This document shows positions 1-64,000 of a stretch of 64,000 nt of DNA, piece by piece. Origin of the DNA: Hyaloraphidium curvatum SAG 235-1 (Eukaryota; Fungi; Monoblepharomycota). The translations under genes were made by a program, and so were the position numbers. The stretch lies in the NCBI GenBank assembly GCA_025558095.1, contig JAIVFI010000026.1:372001-436000 (forward strand), read 5' to 3'. Below the pieces are notes generated by a model, which was given only the letters and a program-made list of their open reading frames with translations, was not told the DNA's origin and ran no database searches. Position 1 is the first letter of the stretch. Every line of letters starts with the position of its first letter.

Positions 1-403
1 CCTTGATGCTAAGAGCCCAGAGCCAGGTCTCCATGTTCCACTCGCGGCCTACTGCTTCCAATCTAGTCTGCAGCTTCTGGCGCCGCTCCGCATTTGCTGA
101 ACAGTGAAACAGAAAGTGTTGTTCGTCTCCAATGTGCTCAGGGTCATGCTTGCACGTTCTCTGCTGCACCTCAAGTCCTTGGTGCCTGCCTGTCTCCACC
201 TCCAGGTCGTGGGTAGAGCACAGCAACTTTTGGACATCCCTCCGGTGCTTCTCCACCTGGATCAGGGATGGTCCGATGTGGCCAAAGGTCATGTCACACA
301 TCCTCCAAAAGTGCAGTTTGTCGTTGTCCTTGAGCCTCTGGGCATTGATCTCCCTGAACTTGCCCTTCACAAGATTCTCCACAGTCTCCTTGGGCCATGA
401 GAA
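1..403 (-). mobile_element. Non-LTR retrotransposon (LINE) relic, RT C-terminal Zn-finger region
   Basis: Minus strand reads HDLEVETGRHQG...RTCKHDPEHIGDEQHFLFHC, a typical LINE ORF2 C-terminus. A close direct copy lies at ~48042-48390. The segment is CpG-poor and is cut at 403 by an LTR-like sequence. Confidence 0.75.
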
Positions 404-627
404 TGTTGGAATGGATTGTTGCTACGATTCTGTATCAATAGGGAGTCTATTGGCGTGTGGGGATACTTGGGTACGACCGGAGGGGTCATCTAGGGACTTG
501 TCATCGCAAGGGAATGGACAACGGGTCAACGTGAAACTGTCCCTCTCCCCATCCCGTCCATCTGAGTTCAGACCCGGTTCAGACCACTGGGGCTACGTCT
601 TCCCCATGCCCCATAGCCACTCCAACA
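404..627. mobile_element. LTR-like sequence (TGTTGG...CCAACA)
   Basis: Starts TGTTGGAATGGAT and ends AGCCACTCCAACA (11/13 inverted match). It interrupts the LINE relic exactly at 404 and is followed by TTTGG (possible PBS start). No TSD seen. Confidence 0.55.
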
Positions 628-637
628 TTTGGAGCAT

Positions 638-738
638 TCCGCGCGAAGAAGACGAATGTTGCGCGCATAGTAAAATTTGGTGCATAGTTTTTGGGATGAG
701 TCGCGCATAGTATTGGGATGATGTGCGCACAGTTTTTG
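638..738 (+). repeat. Left (sub)terminal inverted repeat, GCGCATAGT array
   Basis: GGTGCATAGTTTTTGGGATGAGTCGCGCATAGT...GCGCACAGTTTT versus the right-end reverse complement GGCGCATAGTTTTAGGATGAGGCGCGCATAGT...GCGCACAGTTTT. Confidence 0.75.
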
Positions 739-964
739 CGTTGCGCTTTTTCACCTTCCAGATCGGTCCTCCTTACCTCTCTGTGGGAAAAGGCCAAGAT
801 TAACGCACTCAGACGCGACCAGAATGATCAAATCTAGCTAGGTAGGTGCCGCACTGGGTGTGTTGTTCATTGAAACGCAGTACGCGTCTCGCTGATCGGA
901 AGGCCTTCGACGACTTCGCGCAAGAGGTCAATTCCGTCCCCATTCACGGGATATCGGACAGTTG

Positions 965-1492
965 TTAGGCACGGTTGACACGTCTCGCAAGGAAAGCTGA
1001 GCCCATAGTTCCACTATGAAGCAAGTCATTCCCATCTCCCATCTCACACGAGCGAATCGGCAAACAAACCTTCTTGCATCGAACGCATTTCCAATCAGAG
1101 CCTTTGCCTTCGGTGGTGCTTTCGAGGTGCTCTCTCATGTCCGAACAGAAGTCCATGTCGCCAAACGCTTCGGCCGCGCCCGTCGGGCGATTGTCACTTT
1201 CGAGCCTGTTCCACTCCCCAACCGCCGTGGTGAACTGCATCATCCGAAACGTGTTGACGGTGTGTGCTGACAATTTGACGCCCTTCCACTTCGCAAGCTG
1301 CTCTTCCAAGAAGTCGCCCATGTACCCGCTCCTTGGTTTGACAAGTCTATCACCACACTTCGCGCTGGTTGCCGAGTAGTGGTCCGCCTTTCCACACCGA
1401 TGACATTTCGCGTCCATGGCTACCCGCGTTTCGGGCGAATTGGATGTGGAACTTGCCAACTCTGAGATGGCAGTCGGGCACATTCTGCTCAA
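965..1492 (-). CDS. Small Zn-knuckle protein
   Basis: CHRCGKADHYSATSAKC and CVRC motifs; start uncertain. Confidence 0.4.
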   Translation of the reverse strand: MSRMCPTAISELASSTSNSPETRVAMDAKCHRCGKADHYSATSAKCGDRLVKPRSGYMGDFLEEQLAKWKGVKLSAHTVNTFRMMQFTTAVGEWNRLESDNRPTGAAEAFGDMDFCSDMREHLESTTEGKGSDWKCVRCKKVCLPIRSCEMGDGNDLLHSGTMGSAFLARRVNRA

Positions 1493-1568
1493 AACCGCTG
1501 GCAGTGGCCTGCGTCACCCTTCCATACAACAAGAAACCGCCCAACTTCGTTGAACCTCTGCATTCGCA

Positions 1569-2114
1569 TCACGAAACAGAGATCTCCGCTAGACTAATCT
1601 TGCGAATCGGCGCCACCTGCGGCTGCAATTGCCAATGCCGCTCACCGCCGCTCTCCCGCGGCCGCCGACGCCTCTGCCGCCTGCTGCCGCCTTGCGCCAG
1701 TGCGCCCGGGCGCTGACCGACGCATCTGAAGTTGCCGATGTCTCCGGGCCCAGATCGACGCCTCTGCATCGAATGCAAGCGCTCCTCTGCGATCCGGACA
1801 CTGCCGGACGTCACCGCCAGACCTTGGTGCACTCCAATGAGGTAAATGAAAAACGGATGGAGGGGAAGTAATGGAGCAACAAGCACCAAGATGAAGGATA
1901 TCCCGAGCAGGGACCATCCAATGAAGGTGTTTGGCCCCAGGTGCCCGTGTTTGCTTGTATCGCTGAAAGGCAACGCAAAGAAGAACATCAGGAACACCAT
2001 GGGTGCTGCGACAATGAAGCTCACGATTGCTAGTACGACGTACACCGGGATGTTGACCCGCGTCGGGGGCACAACTGTGGCCGACATTGATGAATCCCTC
2101 GTCTGCAAAAGCAC
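1569..2114 (-). CDS. Hypothetical membrane protein
   Basis: Two long hydrophobic segments (IPVYVVLAIVSFIVAAPMVFLMFFFAL; FIGWSLLGISFILVLVAPLLPL). Confidence 0.5.
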   Translation of the reverse strand: MLLQTRDSSMSATVVPPTRVNIPVYVVLAIVSFIVAAPMVFLMFFFALPFSDTSKHGHLGPNTFIGWSLLGISFILVLVAPLLPLHPFFIYLIGVHQGLAVTSGSVRIAEERLHSMQRRRSGPGDIGNFRCVGQRPGALAQGGSRRQRRRRPRESGGERHWQLQPQVAPIRKISLAEISVS

Positions 2115-2135
2115 TCCTCCTACCGTCTGCCCTTC

Positions 2136-3419
2136 TCACTCGGCACCCCGCCAGCGACGTCCGTGCCAGAGCACACCGGGTCTGGAACTCCCCCTCCCCG
2201 TCAGCTCAAACAACAGGGCGTTGATCTCCCCGAGCAGAAAGTAAGACCGCCACTGCAATCGGGCCGGTGCATCACGTGGTTCATTCCAGTCATCGTAGAT
2301 TGCGTGGAAATCAATCTCATCCTGGAAGGAGTCGGCCAACTGCCGTAGCCCTTCGATGAAAGCAAAGTCCGAATCTCGCCACCGCAGTGCCGAAACCAAG
2401 CCTTGCACCATTGCTGGATGCATCCACGGCCGCAAGGCCTGGTCCAGCCTCTCTGGTACCAGCAAGCGCAGATTGACCCCCGTGTCCATGAGTTCAACCC
2501 AATCCACGGCGTCAAAGTCTTGAAAGTGCGACTTTTCGGCCGCAATACGCTCGGCAGCTGCGGCGAGACACTCCAGTGCAGAGGCGTTCCGCCACGGATT
2601 AAGGCCCGCTGCCAGCTCCAACCAGCGTCCACCGGCCTCCAGTGCCTTGCGCACGCGCCGTGCGACACGCCGTGAACCGGCGATCTCGGCAGCGTAGAAC
2701 TGACAAAGCGTGAGCGCTTGTCGATAGCTCGCCTGCGAGAGATCGAAACACTGAATCGACGGTGGTGCGCACAGCTCAAGAACGCTCAATAGCGAAATAT
2801 CCTCTTCGTCGCCGTTGTCCTCCCAGAGACGCAGAGACCGATGGTTGAACGGGCGTCCGACAAGGCGATATGAAGACAGGAAGTCCAATGACAGGTCAGC
2901 CCCGCTCCTCTGCGCCTCAGACGCTGCTTCGAAGAGCTGCGGATCACCAATACCGTAGATGCGGAGGATGTCATTTGTTGCGACGCACTTGACGTTGCCG
3001 CCAATGACGTCCGTGATGAGATGTCCCCAATTGTTGCACCGAAACCGAGTGTCAGAGCTCATCGCATCACTTCTCATCCCGGCACTGGCAATGTCGAGAA
3101 GACAGTTGTCCGCCATGTGTCGGCGAACGTCGTCAGATGAGCAGATGAGAACGGCCATTTCGCGGTTCTCCGGATCCCGGATCCATGACGCGTCGTCCAA
3201 TGAATGAAACAGCAGCGGGGTCTCCGTCATGAGCCAGTACAGCCTTTCGGCGGCGACCCGGGGGCCGTATCGCGCGATAAAGGCCGCCGCGCGGGTGTGC
3301 GAGTCAAACGCTGCGCGGGTCGCTCGACACGTGACGGACAGCCGATACGCCGCTCCCGCCGGGAGATAGGCGGCGATGCGGATCAAAAGCTCAACGGGAA
3401 ATCGTGGAAGGGCGGCCAT
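2136..3419 (-). CDS. F-box-like protein
   Basis: N-terminal LPRFPVELLIRIAAYLP...LSVTCR F-box pattern from the ATG at 3419. Confidence 0.65.
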   Translation of the reverse strand: MAALPRFPVELLIRIAAYLPAGAAYRLSVTCRATRAAFDSHTRAAAFIARYGPRVAAERLYWLMTETPLLFHSLDDASWIRDPENREMAVLICSSDDVRRHMADNCLLDIASAGMRSDAMSSDTRFRCNNWGHLITDVIGGNVKCVATNDILRIYGIGDPQLFEAASEAQRSGADLSLDFLSSYRLVGRPFNHRSLRLWEDNGDEEDISLLSVLELCAPPSIQCFDLSQASYRQALTLCQFYAAEIAGSRRVARRVRKALEAGGRWLELAAGLNPWRNASALECLAAAAERIAAEKSHFQDFDAVDWVELMDTGVNLRLLVPERLDQALRPWMHPAMVQGLVSALRWRDSDFAFIEGLRQLADSFQDEIDFHAIYDDWNEPRDAPARLQWRSYFLLGEINALLFELTGRGSSRPGVLWHGRRWRGAE

Positions 3420-3579
3420 GAGTCGACGGGGCAGGGTTAGTTCAGAATTGCAAGTGGTGTTGGGGCCACAGCTCACAGTTTGCGGCAACTCAACTCGCCC
3501 TCAGCACTCGCACCGGAAGAAATAGATTCCAGATAAGCCTCTTGCCATATGACCACGGGGACGTCTTCCCCTGTCAGCT

Positions 3580-3611
3580 GTGATACGGCAGAGCTGCGTG
3601 TACCGTATCAC
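3580..3611. promoter_or_regulatory. Putative tyrosine-recombinase core site (13-6-13 inverted repeat)
   Basis: GTGATACGGCAGA-GCTGCG-TGTACCGTATCAC, arms 11/13 complementary, ~155 bp upstream of the recombinase. Confidence 0.4.
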
Positions 3612-3765
3612 CAGGAGATCACGGAACAATCGCACTAAGGTACCATAATGATTACGGAGGCGTCATTTTTCTGGCCGGCCGAACGCTTTAATCCATTTTA
3701 TTGCTTCCCGTGGAGCGCATTTTTGTGAGTTCTTTATTCTCATTGCTCGCCTCATCGTGTCCAGG

Positions 3766-5247
3766 ATGACGGAAGCGATTCGTGGAGCAGACATCGATGT
3801 GGACGAGGTCCAGGAGTTTCCGATTAGGCTGGTAAAGCGCCCGTCGCAGCGTGACCGCAAGAACCAGAAGAGCATTCGCTCGAAAGCGAGAGCTTGGGAA
3901 AGGGTCGATGAATTGATTGCAGCCGGAAAGAAGCGCTTTCCCGGTTTTGCGTCCCTGGACGGGCGCTTCCTGGAGTGGTTGAAAGCAAATCCGAAGGCGA
4001 ACGGTTCTGTCCACAGTCCCGTAACGCTTCTGCAGTATCACACCGTATCCGGAATCATTGGTCGTTTGATCGTAGGAAAGAAGCGCGGCATCGCTTACGC
4101 AGAGACCTTCCTTCAACTCCCAGTGGACGATCCTTCCGTGCAAAACTTCCGGGTTTGGTTGAACTACTACACACCCGAACGCATCTGGAGGCTTGTCCAG
4201 AAACACACATCCAATTTCGCTTCCCAGAGCGCATTCGCAGTGGCTCTCCTGAAGATGTTTACCTTTCATCGTGGATCCTCCGACCACGCAGACGTGATGT
4301 TCTTCACTGACAAAATCAAGGAGCTAGGGAAGATGACAGCTGTTGCAAAGCGATTGCAGCTGCCGCAGTTGGGCGCGGGGGACCTTCAAGTCGAATTTCG
4401 CACAATTCGAGACAAGGTACGGAGCTACGCGGAAAACATCCTCACGCGTTTTGAAGCAGCACCACCTGACGTGATTCAGAGAGGACTATCCGAAATACAG
4501 GCAGCTGCCATCACATCGCTTTACGTCCTGCACCCGCCTTCGCGTGCAGACTACGCATACCTTCGATTCACTCCCTCGAAAACCCACAACTACTTTGATG
4601 GTGGGGAGAACAGTCTTGTGTTTGTTAATTTCAAAACGGCCGCTACGTACGGTGTTGTTCGCGTCAAGATTGAGAATCCGATCGTGAGTCGACTTTTGCA
4701 CTTGCTCGCTGACAAGATCCGATCGCAGAATGGGGATCGCTACGTGTTCATGTCGCGACCCGGTAAGGCTTTTTCGACTGAGGCCGGGTTTGGACAACAC
4801 GTCGGCTACTGTTTCCGGCGTGTAACCGGCACGGCGCTTCGTCCTACCGCACTCCGGCGTCTCTATTTGAGCGATCACGCGAACGGCACCGTTGATCAGA
4901 ACGGGGAACACCGAGTGCCTTCCATGGAGGAAAACACGTCGCTTGCACGCAACATGATGCACAGCGTGGGCATGCAGGCATCCTACCGTCGGATGCCAAC
5001 GCTAGATCACATTCGGTCTACGATTCCTACCAACGACCCTGCGGTGCCCCGTGACGTTGCTTCGGCTGCAATCGAAGCTGTTGGTCGGATGCAGGCCGTG
5101 CAAGCTGACGGGTCAAGGGAGCAGCGCCTGGCGTGGGAAAAGGCCAAGCGCGACCTGGTGCGAAAAGCGGTGGAGATCGACGAGGCGCGTGAAGCAGCCG
5201 CTAAACGGCATCGTGAGAGACTCCACCAGAGGCGGTTGTCACAGTAG
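3766..5247 (+). CDS. Tyrosine recombinase/integrase (PLV/virophage/NCLDV-type)
   Basis: HPPSRADY (R), NFKTAATYG (K), RPTALRRLYLS (second R; H of HxLR absent), LARNMMHS...QASY (H, Y nucleophile). Intronless. Confidence 0.85.
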   Translation: MTEAIRGADIDVDEVQEFPIRLVKRPSQRDRKNQKSIRSKARAWERVDELIAAGKKRFPGFASLDGRFLEWLKANPKANGSVHSPVTLLQYHTVSGIIGRLIVGKKRGIAYAETFLQLPVDDPSVQNFRVWLNYYTPERIWRLVQKHTSNFASQSAFAVALLKMFTFHRGSSDHADVMFFTDKIKELGKMTAVAKRLQLPQLGAGDLQVEFRTIRDKVRSYAENILTRFEAAPPDVIQRGLSEIQAAAITSLYVLHPPSRADYAYLRFTPSKTHNYFDGGENSLVFVNFKTAATYGVVRVKIENPIVSRLLHLLADKIRSQNGDRYVFMSRPGKAFSTEAGFGQHVGYCFRRVTGTALRPTALRRLYLSDHANGTVDQNGEHRVPSMEENTSLARNMMHSVGMQASYRRMPTLDHIRSTIPTNDPAVPRDVASAAIEAVGRMQAVQADGSREQRLAWEKAKRDLVRKAVEIDEAREAAAKRHRERLHQRRLSQ

Positions 5248-5763
5248 TCGCTCCGCCGAATAGATCTCCGTGAGTTCAGGATCTTCCATCATGTCGCGGG
5301 CAACCAGTCTTAGCACGGTGAGAAGCCCGCGCCGCCAACTCAGTGTCCATTTGTTGGCTGGCGACGTGAGAATGTGCAAGACGGTTTCGTGATCCTTGAT
5401 CCAATCAAATGTGCGAGGAATCTCCGTCCACTGCAATGTGGAAGCCACCCGCATCAGTCGCTTCCACGTCTTGCGGTCGGCAAGGTCCCCAGTGACGTCG
5501 CGCGACGCACGGTGGAGCCGACAGAGCAGCATCAACCTCCGACGGTAAGTCAGTTCCGTTGAGTTCGACCAGACAAACTCTTTCGCTCCCGCCGCGGCAA
5601 GCAAAGTGATCGGATGGCTTGCAATCGCCGCCTTGTCATCAGCCGTTTGTGCGGGACGGCCGAATCGTGTCGCTTGCGGTTCGACGGCTGCCATGGATTG
5701 TGCTGCGATCTTGACGTCCATCGGAGGATGTATTTCTGGCCCCGTAGACGGCATCGGGGCCAT
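5239..5763 (-). CDS. Small helical protein, paralog 1 of 4 (recombinase core-binding-like)
   Basis: WSNSTELTYRRRL...EIPRTFDWIKD...WRRGLLTVLRL, pattern shared with 6193-6630 and 6678-7160. Confidence 0.7.
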   Translation of the reverse strand: MAPMPSTGPEIHPPMDVKIAAQSMAAVEPQATRFGRPAQTADDKAAIASHPITLLAAAGAKEFVWSNSTELTYRRRLMLLCRLHRASRDVTGDLADRKTWKRLMRVASTLQWTEIPRTFDWIKDHETVLHILTSPANKWTLSWRRGLLTVLRLVARDMMEDPELTEIYSAERLL

Positions 5764-6220
5764 GGGTTACACCAAAGACGATGCGCTATCGCGTGCCATC
5801 GCTAAGGCAGCAGAACAGGCCGGTTGGAGCCCTTCGTCGACCGATCTCAATCGAAAGGCCATTCTCCGTGTTGCAGCGCTCTACACCGCAACTCGCACCC
5901 TGAGACAGGAAGGCAAGCGGGACCCAGATTGGATTCTCATCGATCGCAAGGCCCGCCGGCTACGCGGCCCGTTCTCGACGTCGGTGCTCAGAAAACCTCG
6001 CTTCTTCAAATGGCTGTCGAAGCGAGCACCGTGGACCGCTCCACGTATCAGAAACGTAAGATGGGCGTTGATGGCAGCCGCCTACGCCGCCTTTGGCGTG
6101 GGTGCAGACGAGGTGTTTTCCCGGCGGGTGGCGGCGATCCGAAGGATTGAAAAGGTGGTCTTGACGAGTGGGAGGCGCGGGTTGACGATGGTTCAACAGG
6201 GGGAAGAAGAGGAGGTCTGA
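5762..6220 (+). CDS. Small helical protein, paralog 2 of 4
   Basis: MGYTKDDALSRAIAKAAEQAGWSPSSTDLNRKAILRVAALY matches IAKSIGKAAKAAQWTKAS...LRRIAALF and ALDRAARELRWSAAT...ILRLAKLY. Confidence 0.65.
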   Translation: MGYTKDDALSRAIAKAAEQAGWSPSSTDLNRKAILRVAALYTATRTLRQEGKRDPDWILIDRKARRLRGPFSTSVLRKPRFFKWLSKRAPWTAPRIRNVRWALMAAAYAAFGVGADEVFSRRVAAIRRIEKVVLTSGRRGLTMVQQGEEEEV

Positions 6221-6630
6221 GGCGTTGACTGGCGCCTTTGGCGGTACGCTGATTCGTTGTACTGCAGGGCCAGATGCGGATCGTCCAAAAAGACATCAGA
6301 AATGAGGCGAAGAACCTGGAAGAGGTTGGCTCTCCACCGGATTCTGTGCGGATCGTCGTCAGCACTCAGAATGTGGTCCAGAACATGCACGTCACGGATC
6401 CATCGGAAGCTGGCCGGGAGCTCATTCGCGGGGATCATGCGGGCAAGGGCGTCGATGTCGTCAAACATCGGAGTTGATGCGTTGCGTTGTCGGAGTGCCT
6501 GGAAGGCCGCGTACAGCTTGGCGAGACGGAGGATATGGTTCTTTGTGTTGCGGTGCGTGGCCGCACTCCAGCGCAGCTCACGGGCTGCACGATCAAGCGC
6601 AGTGTTGTAGAAGTGCGTCGCCGCAGTCAT
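6193..6630 (-). CDS. Small helical protein, paralog 3 of 4
   Basis: RAARELRWSAATH...ELPASFRWIRD...WRANLFQVLRL...DPHLALQY. Confidence 0.7.
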   Translation of the reverse strand: MTAATHFYNTALDRAARELRWSAATHRNTKNHILRLAKLYAAFQALRQRNASTPMFDDIDALARMIPANELPASFRWIRDVHVLDHILSADDDPHRIRWRANLFQVLRLISDVFLDDPHLALQYNESAYRQRRQSTPQTSSSSPC

Positions 6631-6677
6631 CGATGAGGGTTGAACGGCAAAAACGTCTTCCTACATCTGCCGATTCG

Positions 6678-7160
6678 TCAACCGAGGGCGTCCGGTTGGT
6701 CTGCGTAGTCACCAATTGCAATCTGCGAAGTCTTTGCCGGAAGTGCCTGCTCTTGCTTGAGGTTCCGGGCGCTGTACTTGGATGCGAGGATCCGGTCGCC
6801 GAGGAAGAGTTCCGCAGCCATCTTCAGGGCAGAGATCGACCCGCGTTTGTACGACGGCGATCCCCCAAGCCGAGCCACGATGCCTTGAACGACTCTCCGA
6901 TCCCTCAGCCACGCAAAACTCTTTGGCAATTCGCTTCTGGGCAGCCTTCGTGAGATGTCGTCAATCAACTCCCACGATTCGTCGTCAAGTTTGTCGGGTT
7001 CAACACTGTCCAAGCGATTCCGCAGCTTGCGAAGAGCGCAGAACAGGGCTGCGATTCTCCTCAGCCTGTGCGAATAGGAGTCGGCCGACGCTTTGGTCCA
7101 TTGCGCCGCTTTGGCGGCTTTGCCAATGCTCTTGGCGATGAGATCCGGTTCCTTCGGCAT
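6678..7160 (-). CDS. Small helical protein, paralog 4 of 4
   Basis: KAAKAAQWTKASADSY...ELPKSFAWLRD...YKRGSISALKM...DRILASKY. Confidence 0.7.
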   Translation of the reverse strand: MPKEPDLIAKSIGKAAKAAQWTKASADSYSHRLRRIAALFCALRKLRNRLDSVEPDKLDDESWELIDDISRRLPRSELPKSFAWLRDRRVVQGIVARLGGSPSYKRGSISALKMAAELFLGDRILASKYSARNLKQEQALPAKTSQIAIGDYADQPDALG

Positions 7161-7199
7161 TTTGGCTTGGCCCCGGTGACAGCGAACGTGCGAAAAAGA

Positions 7200-7931
7200 T
7201 CAACCCCACCAAAACTTCCAGAGGCATCCTCGCTTGCGGCGGACGACATGCATTGACTCGTCGGTCGGTTCCGAATCCAGCGCCTCTAGCCGTTGTAGCT
7301 GCCGATCGATGTCTGCAAGCATTCGCGTCGTCTCCCTGTCCAAATCCTCGGCCAGTCGCATCTTGCGTCTTGCCGCATCCTCCAGCACGCGTGCGCGTTC
7401 TATGCGGAGCTCTTCGACTTCGGCGGCGGGGTTTGCGAACTCCGATGGGGGCTCAATGTTGAAGCACGATCGGAACGACGCCAGCACCGCCTCGTCGATT
7501 GGAGTCGGGGAGATCAAGCGGGTTGCCGTTCTGCGATTGTCGTCGACCACGCGTCGGTAGATGCAGATGGGCTGGAATTCGCGGAACAGTGCTGCCATGC
7601 GTCTGGCGAGATCTTCCGTGTCGTTGGGTGCTGCGCCGAGGAACTGTGCCAGCTTGGTCCGTTTCACCCCCTCCCGCGGGTACGGCGCGGCGGAAGACAG
7701 CAGCCCATGGAGCTTTGCCCAGCCCAACAAGACTCTCTCTGCCTCCAGAGCCTGTGCGCGATCGACAAAGGCTGCTCTGACAATGTGCTTCATCTGACGT
7801 TGAGCGTAATCCCGGGTCGGATCGGTGGAATACCCCACCTTGGCGAGGTTTGGGTTCGTTGCGTGCACTGCCAAATACACGTAGCAGAGGCTGTCGATCC
7901 GGAAACAGGCGCCCGCGGGGATGTCGGACAT
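7200..7931 (-). CDS. GIY-YIG/T5orf172-like protein with C-terminal coiled coil
   Basis: YVYLAVHATNPNLAKVGYSTDP...ALEAERVLL pattern. Confidence 0.65.
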   Translation of the reverse strand: MSDIPAGACFRIDSLCYVYLAVHATNPNLAKVGYSTDPTRDYAQRQMKHIVRAAFVDRAQALEAERVLLGWAKLHGLLSSAAPYPREGVKRTKLAQFLGAAPNDTEDLARRMAALFREFQPICIYRRVVDDNRRTATRLISPTPIDEAVLASFRSCFNIEPPSEFANPAAEVEELRIERARVLEDAARRKMRLAEDLDRETTRMLADIDRQLQRLEALDSEPTDESMHVVRRKRGCLWKFWWG

Positions 7932-8051
7932 GATTCGGCCGTTTTTCGCTGTTTGGGCTTAAGGTGCTCAGGTGGCTTCCCGGGTCCTCGAAACGTCTTC
8001 CCGCCGCTGCCAAAAAACTCCGGAAAAGGGGAGACCCAGTAGAACGACGGC

Positions 8052-8834
8052 ATGCTGCAGCTTCCGGAGCTTGACACGGCAGGGATCGCGGCGATTGCCA
8101 AAGAGATCCCGTACGGCGTGTGGTTCATCTGCGGCAAACGCGGATCGGGCAAATCGGTCCTCGCCAAGTGGATCATGAGCGCAGTTGCCGAGCGCTTCGG
8201 GCTCTTTGTTGCCGTTTCGTCCACGGAGGGGTTCAATCGCCACTATTCGAGCTTTCTGCCCAAGGCCTTCTGCCATCACGCATACAGCCCCGAAGCGCTT
8301 GCACGGATCGTCGATGCCCAGAGCCGCCGCGTGAAAGAGTTGGGCGTCTCCAAGGAAACCAGCCTTCTTCTAGTGCTTGACGACGTGTTGCATGACGGTC
8401 AAGAGCTCTTCAAAGACAAGAATCTGAAGCACATCTTCATGAACGGCCGACACATTGGAATCTGTCTTCTCCTGCTTGTGCAATACATTGTCGCCGTGCC
8501 GTTGGCTCTCCGCAGCAACGTCGACATCACAATCAGCTTCGCAGACGACACATACGACGTAAGACAGCGTCTTTGGAAACTGGCCGGTGGAAGTCTGAAG
8601 TACCCTCAATTCTGCGAGTTCTTCAACCGCGCTACGGAAGGTAGAAGGGCGCTCGTCATTGTCGCGCGTGCAACAAAACAGGGAAAGATGTTTTGGGTGC
8701 TTGCCAAAGACGCCCCAAGTCTGCGCCTTGGCAGTGACTTGATGTGGTCCTTTCAGCGCCGCTGGGGCATTGACCGTCTGCCCAGGGCGGAGCAGGCTCT
8801 GTACCGCTCCAGATTCGTCGCAGTGAGCAAGTAG
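8052..8834 (+). CDS. A32-like virion DNA packaging ATPase (FtsK-HerA family)
   Basis: Walker A GKRGSGKS, Walker B LLLVLDD, arginine finger MNGRH, and LLVQY; 260 aa. Confidence 0.9.
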   Translation: MLQLPELDTAGIAAIAKEIPYGVWFICGKRGSGKSVLAKWIMSAVAERFGLFVAVSSTEGFNRHYSSFLPKAFCHHAYSPEALARIVDAQSRRVKELGVSKETSLLLVLDDVLHDGQELFKDKNLKHIFMNGRHIGICLLLLVQYIVAVPLALRSNVDITISFADDTYDVRQRLWKLAGGSLKYPQFCEFFNRATEGRRALVIVARATKQGKMFWVLAKDAPSLRLGSDLMWSFQRRWGIDRLPRAEQALYRSRFVAVSK

Positions 8835-8945
8835 AGGATCCACGTCGCCGGTTCACCATCCTGCTCATTCGGTCCGTCCACGCTCCGCAGGCACCGATGA
8901 CGGGCGCTTCATTCGGCCTTGCCTTTTTTCCACGGCGGTCGCAGC

Positions 8946-9836
8946 ATGACGACGTCCCTTGCAGAGCAGGCCGCGCTTTCCGCGGCTTTGTTTAGCCGGC
9001 GCGACGAGGAAATCGTCGCGCTGGAGCTCTCTGCGATCCGCACGGCGGTCTCCTTCATGTCGCGATTCGGCCACTCGCACACCCTGCACCAGATCGCGAC
9101 ATTCACGCCCGGTCATTCGACGTACAGCATCCACAGCGTGACTCAAAAGGTCCTTGACGCTCTCAACGCCGAGGGATTCGCCGCCGTGCCCCTACCATCC
9201 CACAGGCCCGGCGCCATCGTCGTCGCCTGGGGCGACGCCGGCGATCGTCTGTCAGCGGCTCAAATGGCCATGCGGCGCGCGGAAAGGCGAGCGGAACGGC
9301 ATGCAAAGGCACGGGCAGACGCAGGCAAGGCGCTGAGGGCCGAGTCGCCGCAGCTGGCCGAGTCGCGGCGAGAGACGGCAAATGGGAAGCGACGGGAGGG
9401 GTCGCGAAGCTCAGGTCGGAAGCGAAAGCGGGACCGGGCGGACTGCGGGAGAAGCGACAGCGAGGCGACAGCCGTTGCGTCGACGGTCGGCAGCAGGAGC
9501 AGCTTGGCGTCGGCGGCTACAGCGGCCACAGTAGCAGCAGGGGCGGTAGCTCCGGCGGTGCCGACGGTGGCGCCGGCAGCGGTCGGTGTCCGCCGGCGTC
9601 TCTACGTGCCCGGAGAGAGCGTTGCTGAGAGCGCCAGCAGCCGCGCTCCGCAGCGGACCGCCGCCCCCGCCCGGGATCCCGTCGCGACGCTGATTACGCG
9701 GCCGTCAGCCGTCGTTCCGCGGCAGCGGGAGGAGCCGAGGATCCTTCTTCCGACCCCGACGCCCCAGGAGCTGGCGTTGTTTTCCTTTTGCGACCATGCA
9801 CAGGTCACACTCCCGCCCGGAATTCCGACCACCTAG
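8946..9836 (+). CDS. Protein resembling a conserved NCLDV family of unknown function, with low-complexity tail
   Basis: HQIATFTPGHSTYSIHSVTQKVLDALNAEGFAAV...AIVVAW fits the remembered pattern VP.F..G.P.Y...L...GF.V...L.ISW (possibly DUF5759, from memory). Confidence 0.55.
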   Translation: MTTSLAEQAALSAALFSRRDEEIVALELSAIRTAVSFMSRFGHSHTLHQIATFTPGHSTYSIHSVTQKVLDALNAEGFAAVPLPSHRPGAIVVAWGDAGDRLSAAQMAMRRAERRAERHAKARADAGKALRAESPQLAESRRETANGKRREGSRSSGRKRKRDRADCGRSDSEATAVASTVGSRSSLASAATAATVAAGAVAPAVPTVAPAAVGVRRRLYVPGESVAESASSRAPQRTAAPARDPVATLITRPSAVVPRQREEPRILLPTPTPQELALFSFCDHAQVTLPPGIPTT

Positions 9837-9841
9837 TGCGA

Positions 9842-10429
9842 ATGACCGCCGCTTGTGCCGCCTCCAAGGCCAGTTCCGACGCACTGGGCATGTTTGGAGG
9901 CGTGGACAACGCCGACGAGCTCACGGACGACGTTCTGCGGCACCTGCTTGTCGCGTGGCGCGCAAGCGGGCAGGGCGGTCACGATGTCTACTGGGATCTC
10001 GCCATCGGAGCGCTGTGTCTGGCCGACGGACGGGGAGACGCGCATGCTGCGGCGTTTTGGACGCAGATCGGCGCCATGGCCGCTCCCGGCGGCATTGGGA
10101 AGGGGGAGACGGCGGAGGCGGCGTTGGACCGCGGAGTGGGGAGCGTACAACTGCTCCAAGCGGTCGCTGCCGGGGACTTGGTGCGGCTCCGGCAGTGGCT
10201 CTCTGCCGGCTGGAAGCCGAGCTTTGTGGGATGTGCGGCCGGGTCGATCCGTGGTCGGGACGCGATGGACGTCGTGGAGCTCCTGCGCGCGCTTCGCACG
10301 CACGGGGTGCGGTTGCCGCCCGCTGACAAGTTGGACTGGGACAGCCTCCAAGCTGGAGACAAGGGCGAGGCGATTTTGGTGGCCAGCATGTATCGGGAAG
10401 ATGCGATTGCACTACAGGGTCTGCTGTGA
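9842..10429 (+). CDS. Hypothetical helical protein, paralog of 26559-27242
   Basis: FW...PGGIGKGETAEAALDRGVGSVQL...GWKPSFVG versus FW...PGGIRDRESPQRAMERGIGSTQL...GFRPGFAG. Confidence 0.65.
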   Translation: MTAACAASKASSDALGMFGGVDNADELTDDVLRHLLVAWRASGQGGHDVYWDLAIGALCLADGRGDAHAAAFWTQIGAMAAPGGIGKGETAEAALDRGVGSVQLLQAVAAGDLVRLRQWLSAGWKPSFVGCAAGSIRGRDAMDVVELLRALRTHGVRLPPADKLDWDSLQAGDKGEAILVASMYREDAIALQGLL

Positions 10430-10437
10430 ACGTGAGG

Positions 10438-11301
10438 CTAGAAGCCGCCGAACGCGTCCTTGAACCTGAGCCTCGCAGCGGCGTTGTCCGGCAGGGCGAT
10501 GAAGCGGGCCCAGACGCGCGCAGGGGTGTCTTTCATGGAGAGGCGCACGGCTGCGTTGCGCTGGAAGGCGGCCGTAGCCGAGGTGTAGCGGAAGTCTTCG
10601 CCAGAGACGATCGCAGAGATGGTGAGCTTGAGGTAGCGCGCTTCCGGCGGTAGGTTGGAACGGTGCTCGAACGCCGAATTGAGGAGCTCCAGGAAGGCTT
10701 GATCCAGGTCCTCGTACACGCCGAGTGCAGCGCCGACCGGGGGAGATTGCTTGACATCCGTTGCGACGAGCACGTAGGCGATGGTGGGCTTGACGGAGGC
10801 TTCCGTCGGCGCCTCCGATCCGGCCGTGTCGTCCTCCTCGTCAAACACGACGCTGGCCTCGTCGTCGGCAAACACGCGGTCCTGAATGCTGACCCTGGGT
10901 GTCAGCGACTGGATCTTTTGGGTCGGGACGATGCGGGGGAACGGGCTGTTGCGGCCGCGCGTCGAAGACTTGGGCGGGGTTGCGCGCGGAGTCGACGGCT
11001 GAGGAGCTTCCGGCGCTTCTTCCTCCTCAACAGAGCCGTCCTCCGATTCGTCCTCCGCATCGTCGGCCGTCGTGACTGTTTGGGAGAGCGGCGACGGGCC
11101 TTTGACGGGAGCCCTGCGTTTGATCGAAACGCGCACCTGGTCGGAGGCGGAGGTAGAGGCCGACGAGGCTGCCGAAGCAGTGGAAGCAGTGGAAGCCGTG
11201 GTTGCGGACGACATCGAAGAGACCACGCTGGAGGTGTCGTCGTCGTCGTCCTCAACCTGCTTGCGCTTGTTGTTCACACGGGGGTTGGTGCGGGGCGGCA
11301 T
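10438..11301 (-). CDS. Hypothetical protein, acidic/Ser-rich N-terminus and globular C-terminus
   Basis: ATG start, NLS-like KRK, upstream T-tract, ordered C-terminal ~100 aa. Confidence 0.6.
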   Translation of the reverse strand: MPPRTNPRVNNKRKQVEDDDDDTSSVVSSMSSATTASTASTASAASSASTSASDQVRVSIKRRAPVKGPSPLSQTVTTADDAEDESEDGSVEEEEAPEAPQPSTPRATPPKSSTRGRNSPFPRIVPTQKIQSLTPRVSIQDRVFADDEASVVFDEEDDTAGSEAPTEASVKPTIAYVLVATDVKQSPPVGAALGVYEDLDQAFLELLNSAFEHRSNLPPEARYLKLTISAIVSGEDFRYTSATAAFQRNAAVRLSMKDTPARVWARFIALPDNAAARLRFKDAFGGF

Positions 11302-11331
11302 GTCGGTCTGTCTGGATCAACTTGGATCAGG

Positions 11332-11769
11332 TTAGCGCCAGTCTGGAGAAAAAAAGCACCGGCCATTCGTCGATCTTGCGTCATTGCCCTCTGGTGAACG
11401 GAGCCCACAATGGCGGCGCCAACTGGCGGGGCGGGAGCTTGACGGAGGCACGTCCAAGCCCAGGGGCAGCGGTGGCGTTGTGAAGAGCGGGAGGACATCT
11501 CTTGCGCGGGCGTCGCCGTTGGAGGCGTCCGTTTGGCAGCCGCAGCGAGTCCGACACGGGCAATCGCCGCAGCAGCCTCGTCCTTCGCGACCTCCCGCAG
11601 CAGGACGCTGCTCCGCGTCGTCGGAGTTTTGGATGATGTAAACTTGCGAGTCAGGACGGGAGCGCAGAAACTGCTGCTCACGTTGGAAGCGCAGAGACGT
11701 CAGCAGCATCAGAGCGACCATGGTCAGCAAACCCAGGACAAGAGCCCTCTGTTGATCCATGTCGATCAT
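11332..11769 (-). CDS. Small membrane-anchored protein (possibly frameshifted)
   Basis: N-terminal TM ALVLGLLTMVALMLLTSL; plausible coding signal shifts between frames downstream. Confidence 0.4.
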   Translation of the reverse strand: MIDMDQQRALVLGLLTMVALMLLTSLRFQREQQFLRSRPDSQVYIIQNSDDAEQRPAAGGREGRGCCGDCPCRTRCGCQTDASNGDARARDVLPLFTTPPLPLGLDVPPSSSRPASWRRHCGLRSPEGNDARSTNGRCFFSPDWR

Positions 11770-11835
11770 GCCGGCGATCCTCAGAAAAAGCACTCTTCAA
11801 GCCGACCCGGGCCGCTCCATGAGTCGGCTTTTGGC

Positions 11836-13442
11836 TCACGCCCGCGGGCGCTTCGGCGCCGTCTTTGCTGCTGCGGCTTTGGTCGCTTTGGCCGCTTTTC
11901 TCTGTTTCGCGGGTTGCGGCGACGCACTGCGTTTCCGCTTGGCCCCTGCAAGGGTGATCGCTTCGGCAGTCCGGCCGCGCTTCACCCGTCCCGCAGTTGC
12001 CTCCGTCGGAGACCCGCCGCGCTTCCTCTTGCCGAGGGCCTCTTGCACGGCCTCCCGGGAGCGCTTCGAACGACGTGCGGCGGGGCCGGGGCTGGCGGAG
12101 CGCCGGCGCTTGCCAGTGACCTCTTCGTTTCGGGGGCCGTGCGGGGGCGCTTCGCCTTGGCCTCGGCGGGAGGCGGTGTGCGGGATCGTCCGCGCTTCGG
12201 GATGGTGCGGCGGGGCAGGGCGGTGCCGGAATCTTCGACCATGTCCATCGCGTCGTCGTTGGAGGGGTCGTCGGGCCATGCTCCCGGCGATTCGATGGGG
12301 GAGGTGCGCTTCGTCCGGCGTGGGAGTGCGCTGCCTTCGTCCTCAATGAATTCGACAAAGGAAGCTTCGTCGTCGGAGTCCGTGGCGGCATCGGGCGCGG
12401 GCGCAGCGGCGGTGGCAGGCGTCGGATGGGCGGCAGCGGGGCCGGTGGGCGTCGGGGAGTCCTGTGCCTCAGCTGCTTCGGCCTCGTCAGCCGCGTCCTG
12501 CGCGCCGGGCTCAGCTGGGCCGTCGGCGGCGTCCCAGCCCGCGGGCAGATCCCAATGATCCTCTGCTTCGGCCGGAGCTTCCCAGAACCGTGCCTCTTCG
12601 TCTCCGCCGGCGACGCTACCGGTGCGGGCGTCGGGCTCTTCGCGCTCTTCGCGGTTTGCGAGAGCCGCAGAGAGGCGGGCGACTTCTTGGCGGCATTCTG
12701 CGAGCGCGGCGCTGAGCTTGGTGTTCTGCGCGTCGGACCGGGAGCGGTGGGTCTCGCACAGTGCCAAGCGATGCCTCAGCTCCTGCATGTCCCGGGTCCC
12801 CTCTGCCATCACATCGCGCAATTCTCCAATCGCCTCTTCCTTCTCGGCAACAAGAGCCTCGCAACGTCCCAGCCTATGGCGGAGGGCATCCCGGTCCGCG
12901 GCGGAGGCCTGGGCGTGCCTCAGCGCGTCGCGGAGAGCGGCTGCATCCGCTTGGTGCGCTACTTTCTCGGCGATCATCGTATTGAGCTCGTCCTCCAGCT
13001 CTCCCATGGCCCGTTGGGCATCGGCCAGCTCTCTCTTGCAAGCGGAGGCGTCGCCGGCTTCGATTTGAAGCGCACGGATCGTCTGCTGGTATTCCGACAG
13101 CCGGTGACGCAGTGCTTTCGCCGACGTGTGCGACGTGTGTGGCATCGATGCGATCTGCTTCTGCAGCTTGCGGATCTGCTGCTGGAGTGCGCGGACGGAG
13201 GCTTTCGTAGGCTCGGCAGGTGGGGCGGCGCCGGGCGCGGCGGCGGCTGGCTCCTGGCGCGGCGGGTCTTGTGCTGCCACCGGGGTTGCCGGCGGCGGTG
13301 GTGCACGCGGGGTCCGCGGGACCGTGCGGTTTTCGCAGTGGACATGTTGGTAGCAGTACCTTGAGCCGTCTTGGGCGTTGCGGCTGCAACGGTTGCGATC
13401 GCCCGATGATTTGATACAGGCGCATTGGACTGGTTCGGACAT
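11836..13442 (-). CDS. Cys/His-motif coiled-coil protein with basic tail (probable frameshift near 12130)
   Basis: N-terminal CACIKSSGDRNRCSRNAQDGSRYCYQH (a motif common in large DNA virus proteins), then a long coiled coil. A K/R-rich tail (KRRRSASP...KAAKATKAAAAK) continues in another frame (ORF 11836-12279). Confidence 0.6.
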
Positions 13443-14025
13443 CGTCGTTGGCCGTGTGGATCGGGAATAATTCCATCTGCGTGGTCGCGGTGGGGCGGGG
13501 AAAGGGGCGGTGTGACACTTTTAGGTCCGTGACACATGGAACTGGGTCGCCACGCGGCGACCAGCTAGCTAGTGCAATGAGCCTCACGACCACGGCACGC
13601 CGCCGACTCCGTCTCCGTCTCCAGCCGACCGGTGACGGCCGCAACGGCGCTTCGTGCGTCTCCGACGTTTGTCCGCCGCCTCGCACGGGACCGGGGTCCA
13701 CAGAGCATCCGTCTTCGTCTTTGCGTGCGTGCCAGGTAGCGGCGATCGGGTGTGGGTGGCGGCCATCGGCGCGGGTGGTGCAGATCGGTGCTGGTGGCGG
13801 CGATCTGCGCGGTTGAGCGGCTTTGGCGGCGTCTGCGTCTGCGGGAGGCTCGTCGTGCCTTTGCGCCATGCGTCGCCTCTGCACTTCCGTCAGACCACGC
13901 GGCCACGGGAAGCGCAGCCCGTGCCATTGACCGCACTGGCTGCTCCGGACAGCTTCGTACACCCCTCTGGATCACGGTGGCGTTCATTTCGGGCTTTTTT
14001 GTGGCAACCGGGTGCTCATCGGGCG

Positions 14026-14223
14026 ATTCGGGGCATTCGGGGTATTCGGGGCATTTTTTAGGGCCCCGGGCCTAGGCCGAAGGGCAGATTCAAGGATGGT
14101 ATATACGGAAAAATCTTTTAATTTGTATCCATTATAAAAAAATACCCCTGATCTCCGCGAACCCCCAAAGCCACCTGGCGCCGACCCCCCAAAAAATGCC
14201 CCGAATGCCCCGAATACCCCGAT
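14026..14223. promoter_or_regulatory. Origin-like block 1: inverted 9-bp iteron arrays flanking an AT-rich core
   Basis: (ATTCGGGGY)x3+ATTTTTT at 14026-14059, inverted copy at 14191-14223, AT-rich core ~14096-14145. Lies downstream of primase-helicase 1. Confidence 0.6.
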
Positions 14224-14546
14224 GGCCAGAGGAGCGGCCCAAAACCGCCGCCCGAAGCACAGCAAGTAGCCACGAAGCCCCCAGCATGAAAGCGGGCTGA
14301 AAAATGCGCCCCGGACGGGTACGATCTGGGCGCCCGGACGTCCGAATTTTGGCGGGTCAACGGCCCACCCCACAAAATGCCCCGACGCGCACCCCCGGCG
14401 TGCCCTGCTCCAAAGCAGCTGTGCAATCAATGAAAAAGACACCAATGCACCTTTCTGTGAGTTTGAGGCGGGTTCGGAAGCGTCATGCGGCCGAAAGGCG
14501 CCCCTTCGTCAGCTGGTCGCTGGATGGTGAGTCATCAATCCGTTTC

Positions 14547-17500
14547 TCACTGGGCTGCAATGATGCGCCTACAGAGCCCCGTGTACTCGGCAGTTTTGTT
14601 CGCATCTTTCCTTTCTGTGCGCTCGACACGGCCTCCATCGACTTCAAACGCCTTGCGCGCAATCAGCTTTGTCATGTGCCTACCAAAAGCGTTCATCTTC
14701 ATCCGCTCCTCAATCGGATAGAAGTGTTCTTCGTAGTCGGCAAAGAGCTCCCTCGCTGAGACGGATTCCCGTGCAATCCGAGCGGCATCGATGGAAACTT
14801 CGTAGTTCGTAAGTATCCACCGCAGCACAGCATCGTTATCGTTCAAGTGTTCATCCGTAGTCTTCTTTATACTGGGAGGCGGTGTGAGGCCAGTCCCGTC
14901 TCCCGGTCGCTCCAGGGACGACTGGATGAAAGCATCCTTCCACTTACGGTATCCTTCAATGAGCCATTTCATCATCGCCATGCGCATCTCGGGTTTCTTT
15001 AATTCTCGCCCGAGTCCAGAGTCCTTCATCTTCCAGTATTCCTCACCAGCAGCTGCGGCCGGGTCGTCGACGAACTTTGTGCGGTACGGCACATTCCGTG
15101 CCCTACGAGTGATCGCGTCGCTTGTTGCATCAAACTTTGGAATATCGTTGATGAAAACCCACATCTTTGCGATTAGCGAAAACTGAACGGTGTTGCCGTT
15201 GAGAAAACGCCCAGAGGTTCGATTGCCTGATGTGTAGACGTTGAAGCGCTCCACATTCAACTTGCGCACCGGTCCAGATTCACTGATGATAACACAGCGC
15301 TTTCCGCGGAGAGCCATCAATTCTGGAGTCGCCCGCTCGACATCCCCCACATGGTCACAGAGGATGCCGATCTTGGTTGAACCGGCGTAATCTCCCAGTG
15401 CGTATTCCATGGCCTTGCCTTTGACGCCCTTGCCGTTGGATGCGCTTCCGAGGCAAAAGTGCATCACCTGTTCGAAGCATTCCCCGGTGATACTGTATCC
15501 CGATGCTCGGTGGGCGTATTCGTACTCTTCTTCGACGGGGTAGATGTCCTTCATGATTTGCACAATGCGCTCGTAGTCCACGTTTGGAACTTCATCCAAA
15601 GGAACAAAGTCGTATCCGGTGGTGTAGCTCAGCATCCATTCGCGACGTCCACCTGGGTAGAAGAGCCCCGTTTCCAGATCGTACGTCCCGTTGTTGAACT
15701 GAACTGCGTATGGCTTCGTATCAAGCAATTCGTCGAACTGGCTTGCATCGACGCCCATCTCTGCAGCCAGTTGGTTCACAACATGCCCCTGAAACGTGTC
15801 CGACTCAAGGTCCATCAGCACTTTCCGTATCTTCGCGACCTTTGCTGCCAGTAGGTCTTTTGCCTCATCTGTCGCACCATTCTCACTAGCGTCGCGAAGC
15901 AGGCGTTCATAGACGCGAAGAGCAAGAACAAAAGGCGAATAAGCCTCCTCCTGTCGAATGTATCTGAGCACAGCATGGCTCCCGTCCTTCTTCTTGGTAG
16001 GATCGTAGCGCCAGCGTGACCCCGACCAGTGCCCCCATGCACCGGAGGCTTCCGAATAAATGAAGGGACATCCTTCTTTCGATTCGAGAGGGTTGTTGAT
16101 GGCCAAGAACTTGGAGATCGATGAGTGTCCGCCGCTCAATGCTTTCAGAAGAGACCTGTTCCATTCGGGCCCCCGATCGGGATCAACCGTGACGCCGTCT
16201 GCTTCAAATTCGTGCCAAGCCCCCCCTTCATCGACCGCGCCGTAATTGTGGTTGTGCACGACGGTCGTGTTTTGGTTGATGACCATGAGCAAAGAGCAGT
16301 GCAAAGCAGCCCGATCCCGTGGTATCGGCATGGGCTCTTTGAACAAGTTGCGATTGCACTGTGGGCAAGACAACTGGACCCCCAATCCAGTCACCGAACA
16401 GTTGCGCGGCGTCTTTTTGCGGCAGAATCCGCACTTCTTTGTTCCCTGTACGCGCGCAACGGTCCCTTCAAAACCGGTCATGGTGCTGTGGTTGCGCAGA
16501 AACACCTCCTTTGGCTCGCAGTTGGCGATCGACGAGGTGAGTTCGATGGCCTCCTGGTGCGCAGAAGACGAAAATTCGATGGGCTCCATATTCCAATTCG
16601 CGCCCCAAATTGCGGCGGCGTCAGCGGCCTTCATTTTCGCCTTCTTGCTCTCTCCGGAGTCCCATGTAACGACCACGTCTTTTCCCTTCGCAATTTCGAC
16701 GAAAAAGCCCTCCCCAACAACGCGGTAGGTCAAAACACCATCAAGCATCGTTTTCGAGACCGTCTTCCGTGCAGACAACACGTGTGGTCTCTTGTCGAAC
16801 TTGCATAGAGCACCCACTGCCGACTGAAGGACCGCCACCTGCTCGGCATCTTCCATTCTGAACATGGGAACCGAAACCGACTCTGACGATACGCTGGCGC
16901 AGTCTTGCTCCGCAAGGCCACTCGCTTCAACCATCACGCAATCACCGTCAGTGTCGTTCGCACCTGCAACCACTACAGCAGGTTGCGAGGCCTCGTCCGA
17001 TTCCATGGCAGGTTCAGCCTCCATGTCATTGGTGGTCTCCACATCGCCGGCAGCGACTTCTATCGCCACCCTCGACGCCCGCACGGCCGCGGACGGACTG
17101 TACGCGATCGGATCGGCCGCTTCTTCTTGGTTCCGCACCTTGCGTTTCAGGCCGAGAAAGAGCACCCGAACGCGAAGGCATGTCTCAGTCTGTCCCAGGA
17201 TCTCCTTTCCTTTCTTCAATGTCATGTTCTTTTCGCCGATGGTGACTCGCAGTCCATCGCTCAACGGGACCAAGATGTATGGGAAGTCGCCTGTGCAGAA
17301 GCGGATTGCAGTGTAGTCGACGCCCCCGACCCTCCGTGTGCCAAACAATGCCCGTTCGACCGCATGTGCAACAATCCGCTGCTGCTCCGTGCTCATGCTC
17401 TGATTCTCCGGAAAGATCCGCGTCAAGAGAGCTGTCGGGACGGTGAGTTCGAGCACCTTTCCCGCCTCCTTGCACTCTGTCGCCTCGCAGATATAGACAG

Positions 17501-19478
17501 CACTGCCGCGCTCGTAAGTTTTGATCAGGCGGCGCGCAGTTTCTTTGTCGACATCGTCGCCGTGGAGCCAGCCAGATGCCTCTCCCTTGTGCGCACATTG
17601 GCGGTCTCTCAGCCTCACCCACACGCAACGGCTCCCGACCTCCCCTGTGGTACCGCAATCCTTCATTTGAAGCGGGAACCAAGCCAGAGGATTGTCCTCC
17701 ATCTCGCCCGCCCCACGCCCGCAACGGTAGTAGTCAAGGAGATCCTCGCACGCGCGCGCCTGATCCTCCGTGAGCTTCCCATACGCGCCGGATGCGTTCC
17801 ACTTCGGAATGTATCCAATTTCGACGCCCCTGCTGTGCATCCGCTCAGCGCGTTCCGCGCCGTAGTCCGATTCCAGCTCCTCCTGCGTCGGACGAATCAT
17901 CAACGCCATGATCCGGTCCACCGTCGCTTCCAGTGCCTCACCGGTCTCCAGCGACATGGGAAGGTAAAACGTCCCACTGCGCTTCCTCGACAGCGGCAGC
18001 CGCTTGTTCGCGAAATCGACGCGGAACACGCCCGTGTCGATGGAAGCAAAGCGTCCCATCTCGTCGTCGGCGAGCAACTTCTTGGCACGCTCCGCAATCT
18101 CGTGCATCGCCCTCAGACTCGCAATTCCATTCGGCGCGACGATGTGCAACTTCCCGGGCTCCACGGCGTTGAACTCCGCGGCAAGCCCGGCGGTGAACCC
18201 GTTCGCAATCTCGCTGCCCTCCGCTTCGCCCAGAACGGCAACGCAGAAATCTCTGCACGCCTGTTTGAGCACTCGAACCACGGCACTGGCGAGCTTCAAG
18301 CGCCCCGGCGCATCCGCAAAAGCACTGTAATCGCCCCCGTCGTCGCGCCTGTCCACCTCTGCAAAGACGCGCGCGTACTTGAGCCCGCGCGTCAGTTCGG
18401 AGAAGCACAGGACCTTGGAGTCCGGGTGGTTGCGATGTTCGTCGATCATAGCCTGTGCAAACGTCCGCAGGGCCGCGCGGTCGTTCGGCACCCTGATCTT
18501 GCCGGGGATGCCGGCACCGGGGCCTGCGAGAAGCAGAGTGTGCGTGCTCTGAGCGCTGTCCTTGACGGCATGCTGCCAGACGAACTGGGCGAGCGCGCTT
18601 CGCTGCCTCCCAAACGGGACAAGCACGTCGCGGCTGCCGCTGCCGCTCCCGGCGCCGGCACCACCGCCCGCGGCGGTCGCGCGCTGTCCCTTGCCGGATT
18701 TGGAGACCTTCTTTTGCACGGCGGGGTGTCGCCCGAGGATGACGTCCACGAGTGCATCGGGCATGCGCGCTGGAAGGCGGTCAAAGAGCGACGCACCGGG
18801 ATCGAACCGGTAGTGGGCAACGGTGCCGTCCGGGAGACGGTAGCTCGTCGGCGGCGCGTAGATGATGCCCCCTGAGCCGCGCGTGTCGATGTCTAGCACC
18901 TTGCCGTCGATGCTGAATGCTTTTGCCGTAAGCGTCTCTCCTGCAAGCCTGTCGTCGTTTGCAAAATAAAGATGGCGCCCTTTTCGCGTCGTCACCGTCA
19001 CGGTGGCGATGCTCTCGACGCTGGGGATGCCGACGGTGTGGAGGAGCAAGTCCAGATCAGCCAGATTGTCTCCGTCGATGACGAAAATCCCACCCGGCTC
19101 CCCCGTGACGAGGCATAGCCCGTTGTGGTGTTGTTTGACCTCGCAAACCGTGCGATACCGCTGCTCATCCGACGGGTTGTCGCATTTCTTGACGATTTGG
19201 CCCTTCGCGTCGGTGTAAGACGTCATGTGGAGTGGAACGACCCGGATCCCCATGGCCCGAAACGCGGATGCCGCCGAAGCCACTGTGAGCTCTCCGGATG
19301 GGCGTGGTACAAGCACCAGGGAGGAGGCGCATGTCGTGTCCGTTTCGTCCCGCTGCGGAGTGGTTTCGATTTCCTCCTCGGCAGCCACTGACTGGGCCTT
19401 CCCCGGTGGCGAAGGTGTGAGCGACGCCGCGAAGGACGGGGCATCCGATTCGTCGTCGCTAGCGTTTGTCCAATCCAT
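14547..19478 (-). CDS. Prim-Pol + AEP primase + D5-like SF3 helicase fusion
   Basis: Prim-Pol IFVIDGD/GRHLYF/IDTRG..GIIYAPPT; AEP RVFAEVD/KLHIV/IDTGVF; CxxC pairs; D5 FNNGTYDL; Walker A GSASNGKG, Walker B VIISE, motif C VFIND, AITRR. Confidence 0.9.
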   Translation of the reverse strand: MDWTNASDDESDAPSFAASLTPSPPGKAQSVAAEEEIETTPQRDETDTTCASSLVLVPRPSGELTVASAASAFRAMGIRVVPLHMTSYTDAKGQIVKKCDNPSDEQRYRTVCEVKQHHNGLCLVTGEPGGIFVIDGDNLADLDLLLHTVGIPSVESIATVTVTTRKGRHLYFANDDRLAGETLTAKAFSIDGKVLDIDTRGSGGIIYAPPTSYRLPDGTVAHYRFDPGASLFDRLPARMPDALVDVILGRHPAVQKKVSKSGKGQRATAAGGGAGAGSGSGSRDVLVPFGRQRSALAQFVWQHAVKDSAQSTHTLLLAGPGAGIPGKIRVPNDRAALRTFAQAMIDEHRNHPDSKVLCFSELTRGLKYARVFAEVDRRDDGGDYSAFADAPGRLKLASAVVRVLKQACRDFCVAVLGEAEGSEIANGFTAGLAAEFNAVEPGKLHIVAPNGIASLRAMHEIAERAKKLLADDEMGRFASIDTGVFRVDFANKRLPLSRKRSGTFYLPMSLETGEALEATVDRIMALMIRPTQEELESDYGAERAERMHSRGVEIGYIPKWNASGAYGKLTEDQARACEDLLDYYRCGRGAGEMEDNPLAWFPLQMKDCGTTGEVGSRCVWVRLRDRQCAHKGEASGWLHGDDVDKETARRLIKTYERGSAVYICEATECKEAGKVLELTVPTALLTRIFPENQSMSTEQQRIVAHAVERALFGTRRVGGVDYTAIRFCTGDFPYILVPLSDGLRVTIGEKNMTLKKGKEILGQTETCLRVRVLFLGLKRKVRNQEEAADPIAYSPSAAVRASRVAIEVAAGDVETTNDMEAEPAMESDEASQPAVVVAGANDTDGDCVMVEASGLAEQDCASVSSESVSVPMFRMEDAEQVAVLQSAVGALCKFDKRPHVLSARKTVSKTMLDGVLTYRVVGEGFFVEIAKGKDVVVTWDSGESKKAKMKAADAAAIWGANWNMEPIEFSSSAHQEAIELTSSIANCEPKEVFLRNHSTMTGFEGTVARVQGTKKCGFCRKKTPRNCSVTGLGVQLSCPQCNRNLFKEPMPIPRDRAALHCSLLMVINQNTTVVHNHNYGAVDEGGAWHEFEADGVTVDPDRGPEWNRSLLKALSGGHSSISKFLAINNPLESKEGCPFIYSEASGAWGHWSGSRWRYDPTKKKDGSHAVLRYIRQEEAYSPFVLALRVYERLLRDASENGATDEAKDLLAAKVAKIRKVLMDLESDTFQGHVVNQLAAEMGVDASQFDELLDTKPYAVQFNNGTYDLETGLFYPGGRREWMLSYTTGYDFVPLDEVPNVDYERIVQIMKDIYPVEEEYEYAHRASGYSITGECFEQVMHFCLGSASNGKGVKGKAMEYALGDYAGSTKIGILCDHVGDVERATPELMALRGKRCVIISESGPVRKLNVERFNVYTSGNRTSGRFLNGNTVQFSLIAKMWVFINDIPKFDATSDAITRRARNVPYRTKFVDDPAAAAGEEYWKMKDSGLGRELKKPEMRMAMMKWLIEGYRKWKDAFIQSSLERPGDGTGLTPPPSIKKTTDEHLNDNDAVLRWILTNYEVSIDAARIARESVSARELFADYEEHFYPIEERMKMNAFGRHMTKLIARKAFEVDGGRVERTERKDANKTAEYTGLCRRIIAAQ

Positions 19479-19578
19479 TTTGGATCCTATGGTGAGTGTG
19501 CAAAAACGGGACCGATTTCGCGTGTGTGGAACAGTGGAGGTTTAAAATTCCGTTCACTGGCCGCTGGACCAAACGTGG

Positions 19579-19989
19579 GTGTCCGGCACTGTTTATTTTC
19601 TTTGGTCCCATCAGAAGCAACTGTTCCCGGCATACAAAAAGCAGATCGCGAACATGCTGAGCACTCAACTCCCCCGTCGCGCCGCCGATTTCAAATCCGC
19701 AAAGGGCCGAAGCGCCGCGGCGCTTTTCGACGAAATCGTGAAGCGACTGGACATCAGCCCGGACGCAGCGACGTTCATCCACCCGGAAGAGGTGCAAACG
19801 CAGCTGCGTTGCCTCATTCCATGGGATGCGGACCGGTACATTAGGAGCCAGAAGCTCATGATGCAAGTCATGTGGGCCATAGATCGTCGATACGGCGACA
19901 CTCACACAGTAACTACCGTGTTCATGCGAGGAGCGACCGGCCCTGCTGTCGTCACTGCGCCCATCAGCCCTCCGCCGGAGGCTGCCTGA
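19579..19989 (+). CDS. Hypothetical protein
   Basis: 136-aa ORF divergent from primase-helicase 1; start uncertain. Confidence 0.45.
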   Translation: MSGTVYFLWSHQKQLFPAYKKQIANMLSTQLPRRAADFKSAKGRSAAALFDEIVKRLDISPDAATFIHPEEVQTQLRCLIPWDADRYIRSQKLMMQVMWAIDRRYGDTHTVTTVFMRGATGPAVVTAPISPPPEAA

Positions 19990-20170
19990 GACTCTCAATG
20001 GAGTTTGGAACGCTGTTGTAACCTGCTGTCAGGAATCGACGCTTTTTTTGCAACAATGCATGCCTGTCGCCGTCTGTGCCGCCCATTATGCTCTCTGCGG
20101 TCGTCACGGTAATCAGGTGCGGAAGGAGTGGACGTGATCGATGTCGTGAGACTCGTGAGCGCTTCTGCGA

Positions 20171-20760
20171 TCAAAACCTGCGCACACCCGTCCTTCCACC
20201 GGCCAGCGCAACAACCAACCCATCCGGCATCCTGGTCGGTACCCTATCAAATGGGCTTGCCCCGTCGCTCCACGTCCACGCCACCTCCTCCCCGCCCGGC
20301 CCGATGTACCCCGCAGGAGGCACCACCACCCAACCGCCAGCATTCCTCCACTGCACCTCCACCACTTCGCCATCCACCTTGTACCTTCTCGCCGAAGCCT
20401 GCATCCGCGCCAAGCGCTGATCGTACCGAAACACCACCACACGACCATGCGGCCCGATCGCAGACACCGAATCCAAACCCGGCAACACCCCCATCCCGCA
20501 CTTGCCCAGCAACGCCTCCAGTCCGTCCTTGTCGTCGCACTCCAACGCCACGACGCCTCCAACGGCGCCCGTCGCAAGTCCCACGGCGTTGTGTTGCGGC
20601 AGCACCCGGTGCTCCACGTTCTTGTGCCAATTCAACGGGAGAGACACACGCTCCGATCCCGTGCGCGCATTCCAGCCGATGCACACGGGGAAGGCGACGT
20701 AGCCCAGCTCCTTGTACGCGCGAACGGCGTCGGCCACCGTCAATTCCGCTTCCGGCTTGG
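20171..20760 (-). pseudogene. Stand-alone, catalytically degenerate Prim-Pol domain
   Basis: HNAVGLATGAVGGVVALECD...GASPFDRVPTRMPDGLV aligns with the N-terminal Prim-Pol of 14547-19478 (HNGLCLVTGEPGGIFVIDGD...GASLFDRLPARMPDALV). Catalytic residues are replaced and there is no nearby in-frame ATG. Confidence 0.7.
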
Positions 20761-21056
20761 TACCGAGTGCAAAGCGCCTCGGCACCGGGGCAACACCTTG
20801 ACGGGCGTCTGCTGGCCATCGACGACAGTGTCCGACACGGGCCGAGATCCTTCGGGGGATGCCATCAACGATTTGAAGGCTCTGCGAGGATTCAAAAATC
20901 CGTCCGTGCGCGCCGCCGAGGCCGAAGCGAGCGCGTGATTGCAACCACCGTCCCACTTGCCCCTCTGTTTCCGCTTTCGCTGGTGACAATGCCTCGTCGC
21001 GGTCAGGGGCCCCATCATTCTCGAGCGGCGTTGGATCAGCCTGGATTGACTGAAGG

Positions 21057-21728
21057 ATGGGTGCTGCGGTGTCCACCCAAATTGCCGACACGACCAGTGA
21101 AATCTTAATCGATGTCATGATCTCCAACAGCGCCGAGTGCAGTGCCTTGTCGGAACAGCGCGGGAGCATCAATCTCACGGCAAAGGGTCCAATTGTGCTC
21201 CGGGATGGTGCCCGAATCAACCAAAATTCGAACGTCAGTCTTTCCTGTATTTTGGAAAGCACGAACGACACCAAACTCCGCTCAGATCTTCGTTCGCAAC
21301 TTTCGCAGGCGGTCAAGCAGGAGCTAGAGGGCCTGAATCTCCTGCAGACCGCGGTCAACGCCAACATCACGCGGCAGGTAGCGAAAGTGGCCCAAACGAT
21401 CGACATCCAGGACATCAAACGGCAGATCGGTTCGATCATTCAGCAGGGCGATATCACTTTGCGTTCGACCGATGACCGCATTGAACTCAAAGAAGCCGTG
21501 ATCGACCAGGACGCCACGGTACTGGTGAAGGCAGTATCCCAGACGGTCAACCGAAACGAAGCCGTGGCGGAGCTCCAAAACATGGTGACGCAGGAAAACA
21601 CACAAAAACTGGTCGGAATCATGACCGCGGGCGGTCTCGTCGTCATCGTTGTCGTTGTCGCGATCGCGTACTTTTGGCTCAACCACAGGAGCGACAGCAA
21701 AGGCCGAAACTCGGACGACGACGACTGA
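21057..21728 (+). CDS. Myristoylated virion membrane protein (poxvirus L1-like/NCLDV lipid membrane protein)
   Basis: MGAAVS myristoylation start, Q/N/S/T-rich ectodomain with Cys, single C-terminal TM helix (GGLVVIVVVVAIAYFWL). Confidence 0.8.
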   Translation: MGAAVSTQIADTTSEILIDVMISNSAECSALSEQRGSINLTAKGPIVLRDGARINQNSNVSLSCILESTNDTKLRSDLRSQLSQAVKQELEGLNLLQTAVNANITRQVAKVAQTIDIQDIKRQIGSIIQQGDITLRSTDDRIELKEAVIDQDATVLVKAVSQTVNRNEAVAELQNMVTQENTQKLVGIMTAGGLVVIVVVVAIAYFWLNHRSDSKGRNSDDDD

Positions 21729-21911
21729 AGGCGCCCCGTGCCGTCACAGGGGTCCACCTCGGCTCCTCGTCGCTCTCGCCGATGACTGCGCCCCCCGCCG
21801 TCTTTCGTTGCTCATCCATGATTCGAAGTGATGAATCCGCTCAACGCCCTGCTGGTCACGCTCCTGGTCGTGCTCCTTGGCATCCAGATTTAAATGGTCC
21901 TGGTCGCGCGA

Positions 21912-23828
21912 TCACGTGCACCGCAACCATTCGCGCAGTGCCGCCACCTCCCCCGTCCTCAAGCCCCCGTCTCCAGCCGCTTCCCCCAACCCCACACTCA
22001 TGAGAACGCCCGACACCAGCACCTTGGCCCTCGCTAGTACCGTATCCCCACCGTCTGTGGGCAGCAGCGACGCGCACGCGGCAAGCTGCCGCAGCACCGT
22101 CGCGTGCACATCCGGCGGCCCGCCGCGGACGAGCACCCGCTGGTGCAAAGATACGTGCAAGAGGGAGATGCAGAGCAGCGCGGGGCCATGCAGCGGGCCG
22201 GGGAGACGGCGGGTAGCAATCGATCGCGCACTGAGGGCGGCAATCGCTTCGAGGATCTGCGTGCGGGTCTGCCGTCAGCACGCCGGTGCACAACGCACGC
22301 CCGTCATGCAGGAGATACAAACCTCGCCCAGCATCATTCCGCCGCCCTCCGCGGACGCAACCTCGTCTGCCAGCCCCTCGATGAACCCGGCGTGCACCCT
22401 CCCTCGCATAAACACCTCCCCGCACGCTGTTTCGAGCTCCATCCAAGCGCCGGCCAGAACCGCACGGGCGCATTCCTCCGCCTCATTGGCGAGCAGAGCG
22501 TGGAGCGACCGCACGGAGACGAGCAGCCCGCGGCGGCGCCGTTCAACGTCGCAGGTGGAGGACGCGCTGCTGTACATCTCCGCACCTGAGGTGGATTCGT
22601 TGCAGTCGTCGAGATCGGGGTAGGGTAAGAAGGAGGCGACAGCGGCGGCGGCGGCGTGCAGAGCGTCGAGGAGGAGGCGGGTGCGCGCGAGAAGCAGGAA
22701 GGCGACGTCCGGGGTGGAGAGCTGTGCGGGGAGGGACGGGCGCGGAGGAGCAACGCCGATCCAGGCGATGAGGGGAGCAACGTGAGAGGGTCTATGATCC
22801 GCGAACCTGGGGTCGAACGCGTCCTGAAAGGAGAGGCGCCACGTGCCGTCCGGAGGCATGGTGTGGAGGTGCCCCACCAGAAAATCGAGTCCGGTAAGGT
22901 CGCCGCGCTTCATGGACAGGAAGTCGCGGGCCGCAGCCTCGGCTTCTATGCGGGCGAGGGCAAAGAGGCACCCCTGGAATTCGTGGTACGCCGTCCACGC
23001 GTCCCGCAGCATTGCAACCCCATGGGGCGCCAGCGGCGCTGCCCGCACCTCGTCGACGCTCCGGACCCGCAGAGCCGAACACATGACGGTTTCCCACGAC
23101 GGCGCGGAGCCGCTGGCCATGGCCACTCCGGCGGCGTAGGTGCACACACCTTCCAACTTCTCGGCAAGGTCGAACAGCCCCCTCCGCTCGGCCCACCCGT
23201 GCATGATCAGGGGCGCCGCAAGGAATTCGCTGGCGTCCAACGGAGTTCTTTCCGCGGGGTCTGCCAACAGCCACGCTTCGATCTCACCCGCGGCCTCTGC
23301 AAAGAGCCGAATTTCGAGTCTCTCGGGGTCCAGCACGTGCGCCTGCAGGGCCGGTCCCGGGTCGCCCCGGGCCATGGACTGCGCCAGGCTGCCCGCGGCG
23401 TCCAGGAGGAGACACGAGAGCGCGGCCTGCCGCGGGGGGAAGTCGCGGCAGACGCGGCGAGCGTGGAGCAGGCGCAGGCGCGGGTGTGCGCGGAAGAAGT
23501 GGCGCACGAGGCCGACGACGGCGGCGATGGGGATCGAAACATGCACGTACACCCCAGGTGAGGGGGAGAACGGCTCCTCGGGGCCGGTGTCCGGGGGTGC
23601 GTCGCCGGGCGAGTGGTTGAAACGCGGTGCGGCCAGAGTCTCGGGCGTCGTTGGCCACGGGGCCAGGACGATCATCGGCTCGGGTCCCAAAGCGTCCTCA
23701 TCCTCGAACAGCCCGATGTCCGCGTTGCCGACACCGTCGGCCGCAGCTACTGAGAACAGCAGCGTCCCGTCCCACGCGGCCCACGTCGGCGCCGAAGCCT
23801 CCGCGCCCAAGCTAGCCCCGTCGAGCAT
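21912..23828 (-). CDS. Hypothetical helical protein, two exons (intron 22269-22322)
   Basis: The ORF stop lies inside a 54-nt GTTTGT...CTGAC..CAG intron; splicing joins it in frame to the 21912-22268 reading frame. Confidence 0.55.
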
Positions 23829-24396
23829 CTGGAAATCGCCGCGAAACGCCGTTCCGATGCGCCTGGCCGTCCCAGTCTGTTCTGTTTGTCGGGCCGTCCG
23901 GTCTGACCCACTCCCTCGTTGCCGGGGCGGGCCGCGCTGGGTTCGTTTCGGTCCGATGTAGCGGGCGAAGGTTCGAGGGCGCGCACAGTGTACACGGTTG
24001 GCTGCTCTGATACTTCCCGCGACGTTTGCCCGGTTGGGCACTCGCGGAATCCGTTGGAAGGTCAGTTCTGACTCGACTAGGCGGCACGATGGGCCAAACA
24101 CCATGCGACTCGAAATCAGGTGCGGGCTTGCCACCTCCTCCGTTGAGCAGTCCTTGGTGCGGAAGGTGGTTTCGTCCAACAGGGCAATTGATTGTGCCGC
24201 AGCATGCAACGGCCTGTGCTTGGAACAGCATTGGGCCATGAGGCCATGGAAAGCCCCCTTCGCCTTGCGCGGCTTGCTACTCGGCTGCGGATGACTCCCT
24301 TGGGATGACTCCCCCCGAGCCCCTCGGAAGACTCCCCCGACGATCCATCCGAGTTCAGAAGCGATCCGATCCGGTGTCAGAGTGTCTCCTCCGGGG

Positions 24397-25170
24397 TCAA
24401 GTGCGGAACGGGTGCACTGTCCCGGCGGCTCCGTGCTGTTTGGCGGTTCCCGCCTGGGGCCCCAAAGGGCCGAGCGGGCCCGCGCCAGGCCCGCAACCGA
24501 GCGGCGAGTCATAGGAGAGGAGGAAGGCGAGCGACATGCGGTCGGGGAGGTCGGAAGGGCCCGGTGGTGCCGTGCACGGCCCGGGCATGTGGGGCGGCAG
24601 CGAGGAGGTGGCCGGGGAGGCACGGGTGTTCGGCCCCGGCGCAGCAGAGCCAGAACCTGGTTCTACAGGAGAACTATTGGGGGAAGGCCGATGTTTCATG
24701 GAGTGCGGATCCGCACAGAATGAATGTCTTTGAAAATCATGTGCGAGGACGGAGACTTTTGGCACGTCATCCGGAGCGAGCAGCGAGAAGGGGCTCGGGG
24801 GGACGGGCAACGCCTGCCCAGTAAAGGGGAGAGAGTAAATTGTAGGGGGGCTCGTCCCGAAAAGGAGCGGGGGGGGCCACGCAGCAGTTGAGGTGTGATC
24901 TCTGGAGGAAGAGGGTCCCCCATTTCCCAAAGGGCAGCAGGCGAGGAGGCCGACGGCTGGGGAAAGCGTCTGTAGGTCTCTGAGAGCTGGCTGTGATCCG
25001 TTGGCGGACGGCAGCTGGGGGTGGCCGCCCGGCTGCGGTGCGGAGTCGCTTGGGTAGACGCAATGGTCCCCCCGGAAAGCGCAGCGCCCGCAGGCTCCGG
25101 GTGCCCTGTCGCACTTGAGGTGCACCTTGGCGCACGCAAAGCACGATACGCGGCGACTGGGGGACGACAT
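24397..25170 (-). CDS. Fungal Zn(II)2Cys6 transcription-factor-like protein
   Basis: SCFACAKVHLKCDRAPGACGRCAFRGDHCVYP, followed by a Pro/Ser-rich tail with RMSLAFLL. Confidence 0.75.
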   Translation of the reverse strand: MSSPSRRVSCFACAKVHLKCDRAPGACGRCAFRGDHCVYPSDSAPQPGGHPQLPSANGSQPALRDLQTLSPAVGLLACCPLGNGGPSSSRDHTSTAAWPPPLLFGTSPPTIYSLPFTGQALPVPPSPFSLLAPDDVPKVSVLAHDFQRHSFCADPHSMKHRPSPNSSPVEPGSGSAAPGPNTRASPATSSLPPHMPGPCTAPPGPSDLPDRMSLAFLLSYDSPLGCGPGAGPLGPLGPQAGTAKQHGAAGTVHPFRT

Positions 25171-25949
25171 GCCCTGCGAAGCAAGGGGGTTTGGAAAGAA
25201 GGGTGCAAGTGGATGAGGCACGACCACGGGCCAAGGCCAAGCATCTTCCTGCAAGCATGCGCTCATGCATTTTCCTACATGCTTCTGGTGCGGAATGTGC
25301 CAATTCCAACACGGCGACGCTGTCGGCCAGCCGGGAGTGCACGTGGCGGCGCTCCCAACGCAGCTGCTTGGGCTCCACCCCGATCGCCCCACGACTCGGC
25401 AGACGCGCCAACTTGCATCCTCACCTAGCGAGCGCGGATTCGGGTCTCTATGGGTGTGCAGAAGATTGACTGCTCGAATTGAATCGGATCGCTGTGTCGT
25501 GGCAGGATCCCTCCGCGGTGACCACCCCAGTGTTTGCTTTCGGTCCGCAGTCATGGCTAGAAAACGCGGGGCCAGTCCGCGGTGCGTCCACTGCGTCAAA
25601 GGCAAATAGAGCACAAACTGGCGTTACGCCTTATGGTCTTGACGAGTCCATGAGCGCCCTGTCCAATCCGTTGGAGCGTGACGTCCTGATCCCCGCACGA
25701 CTGCGTCGACCCCGATCGACGAAAAACGCAACCCTTCCTTCGATTGTCTGTGCAGAAATCTTCTTCTCTTCCGAAACAAAGCGCATGGCAACGCCGCGCA
25801 TCCCACGCATCCCCACCTGATCTGGGCCCAGGGCGAGCACCACATGCGCGCCCACCGCCGCCAGGAACCCGCCAACCTGGACTTGTGGCGGGCAATGAAC
25901 CCGGACTTTGGCGTCCGACTCGCCTGCGACGCCGACCTCCGCGCTACGG

Positions 25950-26528
25950 CGTACGGGACGTCAAGAGCTTGAACATCCTCGTCTTTCCGGACGGTGTCGT
26001 CAAGTACGCGGATTTCGGCGCGGCGCGCGTGGCGCCGAACCCCTTCTTCCACCAGCCATTGGAGACCAACGTCGTCACGCTTCCGTACCGCGCACCGGAA
26101 CTGCTGCTAGGCGCCCGGGAGTACCGCTACGGCATCGATGCGTGGGCCCTCGGCTGCGTGCTGGGCGAGCTGATCTGGCACCGCCTGTTTTCCCGCGTTC
26201 GGCCTGTGGATGCTTGCTGGAGTCGATCGCCGCCCTGCTTGGGCCGGTGCCCGCCAGCTGCTCCCTCCGTCGCTTCCCGCGCTACGGAGACTACGCCGCG
26301 CGCATCGACGCGGCCGCTGCGGGTGCTGCCGATGCTTTTGCCGAGCCACCGGCGTTTTCGGTCGCCGAGGGCGAGCGCGCGGGGTTGGCCAACCTTCTCC
26401 AGCTCTTGAGTGCGCTGCTGACGTGGGAGCCCGTCGAGCGCGCGGATGTGGGCCGTGTGCGCATGTGGAGCGACTCGCCTGCGGTGGCGGAGGTGCCGGT
26501 GGTGGACGAGCCCGTGCAACGGATGTAG
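25950..26528 (+). pseudogene. CDK-like Ser/Thr kinase fragment
   Basis: RDVKSLNIL, ADFG, VVTLPYRAPELLLGAREY...IDAWALGC. N-lobe is absent and there is a frameshift near 26180. Confidence 0.8.
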
Positions 26529-26558
26529 CGGAGACAGATGATGGAACCTCACAACAAA

Positions 26559-27242
26559 TCATCTTCGGGCGCCCTCCAACAACATGCCCCAAATCTCCTC
26601 CGCCGCCGCTGCCTCTCCCTCGTCCGCTTCCGCGCGCAGCTTGCCAAAATCGACGTGCTGTCGCACGGGCATCGCAGCGCCGCGCGATGCGAGCAACTTC
26701 AGCGACGCCAGTAGCGCGCGCGCTCCGCTCGTCTCGCCCAGTTGAGCTTCGTACACGCCCGCGAATCCCGGTCGGAAGCCTGTGTCGACGAGATCGGCGA
26801 GCTCAGGCACCCTCCCCCCGTTGAGCAATGCCGTCAGCTGGGTGCTCCCGATGCCGCGCTCCATCGCGCGCTGCGGGGATTCCCGGTCCCGAATGCCGCC
26901 TGGGACGACGCCGGCGGCCGCCTTGCGCCAGAAGTCCACGGCGTCCGGCGTTTCCGCACGCGCAAGGGCCGCCGTGGCCACGTCGAACGCCGTGTTGTGC
27001 CCGGCATCGTCGCTTCTCTGCCAGATGCCAAAGATGACCTGAATCATTGAGTCGGTGAGGAAGTGGTGGGCGTTCCCTGCCGCAAAGAGCATGTTTTCCG
27101 CGGTTCCGCGGCTGCTGCCGTGGCCGAGGCCGGTGTGCTCCGGTGGAGGCGGATCGTCGTTGGCGGGGCCGGGTGCGCTCTGGATGGCGCCAGCGCTCCC
27201 GCCGATGCGTGGACGGTGGGCTCTGCGGTGTTCTCTCGCCAT
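26559..27242 (-). CDS. Hypothetical protein, paralog of 9842-10429
   Basis: Same shared motifs as 9842-10429; start may be 27092. Confidence 0.65.
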   Translation of the reverse strand: MAREHRRAHRPRIGGSAGAIQSAPGPANDDPPPPEHTGLGHGSSRGTAENMLFAAGNAHHFLTDSMIQVIFGIWQRSDDAGHNTAFDVATAALARAETPDAVDFWRKAAAGVVPGGIRDRESPQRAMERGIGSTQLTALLNGGRVPELADLVDTGFRPGFAGVYEAQLGETSGARALLASLKLLASRGAAMPVRQHVDFGKLRAEADEGEAAAAEEIWGMLLEGARR

Positions 27243-27320
27243 TGGACTTGCCCCAGCGAAGATTTGTGGGCGAGTTGGCCCGCAAAGGTCTTAAGGTGAA
27301 AGTGCGAAAATGACGCTGTT

Positions 27321-28532
27321 TCACAGGTACATCGCATGCGAAGTTCGCGCTCGTCCTTGTGCGTAGCGCACCCTCGCCCGTCGAAGGATGCGTTCCCACG
27401 TGGCAGGATTCCCAAAGTCGGCCCCTCGCACCTCGGCTGCGCATCCGTCCCCTCCTCCCAATCGGTCCGACACCGCACGGCCGATTCGGTCGACGATAAA
27501 AGGCTCAAACACCCGCCTCGCCGCCGCCTCTGCGGACCCGTCTTCTTCGTGCCAGTGTAGAAACCGACCCAATTTCGGCAGATCTGCAGGGCACGCTGCG
27601 AGCCAAGCCCGCTCCCAGGAGTCCAAGAGTCGATTGGCCTCCCGCGCAAACCGCGTGCCCGGGTACGGATGGCCCGGTGGCAGGTCCCAGCGGCGAGCCC
27701 GGCCCGAAACCAGACGCTGCCGCTCAAAGCCGCCATCGATGTTCGGTGCCCACATGCGATCCGGCCAGCGCCCCCGGAGCATCGCCGCAATCGTCTCCCG
27801 AACCTCGTCTCCGTGGCCGTGCATCCTGGCTGCCTTTTCCAAACCCAGCGCAATCTCCGCCACCGACTCGGGGCCTGGCCTGTGCGCGATCGACGAGAGC
27901 CCGGCTTTGATGACCTTGAGGGTTGGCCGCTTGCCCGCGACGAACCAGCGCTGTTCTGTCGACAACAGGTAAGCCCTCTCCTGGTGAGACAGCGCCGACA
28001 CGGTCTCTGCGTCCATCATCGACAGCTTGAGCCCGCACGCTTCTACCAAGAACCCGGCACCCAGGGCGTCGCGTGTCATGCGCAGCAGGGCGGAAGTCAT
28101 CCTGACATGCGCGCCGACGCGACCGCTGACGAGGGCTCCGGCGCGCACAAAGAACGATACGGTGGACGTGTCGATGAGCAACGCCGTGTGCAGGTCCAGT
28201 CCACCGACCAAGGCGCCGACGACGGACTCTTCGGCCGATGTGGGTGCCAACTGTGTCGCACGCAGGAGCTGGAGCGCGGCAATGGAGTCGGGAAACGGCG
28301 GCAGGCTTGCGATATAGCCCCCAAGTTCCACACACGCCGAGATGTCGGGCAGAGCCGAGCCGAGCGTCTTGAGACGGCGAACGATGTGAGCCGCGGTCGC
28401 CGAGCGAAACCGGCGGTTGAAGAGCATGACCTTGCCCCGCACATCGCCGAGGGGGAGGTAGTCCAGAATAGCGTCCAGCGTCTCTGGTGCCAGGCGCTGG
28501 AAGGCGTCGTCGGGCGCGTCGGCGGCGGCCAT
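27321..28532 (-). CDS. F-box-like protein
   Basis: FQRLAPETLDAILDYLPLGDVRGKVMLFNRRFR. Confidence 0.7.
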   Translation of the reverse strand: MAAADAPDDAFQRLAPETLDAILDYLPLGDVRGKVMLFNRRFRSATAAHIVRRLKTLGSALPDISACVELGGYIASLPPFPDSIAALQLLRATQLAPTSAEESVVGALVGGLDLHTALLIDTSTVSFFVRAGALVSGRVGAHVRMTSALLRMTRDALGAGFLVEACGLKLSMMDAETVSALSHQERAYLLSTEQRWFVAGKRPTLKVIKAGLSSIAHRPGPESVAEIALGLEKAARMHGHGDEVRETIAAMLRGRWPDRMWAPNIDGGFERQRLVSGRARRWDLPPGHPYPGTRFAREANRLLDSWERAWLAACPADLPKLGRFLHWHEEDGSAEAAARRVFEPFIVDRIGRAVSDRLGGGDGCAAEVRGADFGNPATWERILRRARVRYAQGRARTSHAMYL

Positions 28533-29578
28533 ATCGTCCCGGATGCGCGGATCATCAGCGCATGCGCACGGTGCGCATGCGCGCATGAGCGCGCATTTTT
28601 TCGGCGATCACAAGAGTCGAAGGGTCTTTTTTCGGGTCTGGATCCTTCTTGTGCGCGCATAGTGCGAATGAGCGCGCGCGCACTGTTCTGAGAATCTTTG
28701 CGCTCTGTCGCGGGCTGGTGCCAGAAACCCCCCGGTCAACAGCGGCATCCTTCTCTAGGCCACGCAACCACCTCTTGCCCTCCCTTCCGCCGCCCCTATG
28801 CTCGGCTCGCCGGCCTCCCAGCGCTCCGTCGCGTCGTCGGACCGCGGGAGCTTCAACCCGTCGCGGACGCCGTCTCCCCGCACCAACCAAGGGGACGCCG
28901 ATCCCGGAACCCTCTCTCTCGGCAGCAAGCAGACCGCCATACCTTACTGGGAGTCCCCCATCGTGGGTCCGCCCGTTTCGCCGCGTGAAGGCGAGCGCTG
29001 ACGCCGACCGGCCTCACCAGCCGCTCTCGGACTATCCGTCCCTTTCAACCAAACACCCCATCGCTCCGGAGGTGGCCGCCGCCCTCCTCCGTCGCCGCGC
29101 GGCGTCTGACCCTCCTCCGCCGCAGGAGATACCCGACGAGAACGACAAGCGCCGGAGGATCTACCAGCCCCCCGGCAGCTCGCCGAATCCGGTGCGGTAC
29201 GCGCCCCTCGGCGCTGCCCGCGCTCGACAGGATGCGCCGACCTCGGCCACCACGCTGAAGCGGCCGGTGCGGGTGCCTCCGCCGCTCCTCGTGGAGGACG
29301 AGGAGAGCGACGAAGACCCTGGCCACCACGAATGCCACGACGACGAGGACAAGGACGACGAGGGGACGAACGATGCCGAAATCGGGGAACGGAACCGCCA
29401 GAAGTTTGCAGCTAGGTACCCGGTGAGCAGCCCGGTTTGCCGCTGCGCCCACTGCGATTGACGCGAACGACAGCGCCAGCCGACCGCACAAGCCGCGCTA
29501 CCGGAACCTCCCGCCGAGCGCGCAGGCGACCCCGCCGATGACGGTCATGTCGGCGGCAGCGAGGGGGGGGAAGCGTCG

Positions 29579-32500
29579 ATGGCCGTCGACGAGCAAGGGC
29601 GGGCGCCGGAGCCGGAGCCGGAGCCCGAGCCGGAGCGGGAGCGGGAGCGGGAGCCGGAGCACATCTGGGCAGAGAACGTCCGTCGTGCCGCTGCCGAGCT
29701 GAACGACGGGACCGCGCCTCGGCCGACGGAGCTGCTGACGCTGCTGCAAAAGTATGCTTTGATCAAGCCCACGACATTCACCATGTTCGGCCCGCCTGGC
29801 CACACCGGCGCATTTGGCATTGCCGCGGACGACCGCATGGACCTCGCAACGTCGTACTACGTTGCTCGCTACCAGCGCTACCCGCCTCCTCGGCTGTACC
29901 TCAACGAAACGCTTCCCCGCGGCACGCCGATGAGACTCTACTTTGATGTGGACTTTCCCTCCGAGGCGACCCTCGACGCGTTCTTGACGGTGTCTGGACT
30001 CCCCGACGAAGCAGCCTTCCTGACCGCGCTTCTGGAAGCCACGGACAAGTGCATTGAGACCGGTGCCTTCTTCCCGCGCGACGAAGCCGAGGAGACGCGC
30101 ATGTTCTTTCGCCTCGTCTCCAAACGCCGCGGAAAGCGTGGAAAATACCACATTCACTACCCGCACGCGATCGTCGACGCTCCGTACGCCAAGTACTTGG
30201 CCCAGGACGCCGGGCGGCGGTTCATGGCGTCGCTGCCGGGGGGTGGGGCTGCGTACATGGGCCTCCCCGCGCCGGAGCCTACCGGGTCGCACGCTGGCGC
30301 CGAGGCGGAATCCCCGGCCGCTCCTGCGACGTGGGATGCGACGGCCAAACTGTTCGACACCGGAGTCTACACCAGCGGACTGCGCGTCCTGGGCAGCTGC
30401 AAGAGGGATGTGACGGACCAAGGATACGCGCTGCTTTCTGAGGACTTCCAAGAGATCGACCTGCCGTCGTTTGCCCAGTTCGAGGCCACGCTCGTCAGCG
30501 TCAACCGCGGCGACCCGTTGCAGGCACGCGTCGCCGAGGCTCTTGAAGCCGATTCGGGCGGCGTGGCCCCGGGTGGGGACAACTACGGTGAAGACACTTT
30601 CATCCAATACGACGGCACGGCCATCCGCCTGCGGAACACGGATGATTCGCGGGCGGAGCTGGCCTTGCGCGCGATCGACTATCTCCGACGCGAAAAGCGC
30701 AAGCCGGAGCATGCCTTTCACGCGCACGAAGGTGATTTCGTGCCGAGGCGCATCACAACCAAAAGCGCGGACGAGAAGAAGGTCGGCAAGAAAAGCCCGC
30801 CGCTCAAATCGGTAATCGTCGATCTGCACGATGTGTACTGCATCTACAAGGGCGGGAACCACAAGCGGGCACGCGAAGGTCGGGCGTGCGTCTACATCTG
30901 TTTCAGCGGCAGGAAGTGCAGCATCCGGTGCCTGGACGAGAGCTGCAAGACGAAAGCAGGCAGCAAATGGATCAGTGTGGCTGTCTGCGGGGTCAACATC
31001 TGGGACTTGGTGGGGCCTGCGACGCCCCCGCTCCCGGCCCCCATCGCCCCCCGACCTGCCCCCTCCGCGCGTCTCCTGATGGAAGAGAGCGACGCCGACA
31101 ATGAGGCCGACGAGGAGGCCGACGAGGATCACGCTGCTGGTGCGGGCGACGACGACGATCCCGTGCTGCCCCCCGCGGTCGATTTTGGTACTCCTGCGCC
31201 GGCGACGCCTCCAGCGGCTCCGGCCCGTGCCCGCGCGGGACCCGCCGCGCGCCCGCACTCTGCACCGCCCCCGCCTCCGGGGAACGCCGCCGAGGAGGGT
31301 GCGGGAGCGCTGCTGGTGATCGACAGCGCGGAAGGGACCGCTGTGGTGGACGCCGCGCGCTACGTCGTCCGGAAGGCGCTCTCGGACGCGGCCAGGAAGG
31401 CCAAAGCCAACGCCACCAAGCAGGCCCTCAACGACGCCGTCGCCCTGGTGACCCAGTCGGCGTTCTACGTCAAGAAGACCAAGGTCAACGGGAACGTCCT
31501 GTACACCATCCAGGACCAGCACGGCGCATGCGTGGAGATGCGCCAGCGGACGCAAACCCACGCGGTCGTGCGGCACACAAGGATCGCCGAGGTGGAGGTC
31601 GCACTGCGGTCGGCGGACGCCAGGGCCATCTGGGGAGGCGATTGGTCTGACGAGGTGCTGCTTCTTTCTACACGGGCCCAGCAGGAGGCCCTGCAGATGG
31701 TTTCGGACTACGCCAACTGCTCGCCCACCAAGGTGACCGTGGAACGGATGGATCTGGAGCCCGGATTCAAGGGGACCGTCGCCAAAGTCCACAACAAGGA
31801 GCAGTGTCCGTTTTGCGAAACGGAAACGCGGCGGGACTGGACTTCGACGGCCCCGGGGCTGCAGATGACATGCCCCGACTGCGGGAAAAGCATGTTCCGC
31901 AAGGCGATCCCGATCCCGGACACGTACCCTGCGCTCCGCATGTCGCTCACGCAGATCAACATCTCCAACCTCACGGTCATCAACCAGACCGTGGAGAGCG
32001 GACGGGCGCAAAGCGCCGAACAGATCGTGGGGCAATTCCTGGGAGACGGCATCACGATCGACCCGTCCAGGGGCGCAGAGTGGAACACACGTCTCCTGAA
32101 GGCCTGTGGCGGCACGCACGCAAGCGTCGCTGCGTTTTACGCCTGCAACAACGACCTGGAGAGCCCCGCCGGCTGCCCCTATGTCTACTCCATCGGAACC
32201 CAGAGATGGGCCAAGTTCAGCACGCGCTGGTACTACCGCACCGGCGTCAAGACGACCCCGTTCGCGTTGATCCGAGGACGGGATGCGCTGGAGCCGTTCT
32301 ACAAAGCCCTCGCCGCATACGACTCGGCAGACCCGGAAACCCGTAAGGCGCGCCAGGAGCAGATCAGGAGGGTGATGACCGACATGGAGGACGACCGGTT
32401 CCAAAAGGCGGTCGTTTCTCAGCTGGAGAAGGAGCTGGAGGTCACCCCGGAGGCGTTCGACGACTTACTGGACACAAACCCCGACATTCTGCAGTTTGAC

Positions 32501-33712
32501 GACGGCAGTTACGACCTGCGTACGGACACGTTCTTTCCTGGCGGTCGTCGGGAATGGTTCCAATCGAAATCTGTGGGATACGACTATGCCGAGGTCACTC
32601 GGGTGACGCCCGAGCAGGACAAGGAGGTCGAACGTATCGCCGCGGAGATTGTCCCCGACGACGAGCAGCGCCGGTACACGCAGAAGGCTCTCGGACTGTG
32701 CGTGTCCGGCCATCTCAACCACCGTGCACACTTTTGCATCGGATCGGGTGGTAACGGGAAAAGCATTCTTTTTGGTGGCACTGGGTCTGCTCTCGGGGAA
32801 TATGCGATCGTCATCGACGCTGCCATATTCACCGATCAACTCGCCAACTTGGAAGCGCCCTCCCCACAGCTCATGCGTATCAAGGGCACTCGTCTGGTCC
32901 TCATCACGGAATGGAACAAGAAAACATTGGAAGTGGCCCGCTTCAAGAACTACGTCGGCGGCGAGAAGATATCCGGCAGAAACCTCAACGGGAACCCGGT
33001 GGTCTTCAAGGTCATGGCAAAGTTCTTCGTCGCCTGCAACAACGAGATCCAATTCGAAGGGTCGGATGGCGGCGTCGTGCGCCGGTTTTGTCAGCTGAAC
33101 TTCCCCGTGCGTTTCGTGGACGAACTGGACCCGGTGGAGGAGGCGGCGGCGGTGAAGGGCGGGAAGAAGTACTTGCGACAGAGGGACCTCACCCTGGAGC
33201 GCCGATTTGAAGAGGAACTCCGGCCTGCCATGATGAAATGGCTCCTGGCGGGGTACCGCCTGTACAAGGCCGAGGGGTTGAACCCCCCCAAAGCCGTTGT
33301 GGAAGCTACGGCTCAGGGTTTGGATGCAAACAACTCCGTCTTGCGTTTCCTGGAGGGTACCTGCGAGATTGGCGTGGGCGGCTTCGTGGAGGGGGCAACG
33401 CTGCATGGTCTGTATGTGGCGAGGAGACGGGACAAGATGTCGCCTGTTGAGTTCGGCAGGCAGATGGGAGCACTCCGCAAGGAAGGACGTGCTTTGTATG
33501 GCAAGGTGACGTCGGAGAAGAAGGGGGGCAAGACGGTGTACGTCGGCCTTCGCTTGAAAGGACCGGAGGCGCGCCTGCAGGACGAGACGACTACCTCCAC
33601 GGGCGCCCGGCCCGCCGAGGCGGAGCGGGACGAAGCAGCCGCCCCTACCGGAACGGGCACTCAGGAAGTGGATGTTGCCAATGCAGTGGAGATGGAGGTA
33701 GACGCATTGTGA
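29579..33712 (+). CDS. AEP primase + D5-like SF3 helicase
   Basis: LYFDVDF, KYHIHYP, FDTGVY..GLRVLGSCK, Zn-binding Cys; LQFDDGSYDL; Walker A GSGGNGKS, LVLITE, VACNN, GVVRRF. Confidence 0.9.
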   Translation: MAVDEQGRAPEPEPEPEPEREREREPEHIWAENVRRAAAELNDGTAPRPTELLTLLQKYALIKPTTFTMFGPPGHTGAFGIAADDRMDLATSYYVARYQRYPPPRLYLNETLPRGTPMRLYFDVDFPSEATLDAFLTVSGLPDEAAFLTALLEATDKCIETGAFFPRDEAEETRMFFRLVSKRRGKRGKYHIHYPHAIVDAPYAKYLAQDAGRRFMASLPGGGAAYMGLPAPEPTGSHAGAEAESPAAPATWDATAKLFDTGVYTSGLRVLGSCKRDVTDQGYALLSEDFQEIDLPSFAQFEATLVSVNRGDPLQARVAEALEADSGGVAPGGDNYGEDTFIQYDGTAIRLRNTDDSRAELALRAIDYLRREKRKPEHAFHAHEGDFVPRRITTKSADEKKVGKKSPPLKSVIVDLHDVYCIYKGGNHKRAREGRACVYICFSGRKCSIRCLDESCKTKAGSKWISVAVCGVNIWDLVGPATPPLPAPIAPRPAPSARLLMEESDADNEADEEADEDHAAGAGDDDDPVLPPAVDFGTPAPATPPAAPARARAGPAARPHSAPPPPPGNAAEEGAGALLVIDSAEGTAVVDAARYVVRKALSDAARKAKANATKQALNDAVALVTQSAFYVKKTKVNGNVLYTIQDQHGACVEMRQRTQTHAVVRHTRIAEVEVALRSADARAIWGGDWSDEVLLLSTRAQQEALQMVSDYANCSPTKVTVERMDLEPGFKGTVAKVHNKEQCPFCETETRRDWTSTAPGLQMTCPDCGKSMFRKAIPIPDTYPALRMSLTQINISNLTVINQTVESGRAQSAEQIVGQFLGDGITIDPSRGAEWNTRLLKACGGTHASVAAFYACNNDLESPAGCPYVYSIGTQRWAKFSTRWYYRTGVKTTPFALIRGRDALEPFYKALAAYDSADPETRKARQEQIRRVMTDMEDDRFQKAVVSQLEKELEVTPEAFDDLLDTNPDILQFDDGSYDLRTDTFFPGGRREWFQSKSVGYDYAEVTRVTPEQDKEVERIAAEIVPDDEQRRYTQKALGLCVSGHLNHRAHFCIGSGGNGKSILFGGTGSALGEYAIVIDAAIFTDQLANLEAPSPQLMRIKGTRLVLITEWNKKTLEVARFKNYVGGEKISGRNLNGNPVVFKVMAKFFVACNNEIQFEGSDGGVVRRFCQLNFPVRFVDELDPVEEAAAVKGGKKYLRQRDLTLERRFEEELRPAMMKWLLAGYRLYKAEGLNPPKAVVEATAQGLDANNSVLRFLEGTCEIGVGGFVEGATLHGLYVARRRDKMSPVEFGRQMGALRKEGRALYGKVTSEKKGGKTVYVGLRLKGPEARLQDETTTSTGARPAEAERDEAAAPTGTGTQEVDVANAVEMEVDAL

Positions 33713-33762
33713 ACATTCAATACAGCACACCTGCGACACGTCATTGCAACCACTCTTGGTGG

Positions 33763-34512
33763 TCGCTCCACCGCCGCTCCGACCCCCTGGAAGATGCATA
33801 GCACCCCCGTGTGCATCTCTGGGCGGCGCACAGGCCCGATGGGAGGGCTGCCGGGCGAGCCACGGGCGGTTTTTCATCTTCCGGCATCTTCCAGCATCTC
33901 CCAACATCTCCCAGGCCTTCCACCCGCCTGCCCGACGCCCGCGCGGCCACCCAAACGCTTGCCCAGACTCGGGACCATCGTTTGGAGCAGCCGGGACGGG
34001 GCAGGGGCGTTTTGGCGCGTCGGGGCAGTGTCGGCGGAGCGCTGGAAGATGGATCCTGGAAGATGGCCCCGGCCCCCCCTCCCCGAACCCTCCTGCTCCG
34101 GCTAAACAATACTGTAGTCTGTTTTTGTGTAATGAGGAGCTTGCATGCAATTCTCAGTATAGAAAATTTACTAGATAGTGGTAGTGAGTCACGTGACCGG
34201 GCCATGGCCAGTGGGCTCCCTGTACAGCCGACCTGGGCCAAAAACATCTTCCATCTTCCCTGAAACCCTCCCACGCGCACATGCTCGCCCCACCGCCGCT
34301 CCGACCCCCTGGAAGATGCATAGCACGCCCGTGCGCATCTCTGGGCGGCGCGCTGGCCCGCTGGAAGCCCTGCCGGGCGAGCCACGGGCGGTTTTTCATC
34401 TTCCGGCATCTTCCAGCATCTCCCAACATCTCCCAGGCCTTCCACCCGCCTGCCCGACGCCCGCCCGGCCGCCAAAACGCTTGCCCAGACTCGGGACCAT
34501 CGTTTGGAGCAG
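33763..34512. repeat. Origin-like block 2: ~228-bp direct repeats with 10-bp iterons around an AT-rich core
   Basis: 33763-33990 is nearly identical to 34285-34512; each holds four CATCTYCCRR units. Inverted CTGGAAGATG copies at 33787, 34042, 34056 and 34309. AT-rich core ~34102-34175. Confidence 0.75.
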
Positions 34513-34572
34513 GGGCAGCGCCCGTGGAGTTCGATGATCTTCTCAGCTCGGGGCGCGGGTCGGCGTACATCT

Positions 34573-34830
34573 TCACCAGATGGGTTCCCAGTCGCACTCG
34601 TCGCAGTCGACCCCAGTCTTTGCAAGCCACTTTCGGGCACCGTCGTCAATGTTTGAAAGGGCATTAGCCTGACAGTCCGTGGGACCCCTGCCGCGTCCTT
34701 CAATCGTCGAGATGATGCCTTCTGCGGTTTGCAGAGCACCTTCTGCGAAGGTGTACGCTTTCTTGGGCAGCCTGAATTGCCAGTAGAGTTTGATGATCTT
34801 CTTCAGCTTGGGGCGTGGGTCGGTGTACAT
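34573..34830 (-). CDS. Small hypothetical protein (85 aa, CDEC)
   Basis: MYTDPRPKLKK...; its first ~50 nt are duplicated at ~34527-34575. Confidence 0.4.
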   Translation of the reverse strand: MYTDPRPKLKKIIKLYWQFRLPKKAYTFAEGALQTAEGIISTIEGRGRGPTDCQANALSNIDDGARKWLAKTGVDCDECDWEPIW

Positions 34831-34851
34831 CTTCGCCCGATGTTCGGCTAA

Positions 34852-35168
34852 GCGGGAGTGGTTGAGCGGCGAACGGCGGCGCCGAGTCGGTGGCGGCAGT
34901 GGCGACAACAGGCGCGGCGGCGGTGGCGGTGACGACAGCTTCAGTAAGGCGCTTCCGAGGCGACGGAGACCGGTCGACGTCCTTCGGCGCGGGCGAAACG
35001 CGCGTTCGCGCGGGAGGGGTTGAGCGGCGAACGGCGGCGCCGAGTCGGTGGCGGCAGTGGCGACAACAGGCGCGGCGGCGGTGGCGGTGACGACAGCTTC
35101 AGTAAGGCGCTTCCGAGGCGACGGAGACCGGTCGACGTCCTTCGGCGCGGGCGAAACGCGCGTTCGCG
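34852..35168. repeat. 158-bp tandem duplication
   Basis: Two near-identical consecutive copies starting at 34852 and 35010. Confidence 0.9.
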
Positions 35169-35418
35169 CATGCGCGAACGCGCGCTCCATCGGGGGGTGG
35201 CTGAAAATCCCCCGGTCGACCGGGGCCTGGGTCGCGCTATGCGCACCAAGTGCGCGCACCGCTATACGCACCAAGTGCGCGCACCTCAAGTTTCGCCCCG
35301 GCGCGCGCCTTCCCGGGCGGTTGTGAAGCGAGCATTGTCCGTGCGAGTCCAACTTCCGCTCCTCGCCCGCTCCGCTGCCGTGCGCTAATAGACTGGCCCG
35401 TCGCCCAACAGCGAAACG

Positions 35419-35886
35419 ATGTCGACGACCCAGATCTCGGAAAGACTGGCCCTCGACCTCATGGGTATCATAGCGCGGGGTCAGGTTCCCGTCCTCGTCT
35501 TCGTGGGCCCACCGCCGCTGTCAGAGCCGACGGACATTGCCGTGCTACCTGCCGCCGACTATGCCGCCGCTGCGGCGCTGAAGGACGCGACGCCGTTCGC
35601 GGAGATGGTCATCGACACTTTCCAACTCAAGAAGACCACCACCAAGGCGACTTGCGAGAAGGCCGGCTGCAAGAAGAAAGGCGTTCGCAAGCTGGTCTGG
35701 CTGACGAGCCTGCAACCACGCACCCACCAGTTCGACACCAACCTGCCTTTCATCATCGTCTCCCCCTTCCACGCCTGCTGGAAGCACATGACGGAGCTGA
35801 ACGACGTGGCGGTGATGGGCATGAAGTCGGCATTGGGAGGGGATCCGGACAAGCACACCTTCACGACGGTGGCATACCACGGATGA
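35419..35886 (+). CDS. Hypothetical protein
   Basis: ATG ORF with strong GC3 bias and a CEKAGC...CWKH possible Zn site. Confidence 0.6.
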   Translation: MSTTQISERLALDLMGIIARGQVPVLVFVGPPPLSEPTDIAVLPAADYAAAAALKDATPFAEMVIDTFQLKKTTTKATCEKAGCKKKGVRKLVWLTSLQPRTHQFDTNLPFIIVSPFHACWKHMTELNDVAVMGMKSALGGDPDKHTFTTVAYHG

Positions 35887-36154
35887 ATGTGTACACCTGA
35901 CGGCGAAATTCATTCGCATCCGCGACTTCACCGTCAAACGGATGTGAGAACTCGGGGGCTGCAGCGACGGCAGGCGAGAACGGGGCGCCGAACCGCTTCA
36001 TCCACAAACGCCCGACAGACCGCAGCCACTCTTTTCGCTTGCGCCTCACATGCGCGCGTCACACCAGTGCGCCCCCTGCCCCCCCCCCTGCTCCACACAC
36101 CTCCGCAACCCCCGCACATCGCGTGACGACCGCTTGGGCACTTTGCCCCTCGCC

Positions 36155-36267
36155 TCCTGCGCCGTTATGCGCGCGCCTGCGCCTTGCCTCGCATCCTGCG
36201 CCGTTATGCGCGCGCCTGCGCCTTGCCTCGCATCCTGCGCCGTTATGCGCGCGCCTGCGCCTTGCCC
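36155..36267. repeat. 39-bp minisatellite, ~3 copies
   Basis: CCTGCGCCGTTATGCGCGCGCCTGCGCCTTGCCTCGCAT repeated. Confidence 0.85.
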
Positions 36268-36646
36268 CGACACGGCGCCGTTGTACGCCTCCAGCTCTTT
36301 GCCCGCCACCTGCACCTTGCCCGCCACCCGCTCCCCACCCCGCCTGCAGCGCCCGCAAGCGCCCGTCCTTGCGTCACCCGCCCGGCGCCGGGCGTGGGTC
36401 GCCCCGATCGACCGCAACTCCCGCAAAACCGGCGTCGGCCGCCCTCCCGGCCGCATTTGCCCGCTCCACCGGACGGGATCAGGACCGGGTAGCGCAGACG
36501 GCACCCAGGTCGCTTCGGGGAGGTCCCAGAGTGCGCGGTCGGCGGTGGGGCTGCGAAGCAGGGGGGCCGCTGGGAGTGCTGCTGCTGCGTGCGACCCCAG
36601 CCGTCCGTTCCGTTTTTCTCTAGAGTCATTGACAAAGGATTCTCCG

Positions 36647-36838
36647 ATGCCATACCACAAGAAGACTGCTACGGAGTGCTTTGTTGCGATCGAAGCGGAT
36701 CATATGCCCACTTCGACGTCGTTCACACTCCCCGTTTCGGCTGCCGCGCCCGCAAACCCCGTGGCGGGACAGGTCTATTGGAACACCACGATGGGGCGGT
36801 TGTGCATCTGGAATGGCAGCACGTGGACCGCACTCTGA
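36647..36838 (+). CDS. Small protein with a virion-fibre-like motif
   Basis: APANPVAGQVYWNTTMGRLCIWNGSTW, a motif typical of phage/virus tail-fibre and decoration proteins. Confidence 0.55.
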   Translation: MPYHKKTATECFVAIEADHMPTSTSFTLPVSAAAPANPVAGQVYWNTTMGRLCIWNGSTWTAL

Positions 36839-36929
36839 TCTGAATTCATGCTTCGAATTCGTGTGTTTGGAAGCAGTTTGCAATCGAAAACTCTCTGCAG
36901 TCGCCGTCCCCGCTCCGCTCCTCGGCCAG

Positions 36930-37535
36930 TCACCCGACAGTGACCTGGGTCACGCGCCCTGCTCCGTCCACCCACGCCGTAGCGCGGTCATCACGACTCT
37001 CCATCGTCATCGGCTGCCCGTCAGCAATGCGGACCCACATCCCCAGCTCGGCAAACTTTGCCTTCACTTCGTCAACATGCAGTTTTCGCCTCTCGACGTC
37101 GCTTGCGAGGAGCGTCGCTTGCGCGTGCCGGCGCTGGAGGAACTCCGCGGACGGACCCGGCGGTAACGGAGGCGAGTCCCCGAGGTCCATGGGAGCCCCG
37201 ACCGCCACCAAGTTTGGGTCGTCTTCGTCGGTGGGGAACGGACCTTCAAAGTTTGGTGGCGCCCAGCGAGCCGGAACCCCCGGGGTCAAGCTCCATTCAG
37301 CAGTCCCGAAAACAAAGGAGGTCGGGAGTACGGGATCTCCGATGGGCGCCTGCCGGGACACAGAAGCCGAGAAGGCGGAATTTGCCGTCATCTGGTACAG
37401 AGGGGGAGTCGCCGGACGAGGTCGCTCCTCTGTCTTAGCGTTGTGGCGCGGGGCAAACACCACAACCAGCACGATCATCGCCGCGACCAGGAGCGCGCCC
37501 CCGACGATGACGAAGAGCGGAATCCGGCTTGCCAT
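36930..37535 (-). CDS. Membrane-anchored protein with C-terminal peptidase inhibitor I78-like domain
   Basis: N-terminal TM helix; C-terminal VRIADGQPMTMESRDDRATAWVDGAGRVTQVTVG. Confidence 0.65.
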   Translation of the reverse strand: MASRIPLFVIVGGALLVAAMIVLVVVFAPRHNAKTEERPRPATPPLYQMTANSAFSASVSRQAPIGDPVLPTSFVFGTAEWSLTPGVPARWAPPNFEGPFPTDEDDPNLVAVGAPMDLGDSPPLPPGPSAEFLQRRHAQATLLASDVERRKLHVDEVKAKFAELGMWVRIADGQPMTMESRDDRATAWVDGAGRVTQVTVG

Positions 37536-38075
37536 CGTGGGTGCGTGCGAGCGTTGCAAGAAAACAACGCCCATCCGACGAGCATCACGACCCCGGCCAC
37601 TCCGACTCCGTCGGCACCCCGGCCCACCGGTGACGACCCCGGTCTCCGGAAGCGGCGCCTTGCTCCCTGTCCCCACTTTCGCGGCGTCCTGCGTGGACCC
37701 CGCCTTTCGCGCCTGCAGCGCCCCCGGCGCCTCCGCCGCCTGTCGCGCTCAACCCCGGGCCCGCCACACACGCCAAACTGGGACGACGGCCTTGCACGCG
37801 GGCTCACGGTCGCGCGGAGAGGTTGCATGTGTCTCAAGCGCCCGACACCGCAGCGGCGCGGCGCTGGGCGACTGGTGGCGGCCAGGACGCTGTCGGGGAG
37901 GTCACCGGAAGTGCGGGGGCGGCGGGGGTTTGCGGAGCAGGGAGTGCTGGGGTCGCACGGAGGTGACGCCTCCCGTGGGTGCACGCCGCGCGGCGATCGG
38001 CGCCCGCCGCCAGGGTGCGCCGCCGCGGGCCTCTACCGATGAGTTGACCAAACATTTTCGCGTGCCCCTCCCAGC

Positions 38076-39290
38076 ATGACGGCTCCGCTCCAGCTGCTAC
38101 CAAGAGAAATCGTCGCGGCGATCGCCGCCAGATCCGTTGACAGCTGCCTCGAATGCATGCGAACCCAGGTGGAGGACCCGCCGTCCCGCGGACGGGACGG
38201 ACCGGCAAAGATCAAGCAAGTTTGCGCTGAAATGACCAATCAGCGAAAGGTGAGCACGCTTTTCAAGGACACGATCGACAAACGCTGGAAGACACTAATG
38301 GCACTCCGCGATCTGGAAGGCACGTTTGTGTCCATTCTGCAAGATGAACGTCTCTTCCAGGACGCAATCCATTCGTGGTTTTTCTGGAATCTGTGGTTGC
38401 AAGTGCACCCGCAGCGCCCTGTCTTTTCGATCGGCAGGCTTTTTGCACGCCTCAGACACGCCCCGATCGCCCAGGTGGAAGCCGTGCTCACGGACCTCGT
38501 CACCCATGACGTGCGTGCGTTCCTACCCCGGAAGCCGGATCCCACCGTCGGGCCGCTGGTCGCTCGCCTTCTGTCGGATCCTCCGGCGCCCGACGTCCTG
38601 CGCCGCTTTCTCGGCTGGCTCTCGGACGCCCCTGTATTGCGCGGCCAAGTCCCCTTCACCAACCCCTCGGCCGTGCGCACCGCCGCCGACATCGTAGCCA
38701 TTTTGGAGTACCGCATCTTTGCCCCCAAGCAAGTGCTTGCCGCGGCCATGCGTGTGCCCACGCAGCTGGAGACGGGCACGCTGTCCCAGCTCTACAACGC
38801 CTTCTCCGGCGGCATTGATCTGCGGGGACTGCACCTGCCTGCCGAACACCTGATCGATCTTCTCGTCAACAGCCCGGGCTTTGTGCGCGACTTTCGTGGC
38901 AGCGCGCAGCTGCTCACGTGGTTGATCCTGGAGTTTGTCTTTGCCGACAATGGCGGCGAACATGAGACGGTGGCCGAGCTGCTGGAGGCGTTTCCGACGA
39001 CGGATTACCTGGACGCCGCACGAGTTCGCCCCGAAAAGGCCGCGGAGACCGTCCTGAGTGCCGTGTGGACCGCTGTTGACGAGCAGGAATTCTACGACTG
39101 GACGGCGCTTGAACGCCTTCCGCTGCTACGACGGCTGGCGGACGCCCTGCCGCCGACGCTCCTCGTCCCGGACGGATTGCTCTGGAAGCCGGGAAGACCG
39201 GACGTTTCCAGCGTCCTCACGCGCGTGTTTTTCGGCAACGCTTCAAAGCAGGTCCGATTGCAGAAGAAGTGGGCTGAAAGGGACCTCTGA
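38076..39290 (+). CDS. F-box-like helical protein, paralog A
   Basis: LQLLPREIVAAIA; colinear full-length similarity to 40142-41356. Confidence 0.75.
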   Translation: MTAPLQLLPREIVAAIAARSVDSCLECMRTQVEDPPSRGRDGPAKIKQVCAEMTNQRKVSTLFKDTIDKRWKTLMALRDLEGTFVSILQDERLFQDAIHSWFFWNLWLQVHPQRPVFSIGRLFARLRHAPIAQVEAVLTDLVTHDVRAFLPRKPDPTVGPLVARLLSDPPAPDVLRRFLGWLSDAPVLRGQVPFTNPSAVRTAADIVAILEYRIFAPKQVLAAAMRVPTQLETGTLSQLYNAFSGGIDLRGLHLPAEHLIDLLVNSPGFVRDFRGSAQLLTWLILEFVFADNGGEHETVAELLEAFPTTDYLDAARVRPEKAAETVLSAVWTAVDEQEFYDWTALERLPLLRRLADALPPTLLVPDGLLWKPGRPDVSSVLTRVFFGNASKQVRLQKKWAERDL

Positions 39291-39502
39291 TGCTCCCGAG
39301 GGTCTTAAGGCAAGGAGGCCAAACGCAAGCGTTTCCCTGAATGAGTGAGGACGCTGTCGGGGAGGTCACCGGGAGTGCGCGGTCGGCCGTGGGGGCTGCG
39401 AAGCAGGGGCACGCTGGGGTGGCACTGGGGTGACGCCTCCTGTGGTGCGCCGCGCGACTGGTGCTCCGTCAGCCGCCAAAGTGAGCGCACGGATCCGTGC
39501 AT

Positions 39503-40012
39503 TCAACGCTCACGTGTACACTTCTTTGCATGTGTCGCGCAGAAACGGCCCCCAGGGCGCGCGGCCTTGCTGCACCAACGGTGAGCGGTAGTCGCCCAGC
39601 ATGCGCATTTTGGCTGCGAAGGCGGACGGCGCACGGGCACCGGCGAGGGCGGGCGGCGCACGGGCGAGGGAGAACGGCGCACGGGCGAGGGAGAACGGTG
39701 CACCGGCGAGGGAGAACGGACCAGGCGGGCAGGGCCGCTTGCCCGTGCCTTGATCACCTTGCCCTCGCCCGCCAGCACCTGCGCGGCATCCATGTCGGCG
39801 CGGATGCCAACAAACGTGGGAAAGCGCGGGACGCCCTTTTCGCTGAGCTCCTGGTAGCGGAACGTCACGACGGTCTCGCCTTTCTTGAGTCGGTGGCCGT
39901 TGATGAGCGCCATAGGCACCTTGAGCCCCACCGTCGTGCCGTTGGCCAGCTGCAGAGTCACGGCTTGCTTCCCGAACTTGGTGCCGACGTACACTCCTTC
40001 CGCGTTCCGCAT
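39503..40012 (-). CDS. DNA-ligase OB-fold fragment + RSPSPV repeats + Cys/His motif
   Basis: GETVVTFRYQELSEKGVPRFPTFVGIRAD (ATP-dependent ligase C-terminus), four RSPSPV-type units, CACWATTAHRWCSKAARPGGRFCATH. No adenylation domain. Confidence 0.7.
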   Translation of the reverse strand: MRNAEGVYVGTKFGKQAVTLQLANGTTVGLKVPMALINGHRLKKGETVVTFRYQELSEKGVPRFPTFVGIRADMDAAQVLAGEGKVIKARASGPARLVRSPSPVHRSPSPVRRSPSPVRRPPSPVPVRRPPSQPKCACWATTAHRWCSKAARPGGRFCATHAKKCTRER

Positions 40013-40141
40013 CAGCACAATCCACGCCGGGGGCGGGGTCTTAAAGCGAGGAGGCCAAACGCAACCGTTTTCTGCATGAGTGAGCCCAGTGCAATGGCGG
40101 ATGTGTGGGTCGCATTTTCGCACACTATCGCCAGCACTGTC

Positions 40142-41356
40142 ATGCCTCCATCAATTCGCCTTCCAACCGAACTTGTTGAGACAATTGCCTCGGAATCGGT
40201 CAATGATTGTTTCACATGCATGAAAACACATGCCGGCCCCCGCGGCCGCAGAGCCGGAGCGGCCGTCATCAAACGCGCGTGTGCGGACATGGCGAATCAA
40301 CGCAAAGTGAATTCGCTGTTCAAGGACGCCATCGATCGACGATGGAAACAGCTGATGCGGAATCGTGACACGGAGGGCACGTTTCTGAAGATCTTGCACA
40401 ATGAACACCTCTGGGAAAACGCAATCAATTCGTTCTACTACATGGCCGATCTCTGGCAGCAAGTTCATCCACAGAGAAGCATCATGGACGTTGGTCATCT
40501 GTTTGCGCAGCTCACGACAGCGCCGCTCCCCCAAGCGATCGACGTGCTGAAGGGCGTCGTGACACATGATGTTCGAGCGTTTTTGCCCAGCACAAATCTC
40601 CCCGAGGTCCAGCCGCTCGTCGACCGTTTGCTGTCGGAGCCCGAACTGCCATCGGACGTCTTGCGGGCTTTCCTCGGTTGGTTGAGCGACGCCCCTGCTC
40701 TCCACGATCGAATTCTCTTCACGAATATTGCGGCATTGCGCACGGCGGACGACGTCAAGTCGATCTTGGAATACAGGCTCTTCAAGCGGGAGCAGATCTT
40801 ATCTGAAATCGCAGAAGTGACCGAACACTTCGAAACAGGCGCCCTTTCGACGCTCTACAACGAACTCCCCGAATTTGAGCTCTGGGGAGCCAACTTGTCT
40901 GCGCGCCATCTCCTTGACCTCCTAGAAAACAGTCCGCGTTTTGTGCAAGACTTCCTGACGAGCTACCAACTCAAGGAATGGTTCATCACTGGCTTTCTCC
41001 AGAGCTTCAATGGTGGTGACTTGGCCGCTGAGCTTGTCAACGTGTTCCCGACGGACCGCTGGCTCGCCGCCCAAGGCACAAATCCCGAGGAGGCCGCTCG
41101 CTCGCTGCTCTATGCCATTTGGTGTGTCGTGCGCGACCACCCCGAGATCACCCACTGGTCACCTCTCGAACGGATTCCACTGATCCACGACGTTGCAGCC
41201 CTGCTCCCACCGACGTTCATGATTGATGACGATCTTCTTTGGAGGCCGGACGCCAACCAGGTTGTTTCCAGGATCCTGATGCGCGTGTTCCACAAAAATG
41301 CATCTGAGCATGTACGGCAGTTGGAAGATGCCTTTGCAAGCGGCCAGGTGCTCTGA
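40142..41356 (+). CDS. F-box-like helical protein, paralog B
   Basis: IRLPTELVETIA; shares NQRKV..LFKD.ID.RWK, VTHDVRAFLP and FLGWLSDAP with paralog A. Confidence 0.75.
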   Translation: MPPSIRLPTELVETIASESVNDCFTCMKTHAGPRGRRAGAAVIKRACADMANQRKVNSLFKDAIDRRWKQLMRNRDTEGTFLKILHNEHLWENAINSFYYMADLWQQVHPQRSIMDVGHLFAQLTTAPLPQAIDVLKGVVTHDVRAFLPSTNLPEVQPLVDRLLSEPELPSDVLRAFLGWLSDAPALHDRILFTNIAALRTADDVKSILEYRLFKREQILSEIAEVTEHFETGALSTLYNELPEFELWGANLSARHLLDLLENSPRFVQDFLTSYQLKEWFITGFLQSFNGGDLAAELVNVFPTDRWLAAQGTNPEEAARSLLYAIWCVVRDHPEITHWSPLERIPLIHDVAALLPPTFMIDDDLLWRPDANQVVSRILMRVFHKNASEHVRQLEDAFASGQVL

Positions 41357-42417
41357 CGAGTCGCTTGCGACGCATCCGCCGTCCGGCGAAGCGCTCCGGG
41401 GCCCGGTGTTGAGCCACGTCACGGATCGCAGGCACGGGTGGCGCGCCGATCGGCAGTCGGTGCTTCTCCACAGGTTTTCTTCGCAAATAGAAACCACATG
41501 GAGCGCTTTCTGGTAGAGGGCATCGCTCTTGGTGTTTTCCGGATCCATCCAGCGCTTTCCGGTGATGTCGTGCTGATTGAGGACGGCTGCGCCGGGCGAG
41601 TCGTGGCCCGGGCGCACCCTGCAGGCTACGTGACTGCGCCGTGGGGGCGATTGCGCCTCAGCAAGCTGGGGCAGCGCCTTGCGCGCCGTCTAGGAGTTCC
41701 CGGAAGGAGGTCCGCCAAGCACATTTTGGACGACGGCCGTTGGCTTACGCCGTACGCCGGCCGTTGACCGCGGGGTGCGCAAGCTCGCTCACCGGCGCCC
41801 CCTGATCCATTCACGGGACGCGGCCAAGTTGGAGAGGGCAATACAAGCAATGCGGGCAGCCTTGAACAGGACATAGTCGTGTATCGGGGCTAGTTGGTAC
41901 ATTCCCCCGTCTAGAGATCCGCATTCAAGGTCCTGGCGTCGCACATGGAGGCAAGCATCGCAACTATCGTCTACCAGCGACGTAGATGCTGTTTTGTGCC
42001 ACCTGCTTCGCAATCACATGTCCGGTTCGCACTGCGTTGGCGCGACCCGACCGGGGGTACCCGGTCCCGACCGGGGGTACGACCGGGGGCCCGGTCCGGG
42101 GTGTAGCCATATAAACGCAAGCGCCAGACCATCTCGCAACACGACCCTTCTCTTCCGACGCCTAGTAGCGGGCCGCTTGGGTATCTGACGCGTCTCAATC
42201 GAAGTTGTTTGTGGGTCCAGCGGCGCGCGCGGCGCAGCGCTGAGCACTCAGTATCTGACAATTCCCGGCACCGCACCTCCGCGTCTGCCCGTGCCACCGC
42301 ATCAAATCGCAGAGCTCCAAGCAAACGGCGGGCGCCTTGTGACACCCTCCGCCGCTTGGCGGCGACGAGCGACCCCGTCCCGACCGGCACCCTCTCGGCC
42401 CGACTCCTGCCGACGCA

Positions 42418-45400
42418 ATGACCTCAAACGCCGTCCTCACCCGGACTCTCCCCTTCGGCCGCCCATCGGCGAGCCGTTCATCAACCCCCGGTGGCGCCGC
42501 GAAAGGTCGGCGCGTACAGAGCGCTGTCGCTCCAAGCACAGACGGGAGCGATGGGTCAAGACGGGACCGCCGTTCGTGGCAGTCTGAAGAGCCAGATGAA
42601 GAACCCAAGACGTTTCTCCAGGCCGCACGGGAGTCGTGGGCGTCGTCCAAGCCGCGTGCAACGGTGACAGTGCGCGCCGGTGGGAGGAGCGACGAGTCTG
42701 GCGACGAAGAGAGCAACATCCCCAAGCCCTTCGACACCCGCCTGACCCGCGTCTCCCTCCGCGGGCTGCCGCAGTATCTACACGATCTCGACCAAGACTT
42801 CCGCCCTGTTCGCGGCGTCCAGCTCATGTCCGCAAAAGTGCACCAGTTCCTTGTCACATCAGACGGCGGGCCCGCAGGGAAGTTGGATCCACGCGCCGTC
42901 ATCCTCAACGTGGAGCAGAACCCGGCAGCGACTCGCAAGAGCGTGGAGCGGGCGATCCGGAAGCAACGCCCCGTCTACCGCTACATCATGGAATGTGTCG
43001 GGACATCGGCCTGTCCGGCACCCGGCGTCAAGTGTCCTATGCTCCTGGGGTGAGCCCGAGCGTGCCAAGTGCTCAATCTCTACTGACACGGACCCGAAAG
43101 CGTCTTCATCTTTGCGCACGACATCCAGCACGCTGTTGTGTTTACAAGGAACTTCCACGACCCGCCCAATGAAGAACGCCGCCGAACCGCTTCAATGCTC
43201 CGTACCCTGGCGTTCGACTACTTCTTGCGGTCTGGATCGACGCCCGCACAGTTCATCCTGGACGAAGGAGGCAACTTGAGCAAACTGGGCGGCATTCCGG
43301 AAGGCACGCTCAAGAGCATTGCGCGACAGGCGCGGAAGGCCAAGTTCGGTCCCGTGAGCCTCAACGTCCTTCGCAAACTGGCCAGGGATCGGCCCACGAA
43401 CGTCCAACTTCTCGGCCTCGCCGATGATGGCGAGGATATTGGGTGCGACTTTTCGTACGCCTTCACCGACACAGTTGGACTTGTCTTTGCCATTCTGTAC
43501 TCCATTGTCGTCGGCATTGACACCAGTTGGCGGCGCAAGAACGCCCAGGGGTTCCCTTTGACCGGACTCGTCGCGTTCGATCTCTTTGGGCGCCGTGCAA
43601 GGCCTCTCGCCTTCCTCTTCTCCACCAACATCAAGCGGCCTACGCTCAAACGCTTCCTCAAGTGGTTTGTCGCCCGGGTGCAGTCCTTCTGCCGGGACCT
43701 CCTTGCCTCCCCGGACGAGAGCGGATGGCCAGCCGAATTGCGGGGCTACCGGGAACTGGTCCAGCGGACGGCGACTACGGGGTGGAGGCCGAGGTGCATG
43801 ACGCTGGACAAATCGTACGCCGAGCTGGGGGCTCTCCAGGACGTTTTCGGCATCGGACTTGGAACGGTTTACCGTCTATGTTACTACCACATCAAGGAAG
43901 CCTTCATGCGCCGTGCTGGGAAGAGCAAGGATGGAAAGCGGGGGAGGAGGGATGGCGAGGCCGGAGAGGAAGACGCGATCCCCGATTCAGTGATTCCCAG
44001 AGGGGTCAGGACTGCGAGCTTTTTCGCTTTCAGGGACCTTTGCGCGAAAGCTCACAACGATGAGCAGTGGGAAAACGGCAAGAAGGAGCTACTGGAGAAG
44101 ACGATCCCCGATCTCCTCGAACGAAACGCAACCGACCATACCGCCGAGATGTGTCGGCAGATATCGCAGTGCCAGACGGCGTACGTCCAAAAGGACTGGC
44201 TCAACGACACCTGGACGCCTCTGGTGGCCGACTACCTGCTCCCGAGCGATCTCGACGTGGGCGACTGTTTCACGAACAACCACACCGAGGTCATCTGGAA
44301 GGTCATCGACAACGTCATCCTCTGCGGGAACTTCCATATTGCGACTGCCATCGTGAAGCTGGACCGTATCTGGCTCTACAGCAAGCTTACGGACGATCGC
44401 GGACACATGCACCCCAAGGTCGCCGAGGCTCTTGAACTGGGGACGGAGCTCTGGGTGAAGGGACACGTCAGGCTGTCGGAGGGCGAGATCTATGGGGTCC
44501 GTTGCGGTGATGGCAGCCGCGCCAGAGTCGACCTGTCGGCGCCGCGTCGATGGTGTGACGTCCCCGCGTGTCGCGTGGGCTCCAACCCGCATCGGTGCAA
44601 GCACTGGTTCGCCGCCGATCTCATGCGCCACAACGGCACCTTTGCCGAGTGGGAGGAGGAGAGCCGCAGAGATTTCGATTTCGAACTCTCTATCGTGCAG
44701 ATCGATGAAGAGGTTGCGGGGGTGGAGGTGGAGCAGCAGGACGAACCGATGGATCTGCAAGAGCCGCAGGCCGGCATTGGGGAGGAGCAAATGGAACCGG
44801 AGGCACCGGAGGCACCGGAGCAATGGAGAGACAACCCCAGCCTGGGCGATCATGACTTGGACGGTGCAGATGGCGTCGACGACCAGGCCTCCATCGATCT
44901 CCCGCCGCCCATCGATTTTGGCAACCGATCAACCTCGCCTCCGCCACCAAAGGCAGCACTACCGACGCCGTCACCTGCACCGGAAGAGGACGTCGACGAT
45001 GACGATGGCAATCTGACAGTGCAATCGAACACATCGCGCCAGCCCCGGGGTAGACCCCCGAAGAAAGCACCCCCGCTTCGGCCAAACCGGCGCAATTATG
45101 GGATTGTGGACTCTTCGGACGACGACGCCCCCCTTGGCGAAGAGCGTCCTCCGGCAAGGAGAACGGTCAAAATCACTCACCTTCCAGGAACGCAGAGGGC
45201 CAAACAACTGGGTGTTGAGAAGTCTAGGACAAAGCAGGCGACAACTACATCGAATTCGAATTCCAAGAAGAGGAAACGGGAGTTAGCCCAACAACCCGCA
45301 CGACCACCGCCGACGCCTCCCACGCTCCTCGCTTCGCCCGTCAAGCACAAGCGCACCGCCTACAGTGCGGAACCGTCTCTGACCTCATCAACCAACCAAT

Positions 45401-46218
45401 GGGCCGACGCCTTTGCTGTACTGCTACCTGCGCTGTACCGGGTACTACGGCGTTCGGAGAAGCGGGGTGTGATCCCTCCCCGCCTACTCTCCATCGTCGA
45501 ACGCGACGCGGGCACGAAGAGTTCCTTCGACGACTACGCGGACCACGGCTACGTTTTCCCCCCGGAGCACGATCTGAACTTTGTGCGGGATTGGGTCGCT
45601 ACCGAGACCTTGCGCAAGATCGGGGCCAGTGCGAGCACTGGGGGTGCCGTGGAGCTGATACTGGAGTTCCTCGGCAGCAGTTTCTCCGCAGGGGCCAAGT
45701 GCGAATGCGAGCCATCGACACCATCCAGGCTGACGTTCAGAGACCTCCCGATGATCAGGATAACAACCACGGGGTTTGCGGCGACGGGGAGTGCGGCTGC
45801 GAAGGAGCAACTGTGGCAGTCTGCGCTCCACACAGCCTGGCAAGGTCTTGCATCTCGGCGAGGCAGCTGCCGCGGCAACTGTGGGAGCGCCACCTTCCAT
45901 CTCACGGGAGACGTCATGCCCCCCCTTCAGGTCTTTTCCCTGGAACCCGGTGACTACCAGATTGACCTCCCTGCTGACATCACCATCGGTAAGAGCAACT
46001 TCCACTGGATTGGGACAATCTATGGTGGGGGCAAGCGTTTGTCGACACGGTGGGAGGGATCGGACGGTTTGGTCTGGCAATGGAGCAACGGACGCATCTT
46101 TCCGTTCAGTGCTCCAGATACAAACGACACGGTGGCATGGGAGGAATTGAGCGCGGGGGAACGCTTTGGGTTGAAGGGCGGAGCCAAGGCAGAACTTGTA
46201 TTCTACGCTCTTGCTTGA
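42418..46218 (+). CDS. Mutator-like (MULE) DDE transposase with SWIM finger; intron 43050-43100
   Basis: GIDTS (D), MTLDK (D), LCYYH (CxxH), TNNHTE (E), SWIM-like CDVPAC...CKHWFA. A 51-nt GTGAGC...CTGAC...AAG intron joins ORF 42418 in frame and restores a C..C...H motif. Confidence 0.85.
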
Positions 46219-46264
46219 ATGAATCATCTCATTTGGTAGTTTCGCGGCGCAGCGCCTGAAGAAG

Positions 46265-46393
46265 AACTATGCGTGGCTAGCCCAAAACTGTGCGCCAAGC
46301 AACCACAAACTATGCGCGCCTCATCCTAAAACTATGCGCCGAAAATCCCAACCAATTGAGACTATGCGCAAAACATCTTTTGCTATGCGCGGA
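46265..46393 (-). repeat. Right (sub)terminal inverted repeat, ACTATGCGC array
   Basis: About six ACTATGCG/ACTGTGCG copies; reverse complement of the 638-738 array. Confidence 0.75.
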
Positions 46394-46410
46394 TCAACTT
46401 TTCCGAGAGC

Positions 46411-46610
46411 GGAGAAAGGAGATGGCCTGCACGGGAGCACGGGCAGAGCGAAAGAGGAGAGATGGCCTGCACGGGAGCACCGGCAGAGCAGAGAAAGAGA
46501 GATCACCTGCACGGGAGCACCGGCAGAGCAGAGAAGGAGAGATCGCCTGCACGGGAGCACCGGCAGAGCAGAGAACGAGAAAAGGCCCGCACGGGAGCAC
46601 CGGCGGGGTG
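46411..46610. repeat. 40-bp minisatellite, 5 copies
   Basis: ACGGGAGCAC recurs at 46431, 46471, 46511, 46551 and 46591. Confidence 0.9.
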
Positions 46611-47195
46611 AGAAAGAAAAGACCATGCATGGGAGAACCACAATGGCCTGCATGGGAGTACCAGCGGAACGACCAGGGGTGGGAGTACCACCATGGCCTG
46701 TCGGTCGCTTGACAGATGGCATTGCGATGTGGTTGAAATCCAAGTGGATGAGGGCCTCATCATAAAATGATTGGGCTGCTAAGTATTTGCTCATACTGAG
46801 ACCAGCTCACTAATGTTTCCTACACTTTTCCTCGCAGCACAAACTCGAGTCTGGGTTAATGATCTAGAGCTTTGGGGGGGGGGGAGCTGCCCCAAAGGAC
46901 AATCTCTGGGGAACACAGGAGTTGCTTTTGGGAAATGCAACAACATGCCCCAAACGGACATTCTCTGAACACTGAGAGACTACCACAGTCTCTGAAACAA
47001 TTCCTTGAACAAAGTGGACTTCTCCAGCAGCTTGTGAGCTGCTCAGTCAACCAAACGCACCACAGAGTGCTGTGCCCGATGCGCAAATCTGCGGCACTCT
47101 GGACAGTTTCTGCTGAGGTGAATTTGGTCGGGTTTGCCACGCTGCTACGGTGCTACAACCTCTAGGAGGTTGGGGGGAGGAGTTGGTCCCGCTTC

Positions 47196-47347
47196 AGGGG
47201 GAGTGTTGTGACGGGGCTGCTTTAGCCAGCAGCTCGTAGGGAAGCGGTCCCAACTCCAATCAAAACGTGACGGAATTCCCCACACCAGGGCCACGGCATC
47301 CTCACGTCCAGTCCAGCTAGAGGCCGGACCAGCCGTCCGTCACAACA
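47196..47347 (+). mobile_element. PPT plus 3' LTR of an LTR retrotransposon
   Basis: AGGGGGAG followed by TGTTGTGACGG...CCGTCACAACA (11-bp perfect inverted termini); abuts a LINE relic that is uninterrupted at 48723. Confidence 0.75.
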
Positions 47348-49360
47348 CGCACCTCTTTGAAGCGGTTGCTCACCAGCACCCACGTGCTCAACGTGGAAAC
47401 ACGGGGCCAACAAGGCATCAGATACTGTGAGCGAACCTGCCCTTACCACTTGGATCAGATCGAGGACGAGATGCACCTTCTGTTTCTTGTATCAGTGCTC
47501 TGCATAAGATGACAAACCGGAGATTCTCCGGATCCGGACCAGAGATCTAGAGCATGGACGACCCGACGCTTGAACCTGGAGATGGTCATCTGGATGCATG
47601 TTGAGGAACGACAAAGAGGTGAAATTCTACGAGGAGAAGGAAACTTTCTGGTGGAGAAGACGGGTCTTGGAGGCCGCCGGCACATTGATCTATAGGGCAT
47701 TCAGGGCAAGACGTGCAACACCTGCTTCTAGATAGGGGGACGGAAGCTCAAGATTGAGGCACTGAAGGGGTGCTGGAACTGGGCTGCCTTCCTGAGGGAG
47801 CTACTTGTATACTATGGTGGAGAGGAGGGGAGGAACAGAATAGTATTGGTGACCTGGACCTGCCCCTGGCTTGGCCGCTGTTACACCATCAGTTTGCTGC
47901 TAATTTGAAGTTTGTCGTCGTGCATCTTTTTCATTTTCCCTGTTTTCTGTCCTTCATGGACTTTGAGATGAAGCTGGCAATGGAGTTGAGGGCCTTCTCC
48001 TTTTGCCGCCTCACTTTGATCGTGGTTTAGTGGGCTCGAACTCCTTGATGCTGAGAGTCCAGAGCCAGGTCTCCATGTTCCACTCGTGGCCCAGTGCTTC
48101 CAGTCTGGTCTGCAGCTTCTGGTGCCGCTCTGCATTTGCTGAACAGTGGAACAGAAAGTGTTGTTCGTCTCCAATGTGCTCAGGGTCATGTTTGCACATC
48201 CTCTGCGGCACCTCAAGTCCTTGGTGCCTGCCTGTTTCCACCTCCAGGTCGTGGGTAGAGCAGAGCAGCTTCTGGACGTCCCTCCGGTGCTTCTCCAATC
48301 AGCTTGTCGTTGTCCTTGAGCGTCTGGGCGTTGATCTCCCTGAACTTGCCCTTCACAAGATTCTCCACAGCCTCCTTGGCCCATGAAAAAGTGTCCTTCT
48401 CCCACATCTCCCTTCCCTCCTCTCCACCATAGTATACAAGTAGCTCCCTCAGGAAGGCAGCCCAGTTCCAGCACCCCTTCAGTGCCTCGATCTTGAGCTC
48501 CTTGTAGAGCAGTTACAATGCAGGGTCAGCTGTTTTGATACGCATGAGGAACTTGAGAGCCGACTCATGGTCATGAACTGCAAGAGGGTACTGGCCAGTG
48601 ATCGCATACAGACAAGCCAGGGAGGTAGACTTGGGCTGATGAGTGACAGCACGAAGGGCCATGCATGTCACTTTGTCCCTGGTGCTTTCCCCGGCAAGGT
48701 ACTCCTGGATTGCATCGACGTGCGCACCTCTTTGAAGCGGTTGCTCACCAGCACCCACGTGCTCAACGTGGAAACACGGGGCCAACAAGGCATCAGATAC
48801 TGTGAGCGAACCTGCCCTTACCACTTGGATCAGATCGAGGACGAGATGCACCTTCTGTTTCTTGTATCAGTGCTCTGCATAAGATGACAAACCGGAGATT
48901 CTCCGGATCCGGACCAGAGATCTAGAGCATGGACGACCCGACGCTTGAACCTGGAGATGGTCATCTGGATGCATGTTGAGGAACGACAAAGAGGTGAAAT
49001 TCTACGAGGAGAAGGAAACTTTCTGGTGGAGAAGACGGGTCTTGGAGGCCGCCGGCACATTGATCTATAGGGCATTCAGGGCAAGACGTGCAACACCTGC
49101 TTCTAGATAGGGGGACGGAAGCTCAAGATTGAGGCACTGAAGGGGTGCTGGAACTGGGCTGCCTTCCTGAGGGAGCTACTTGTATACTATGGTGGAGAGG
49201 AGGGAAGGGAGATGTGGGAGAAGGACACTTTTTCATGGGCCAAGGAGGCTGTGGAGAATCTTGTGAAGGGCAAGTTCAGGGAGATCAACGCCCAGACGCT
49301 CAAGGACAACGACAAGCTGCACTTCTGGAGGATGTGTGACATGACCTTTGGTCACATTGC
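47348..49360. mobile_element. Nested, duplicated LINE relics
   Basis: 47348-47828 is a direct copy of 48723-49203; 48300-48498 is an inverted copy of 49120-49319. Motif HVLNVETRGQQG...CERTCPYH...IEDEMHLLF. Confidence 0.75.
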
Positions 49361-49428
49361 ACCGTGGAACTCCTCAATGCCACGCACTCGTTCAACCTCG
49401 CATACAGCTGCCAACCATGCACTAGAAA

Positions 49429-52400
49429 TCAAAAAACGCCCGTGAAAAAGGCCCCAGATGCCTTGTGTCTGTTTACAAGACTCTCAATCTCCTGTGCCCG
49501 TTGAAGATGAGACTTCCGTGGGCCAGAAGCAGCCGTTGCGCCCGATCTTTTGGTGACTGCAGCATGGTGTGCTGCAATGGCAGTAGATCGGACCAGCTTG
49601 GCCAACGCGCTCCTGGAAACAATGGTGCCATCACCAAGAGGCCCAACAAGCTGTAGCATCGTGGGTCCATAGTGAGCGGGAGCTGTTCTGTTCCAGCCTT
49701 GTTGGACTCACCAAAGGATCATCAGCAGACGAAGTGGCCGAACGAGAGGCTGCCGGGCCGCCCGAATGCAGAGATGTTCCAATGCTCACAGAATGGAGCC
49801 GGATGACGTAGAGCCCCGGCGAACCAGGAAGGGGTTGCACAAAGATGAAGAAGTGGCCGCGACCAAGATGCTTCGGAATGTTCAGATACCCATTGATGTC
49901 CTCGATCCAAACGATGTAGACCAAGTCTTCCTGCCCAAGATGGTGGAACAAGGATCGCATGACTGACCGCCGGGAGGACTCCGGCTTGCCGGCTGTCGAT
50001 GACTGAACTCCGGGCACGTCGGGGGCGGGCGGCTGCTTCAACGTGTACGGAACATGGAAAACTGCCTCAACCGTCCGCGTCGCATAGTAAAGGGCAGTTT
50101 TGCAGGTCCGCGCGTCGAGCGATGCCAGGTACCCTGGATGCGAGTCCGGATCCACTGCCCAGCCCAAACCGTGGAGGAAATCAACAAATTCTTCCGAAAC
50201 CGACTGGTTGTTGAGCATTTCGTCAACGCCGTCCAGCCCGTTGCGCGCAAAAAGGACCGCGGCCCTAACGCATTCGCGCTCCGGCATCCTGTCCAGTTTC
50301 TCCAGGTCTTTGCACAGCGACTCGGAAACCACTAGGGGTACAACGCGCTGCCGACGTTGGTTGGCGATGGAGAGGAAACCAAGGTGCGTTAGAACCAATC
50401 GGGCAGCCTGCGGGCTAAGCAAAAGCGTTCACTCAAGCGTGAGCCACGGCAAACGGCAGAAAGTCCCCTACATTTCAGCGTCCTGGGCGCCTTTGCCTTG
50501 GGTTGGAACCGAAGCGGGCACGGCAGCGTTGCGACTCGATATGTTGTCCATCGAGCGAGGTGCAAAGCGAACATCTTGCGACGTGATAGCGCTCATTGAC
50601 GTCAGTGCAAGATCTACTTGCTGCGCGTCCTCGCCTCCCATCGTAGCCAGATCGTTCAGAGACGGAATCGCGAGCTCATTGACGGCGGCTAAGCTCAAAG
50701 GCAATCCTGACCGTGACGCGTTGCTGTTTGGATCAAGATCGCCGGGAACGGGCTCAAGAGTCGGCATGATAATGGCAGCGCCGTCCACGGTCTCCTCGAA
50801 CAGGTCATTCGCCTCATTGCCCTGCTCCTGGTCTTCCGCGGGCCCTCCGCGAACCCCCGCTGGTCCATAGTTCAGGAAGACGGTCCACGAGTTCTTCACG
50901 CCGGCATCACGTAGAATCAAGGTCGCCGACGTTCCGGTCCGGAAGCTCTCATCAATGGGAGGTTCGTCGATCACCGACACAAGGACGCGGTTGTCAACGG
51001 CATAAACGCGCAGGTGCTTCCTTAGAGAGTCCATGATGATATCCGACTCCGTACCGCTGTTCCGGTCCATCGAGTGTCGGCCGCCGTTCGAGGGCAAGAT
51101 TCCGGCCTGGCGACGCAGGGCTTGCCGCTCATCCCAGAGGCTGCCCAGACACGACACGCCGGTGGCTTCTCCGTACGGAGGAAACGATCCACAAAAGTCT
51201 ATGAACTGATGGAGAGCAATTTCGGCGCTGATCTTTATCAAGAGCATGGCCTGCTGAATTGCAAAGGAGGGCATGCCCACACCTCCGTCCTGAGTCGAGG
51301 AGCTTACTCCAGCGGTCAGGATCGAACCAGGATTTAAGCCCAGAGCTCCCTGAACTCCTGATTGGGTGGGGAGCTGCACCAATCCCGACGGAACTCTCGG
51401 CCTCGCAGGCCCGTCAGCTTTGCTCTTGCTGTGCTTCCGCCCCACGGCACCTAGATCAACCACCGACTGAACCAGGCCGCCAGTAACGTTCACGATGCGC
51501 TCTCCGAACCCGCTCTGAAGAGCTGCCGGTGCGAGCAAGCTTTGGCTGGCATCTCTCATGTCTGTCGCGACGCTTGCATTTGCTAAAGCCTGACTCGTTC
51601 CGGACGGCGGCGAGGATTGCCCCGCGGCAGCGTTGAGCGAGCCCCACGGATTCGGAATCGATGCATCCGAGACGGCATCCACGGCTCCGAAGTCGTCCTC
51701 TGGATTCAGGATTCCCATTGCACGGCAATACGTGGCAATCAAGGCCCCGGAGCAGTCCCTGTCGAAAAGAATCCACTGGCCCAGCAAAGCGCATTTCGTT
51801 GCGCAGTCGATGGATCGTATGATGACCTGACGATGCGGCTGCGTCCCTCAACAACGTCAGTGTGAAGACGAGAAAAAGCCCACGAAACTCACGACAAGAT
51901 TCTCGTTCTCCAGCAAACGCTCCACAAGAATGGCAAGAGTGTGGATGATCTCCCGCCCCAGGGCTTGCGCGTAGTCCGCAGCCGTTTTCGCAAGCACGGT
52001 GAACCTCGAAAGCAGATCCAAGGCAGCGCAGGTTACATCATCCGGCCATCTGAGGATTGCAATCTTCTCCAGAACCGTCCTTCCAACCACGAGGAGGATC
52101 TCAGGGGTCTGCCGAAACTCTTCGAAGACCAGCGAGTCGATGATGTTCAACAAGTAACGGCACCCGACCGGACTCTGCTCGTTCACCAAAGATTGAAGCG
52201 CCATGCTCAGCAAAAGTGGTTTGAGCTGCCGACCAACAGGTGAGTTCAAGCCACGAGGACGGAGACATCGACACCCACGAGACCCATCGTTGCGGGGAGG
52301 TCATGGAATCCTTTTGTAAGATCCAGGTTGAGCTCTACCATCCGCGCTCTAGCGTACGCGCCCTTCACAACGCCTGTTAGTCCTCGCTGCTGGGTTTCGT

Positions 52401-54943
52401 ACCACTGGCGAAGAAAGGCAGCTGCTTCGCGTGGCTTGCTGAAGGACTCTGAGGAAGTTTGGGGAGACAATAGCCGAGGCCTAATTCCACCGACAGCTGC
52501 CTCTCGTTCCCACTGGCGGGGCGGCAAAGGCGGGGGGCTCTGACCAGCGGCGTCCAAAGGCCGCTCCAAGAGCACGGAGCTGAACTCGTTCACCATGGCA
52601 TAGGTGCTCCCGAGAATCTGAAAGCACGCACGTCGCAGCTCGTCCACGGGGATAGTAGGTGGCTTGGTGAACGTCGGTTGCAACTGTGATAGTGCGTCAG
52701 AACTCGAAGAGGCAACATCGCCATCACTAACATCGGGAAGAATGCGACCCAGGGCCAAGACGAGCTCGGGAATTACGAATCGAGCGCCATCCCCCCCTTT
52801 GAAGACTGCTCCCAAACCCCGAGTGGCGAGGTTCACCATTATGCTGGTCACAACGCCAACATCTCCCTTTGTCAAACCGTCAACGAGAGCAACGTAGAAA
52901 CGTTCCAGGTACGCCTCCTTGATTGGCTCCCGGTGCTGAGGCGCCGCAATGATCCGAATCATGGTCGCATGCGACAGCGACCGCCCTTCCTCGAACTCCC
53001 AGCCACCGGGTCGGGCGATGGAGGTCCATATCCAGCTCCCGAACATGGCGATCAGCGTGTTGGAATCGGGCCGCGAACTCCACCGGCCGTCAGAGACCGC
53101 CAAGTCCTTCGAGGCGGACGTGTGGAGCAGAAGGTCAACGAGCTTGGACACGCCAAGACAATGCAGTGTAAACTGATCGGCAGGGAGGTACGCCGGATTG
53201 TCGACGAGATCTGGAGCAGTGCCGGTGAGCCGAGAGCGCCCTCGCATCGTTCATCGCCACCCACTGAGAACTCGCCACCAGGCATCCTGCAGAGTCTGCG
53301 CGACCGAGGTCTTGCCCAGCCAGCGATCAATCGTACATGCAGTACCATCGCCGTACTTGATGACGATGGCTCGGCCGCCTGCGCCCGAATCCAGACCCGA
53401 CAAGATGCGGCTCGTCAAGCCGACTGAAGCTGCAGTCCAGTGCTGGAGCGGTTCAGTACGGTTGAGCGCCCATGTTGGAAAACGGCCCTTGCGGCGGCCC
53501 TCGGTCGTAAGGAGCAATATCTTGGCACGCAATCAGGGACCTTCCTCCTACCTTGAGCTCTGCCCACAGATCGGTGCTGACCTCTGCTCCTGCCCGCAAC
53601 CAAATTTCCAGGAGAGTCCGAAGAAGATCCTGGGCAAGAAGGTCGCCCAGGTCTCCCTCCACGTTATCCTGCTTCGCGCCACCTCGCAGCGGGGAAGATG
53701 TTGACATGAGGACGTCCGCGGCCGCAAAGAGGCACTTCAGGAGAGTCGTCCACGTTCTGCAGACACTCCACTGAGCAACATTCGCAACCAGGAACCCAAG
53801 CGGCGCAAGCTTACGCGTCGGTCAAGGCATTGCCAGTGTCATTCAATTCCGCATAGGCACGCACACAGCGCCCAAGGACCGCGAGAAGTGTTTTGCACAA
53901 ATCCGCGTGCCTCGCCATGTCAGTGCCTGGCCCGAAAAGTGGTCCCGGGGTACCTCCGAGCGGAGAACCAGACGAGGCTTCACGGAGCGAAGAATCACCG
54001 GACCCCAATGGTGCTGGCTCCACGCTTGCTCCAGCAACCTCCCCTTCGCCTTCCTTTGAAGCAGCTAGCGCGCCTACCGGGTGCGCATCTGAACTCTCTT
54101 CCGCCCCCGTCCCCACAGGGGCCGGGCCGGGAAGAACGGATGCCTCCTCAATGGCCGAAACCATCTCCGGAGGCAAGGGCGCTTGGCTGAATACCATGTC
54201 AGAGCAGCCGACATGATGGGAGGGATCAAGGGCAAGCTCACGCGTATCCGAAAGCCGGCGTTCGCGGTTGGAAAAGCTGACTCAAGTGCTTGAAGCAGGT
54301 CTCGAGGAACCATTGCGTCACGGGCACCAGGGTTGAGGAAACCAATCCAGGGGGTTGGAATGCGGCCAGGGGATTCTCGGCACGCGCGCCCCACGGCCTG
54401 CACGACGTGAGGGCCCGCGAAAGCTTGGCCGCGCCCAGCGCTCCGAGACCGTCGTCGCGACCCCCGTCCCTGAAGCTGATCGGCTCCTCGCCCAGAGCAA
54501 GATTGCCCAAAATCCAACCAGAGTAGACGGCCAGGCATTTCTCGACGACGTCTCGGTGGAACTCGTCCACGGGCAGCGCGAACCCCTGACCGACCACCTC
54601 CATCGCCCACCATACATGAGCAGGTGCAGTAAGCCAGCTTGATGATGCCTGTAGTCCCGCCCATTGCTGTGGAGTCAGAAAGGCGGCGCCAAGGGGGCCT
54701 TCGGATGCTGGGACCGGGGACCCGATCGGCAACGGCCCATGTGAGAGAAGGGAGGACGCGACGGAATCTATGAGGGCGCGCCGGAGAGGAAGGGGAAAGC
54801 GTCCAAGCACGTTCGACTCTGCCAACGCGTCGCGCAGTGCGGCGAGTGCCATGGTGAGACTCTACGGTCGCGGTGGGTGCTCGAAAAGGCTCACGGGGAT
54901 CATGCTGCAGAAGGCCCAGCGTGGTCGCCCAATCGAGAAACAT
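49429..54943 (-). CDS. Ral GTPase-activating protein beta subunit-like (Rap/RanGAP domain), multi-exon host gene
   Basis: MFLDW start, WAMEVVGQGFALP..VEKCLAVY, KHLSQLFQPR, and C-terminal FVDFLHGLGWAVD...YYATRTVEAVFHV. Exon limits approximate. Confidence 0.75.
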
Positions 54944-55086
54944 GCGCGTAGCATCAAAGATGCTGAGGGACCCCGCCGCGCGTATGAGGTTGCAGCCCGG
55001 CGGCCGAGTTCCAGTGCTGGTCGAGCGAATGTCAACAAGTCATCACCACCGCACGGCCCGATCAACACCTGCAGGCCGTCGAAACA

Positions 55087-56130
55087 ATGAAGCCGGTGGC
55101 GTCCATTGTGCCGTTCCCGGAGAACGCCTATGTCCTGCACATCGCTTCACCGCCGGACGGAGCCCATTTCGCTTGCGCCGGCGCAAGCCAGAACGGGGCA
55201 CCGTTCCTCGGCATCTGCGACACGAGGACCTTGCAGCCGGCGCTGTCCCTCGTCGGGACCCACCGGGGGACGATTACGGACCTGTGCTTCCCCTCCCCTA
55301 CTTCGCTGGTTTCGTCGTCGATGGACGGGACAGTGGTCATGTGGGATTTGAGGACCGGTGCACCAGCAGCCACAGTGTCCCAAGCGGCACCGGAGCCTGA
55401 GGAGCCTCGGAAGCGGAAGAAACCTGTACCGTTGCCGCCCGTGTGCTCCGTGGACGTCTCGCAAAGCCTATTAGCGTACGGCACAAACGTGCCAGATGGT
55501 GGCGACGACAGCATGATTTGCCTCTGGGACCTGCGCAACTGCGCCTCGCCCTTGGCGGTGTTTACGGACTGCCATTCCGAGGACGTGACATGCGTACGTT
55601 TTGCTCCGCACCAGACGGGTCCGGTCAGCGAGCTGGCCAGCGGTGGTGTGGACGGGATCCTGAATCTCTTCGCGCTCAGCCCGGACGTCATCTCGGGCCC
55701 TGCATCCCCAGAGGATAAGGAGAACGAGTCTATCCAAATGACCATCCCGCTGGATTCCATCGCCCAATTCGGCTGGGCGTCCAGGTACATTTGGGGCCTC
55801 ACAACGACGGAACAGATGTTCGTGGTAGATCCGCACGAGGGCGACGTTCTTCTCAAGCTCGAAGACGTTCGCGAAAGAACCTCATCCGAGTACCTCCTCG
55901 GATGCCTTTACGACGAACCCTCCGAGCGCTTGTATCTCTTTGCCGGCGTCGGAGGAGATGTGAACGGCTTCCACGTCAATTTGCAGGGGGTGTCAGCAAG
56001 TCCCGACCGGAATCTCCGGGGAGCCCATACCGATATCGTGCGGGCCTTTGCCAGCATCGGCACGGATGCCATTCTGACCGGCGGAGAGGATGGCCGCGTC
56101 GTGTCGTGGGCATCCGACCCCAGAGCATAG
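55087..56130 (+). CDS. WD40 protein, WDR89-like
   Basis: SMDGTVVMWDLR, HSEDVTCVRF, SGGVDG, AHTDIVR, TGGEDG. Confidence 0.8.
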   Translation: MKPVASIVPFPENAYVLHIASPPDGAHFACAGASQNGAPFLGICDTRTLQPALSLVGTHRGTITDLCFPSPTSLVSSSMDGTVVMWDLRTGAPAATVSQAAPEPEEPRKRKKPVPLPPVCSVDVSQSLLAYGTNVPDGGDDSMICLWDLRNCASPLAVFTDCHSEDVTCVRFAPHQTGPVSELASGGVDGILNLFALSPDVISGPASPEDKENESIQMTIPLDSIAQFGWASRYIWGLTTTEQMFVVDPHEGDVLLKLEDVRERTSSEYLLGCLYDEPSERLYLFAGVGGDVNGFHVNLQGVSASPDRNLRGAHTDIVRAFASIGTDAILTGGEDGRVVSWASDPRA

Positions 56131-56181
56131 AGCTCTGTCTGTCCGCGCTTGGTTGCTCACTCTCGCCCCGCATCGGAGCCG

Positions 56182-57613
56182 TCAGAGGGACACGTCGTGT
56201 AGCGCGCAGCACACCACAGCTTTCTGGTGGCCGTTGTAGTTTCGAATGGTATCGCCAGAGCTGAGATCCCACAGGCGTGCGGTGTTGTCCGAAGAAGCTG
56301 GCGGAGTCCGGCTGTCAATACAGGGTGGCTCCAGAACTTGCACGTCGTCGGCCCACCCGTGACCATGTATGCCGAATCCGCGCTGAAGCTCGCATCCCAG
56401 ACCCATCGGGTATGCCCTGTCAGGGTCTTTTCGAGGGCGAAGTAGGTTTCCCCGTCGGCACCATCTCCGCTGCCCCATTCCTCCGCATCCCCATTCTCGT
56501 CGGCTTGCGCAGGGTATGCCGACGATCCGTTGCGCCACAGCTTGACCGTGTGGTCGGCCGAGCACGTGGCAAGGAGGCTGGCCAGGCATGAGCATGGTGG
56601 ATCGAGAACTCACGGCGAAACATACTTCGTATCGGGGCTCAGCAACGCCTTCGTTATGTACTTTGAGTGCGCAGGAATCTTTTGCAAAGCCTCCAAATCC
56701 GTGACGTCGCCGCGCGACTTGACCTTCCACACGTACACGTTGCCCTGGAGCCAAAGGTGAGGAACGAGGCCGCCGAACTGGATGATTGGGACATGCCTTG
56801 TTGTTTGCGGCCACCAAAACGCCCCCATCACCTGCCATGCTGACGCTCTTGACCGCCACGTCCTCCTCGGGCACGAGTTCGTGCGTGCAGGCATTCTCCC
56901 CCAGGTCCCATATCCTCACCACTCCCGACTGATCGGACGAAATAATCTCTCCCTGATTCGGGTGGATGATGACGTCGGTGACGGGCGTTTTGAGATCGTA
57001 ATCCCGTTGGACGCCCGGCGCCCTTCGAGGCGATCGGTCACTCTTGCGGGTACGTCCAGATGCGCTCCAAGGCACGTACCTCACGTCCCAAATCTTGATA
57101 GTGCCGTCCTCGGATCCAGTCACTATCCATCGGCCAGCAGATTGGTAGGAAACGGACGTGACATTCCCCGAATGCCCGTCATACGACGTGATCTAGCGTT
57201 CGCGGGCGTGTGGGTAAACGCGTTCGATAATCTCGGGAGGCTACCTACAGGGTTCGGGTGGTTCGTCTGGACCTCGTATATTCGAATGTGAGGGTTCCCT
57301 GTGGGAGGCGATCGCGTCAAGGTCTTTCGCGCCGGAAGCGCGCGAAACGGACCTGCCGCGGCCAGATACCGCTTGTCCGGCGAAATGGCCATACGATTCA
57401 CTTGCTGAAAGCCGGAAATGTCCCACGCGAGAGCCGTAAGCGCGGGAAATCAGGTCCGTTCTCGGTCCGACCCACAGAATCGGGATGCTGTATCGTTCTG
57501 AGGCATAGTCCGCTCAGAGCCTCCCAGAACCGGATCGTATGGTCATAAGATGCCGTCGCGAGGACGACTTCGGTCACTCCCGACGGCGATGGCGGGTGTG
57601 GGCTAGACGTCAT
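56182..57613 (-). CDS. LST8: TOR complex subunit LST8, multi-exon
   Basis: [30 protein letters not shown]; [10 protein letters not shown]; [11 protein letters not shown]; [18 protein letters not shown]. Confidence 0.92.
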
Positions 57614-57715
57614 ATCTCATTGTTTGTGTCCGCGCAACACCCGCGCGCGCGCCCCAGCGCGAGGCCCCCGAATCCTGCCTCTGTTTGCCGCAGTCTCCCA
57701 ACACACCGAGACAGG

Positions 57716-58726
57716 ATGAAGCGCGTTTCTGCTCTCGGGGCCCCTGTGGCGGCTGCCGCACTGTTGGCGCTGGCCTTTGCCCCCGTCGCCGATGCCCAGG
57801 CGTCTGCGAACTCGACCTTCCCGCTCGTTCTCGACTCGGGCTTCAGCATGCGCAATGATGCCAACAACAGTTTCTGGTGCGTCTCCCGGCCATCGCAGTG
57901 CGCTCTGCTTCGTCGCAACGGTGCCCTGATGAGCGCAACCCCCGCCTGCGTTGCTTTCTCATTCCCGCTGCCGCGCATGTGGCCAAACATGATGCGCACG
58001 CACGCAGCCAGTCCTACTACGTCCGCGTCCCTGCGCGCACGTACTTCGACTTCAGGTGGTGCCAAGGCAACGGCAATGGCCTCGGCATCGTCTACACCGA
58101 CGCCGACACTATCGCCGCCACCGACACCCCGCCCGTCCCGAGGTTCTGCCGCAAGGTCGACGACCTGAGGGCCTTTGCCCTCGACTACCAGATGCTGGCC
58201 AACGACATGCCTCGGGAAACCCCAGGCTGGAACACCAACAACACCTTTTGCGCGCAGGCCAAGCGCTTCCCGACCATATGCTACAACACGGACGTCACGA
58301 TCTACCTCTCCTTCAGCAACTACTGGAGGTGGTCTCCGGCTCTCTGGCCCATCGTGTGGAAAGCTTACCCTTTCGTTCTACAGCGGCCAGTTCGACAACG
58401 GCACGCTCTGGCCCTCGTCGTGGTACGGCACCAGCAGGCCTCGCGACCTCAACGTCACCATGACCAAGATCGAGCCCTCTGCCGATCTCCCCGCCTGCCG
58501 CGACGTGGGAAGCTTCACGACCAAGACCAGGGTGCCTGGCGCTTCCACCACTTCGCGTCGCCTCCCCACCCCCAAGATCGAGGGCGCGGAGTTCACCGGG
58601 ACCCTGACCAACCCCACCGCGACCGCCGGCGCTCCCAAGAGCGGTGCCACCACGGGCGTGCAGGTTGCATTTACCACGATGGTGGCGCTGGCCGCCTTGG
58701 TCGCTGGCGTGCTGGCGGCGATGTGA
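57716..58726 (+). CDS. Secreted or GPI-anchored protein, multi-exon
   Basis: Signal peptide MKRVSALGAPVAAAALLALAFAPVADA, Thr-rich stalk, hydrophobic C-terminus. Confidence 0.6.
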
Positions 58727-58954
58727 AGATCGCACATCACCGAGAAGGGAGGACTTTGTTTGGCTGCACAGGGGTCGGGAGGACGGCGCTAGTGCCAGTG
58801 CGTAACCATATGTTTTGTATCGCAATACATTGCAAAGACGTCGTAAAAGTGAGCCTGGATCCTCCGCTCCCGTGCAGGAGTGTACACCCGCGCGGCGAGA
58901 GTCAGAGGCTCTGCCTAAGGTCCACCCCGACCAGAAGCCCCTCGGAATCGTCGA

Positions 58955-59514
58955 TCATAGCTTGGATCCCTCCGAAGCAACCTCAGCCTGAACCTCGACC
59001 AGGTACTCTTCCGACACGAGGCCAGTAGTGCCAACCTAAGAGAGGCAGTCTTTAGAGGTCGCCCGACCGTCGGTCGGGCCAACGAACCGTGGTGTTTGCC
59101 GGCGGCGGCGAGATGCCCTTGAACGCGTCTGAGTAGGCTTTGGCTACCTTCCTAAAGTTCTTCCCCATGTCCACGACGAAGATCGTGAGCCGTGTGACGT
59201 CCTTGAGGCCAAGACCGTAGTGCTTCAGGCTGTCCTCGATGTTCGACAGCGCCTGCCGCATCTGCTTGTACGCATCGCCCTTCCCGACGCACGCTCCGGT
59301 TGCCGGGTCGCTGGCAACGTGTCTGCATCGGACCAAACATGAGCAAGGAGGGGAAGAAAACTCCGCGGGAGACACACCCCGAGAGCAGGATGACGGGCCC
59401 GCGGCGGTAGGCAAGGGCGAAGCCTGTCCCAATCGTCAACGGATGAAAAGGACGGAGTTTATGCCGAGCTAAAGTACCTCCGCTTCGGTCGACGACGACG
59501 TCTTTGGTGGACAT
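58955..59514 (-). CDS. RidA/YjgF family protein, multi-exon
   Basis: GDAYKQMRQALSNIEDSL...DVTRLTIFVVD...PPANT.VG...LVEVQAE. Confidence 0.8.
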
Positions 59515-59716
59515 CGTGGGTGCGAAGATCGCGAAGGATTCGCTGGGCCGATTCACGCGGCCGTTTCCGTCGTCCGGTGATTTCGGTTTTCCCACGGAGT
59601 GGGAGGCAGTGATCGAGCGCGCGCTCTAGCCGGCTGCAAAAGCTGCTGCGCCCGGCGCACCGTCGGTTGCGGTCACCCCGCGCGACGCGTTCGCACCCGT
59701 CCGCGACGCGTAGGAG

Positions 59717-60649
59717 ATGGAAGACCTGGAGTACGTCAACGAGGACGGCATCCTCGACGACCTCAAGTGCGCGATATGCCACAGGCCGTTCGTGGACGCG
59801 GTCGAGGACACGTGCCAGCCGATGCCGCACTCATTCTGCTCCACCTGCATATTCGGCTGGATCCGGACGAACCGCCACGGGAAGGACGCGCCGTGCCCGC
59901 AGTCGCGGCAGCCGCTGGTCGAGAGCGAGCTCAAGCCGGTCGGCCTGGCGCGACGGCTCACGAACCAGCTGATTGTTCACTGCACGAAGCGCAACGAGGG
60001 CTGCAAGTGGACCGGCAGGCGTGACAACCTCGCGGACCACCTCAAGACCAGCTGCCGCTTCGAGCTCGTTCCCTGCCCCGGTGCGGACCTCTCGCTCGGA
60101 CCTGCGGTCCCGGGTTGCACCTTCAGCGCGAACCGGGCGGACCTTCAACGTCACGTTGCCTCGTGCCCGTTCGTGGCGATGGGTCCCGTGTTCACCGCGG
60201 TGGGAAAGCAGCTTTCGTTCCTGTCGGCGAGGTGCAAAAGGCTCCAGAGTCGCGTCGCGGATCTGGAGGACCAGCTCAAAGACGAGCCTCGCAAAAGACC
60301 GAGGCCCGGCTCGCAATCGGGATCCTCGCGGGATGTTCTGAAGCTCGACGGCGCGCGCGAGGCCGAGAAGAAGACGGTCGTGCACATCAACGCGAAGCTG
60401 GTCGGGGATCCGACGCAGAAAGACGTTGTGCTCTCCTTCGCGCTGGCAAAGACGACGCGTCTCGGCAAGCTCATGCAGAGCTTTGTCGAGAAGGTTCACA
60501 GCTTTGCGGGCCAACCGCTGACGCATCTGGACTTTGCGACCGCCGAGTACTGGTACGGCCTGCACAAAATCGACCCAGATGACACGCCGGAAGATCTGGA
60601 GATGGGGATGGACAGTTCGGTCGCGGTGCTCGTCAGACCGTTTGAGTGA
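59717..60649 (+). CDS. RING + TRAF-type Zn finger protein with SUMO-like C-terminal domain
   Basis: CAIC...HSFCSTC...CP; C...GCKWTG..HL...C; TRLGKLMQSF...IDPDDTPEDLEM. Confidence 0.8.
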   Translation: MEDLEYVNEDGILDDLKCAICHRPFVDAVEDTCQPMPHSFCSTCIFGWIRTNRHGKDAPCPQSRQPLVESELKPVGLARRLTNQLIVHCTKRNEGCKWTGRRDNLADHLKTSCRFELVPCPGADLSLGPAVPGCTFSANRADLQRHVASCPFVAMGPVFTAVGKQLSFLSARCKRLQSRVADLEDQLKDEPRKRPRPGSQSGSSRDVLKLDGAREAEKKTVVHINAKLVGDPTQKDVVLSFALAKTTRLGKLMQSFVEKVHSFAGQPLTHLDFATAEYWYGLHKIDPDDTPEDLEMGMDSSVAVLVRPFE

Positions 60650-60764
60650 CGCAGCTCGGACTGTCCCGGGTCTGCTAGACTATAGCATGCTACGATCGAG
60701 GAAGGATAAAGCGACGACGACTCGCTGGTTCGTTTCCTTCGGACACGGTGTTCTCCTCCGACAA

Positions 60765-61295
60765 TCAGTTCGCCGTTGCCTCTGTGCCCAACTCGTCCGG
60801 CAGCGGCTCTTCTGTATACCGCGGCGCCCAGGAATCCGTCGTTTCGAACCACGGAAGCTTGGCGGATTGCCAAAGATGCTCCGCCGGTACCAGCTTCCGG
60901 ATCCACGGTTCGTCCAACGAGGCATGTGTCACGTCAATCCAATCCGCCCCATTCACCTGGAAGAAAATCGGTGTCCCGCAATTCGAACAACAAGCCCGCC
61001 GTGCTCGACTGCTGGAGGCAAAGGTCCGCACAGCTGTCGCGGCCCCGTTCATGACGTCTGGCAGTGACAAGCTCTGTCCCGCCGCAGCCACCTCGACACA
61101 AGAGTTCTTGAGCCCGAACCAGGCGACGATTGGCGCCGCATGAAGACGCTGGCAGGTTCTACAACAGCAGAATCCGCAGCGCAGTTCGGAGCCGGCAGCG
61201 ACGGTGTAGGAAACCGCTCCGCAGAAGCAGCGCCCGCTCATTTGCTCCTCAGCAACCGACGTGACCGGAAAGGGGACTTCCGCACAGTCGTCCAT
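60765..61295 (-). CDS. GFA/CENP-V (Mss4-like) family protein
   Basis: GRCFCGAVSY, CCCRTCQR, ACCSNCGTPIF, HLWQSAKLPW. Confidence 0.8.
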   Translation of the reverse strand: MDDCAEVPFPVTSVAEEQMSGRCFCGAVSYTVAAGSELRCGFCCCRTCQRLHAAPIVAWFGLKNSCVEVAAAGQSLSLPDVMNGAATAVRTFASSSRARRACCSNCGTPIFFQVNGADWIDVTHASLDEPWIRKLVPAEHLWQSAKLPWFETTDSWAPRYTEEPLPDELGTEATAN

Positions 61296-61432
61296 CAACT
61301 GAGCAGGCCAACCCAGGTGCTGGCCTCGCCCAACCCAGGGTGCTGGCGTCGCCAACGTGCGCCGGGTGCGCCGCCGGAAGTTTTGGCAGATGAGAGGTCT
61401 CAACCAGGAAGCGACACGGCGGCGGTTCTGCG

Positions 61433-63236
61433 ATGGGCAAAGGGCGGAAGGATGGCGGCGCAGCGGCCGACAAGGGCCCCCGCTCCAAAGGCACGCCACC
61501 AGGCATGGTGGGACGAATCTTGAATGAGGCGGAGGAGACGTGCACGTACTTTTGCGAGAACGGTAAGGTCCGTCCTCTGCTCCAGAGCACCCTCACCCAT
61601 CGAAATCAGGTCTGCGAAAGGTGCAACCCTACGACTATACCTTTCAGAGCTATGCAAAAGAGCGATGGCTTGGCAAGAGCCTGATAGAAGTCATGAGGCG
61701 CGAGTTCCACGACCAGTCGGAACCTTACTATGTACGTGGGCTTCTGCGTCGCCTTGCGGAGACCGACGACGCCGTGCCCTAGAGGGAGGCAATCAAGACT
61801 GGGCGCTTGATGATCAACAGCCGTACGGTGGATCCGGACTACGTCTTCAAGAATGGCGACCTCATGCAGCATCGGTAAGGTGTCAGCGAGGCCGGATTCG
61901 GTTCGGCTAACAGCCGAGAAACTGCTCAAGGGTCCATCGACATGAGCCTCCAGTCACCGAAACCGCACCCGAACTCGTGGATGTGTCGTTGGCGCGGAAC
62001 TCTGGCGGCGAGGCTGTTGCAACCAACGGATTCATCATCAAAGGAACCGGTATCCCGGACCAGCTTGTGATGGTGAACAAACCAAGCAGCATCCCCGTAA
62101 GGAGAGGGGGAGACCAGCAAGCTTTCACGTTGACACACCGGCCCGCAGGTGCATCCTTCGGGACGGTACCACCACAACTCCGTGACCCGCATCCTCCACA
62201 CCCTTCACCCGGAGCTGTTTCCCCACAAGAATGGCGAGATAACGAAGGTCTTTCCTTGCAACCGCCTCGACAGGCTGACGTCCGGATTGCTTGTGATGGC
62301 TCTCAGCCCCGATCGGGCACGAGAGTTTGAAAGCTATTTTGCCGGCCGTAAGGTTGGCAAGTGGTACGTCTGCCGGGTCAAGGGCGACTTTCCGAGGTAC
62401 GTCAGAGTCCGACAGAGCCTCTTTCTTGAGGTAGTGACAAGTTTGCCTCAGTGGAACGATCACCGTGGATGCGCCCCTAATGGTCTACGAGCACAAACTG
62501 GGCGTGAACTGCGTTTCTCCGAACGGCAAGCCAGCAACTACGATTTTCGAGAAGCTGAGCTACAATGGTCATACGAGTGTTGTCCAATGTCTGTTCGTTG
62601 TACCGTCGGCATTCAGCATCCTCTGAGCACTTCTCTACCACAGGTCAACCACTGACGGGCAGGACCCACCAGATTCGTGTTCACCTCCGCTACTTGGGAC
62701 ATCCGATCGCCAACGATCCCCTTTATGCGCATCGATTTTGGGACGAGGAAGCCGCGCATGTGCAGCTAGAGAGTTTCCCAGATCGACCCGAACTGGTGAA
62801 CGAGGAGCCGCTGGCGCGCCGGGTGTCCCATCGGTTTCATGATGCAGCGGGTGACAACCGGTTGGGCGGGTGGCGGTTTGAAGACGGGGAGGGAGCGCCA
62901 GGGAGCGATCCGCACGATGTGATCCCTCAGGCCGAGACTTTGATTTCCGAGGTCGGGCCCGACCCTGCCGAAGACGCACCTCTCGCGCATTTCTGTGCAG
63001 ATTGCAGGACTCAGCGGCCCGATCCTTTGCCGGATCAGCTTGGAATCTGGCTGCACGCCGTGCAGTACGAGTTTCCGCCATCGGGGCCGAGCAACGGCGA
63101 GAATGAGGGAAGGACCTGGTCCATCAGATCCCCACTTCCTGCATGGGCCGTGGAAACTTTCGCGGACGACAGACGGATAGTGAAGCAGCTCCAGGAGATT
63201 TGGGAGAGTCAATTGTGCGCTGTACAAGCAGATTGA
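61433..63236 (+). CDS. RluA-family pseudouridine synthase (RIB2/PUS9-like), multi-exon
   Basis: NKPSSIP.HPSGRY, PCNRLDRLTSGL, PLTGRTHQIRVHL.YLGHPIANDPLY. Confidence 0.88.
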
Positions 63237-63311
63237 CGCTGCCACTGCCTCGCTCGCAAGCATTCCACGCCCATCAAGAAATCGCTCCCTTCCCCACGCT
63301 ACTCCCTCCCC

Positions 63312-64000
63312 TCACTCCAAAAACTGTCCCCCGCGGAGAACTAATGGTGGCGGCGGTTCCTGCGGAGTGGATGTGCCCGATCTCGCACCCAGCGCGGTTC
63401 TCAGGGCGTCCACAGCCGTGCGCTTCCGTGCCGTCCATGCGAACACGTCCTCGCCAAGTGCATCATCCAACGCTCTGCGAACCAGAATCCCGAGACCTCC
63501 GTCCGGGAGCCCAACGACGGACACCTCCATGTTGACCATCGCAACCGCTGCCAGGGATGCCGAGCTCCCTCCGGAAGGCGACTTGGCTCCGCGGGAAAGT
63601 AGCCGCCCGAAGAACCCGGGCTTGCGCGCAACGGGCGGTGACCCGCGTGCGACACTGGGCGCCGCGGATCCGGCGAACCGGCTTTGGCAAGTCCAGCTCG
63701 CCGCGCCCCCCGAACCCCAGCCCCTCCATTCCGCACCGTCCATGCCACGCATCGCGGCTTCCACCGCCATGCGCACCTCCGATGCGTCTGCCGGCTCGAC
63801 AATCAAGTCGGGACCGCGGTGCAACCGTGGATCGTGAGGCGGAGGTTCCGGAACAGGGCCCGCGGAGTCGTCGTCGAAGCTCAGCTGGACATCGGCAACC
63901 GCAGCGTCCCGCTCCTCAATGCCCTCGTCGCCGTCCACCTCGACGGGTGCGCGTGAGGCGTTGCGGTCTCCGTAGAGGCCGCTGAATCCGAAGCTGGGGC
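63312..64000 (-). CDS. 3' part of a hypothetical host gene running off the window
   Basis: Open frame 63312-63938 with acidic/Pro segments; start lies outside the window. Confidence 0.4.
   Translation of the reverse strand, partial: PSFGFSGLYGDRNASRAPVEVDGDEGIEERDAAVADVQLSFDDDSAGPVPEPPPHDPRLHRGPDLIVEPADASEVRMAVEAAMRGMDGAEWRGWGSGGAASWTCQSRFAGSAAPSVARGSPPVARKPGFFGRLLSRGAKSPSGGSSASLAAVAMVNMEVSVVGLPDGGLGILVRRALDDALGEDVFAWTARKRTAVDALRTALGARSGTSTPQEPPPPLVLRGGQFLE

Follow-up and report, generated by a model that had tools for sequence, protein, structure and literature searches.

Directly behind a spliced D5-type primase-helicase gene (primase-helicase 2), in the stretch of 64,000 nucleotides analysed here and in the following called the window, lies a block of short repeats (block 2) that is likely to be the replication origin of this helicase, bound by its predicted winged-helix tail. 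Layout, position and a distinct iteron word agree with this assignment, as they do with the preliminary description of this DNA, which had tied an origin-like block to its own D5-type primase-helicase. Start sites of the D5-type primase-helicases of eukaryotic DNA viruses and of their endogenous relatives are proposed, but not shown, in those parts of PMC11296320 on which we draw; a search of open-access full-text literature with the term iteron gave no such origin in a eukaryotic element, and the terms 'origin of replication' and 'inverted repeat' are absent from PMC13533422, on giant viruses of zoosporic fungi. What is new here is that the setting is nuclear and the gene spliced, that two cassettes are paired whose words differ, and that a Mutator element possibly encloses them. 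With two sister helicases, two blocks and two words, the locus makes up a small two-way test, and it poses the question whether bacterial rep-ori logic is valid for a spliced gene in a eukaryotic nucleus. The helicase 2 cassette is composed of the following features.

28798-33712, plus strand: primase-helicase 2, with AEP primase motifs, zinc ribbon, D5_N, SF3 helicase and predicted winged-helix tail; spliced frame of 1583 aa
33335-33556, plus strand: predicted C-terminal winged-helix domain of helicase 2 (model residues 324-397; helix-strand-helix-helix-strand-strand), the putative iteron reader
33760-33990, plus strand: direct repeat copy A, with a reverse iteron at 33789 and four forward iterons at 33875-33912 with 10-bp spacing
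34044-34065, minus strand: pair of reverse iterons flanking the core towards the helicase gene, with the G-rich strand on plus
34103-34191, no strand: AT-rich core of low GC, the likely unwinding element
34245-34259, plus strand: pair of forward iterons that overlap each other, beyond the core as seen from the gene
34282-34512, plus strand: direct repeat copy B, with a reverse iteron at 34311 and four forward iterons at 34397-34434

The word CATCTYCC was found 26 times in the 64-kb window compared with 5.68 ± 2.60 times in 100 shuffles, none of which reached 26, and 14 of the 26 sites fell within 33789-34434, with 10 on the plus strand and 4 on the minus strand, confirming that such iterons occur in both orientations behind primase-helicase 2. 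Read along the plus strand, their order is one reverse, four forward, two reverse, the AT core, two forward, one reverse and four forward. The block had been placed about 50 bp after the gene, in good agreement with the distances measured from the stop at 33712, at 47 bp to the start of the direct repeat and 76 bp to the first iteron. The direct repeat is also present, its length being 231 bp rather than the 228 bp first given, and its two copies are 94% identical with 13 substitutions and no gaps. That the iterons lie inside these repeats around the AT-rich core holds for 10 of the 14 (per copy one reverse and four forward, the latter spaced by 10 bp in both copies), but the four that flank the core (reverse at 34044 and 34058, forward at 34245 and 34252) sit in the unique spacer outside the repeat; without the second copy, the block would hold 9 iterons. 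All of the 13 substitutions between the copies leave the iterons untouched, which is a weak effect (P 0.08). The AT core is modest, with a GC content of 0.31 over 70 bp from 34103 and 0.34 over 90 bp, in a window of about 0.6. Rfam gave no matches in the window; a scan for sigma-70 promoters and terminators, not meaningful for a eukaryote, likewise gave none.

The gene of helicase 2 is intact and spliced. Three introns at its 5' end skip 28963-29020, 29070-29123 and 29422-29472 (with ends that may be shifted by up to 2 bases), the unspliced ORF extends over 29579-33712, and the Walker A motif is intact at residue 1055. One run showed seven GT-AG joints at 28-47 kb, of which three belong to the 5' part of the helicase 2 gene. 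None of the runs is recorded as RNA, and X1 was treated as RNA because of such joints. The host is a eukaryote, as the splicing of helicase 2 shows. The introns are contained in an N-terminal extension (28798-29590) of low complexity and about 206 aa, a sign of adaptation to nuclear expression. RNA-type contigs continue from the helicase 2 gene into repeat copy A, and cover in run X1 is absent over 34320-34482, to which no weight was given.

The tail domain of helicase 2 alone gave no sequence match in Pfam or PDB, and its fold was assigned from the topology of the model together with whole-length structure matches. The C-terminal-half models of both helicases of the window were confident (pLDDT 88.9 and 89.3). 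Their best matches among solved structures were ASFV C962R and poxvirus D5/E5, with Foldseek E values of 3e-20 and 6e-23 and about 20% identity, and these matches run from end to end and take in the tail. D5 proteins commonly have a winged-helix tail, which is not proof of sequence-specific binding. The predicted tail of helicase 2 would bind the CATCTYCC repeats, which their 10-bp spacing would put on one face of the helix; the enzyme would then load rings to either side of the AT-rich core, open it and prime synthesis. For elongation a polymerase of the host or of a helper would be required, none having been detected in the element. We infer the binding and melting by helicase 2, the reading by each helicase of its own word only, and the present activity of the system.

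Among known systems, the origin of SaPI, with its Rep or fused PriRep5, follows rep directly and has its iterons to both sides of an AT-rich region, two or more per side and in opposite directions, as in block 2 (PMC9371898). The SaPI iterons are read by a C-terminal winged helix of an SF3 primase-helicase, such as is predicted in helicase 2, with cognate-specific binding, and words differ between Reps (PMC9371898). The SaPI origin has between six and twelve iterons, each five or six bases long (PMC9371898), however, as compared to 14 sites of 8 bases and a 231-bp duplication in block 2, which moreover lies in a eukaryotic nuclear setting, behind a spliced gene and with two cassettes in one element. 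Unlike a bacterial chromosomal island of the SaPI/PICI kind, the window has spliced GT-AG introns and genes with Zn2Cys6, WD40, RING and RapGAP domains. Phage P4's alpha protein and other D5 proteins bind origins through a winged-helix domain (PMC4889955), and alpha, whose winged helix binds repeats, is a D5-group primase-helicase as helicase 2 is predicted to be (PMC4889955, PMC4234260). P4 differs in its DnaG-type primase and in being a bacterial satellite. Its crr, a pair of about 120-bp iteron-filled direct repeats behind the alpha gene, resembles the 231-bp repeat. ORF904 of pRN1 has the order of Prim-Pol, SF3 and winged helix of helicase 1 (see below) and an origin downstream of the gene, but pRN1 is an archaeal plasmid with a stem-loop origin devoid of iterons (PMC4234260). 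By analogy, block 2 and helicase 2 would work like a rep-ori module of SaPI or P4, without being a member of those elements.

A single layout caller was applied to the window, to phage loci, to giant-virus-type loci and to control windows. Within the window it called blocks 1 and 2 only (3 of 105 tiles). As a phage control family we used tailed phages whose D5-type primase-helicase shares about 28% identity with helicase 2, with 12 of 46 loci left out (7 short or incomplete, 5 distant); the remaining 34 loci, which are close kin, were positive in 30 cases within 1.4 kb of the stop, and the 175 control windows in none. In 27 of these 30 called loci, as in both blocks of the window, the gene is faced by the G-rich arm. 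Four of the distant phage loci were examined with an earlier caller and not called; that caller was positive in 11 of 51 downstream regions and 2 of 353 control windows, and in 5 of 211 window tiles, including one that lay outside the blocks. Mostly giant-virus-type D5 loci gave no calls in the 107 of 123 that had enough downstream DNA (controls 1 of 887), which counts against an origin, in a test that has low power because the median GC of these loci is 0.28. Block 2 escaped a stricter caller under which a word had to equal the background in GC content, since CATCTYCC falls below that level; relaxing the GC requirement to 0.4 and to 0 gave identical results.

In the phage family the word tracks two residues of the tail, with N+R going with a GTGCA-type word in 11 of 12 loci, K with GGGAC in 17 of 19 (2 uncalled) and S+R with CGGAC in 3 of 3, where residues and classes were picked after the data had been seen and one locus, L044, was an exception. 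The word changed 9 times on the tree, and the link between residues and word was not significant on independent pairs (4 and 5 pairs, P 0.125 and 0.0625). In these freshwater tailed phages (L015-L055; for example L015 at 8736-9010 and L017 at 8745-9025) the iteron-AT-iteron blocks are clean and follow a Prim-Pol/D5 helicase at a distance of 200-1300 bp, and apart from L044 the word switches between near-identical phages along with the two tail residues.

Block 2 is less neat than the phage blocks, its core being hugged by 2+2 sites only, with four forward sites also on the left. It could instead be a terminal or recombination structure (joined ends, a resolution or an integration site) or a transcription-end region, which we regard as unlikely. 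The location of block 2 between convergent frames would suit this, as would the RNA-type contigs that reach copy A from the helicase and the ability of the left half of the block to fold back (z -1.72, with 1 of 20 shuffles equally good); PLV inverted repeats beside primase-helicases have, furthermore, been proposed to serve both recombination and replication (PMC11296320). The arms around the core are nevertheless non-complementary apart from the iteron words, and the 10-bp-spaced short words, the AT core and the polarity match those of the phage set, all of which weighs against these alternatives.

The 231-bp repeat is explained most simply as a recent local tandem-type duplication that added five sites to this putative origin, because it is young (94% identity) compared with the old split of the helicases (35%) and has no counterpart at block 1. 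The suggestion that it could be a recombination scar was not borne out in the sense of a mark of replicon fusion, again because block 1 is without a copy. Four further tandem duplications were found in the window, at 34852-35169 (158 bp, two copies, 99%), 36148-36266 (39 bp, three copies), 39633-39719 (21 bp, four copies) and 46406-46604 (40 bp, five copies), which shows that duplications of this local kind are frequent in this DNA.

Neither a contig nor a long read was found to extend across the two copies of the 231-bp repeat, as would be the case if it were an artefact of assembly. This explanation is nonetheless exceedingly improbable, as copies A and B differ by 13 substitutions, the contigs of two runs (one of them possibly the source of the assembly) carry both versions with no differing letters, and three of the four repeat junctions are bridged in these contigs by at least 31 letters on each side, the fourth by 30. 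Also very unlikely is that the block is a host MITE or a TRIM, a small LTR element, which landed after the gene by chance and is unlinked to helicase genes. Both repeat copies can be read as TG...CA units of 231 bp around an interior of 291 bp, which is where the likeness ends: there is no target-site duplication, primer site and purine tract are absent from the right places, block 2 has no terminal inverted repeat, the 231-bp repeat has no other copy in the window, loose ends were seen in none of the 11 contigs placed at 80% likeness (in shallow runs), and the same layout recurs behind helicase 1.

That second cassette consists of two features.

13992-14390, minus strand: block 1, with five TCGGGGCAT-type sites, an AT core at 14086-14155 (GC 0.29) and four inverted sites; 55-bp inverted arms
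14547-19478, minus strand: primase-helicase 1, with Prim-Pol, zinc ribbon, D5_N, SF3 and predicted winged-helix tail; 1643 aa

It was clear that block 2 has the same position relative to its helicase as block 1 and a different iteron, as the preliminary description had held, with both blocks lying behind their own D5-type gene and the 9 sites of the TCGGGGCAT-type word of block 1 differing from CATCTYCC. The AT cores of block 1 (0.29 at 14086) and block 2 represent the two lowest-GC 70-bp and 90-bp windows of the 64 kb. The two blocks have two short stretches in common, in the same order (10-12 and 13 bp), but homology of the blocks on these grounds was not significant, as at least 8 of 172 window tiles scored as high, compared with 5 of 1000 shuffles; the alignment score of the whole blocks was matched by 72 of 300 shuffles.

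Helicases 1 and 2 are 35% identical over 676 aa and form a sister branch with support 100 in a tree of 46 SF3 cores, unrooted and made with a quick method. A comparison of their C-terminal domains, which had been proposed as a check, gave tails about 25% alike against 35% for the whole shared region. Their N-terminal primases differ, with Prim-Pol in helicase 1 and AEP motifs in helicase 2, and BLASTP between these N-terminal regions detected no homology. Protein searches with the helicases gave a best identity of 30%, their own protein aside, and the top ranks of the profile search were occupied by Prim-Pol or AEP plus zinc-ribbon D5 proteins.

The joint presence of two cassettes may go back to a fusion, to an old duplication or to the insertion of a mobile module. 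One reading, which we find quite conceivable, is that one cassette arose by an old duplication within the lineage of the element or came in as a mobile helicase-plus-origin module, with word and tail diverging together and with the origin function as proposed above. The sister position of the two helicases is in line with this, as are the two short stretches common to blocks 1 and 2 (weighed down by their lack of significance against real sequence) and several tandem paralogue sets within the element; mobile, repeat-flanked D5-like helicases and replicon replacement have been proposed for entomopoxviruses and PLVs (PMC11296320). The preliminary description had instead seen a cointegrate of two related replicons, and that the element of 45.7 kb unites two once-separate replicons, each with its own origin specificity, is a somewhat more doubtful proposition. 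In its favour, both helicase-plus-block cassettes are complete, and they differ in word as well as in primase domain (Prim-Pol and AEP); there is also a difference in third-position GC (0.69 vs 0.79) and one further distant paralogue pair across the halves (9629-10426 and 26562-27290, 30%), and many of the nearest profile matches sit on contigs 4-9 kb long, which hints at small stand-alone replicons. The claim was weakened, however, by the sister helicases, by the lack of a second gene set, with A32, the recombinase-like gene and the transposase all single and the gene order not mirrored between the halves, and by the lack of any junction repeat around either cassette (best local scores 20-34). 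The proteins on short contigs, moreover, form a clade separate from the pair of the window, and such contigs may be fragments.

Elements with a single cassette, sought as had been suggested, were not found among the viral and metagenome contigs searched. No close relative with downstream DNA was found in viral contigs with either helicase 2 or helicase 1, or in metagenome contigs in their alignment, and the loci obtained with wider alignments were all just 20-43% identical to the query. A scan with the family motif returned 8 loci, none encoding a relative, and the triple-iteron pattern was present in 2 viral contigs, neither with a helicase match. A clade of Prim-Pol or AEP plus D5 proteins on contigs mostly of 6-7 kb (P0040-P0046, P0053, P0056 and P0062) possibly represents a family of small eukaryotic replicons, or else fragments.

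Both cassettes lie within a stretch of about 45.7 kb that also contains an A32 ATPase and a Mutator-type transposase and has weak inverted ends, as given by the following features.

662-744, plus strand: left end candidate, an array of GCGCATAG-type words, inverted relative to the right end (71-80% over 61-94 bp)
3766-5247, plus strand: tyrosine-recombinase-like ORF with one homologue, 66% identical, named from Hyaloraphidium curvatum
8052-8834, plus strand: A32-type packaging ATPase (Pox_A32, E 3.3e-11)
42418-46218, plus strand: Mutator-type (MULE/SWIM) transposase with one intron, spliced frame of 1249 aa, ending about 65 bp before the right-end array
46284-46391, minus strand: right end candidate

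The domains found in the window included Zn2Cys6, F-box, kinase, WD40, RING and RapGAP, and the named homologues came from monoblepharid fungi, which makes a fungus of this group the likely host. The element also holds a solo Prim-Pol domain, a DNA-ligase fragment and a weak match to T5orf172 (E 0.18). No capsid protein was detected in 49 and 24 ORFs with Pfam and in 16 with PHROGs, a search that divergent or spliced capsid genes could escape, and no DNA polymerase B was detected among the scanned ORFs. The ORF at 3766-5247 gave no match in Pfam, PHROG or PDB and is presumably tyrosine-recombinase-like, judging by motifs. The transposase gave no match in Pfam, while its best match in the atlas was 0.94, the family being common to 9 of the 10 best named matches.

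Eukaryotic-virus D5-like primase-helicases beside repeats proposed as origins are known from PLV end modules and from the mobile helicases of entomopoxviruses, in the company of tyrosine recombinase and T5orf172 and with two primase-helicases in one genome (PMC11296320). The present element shares with PLVs an A32-type packaging ATPase, but differs from them in having internal iteron-AT-iteron units in place of terminal inverted repeats (PMC11296320) and no detected capsid gene; its own ends are 71-80% alike over 61-94 bp, and its recombinase-like ORF has no family match. Teratorn and Pack-MULEs are similar in that a DDE transposase and inverted ends enclose viral or captured genes, with the difference that Teratorn combines piggyBac with a herpesvirus and that the cited Pack-MULEs are at most 7 kb (PMC6431247).

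Enclosure of the 45.7 kb by a Mutator element is only suggested by its features. MULEs have terminal inverted repeats and target-site duplications of 9-11 bp. Here the transposase is present, but the inverted arrays (662-744 and 46284-46391) are weak and 45.5 kb apart, and no target-site duplication of at least 7 bp was found at the tested ends. The stretch 662-46391 may be a giant MULE that carries viral cargo, or a MULE into which a large insert has come. A bolder reading, which we hold to be rather improbable, would make the element a giant, capsid-less Mutator-type transposon of an early-diverging fungus with two engulfed viral replicons, copying itself in the nucleus by means of two D5 primase-helicases, expressed or intact, each with an orthogonal, phage-style iteron origin, and with the MULE transposase acting on its ends. 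If true, such a Mutator-bounded element would be a new kind of self-copying cargo transposon in fungi.

Some further observations were made along the element. No inverted array was found near the 5' end of the transposase. Between both helicases, at 24397-26409, a Zn2Cys6 transcription factor domain and a kinase fragment represent host-type cargo, and four short paralogous ORFs lie beside the recombinase-like gene (5239-7160). An ORF of 223 aa at 21057-21728 (plus strand) has an N-terminal MG motif and one C-terminal hydrophobic stretch, with no firm family match, and we take it to resemble myristoylated membrane proteins known from giant viruses. An RNA-type contig 8867 bases long extends over 37014-46183, with several genes and four introns up to the transposase, which is not in itself proof of a single transcript. 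RNA-type contigs about 90% alike and with loose ends at 35468-35591 and 38855-38957 indicate paralogues elsewhere in the genome. Both flanks of the element, at 1-406 and 47348-49363, carry rearranged direct and inverted copies of one repeat, which we take to be the tail of a LINE reverse transcriptase.
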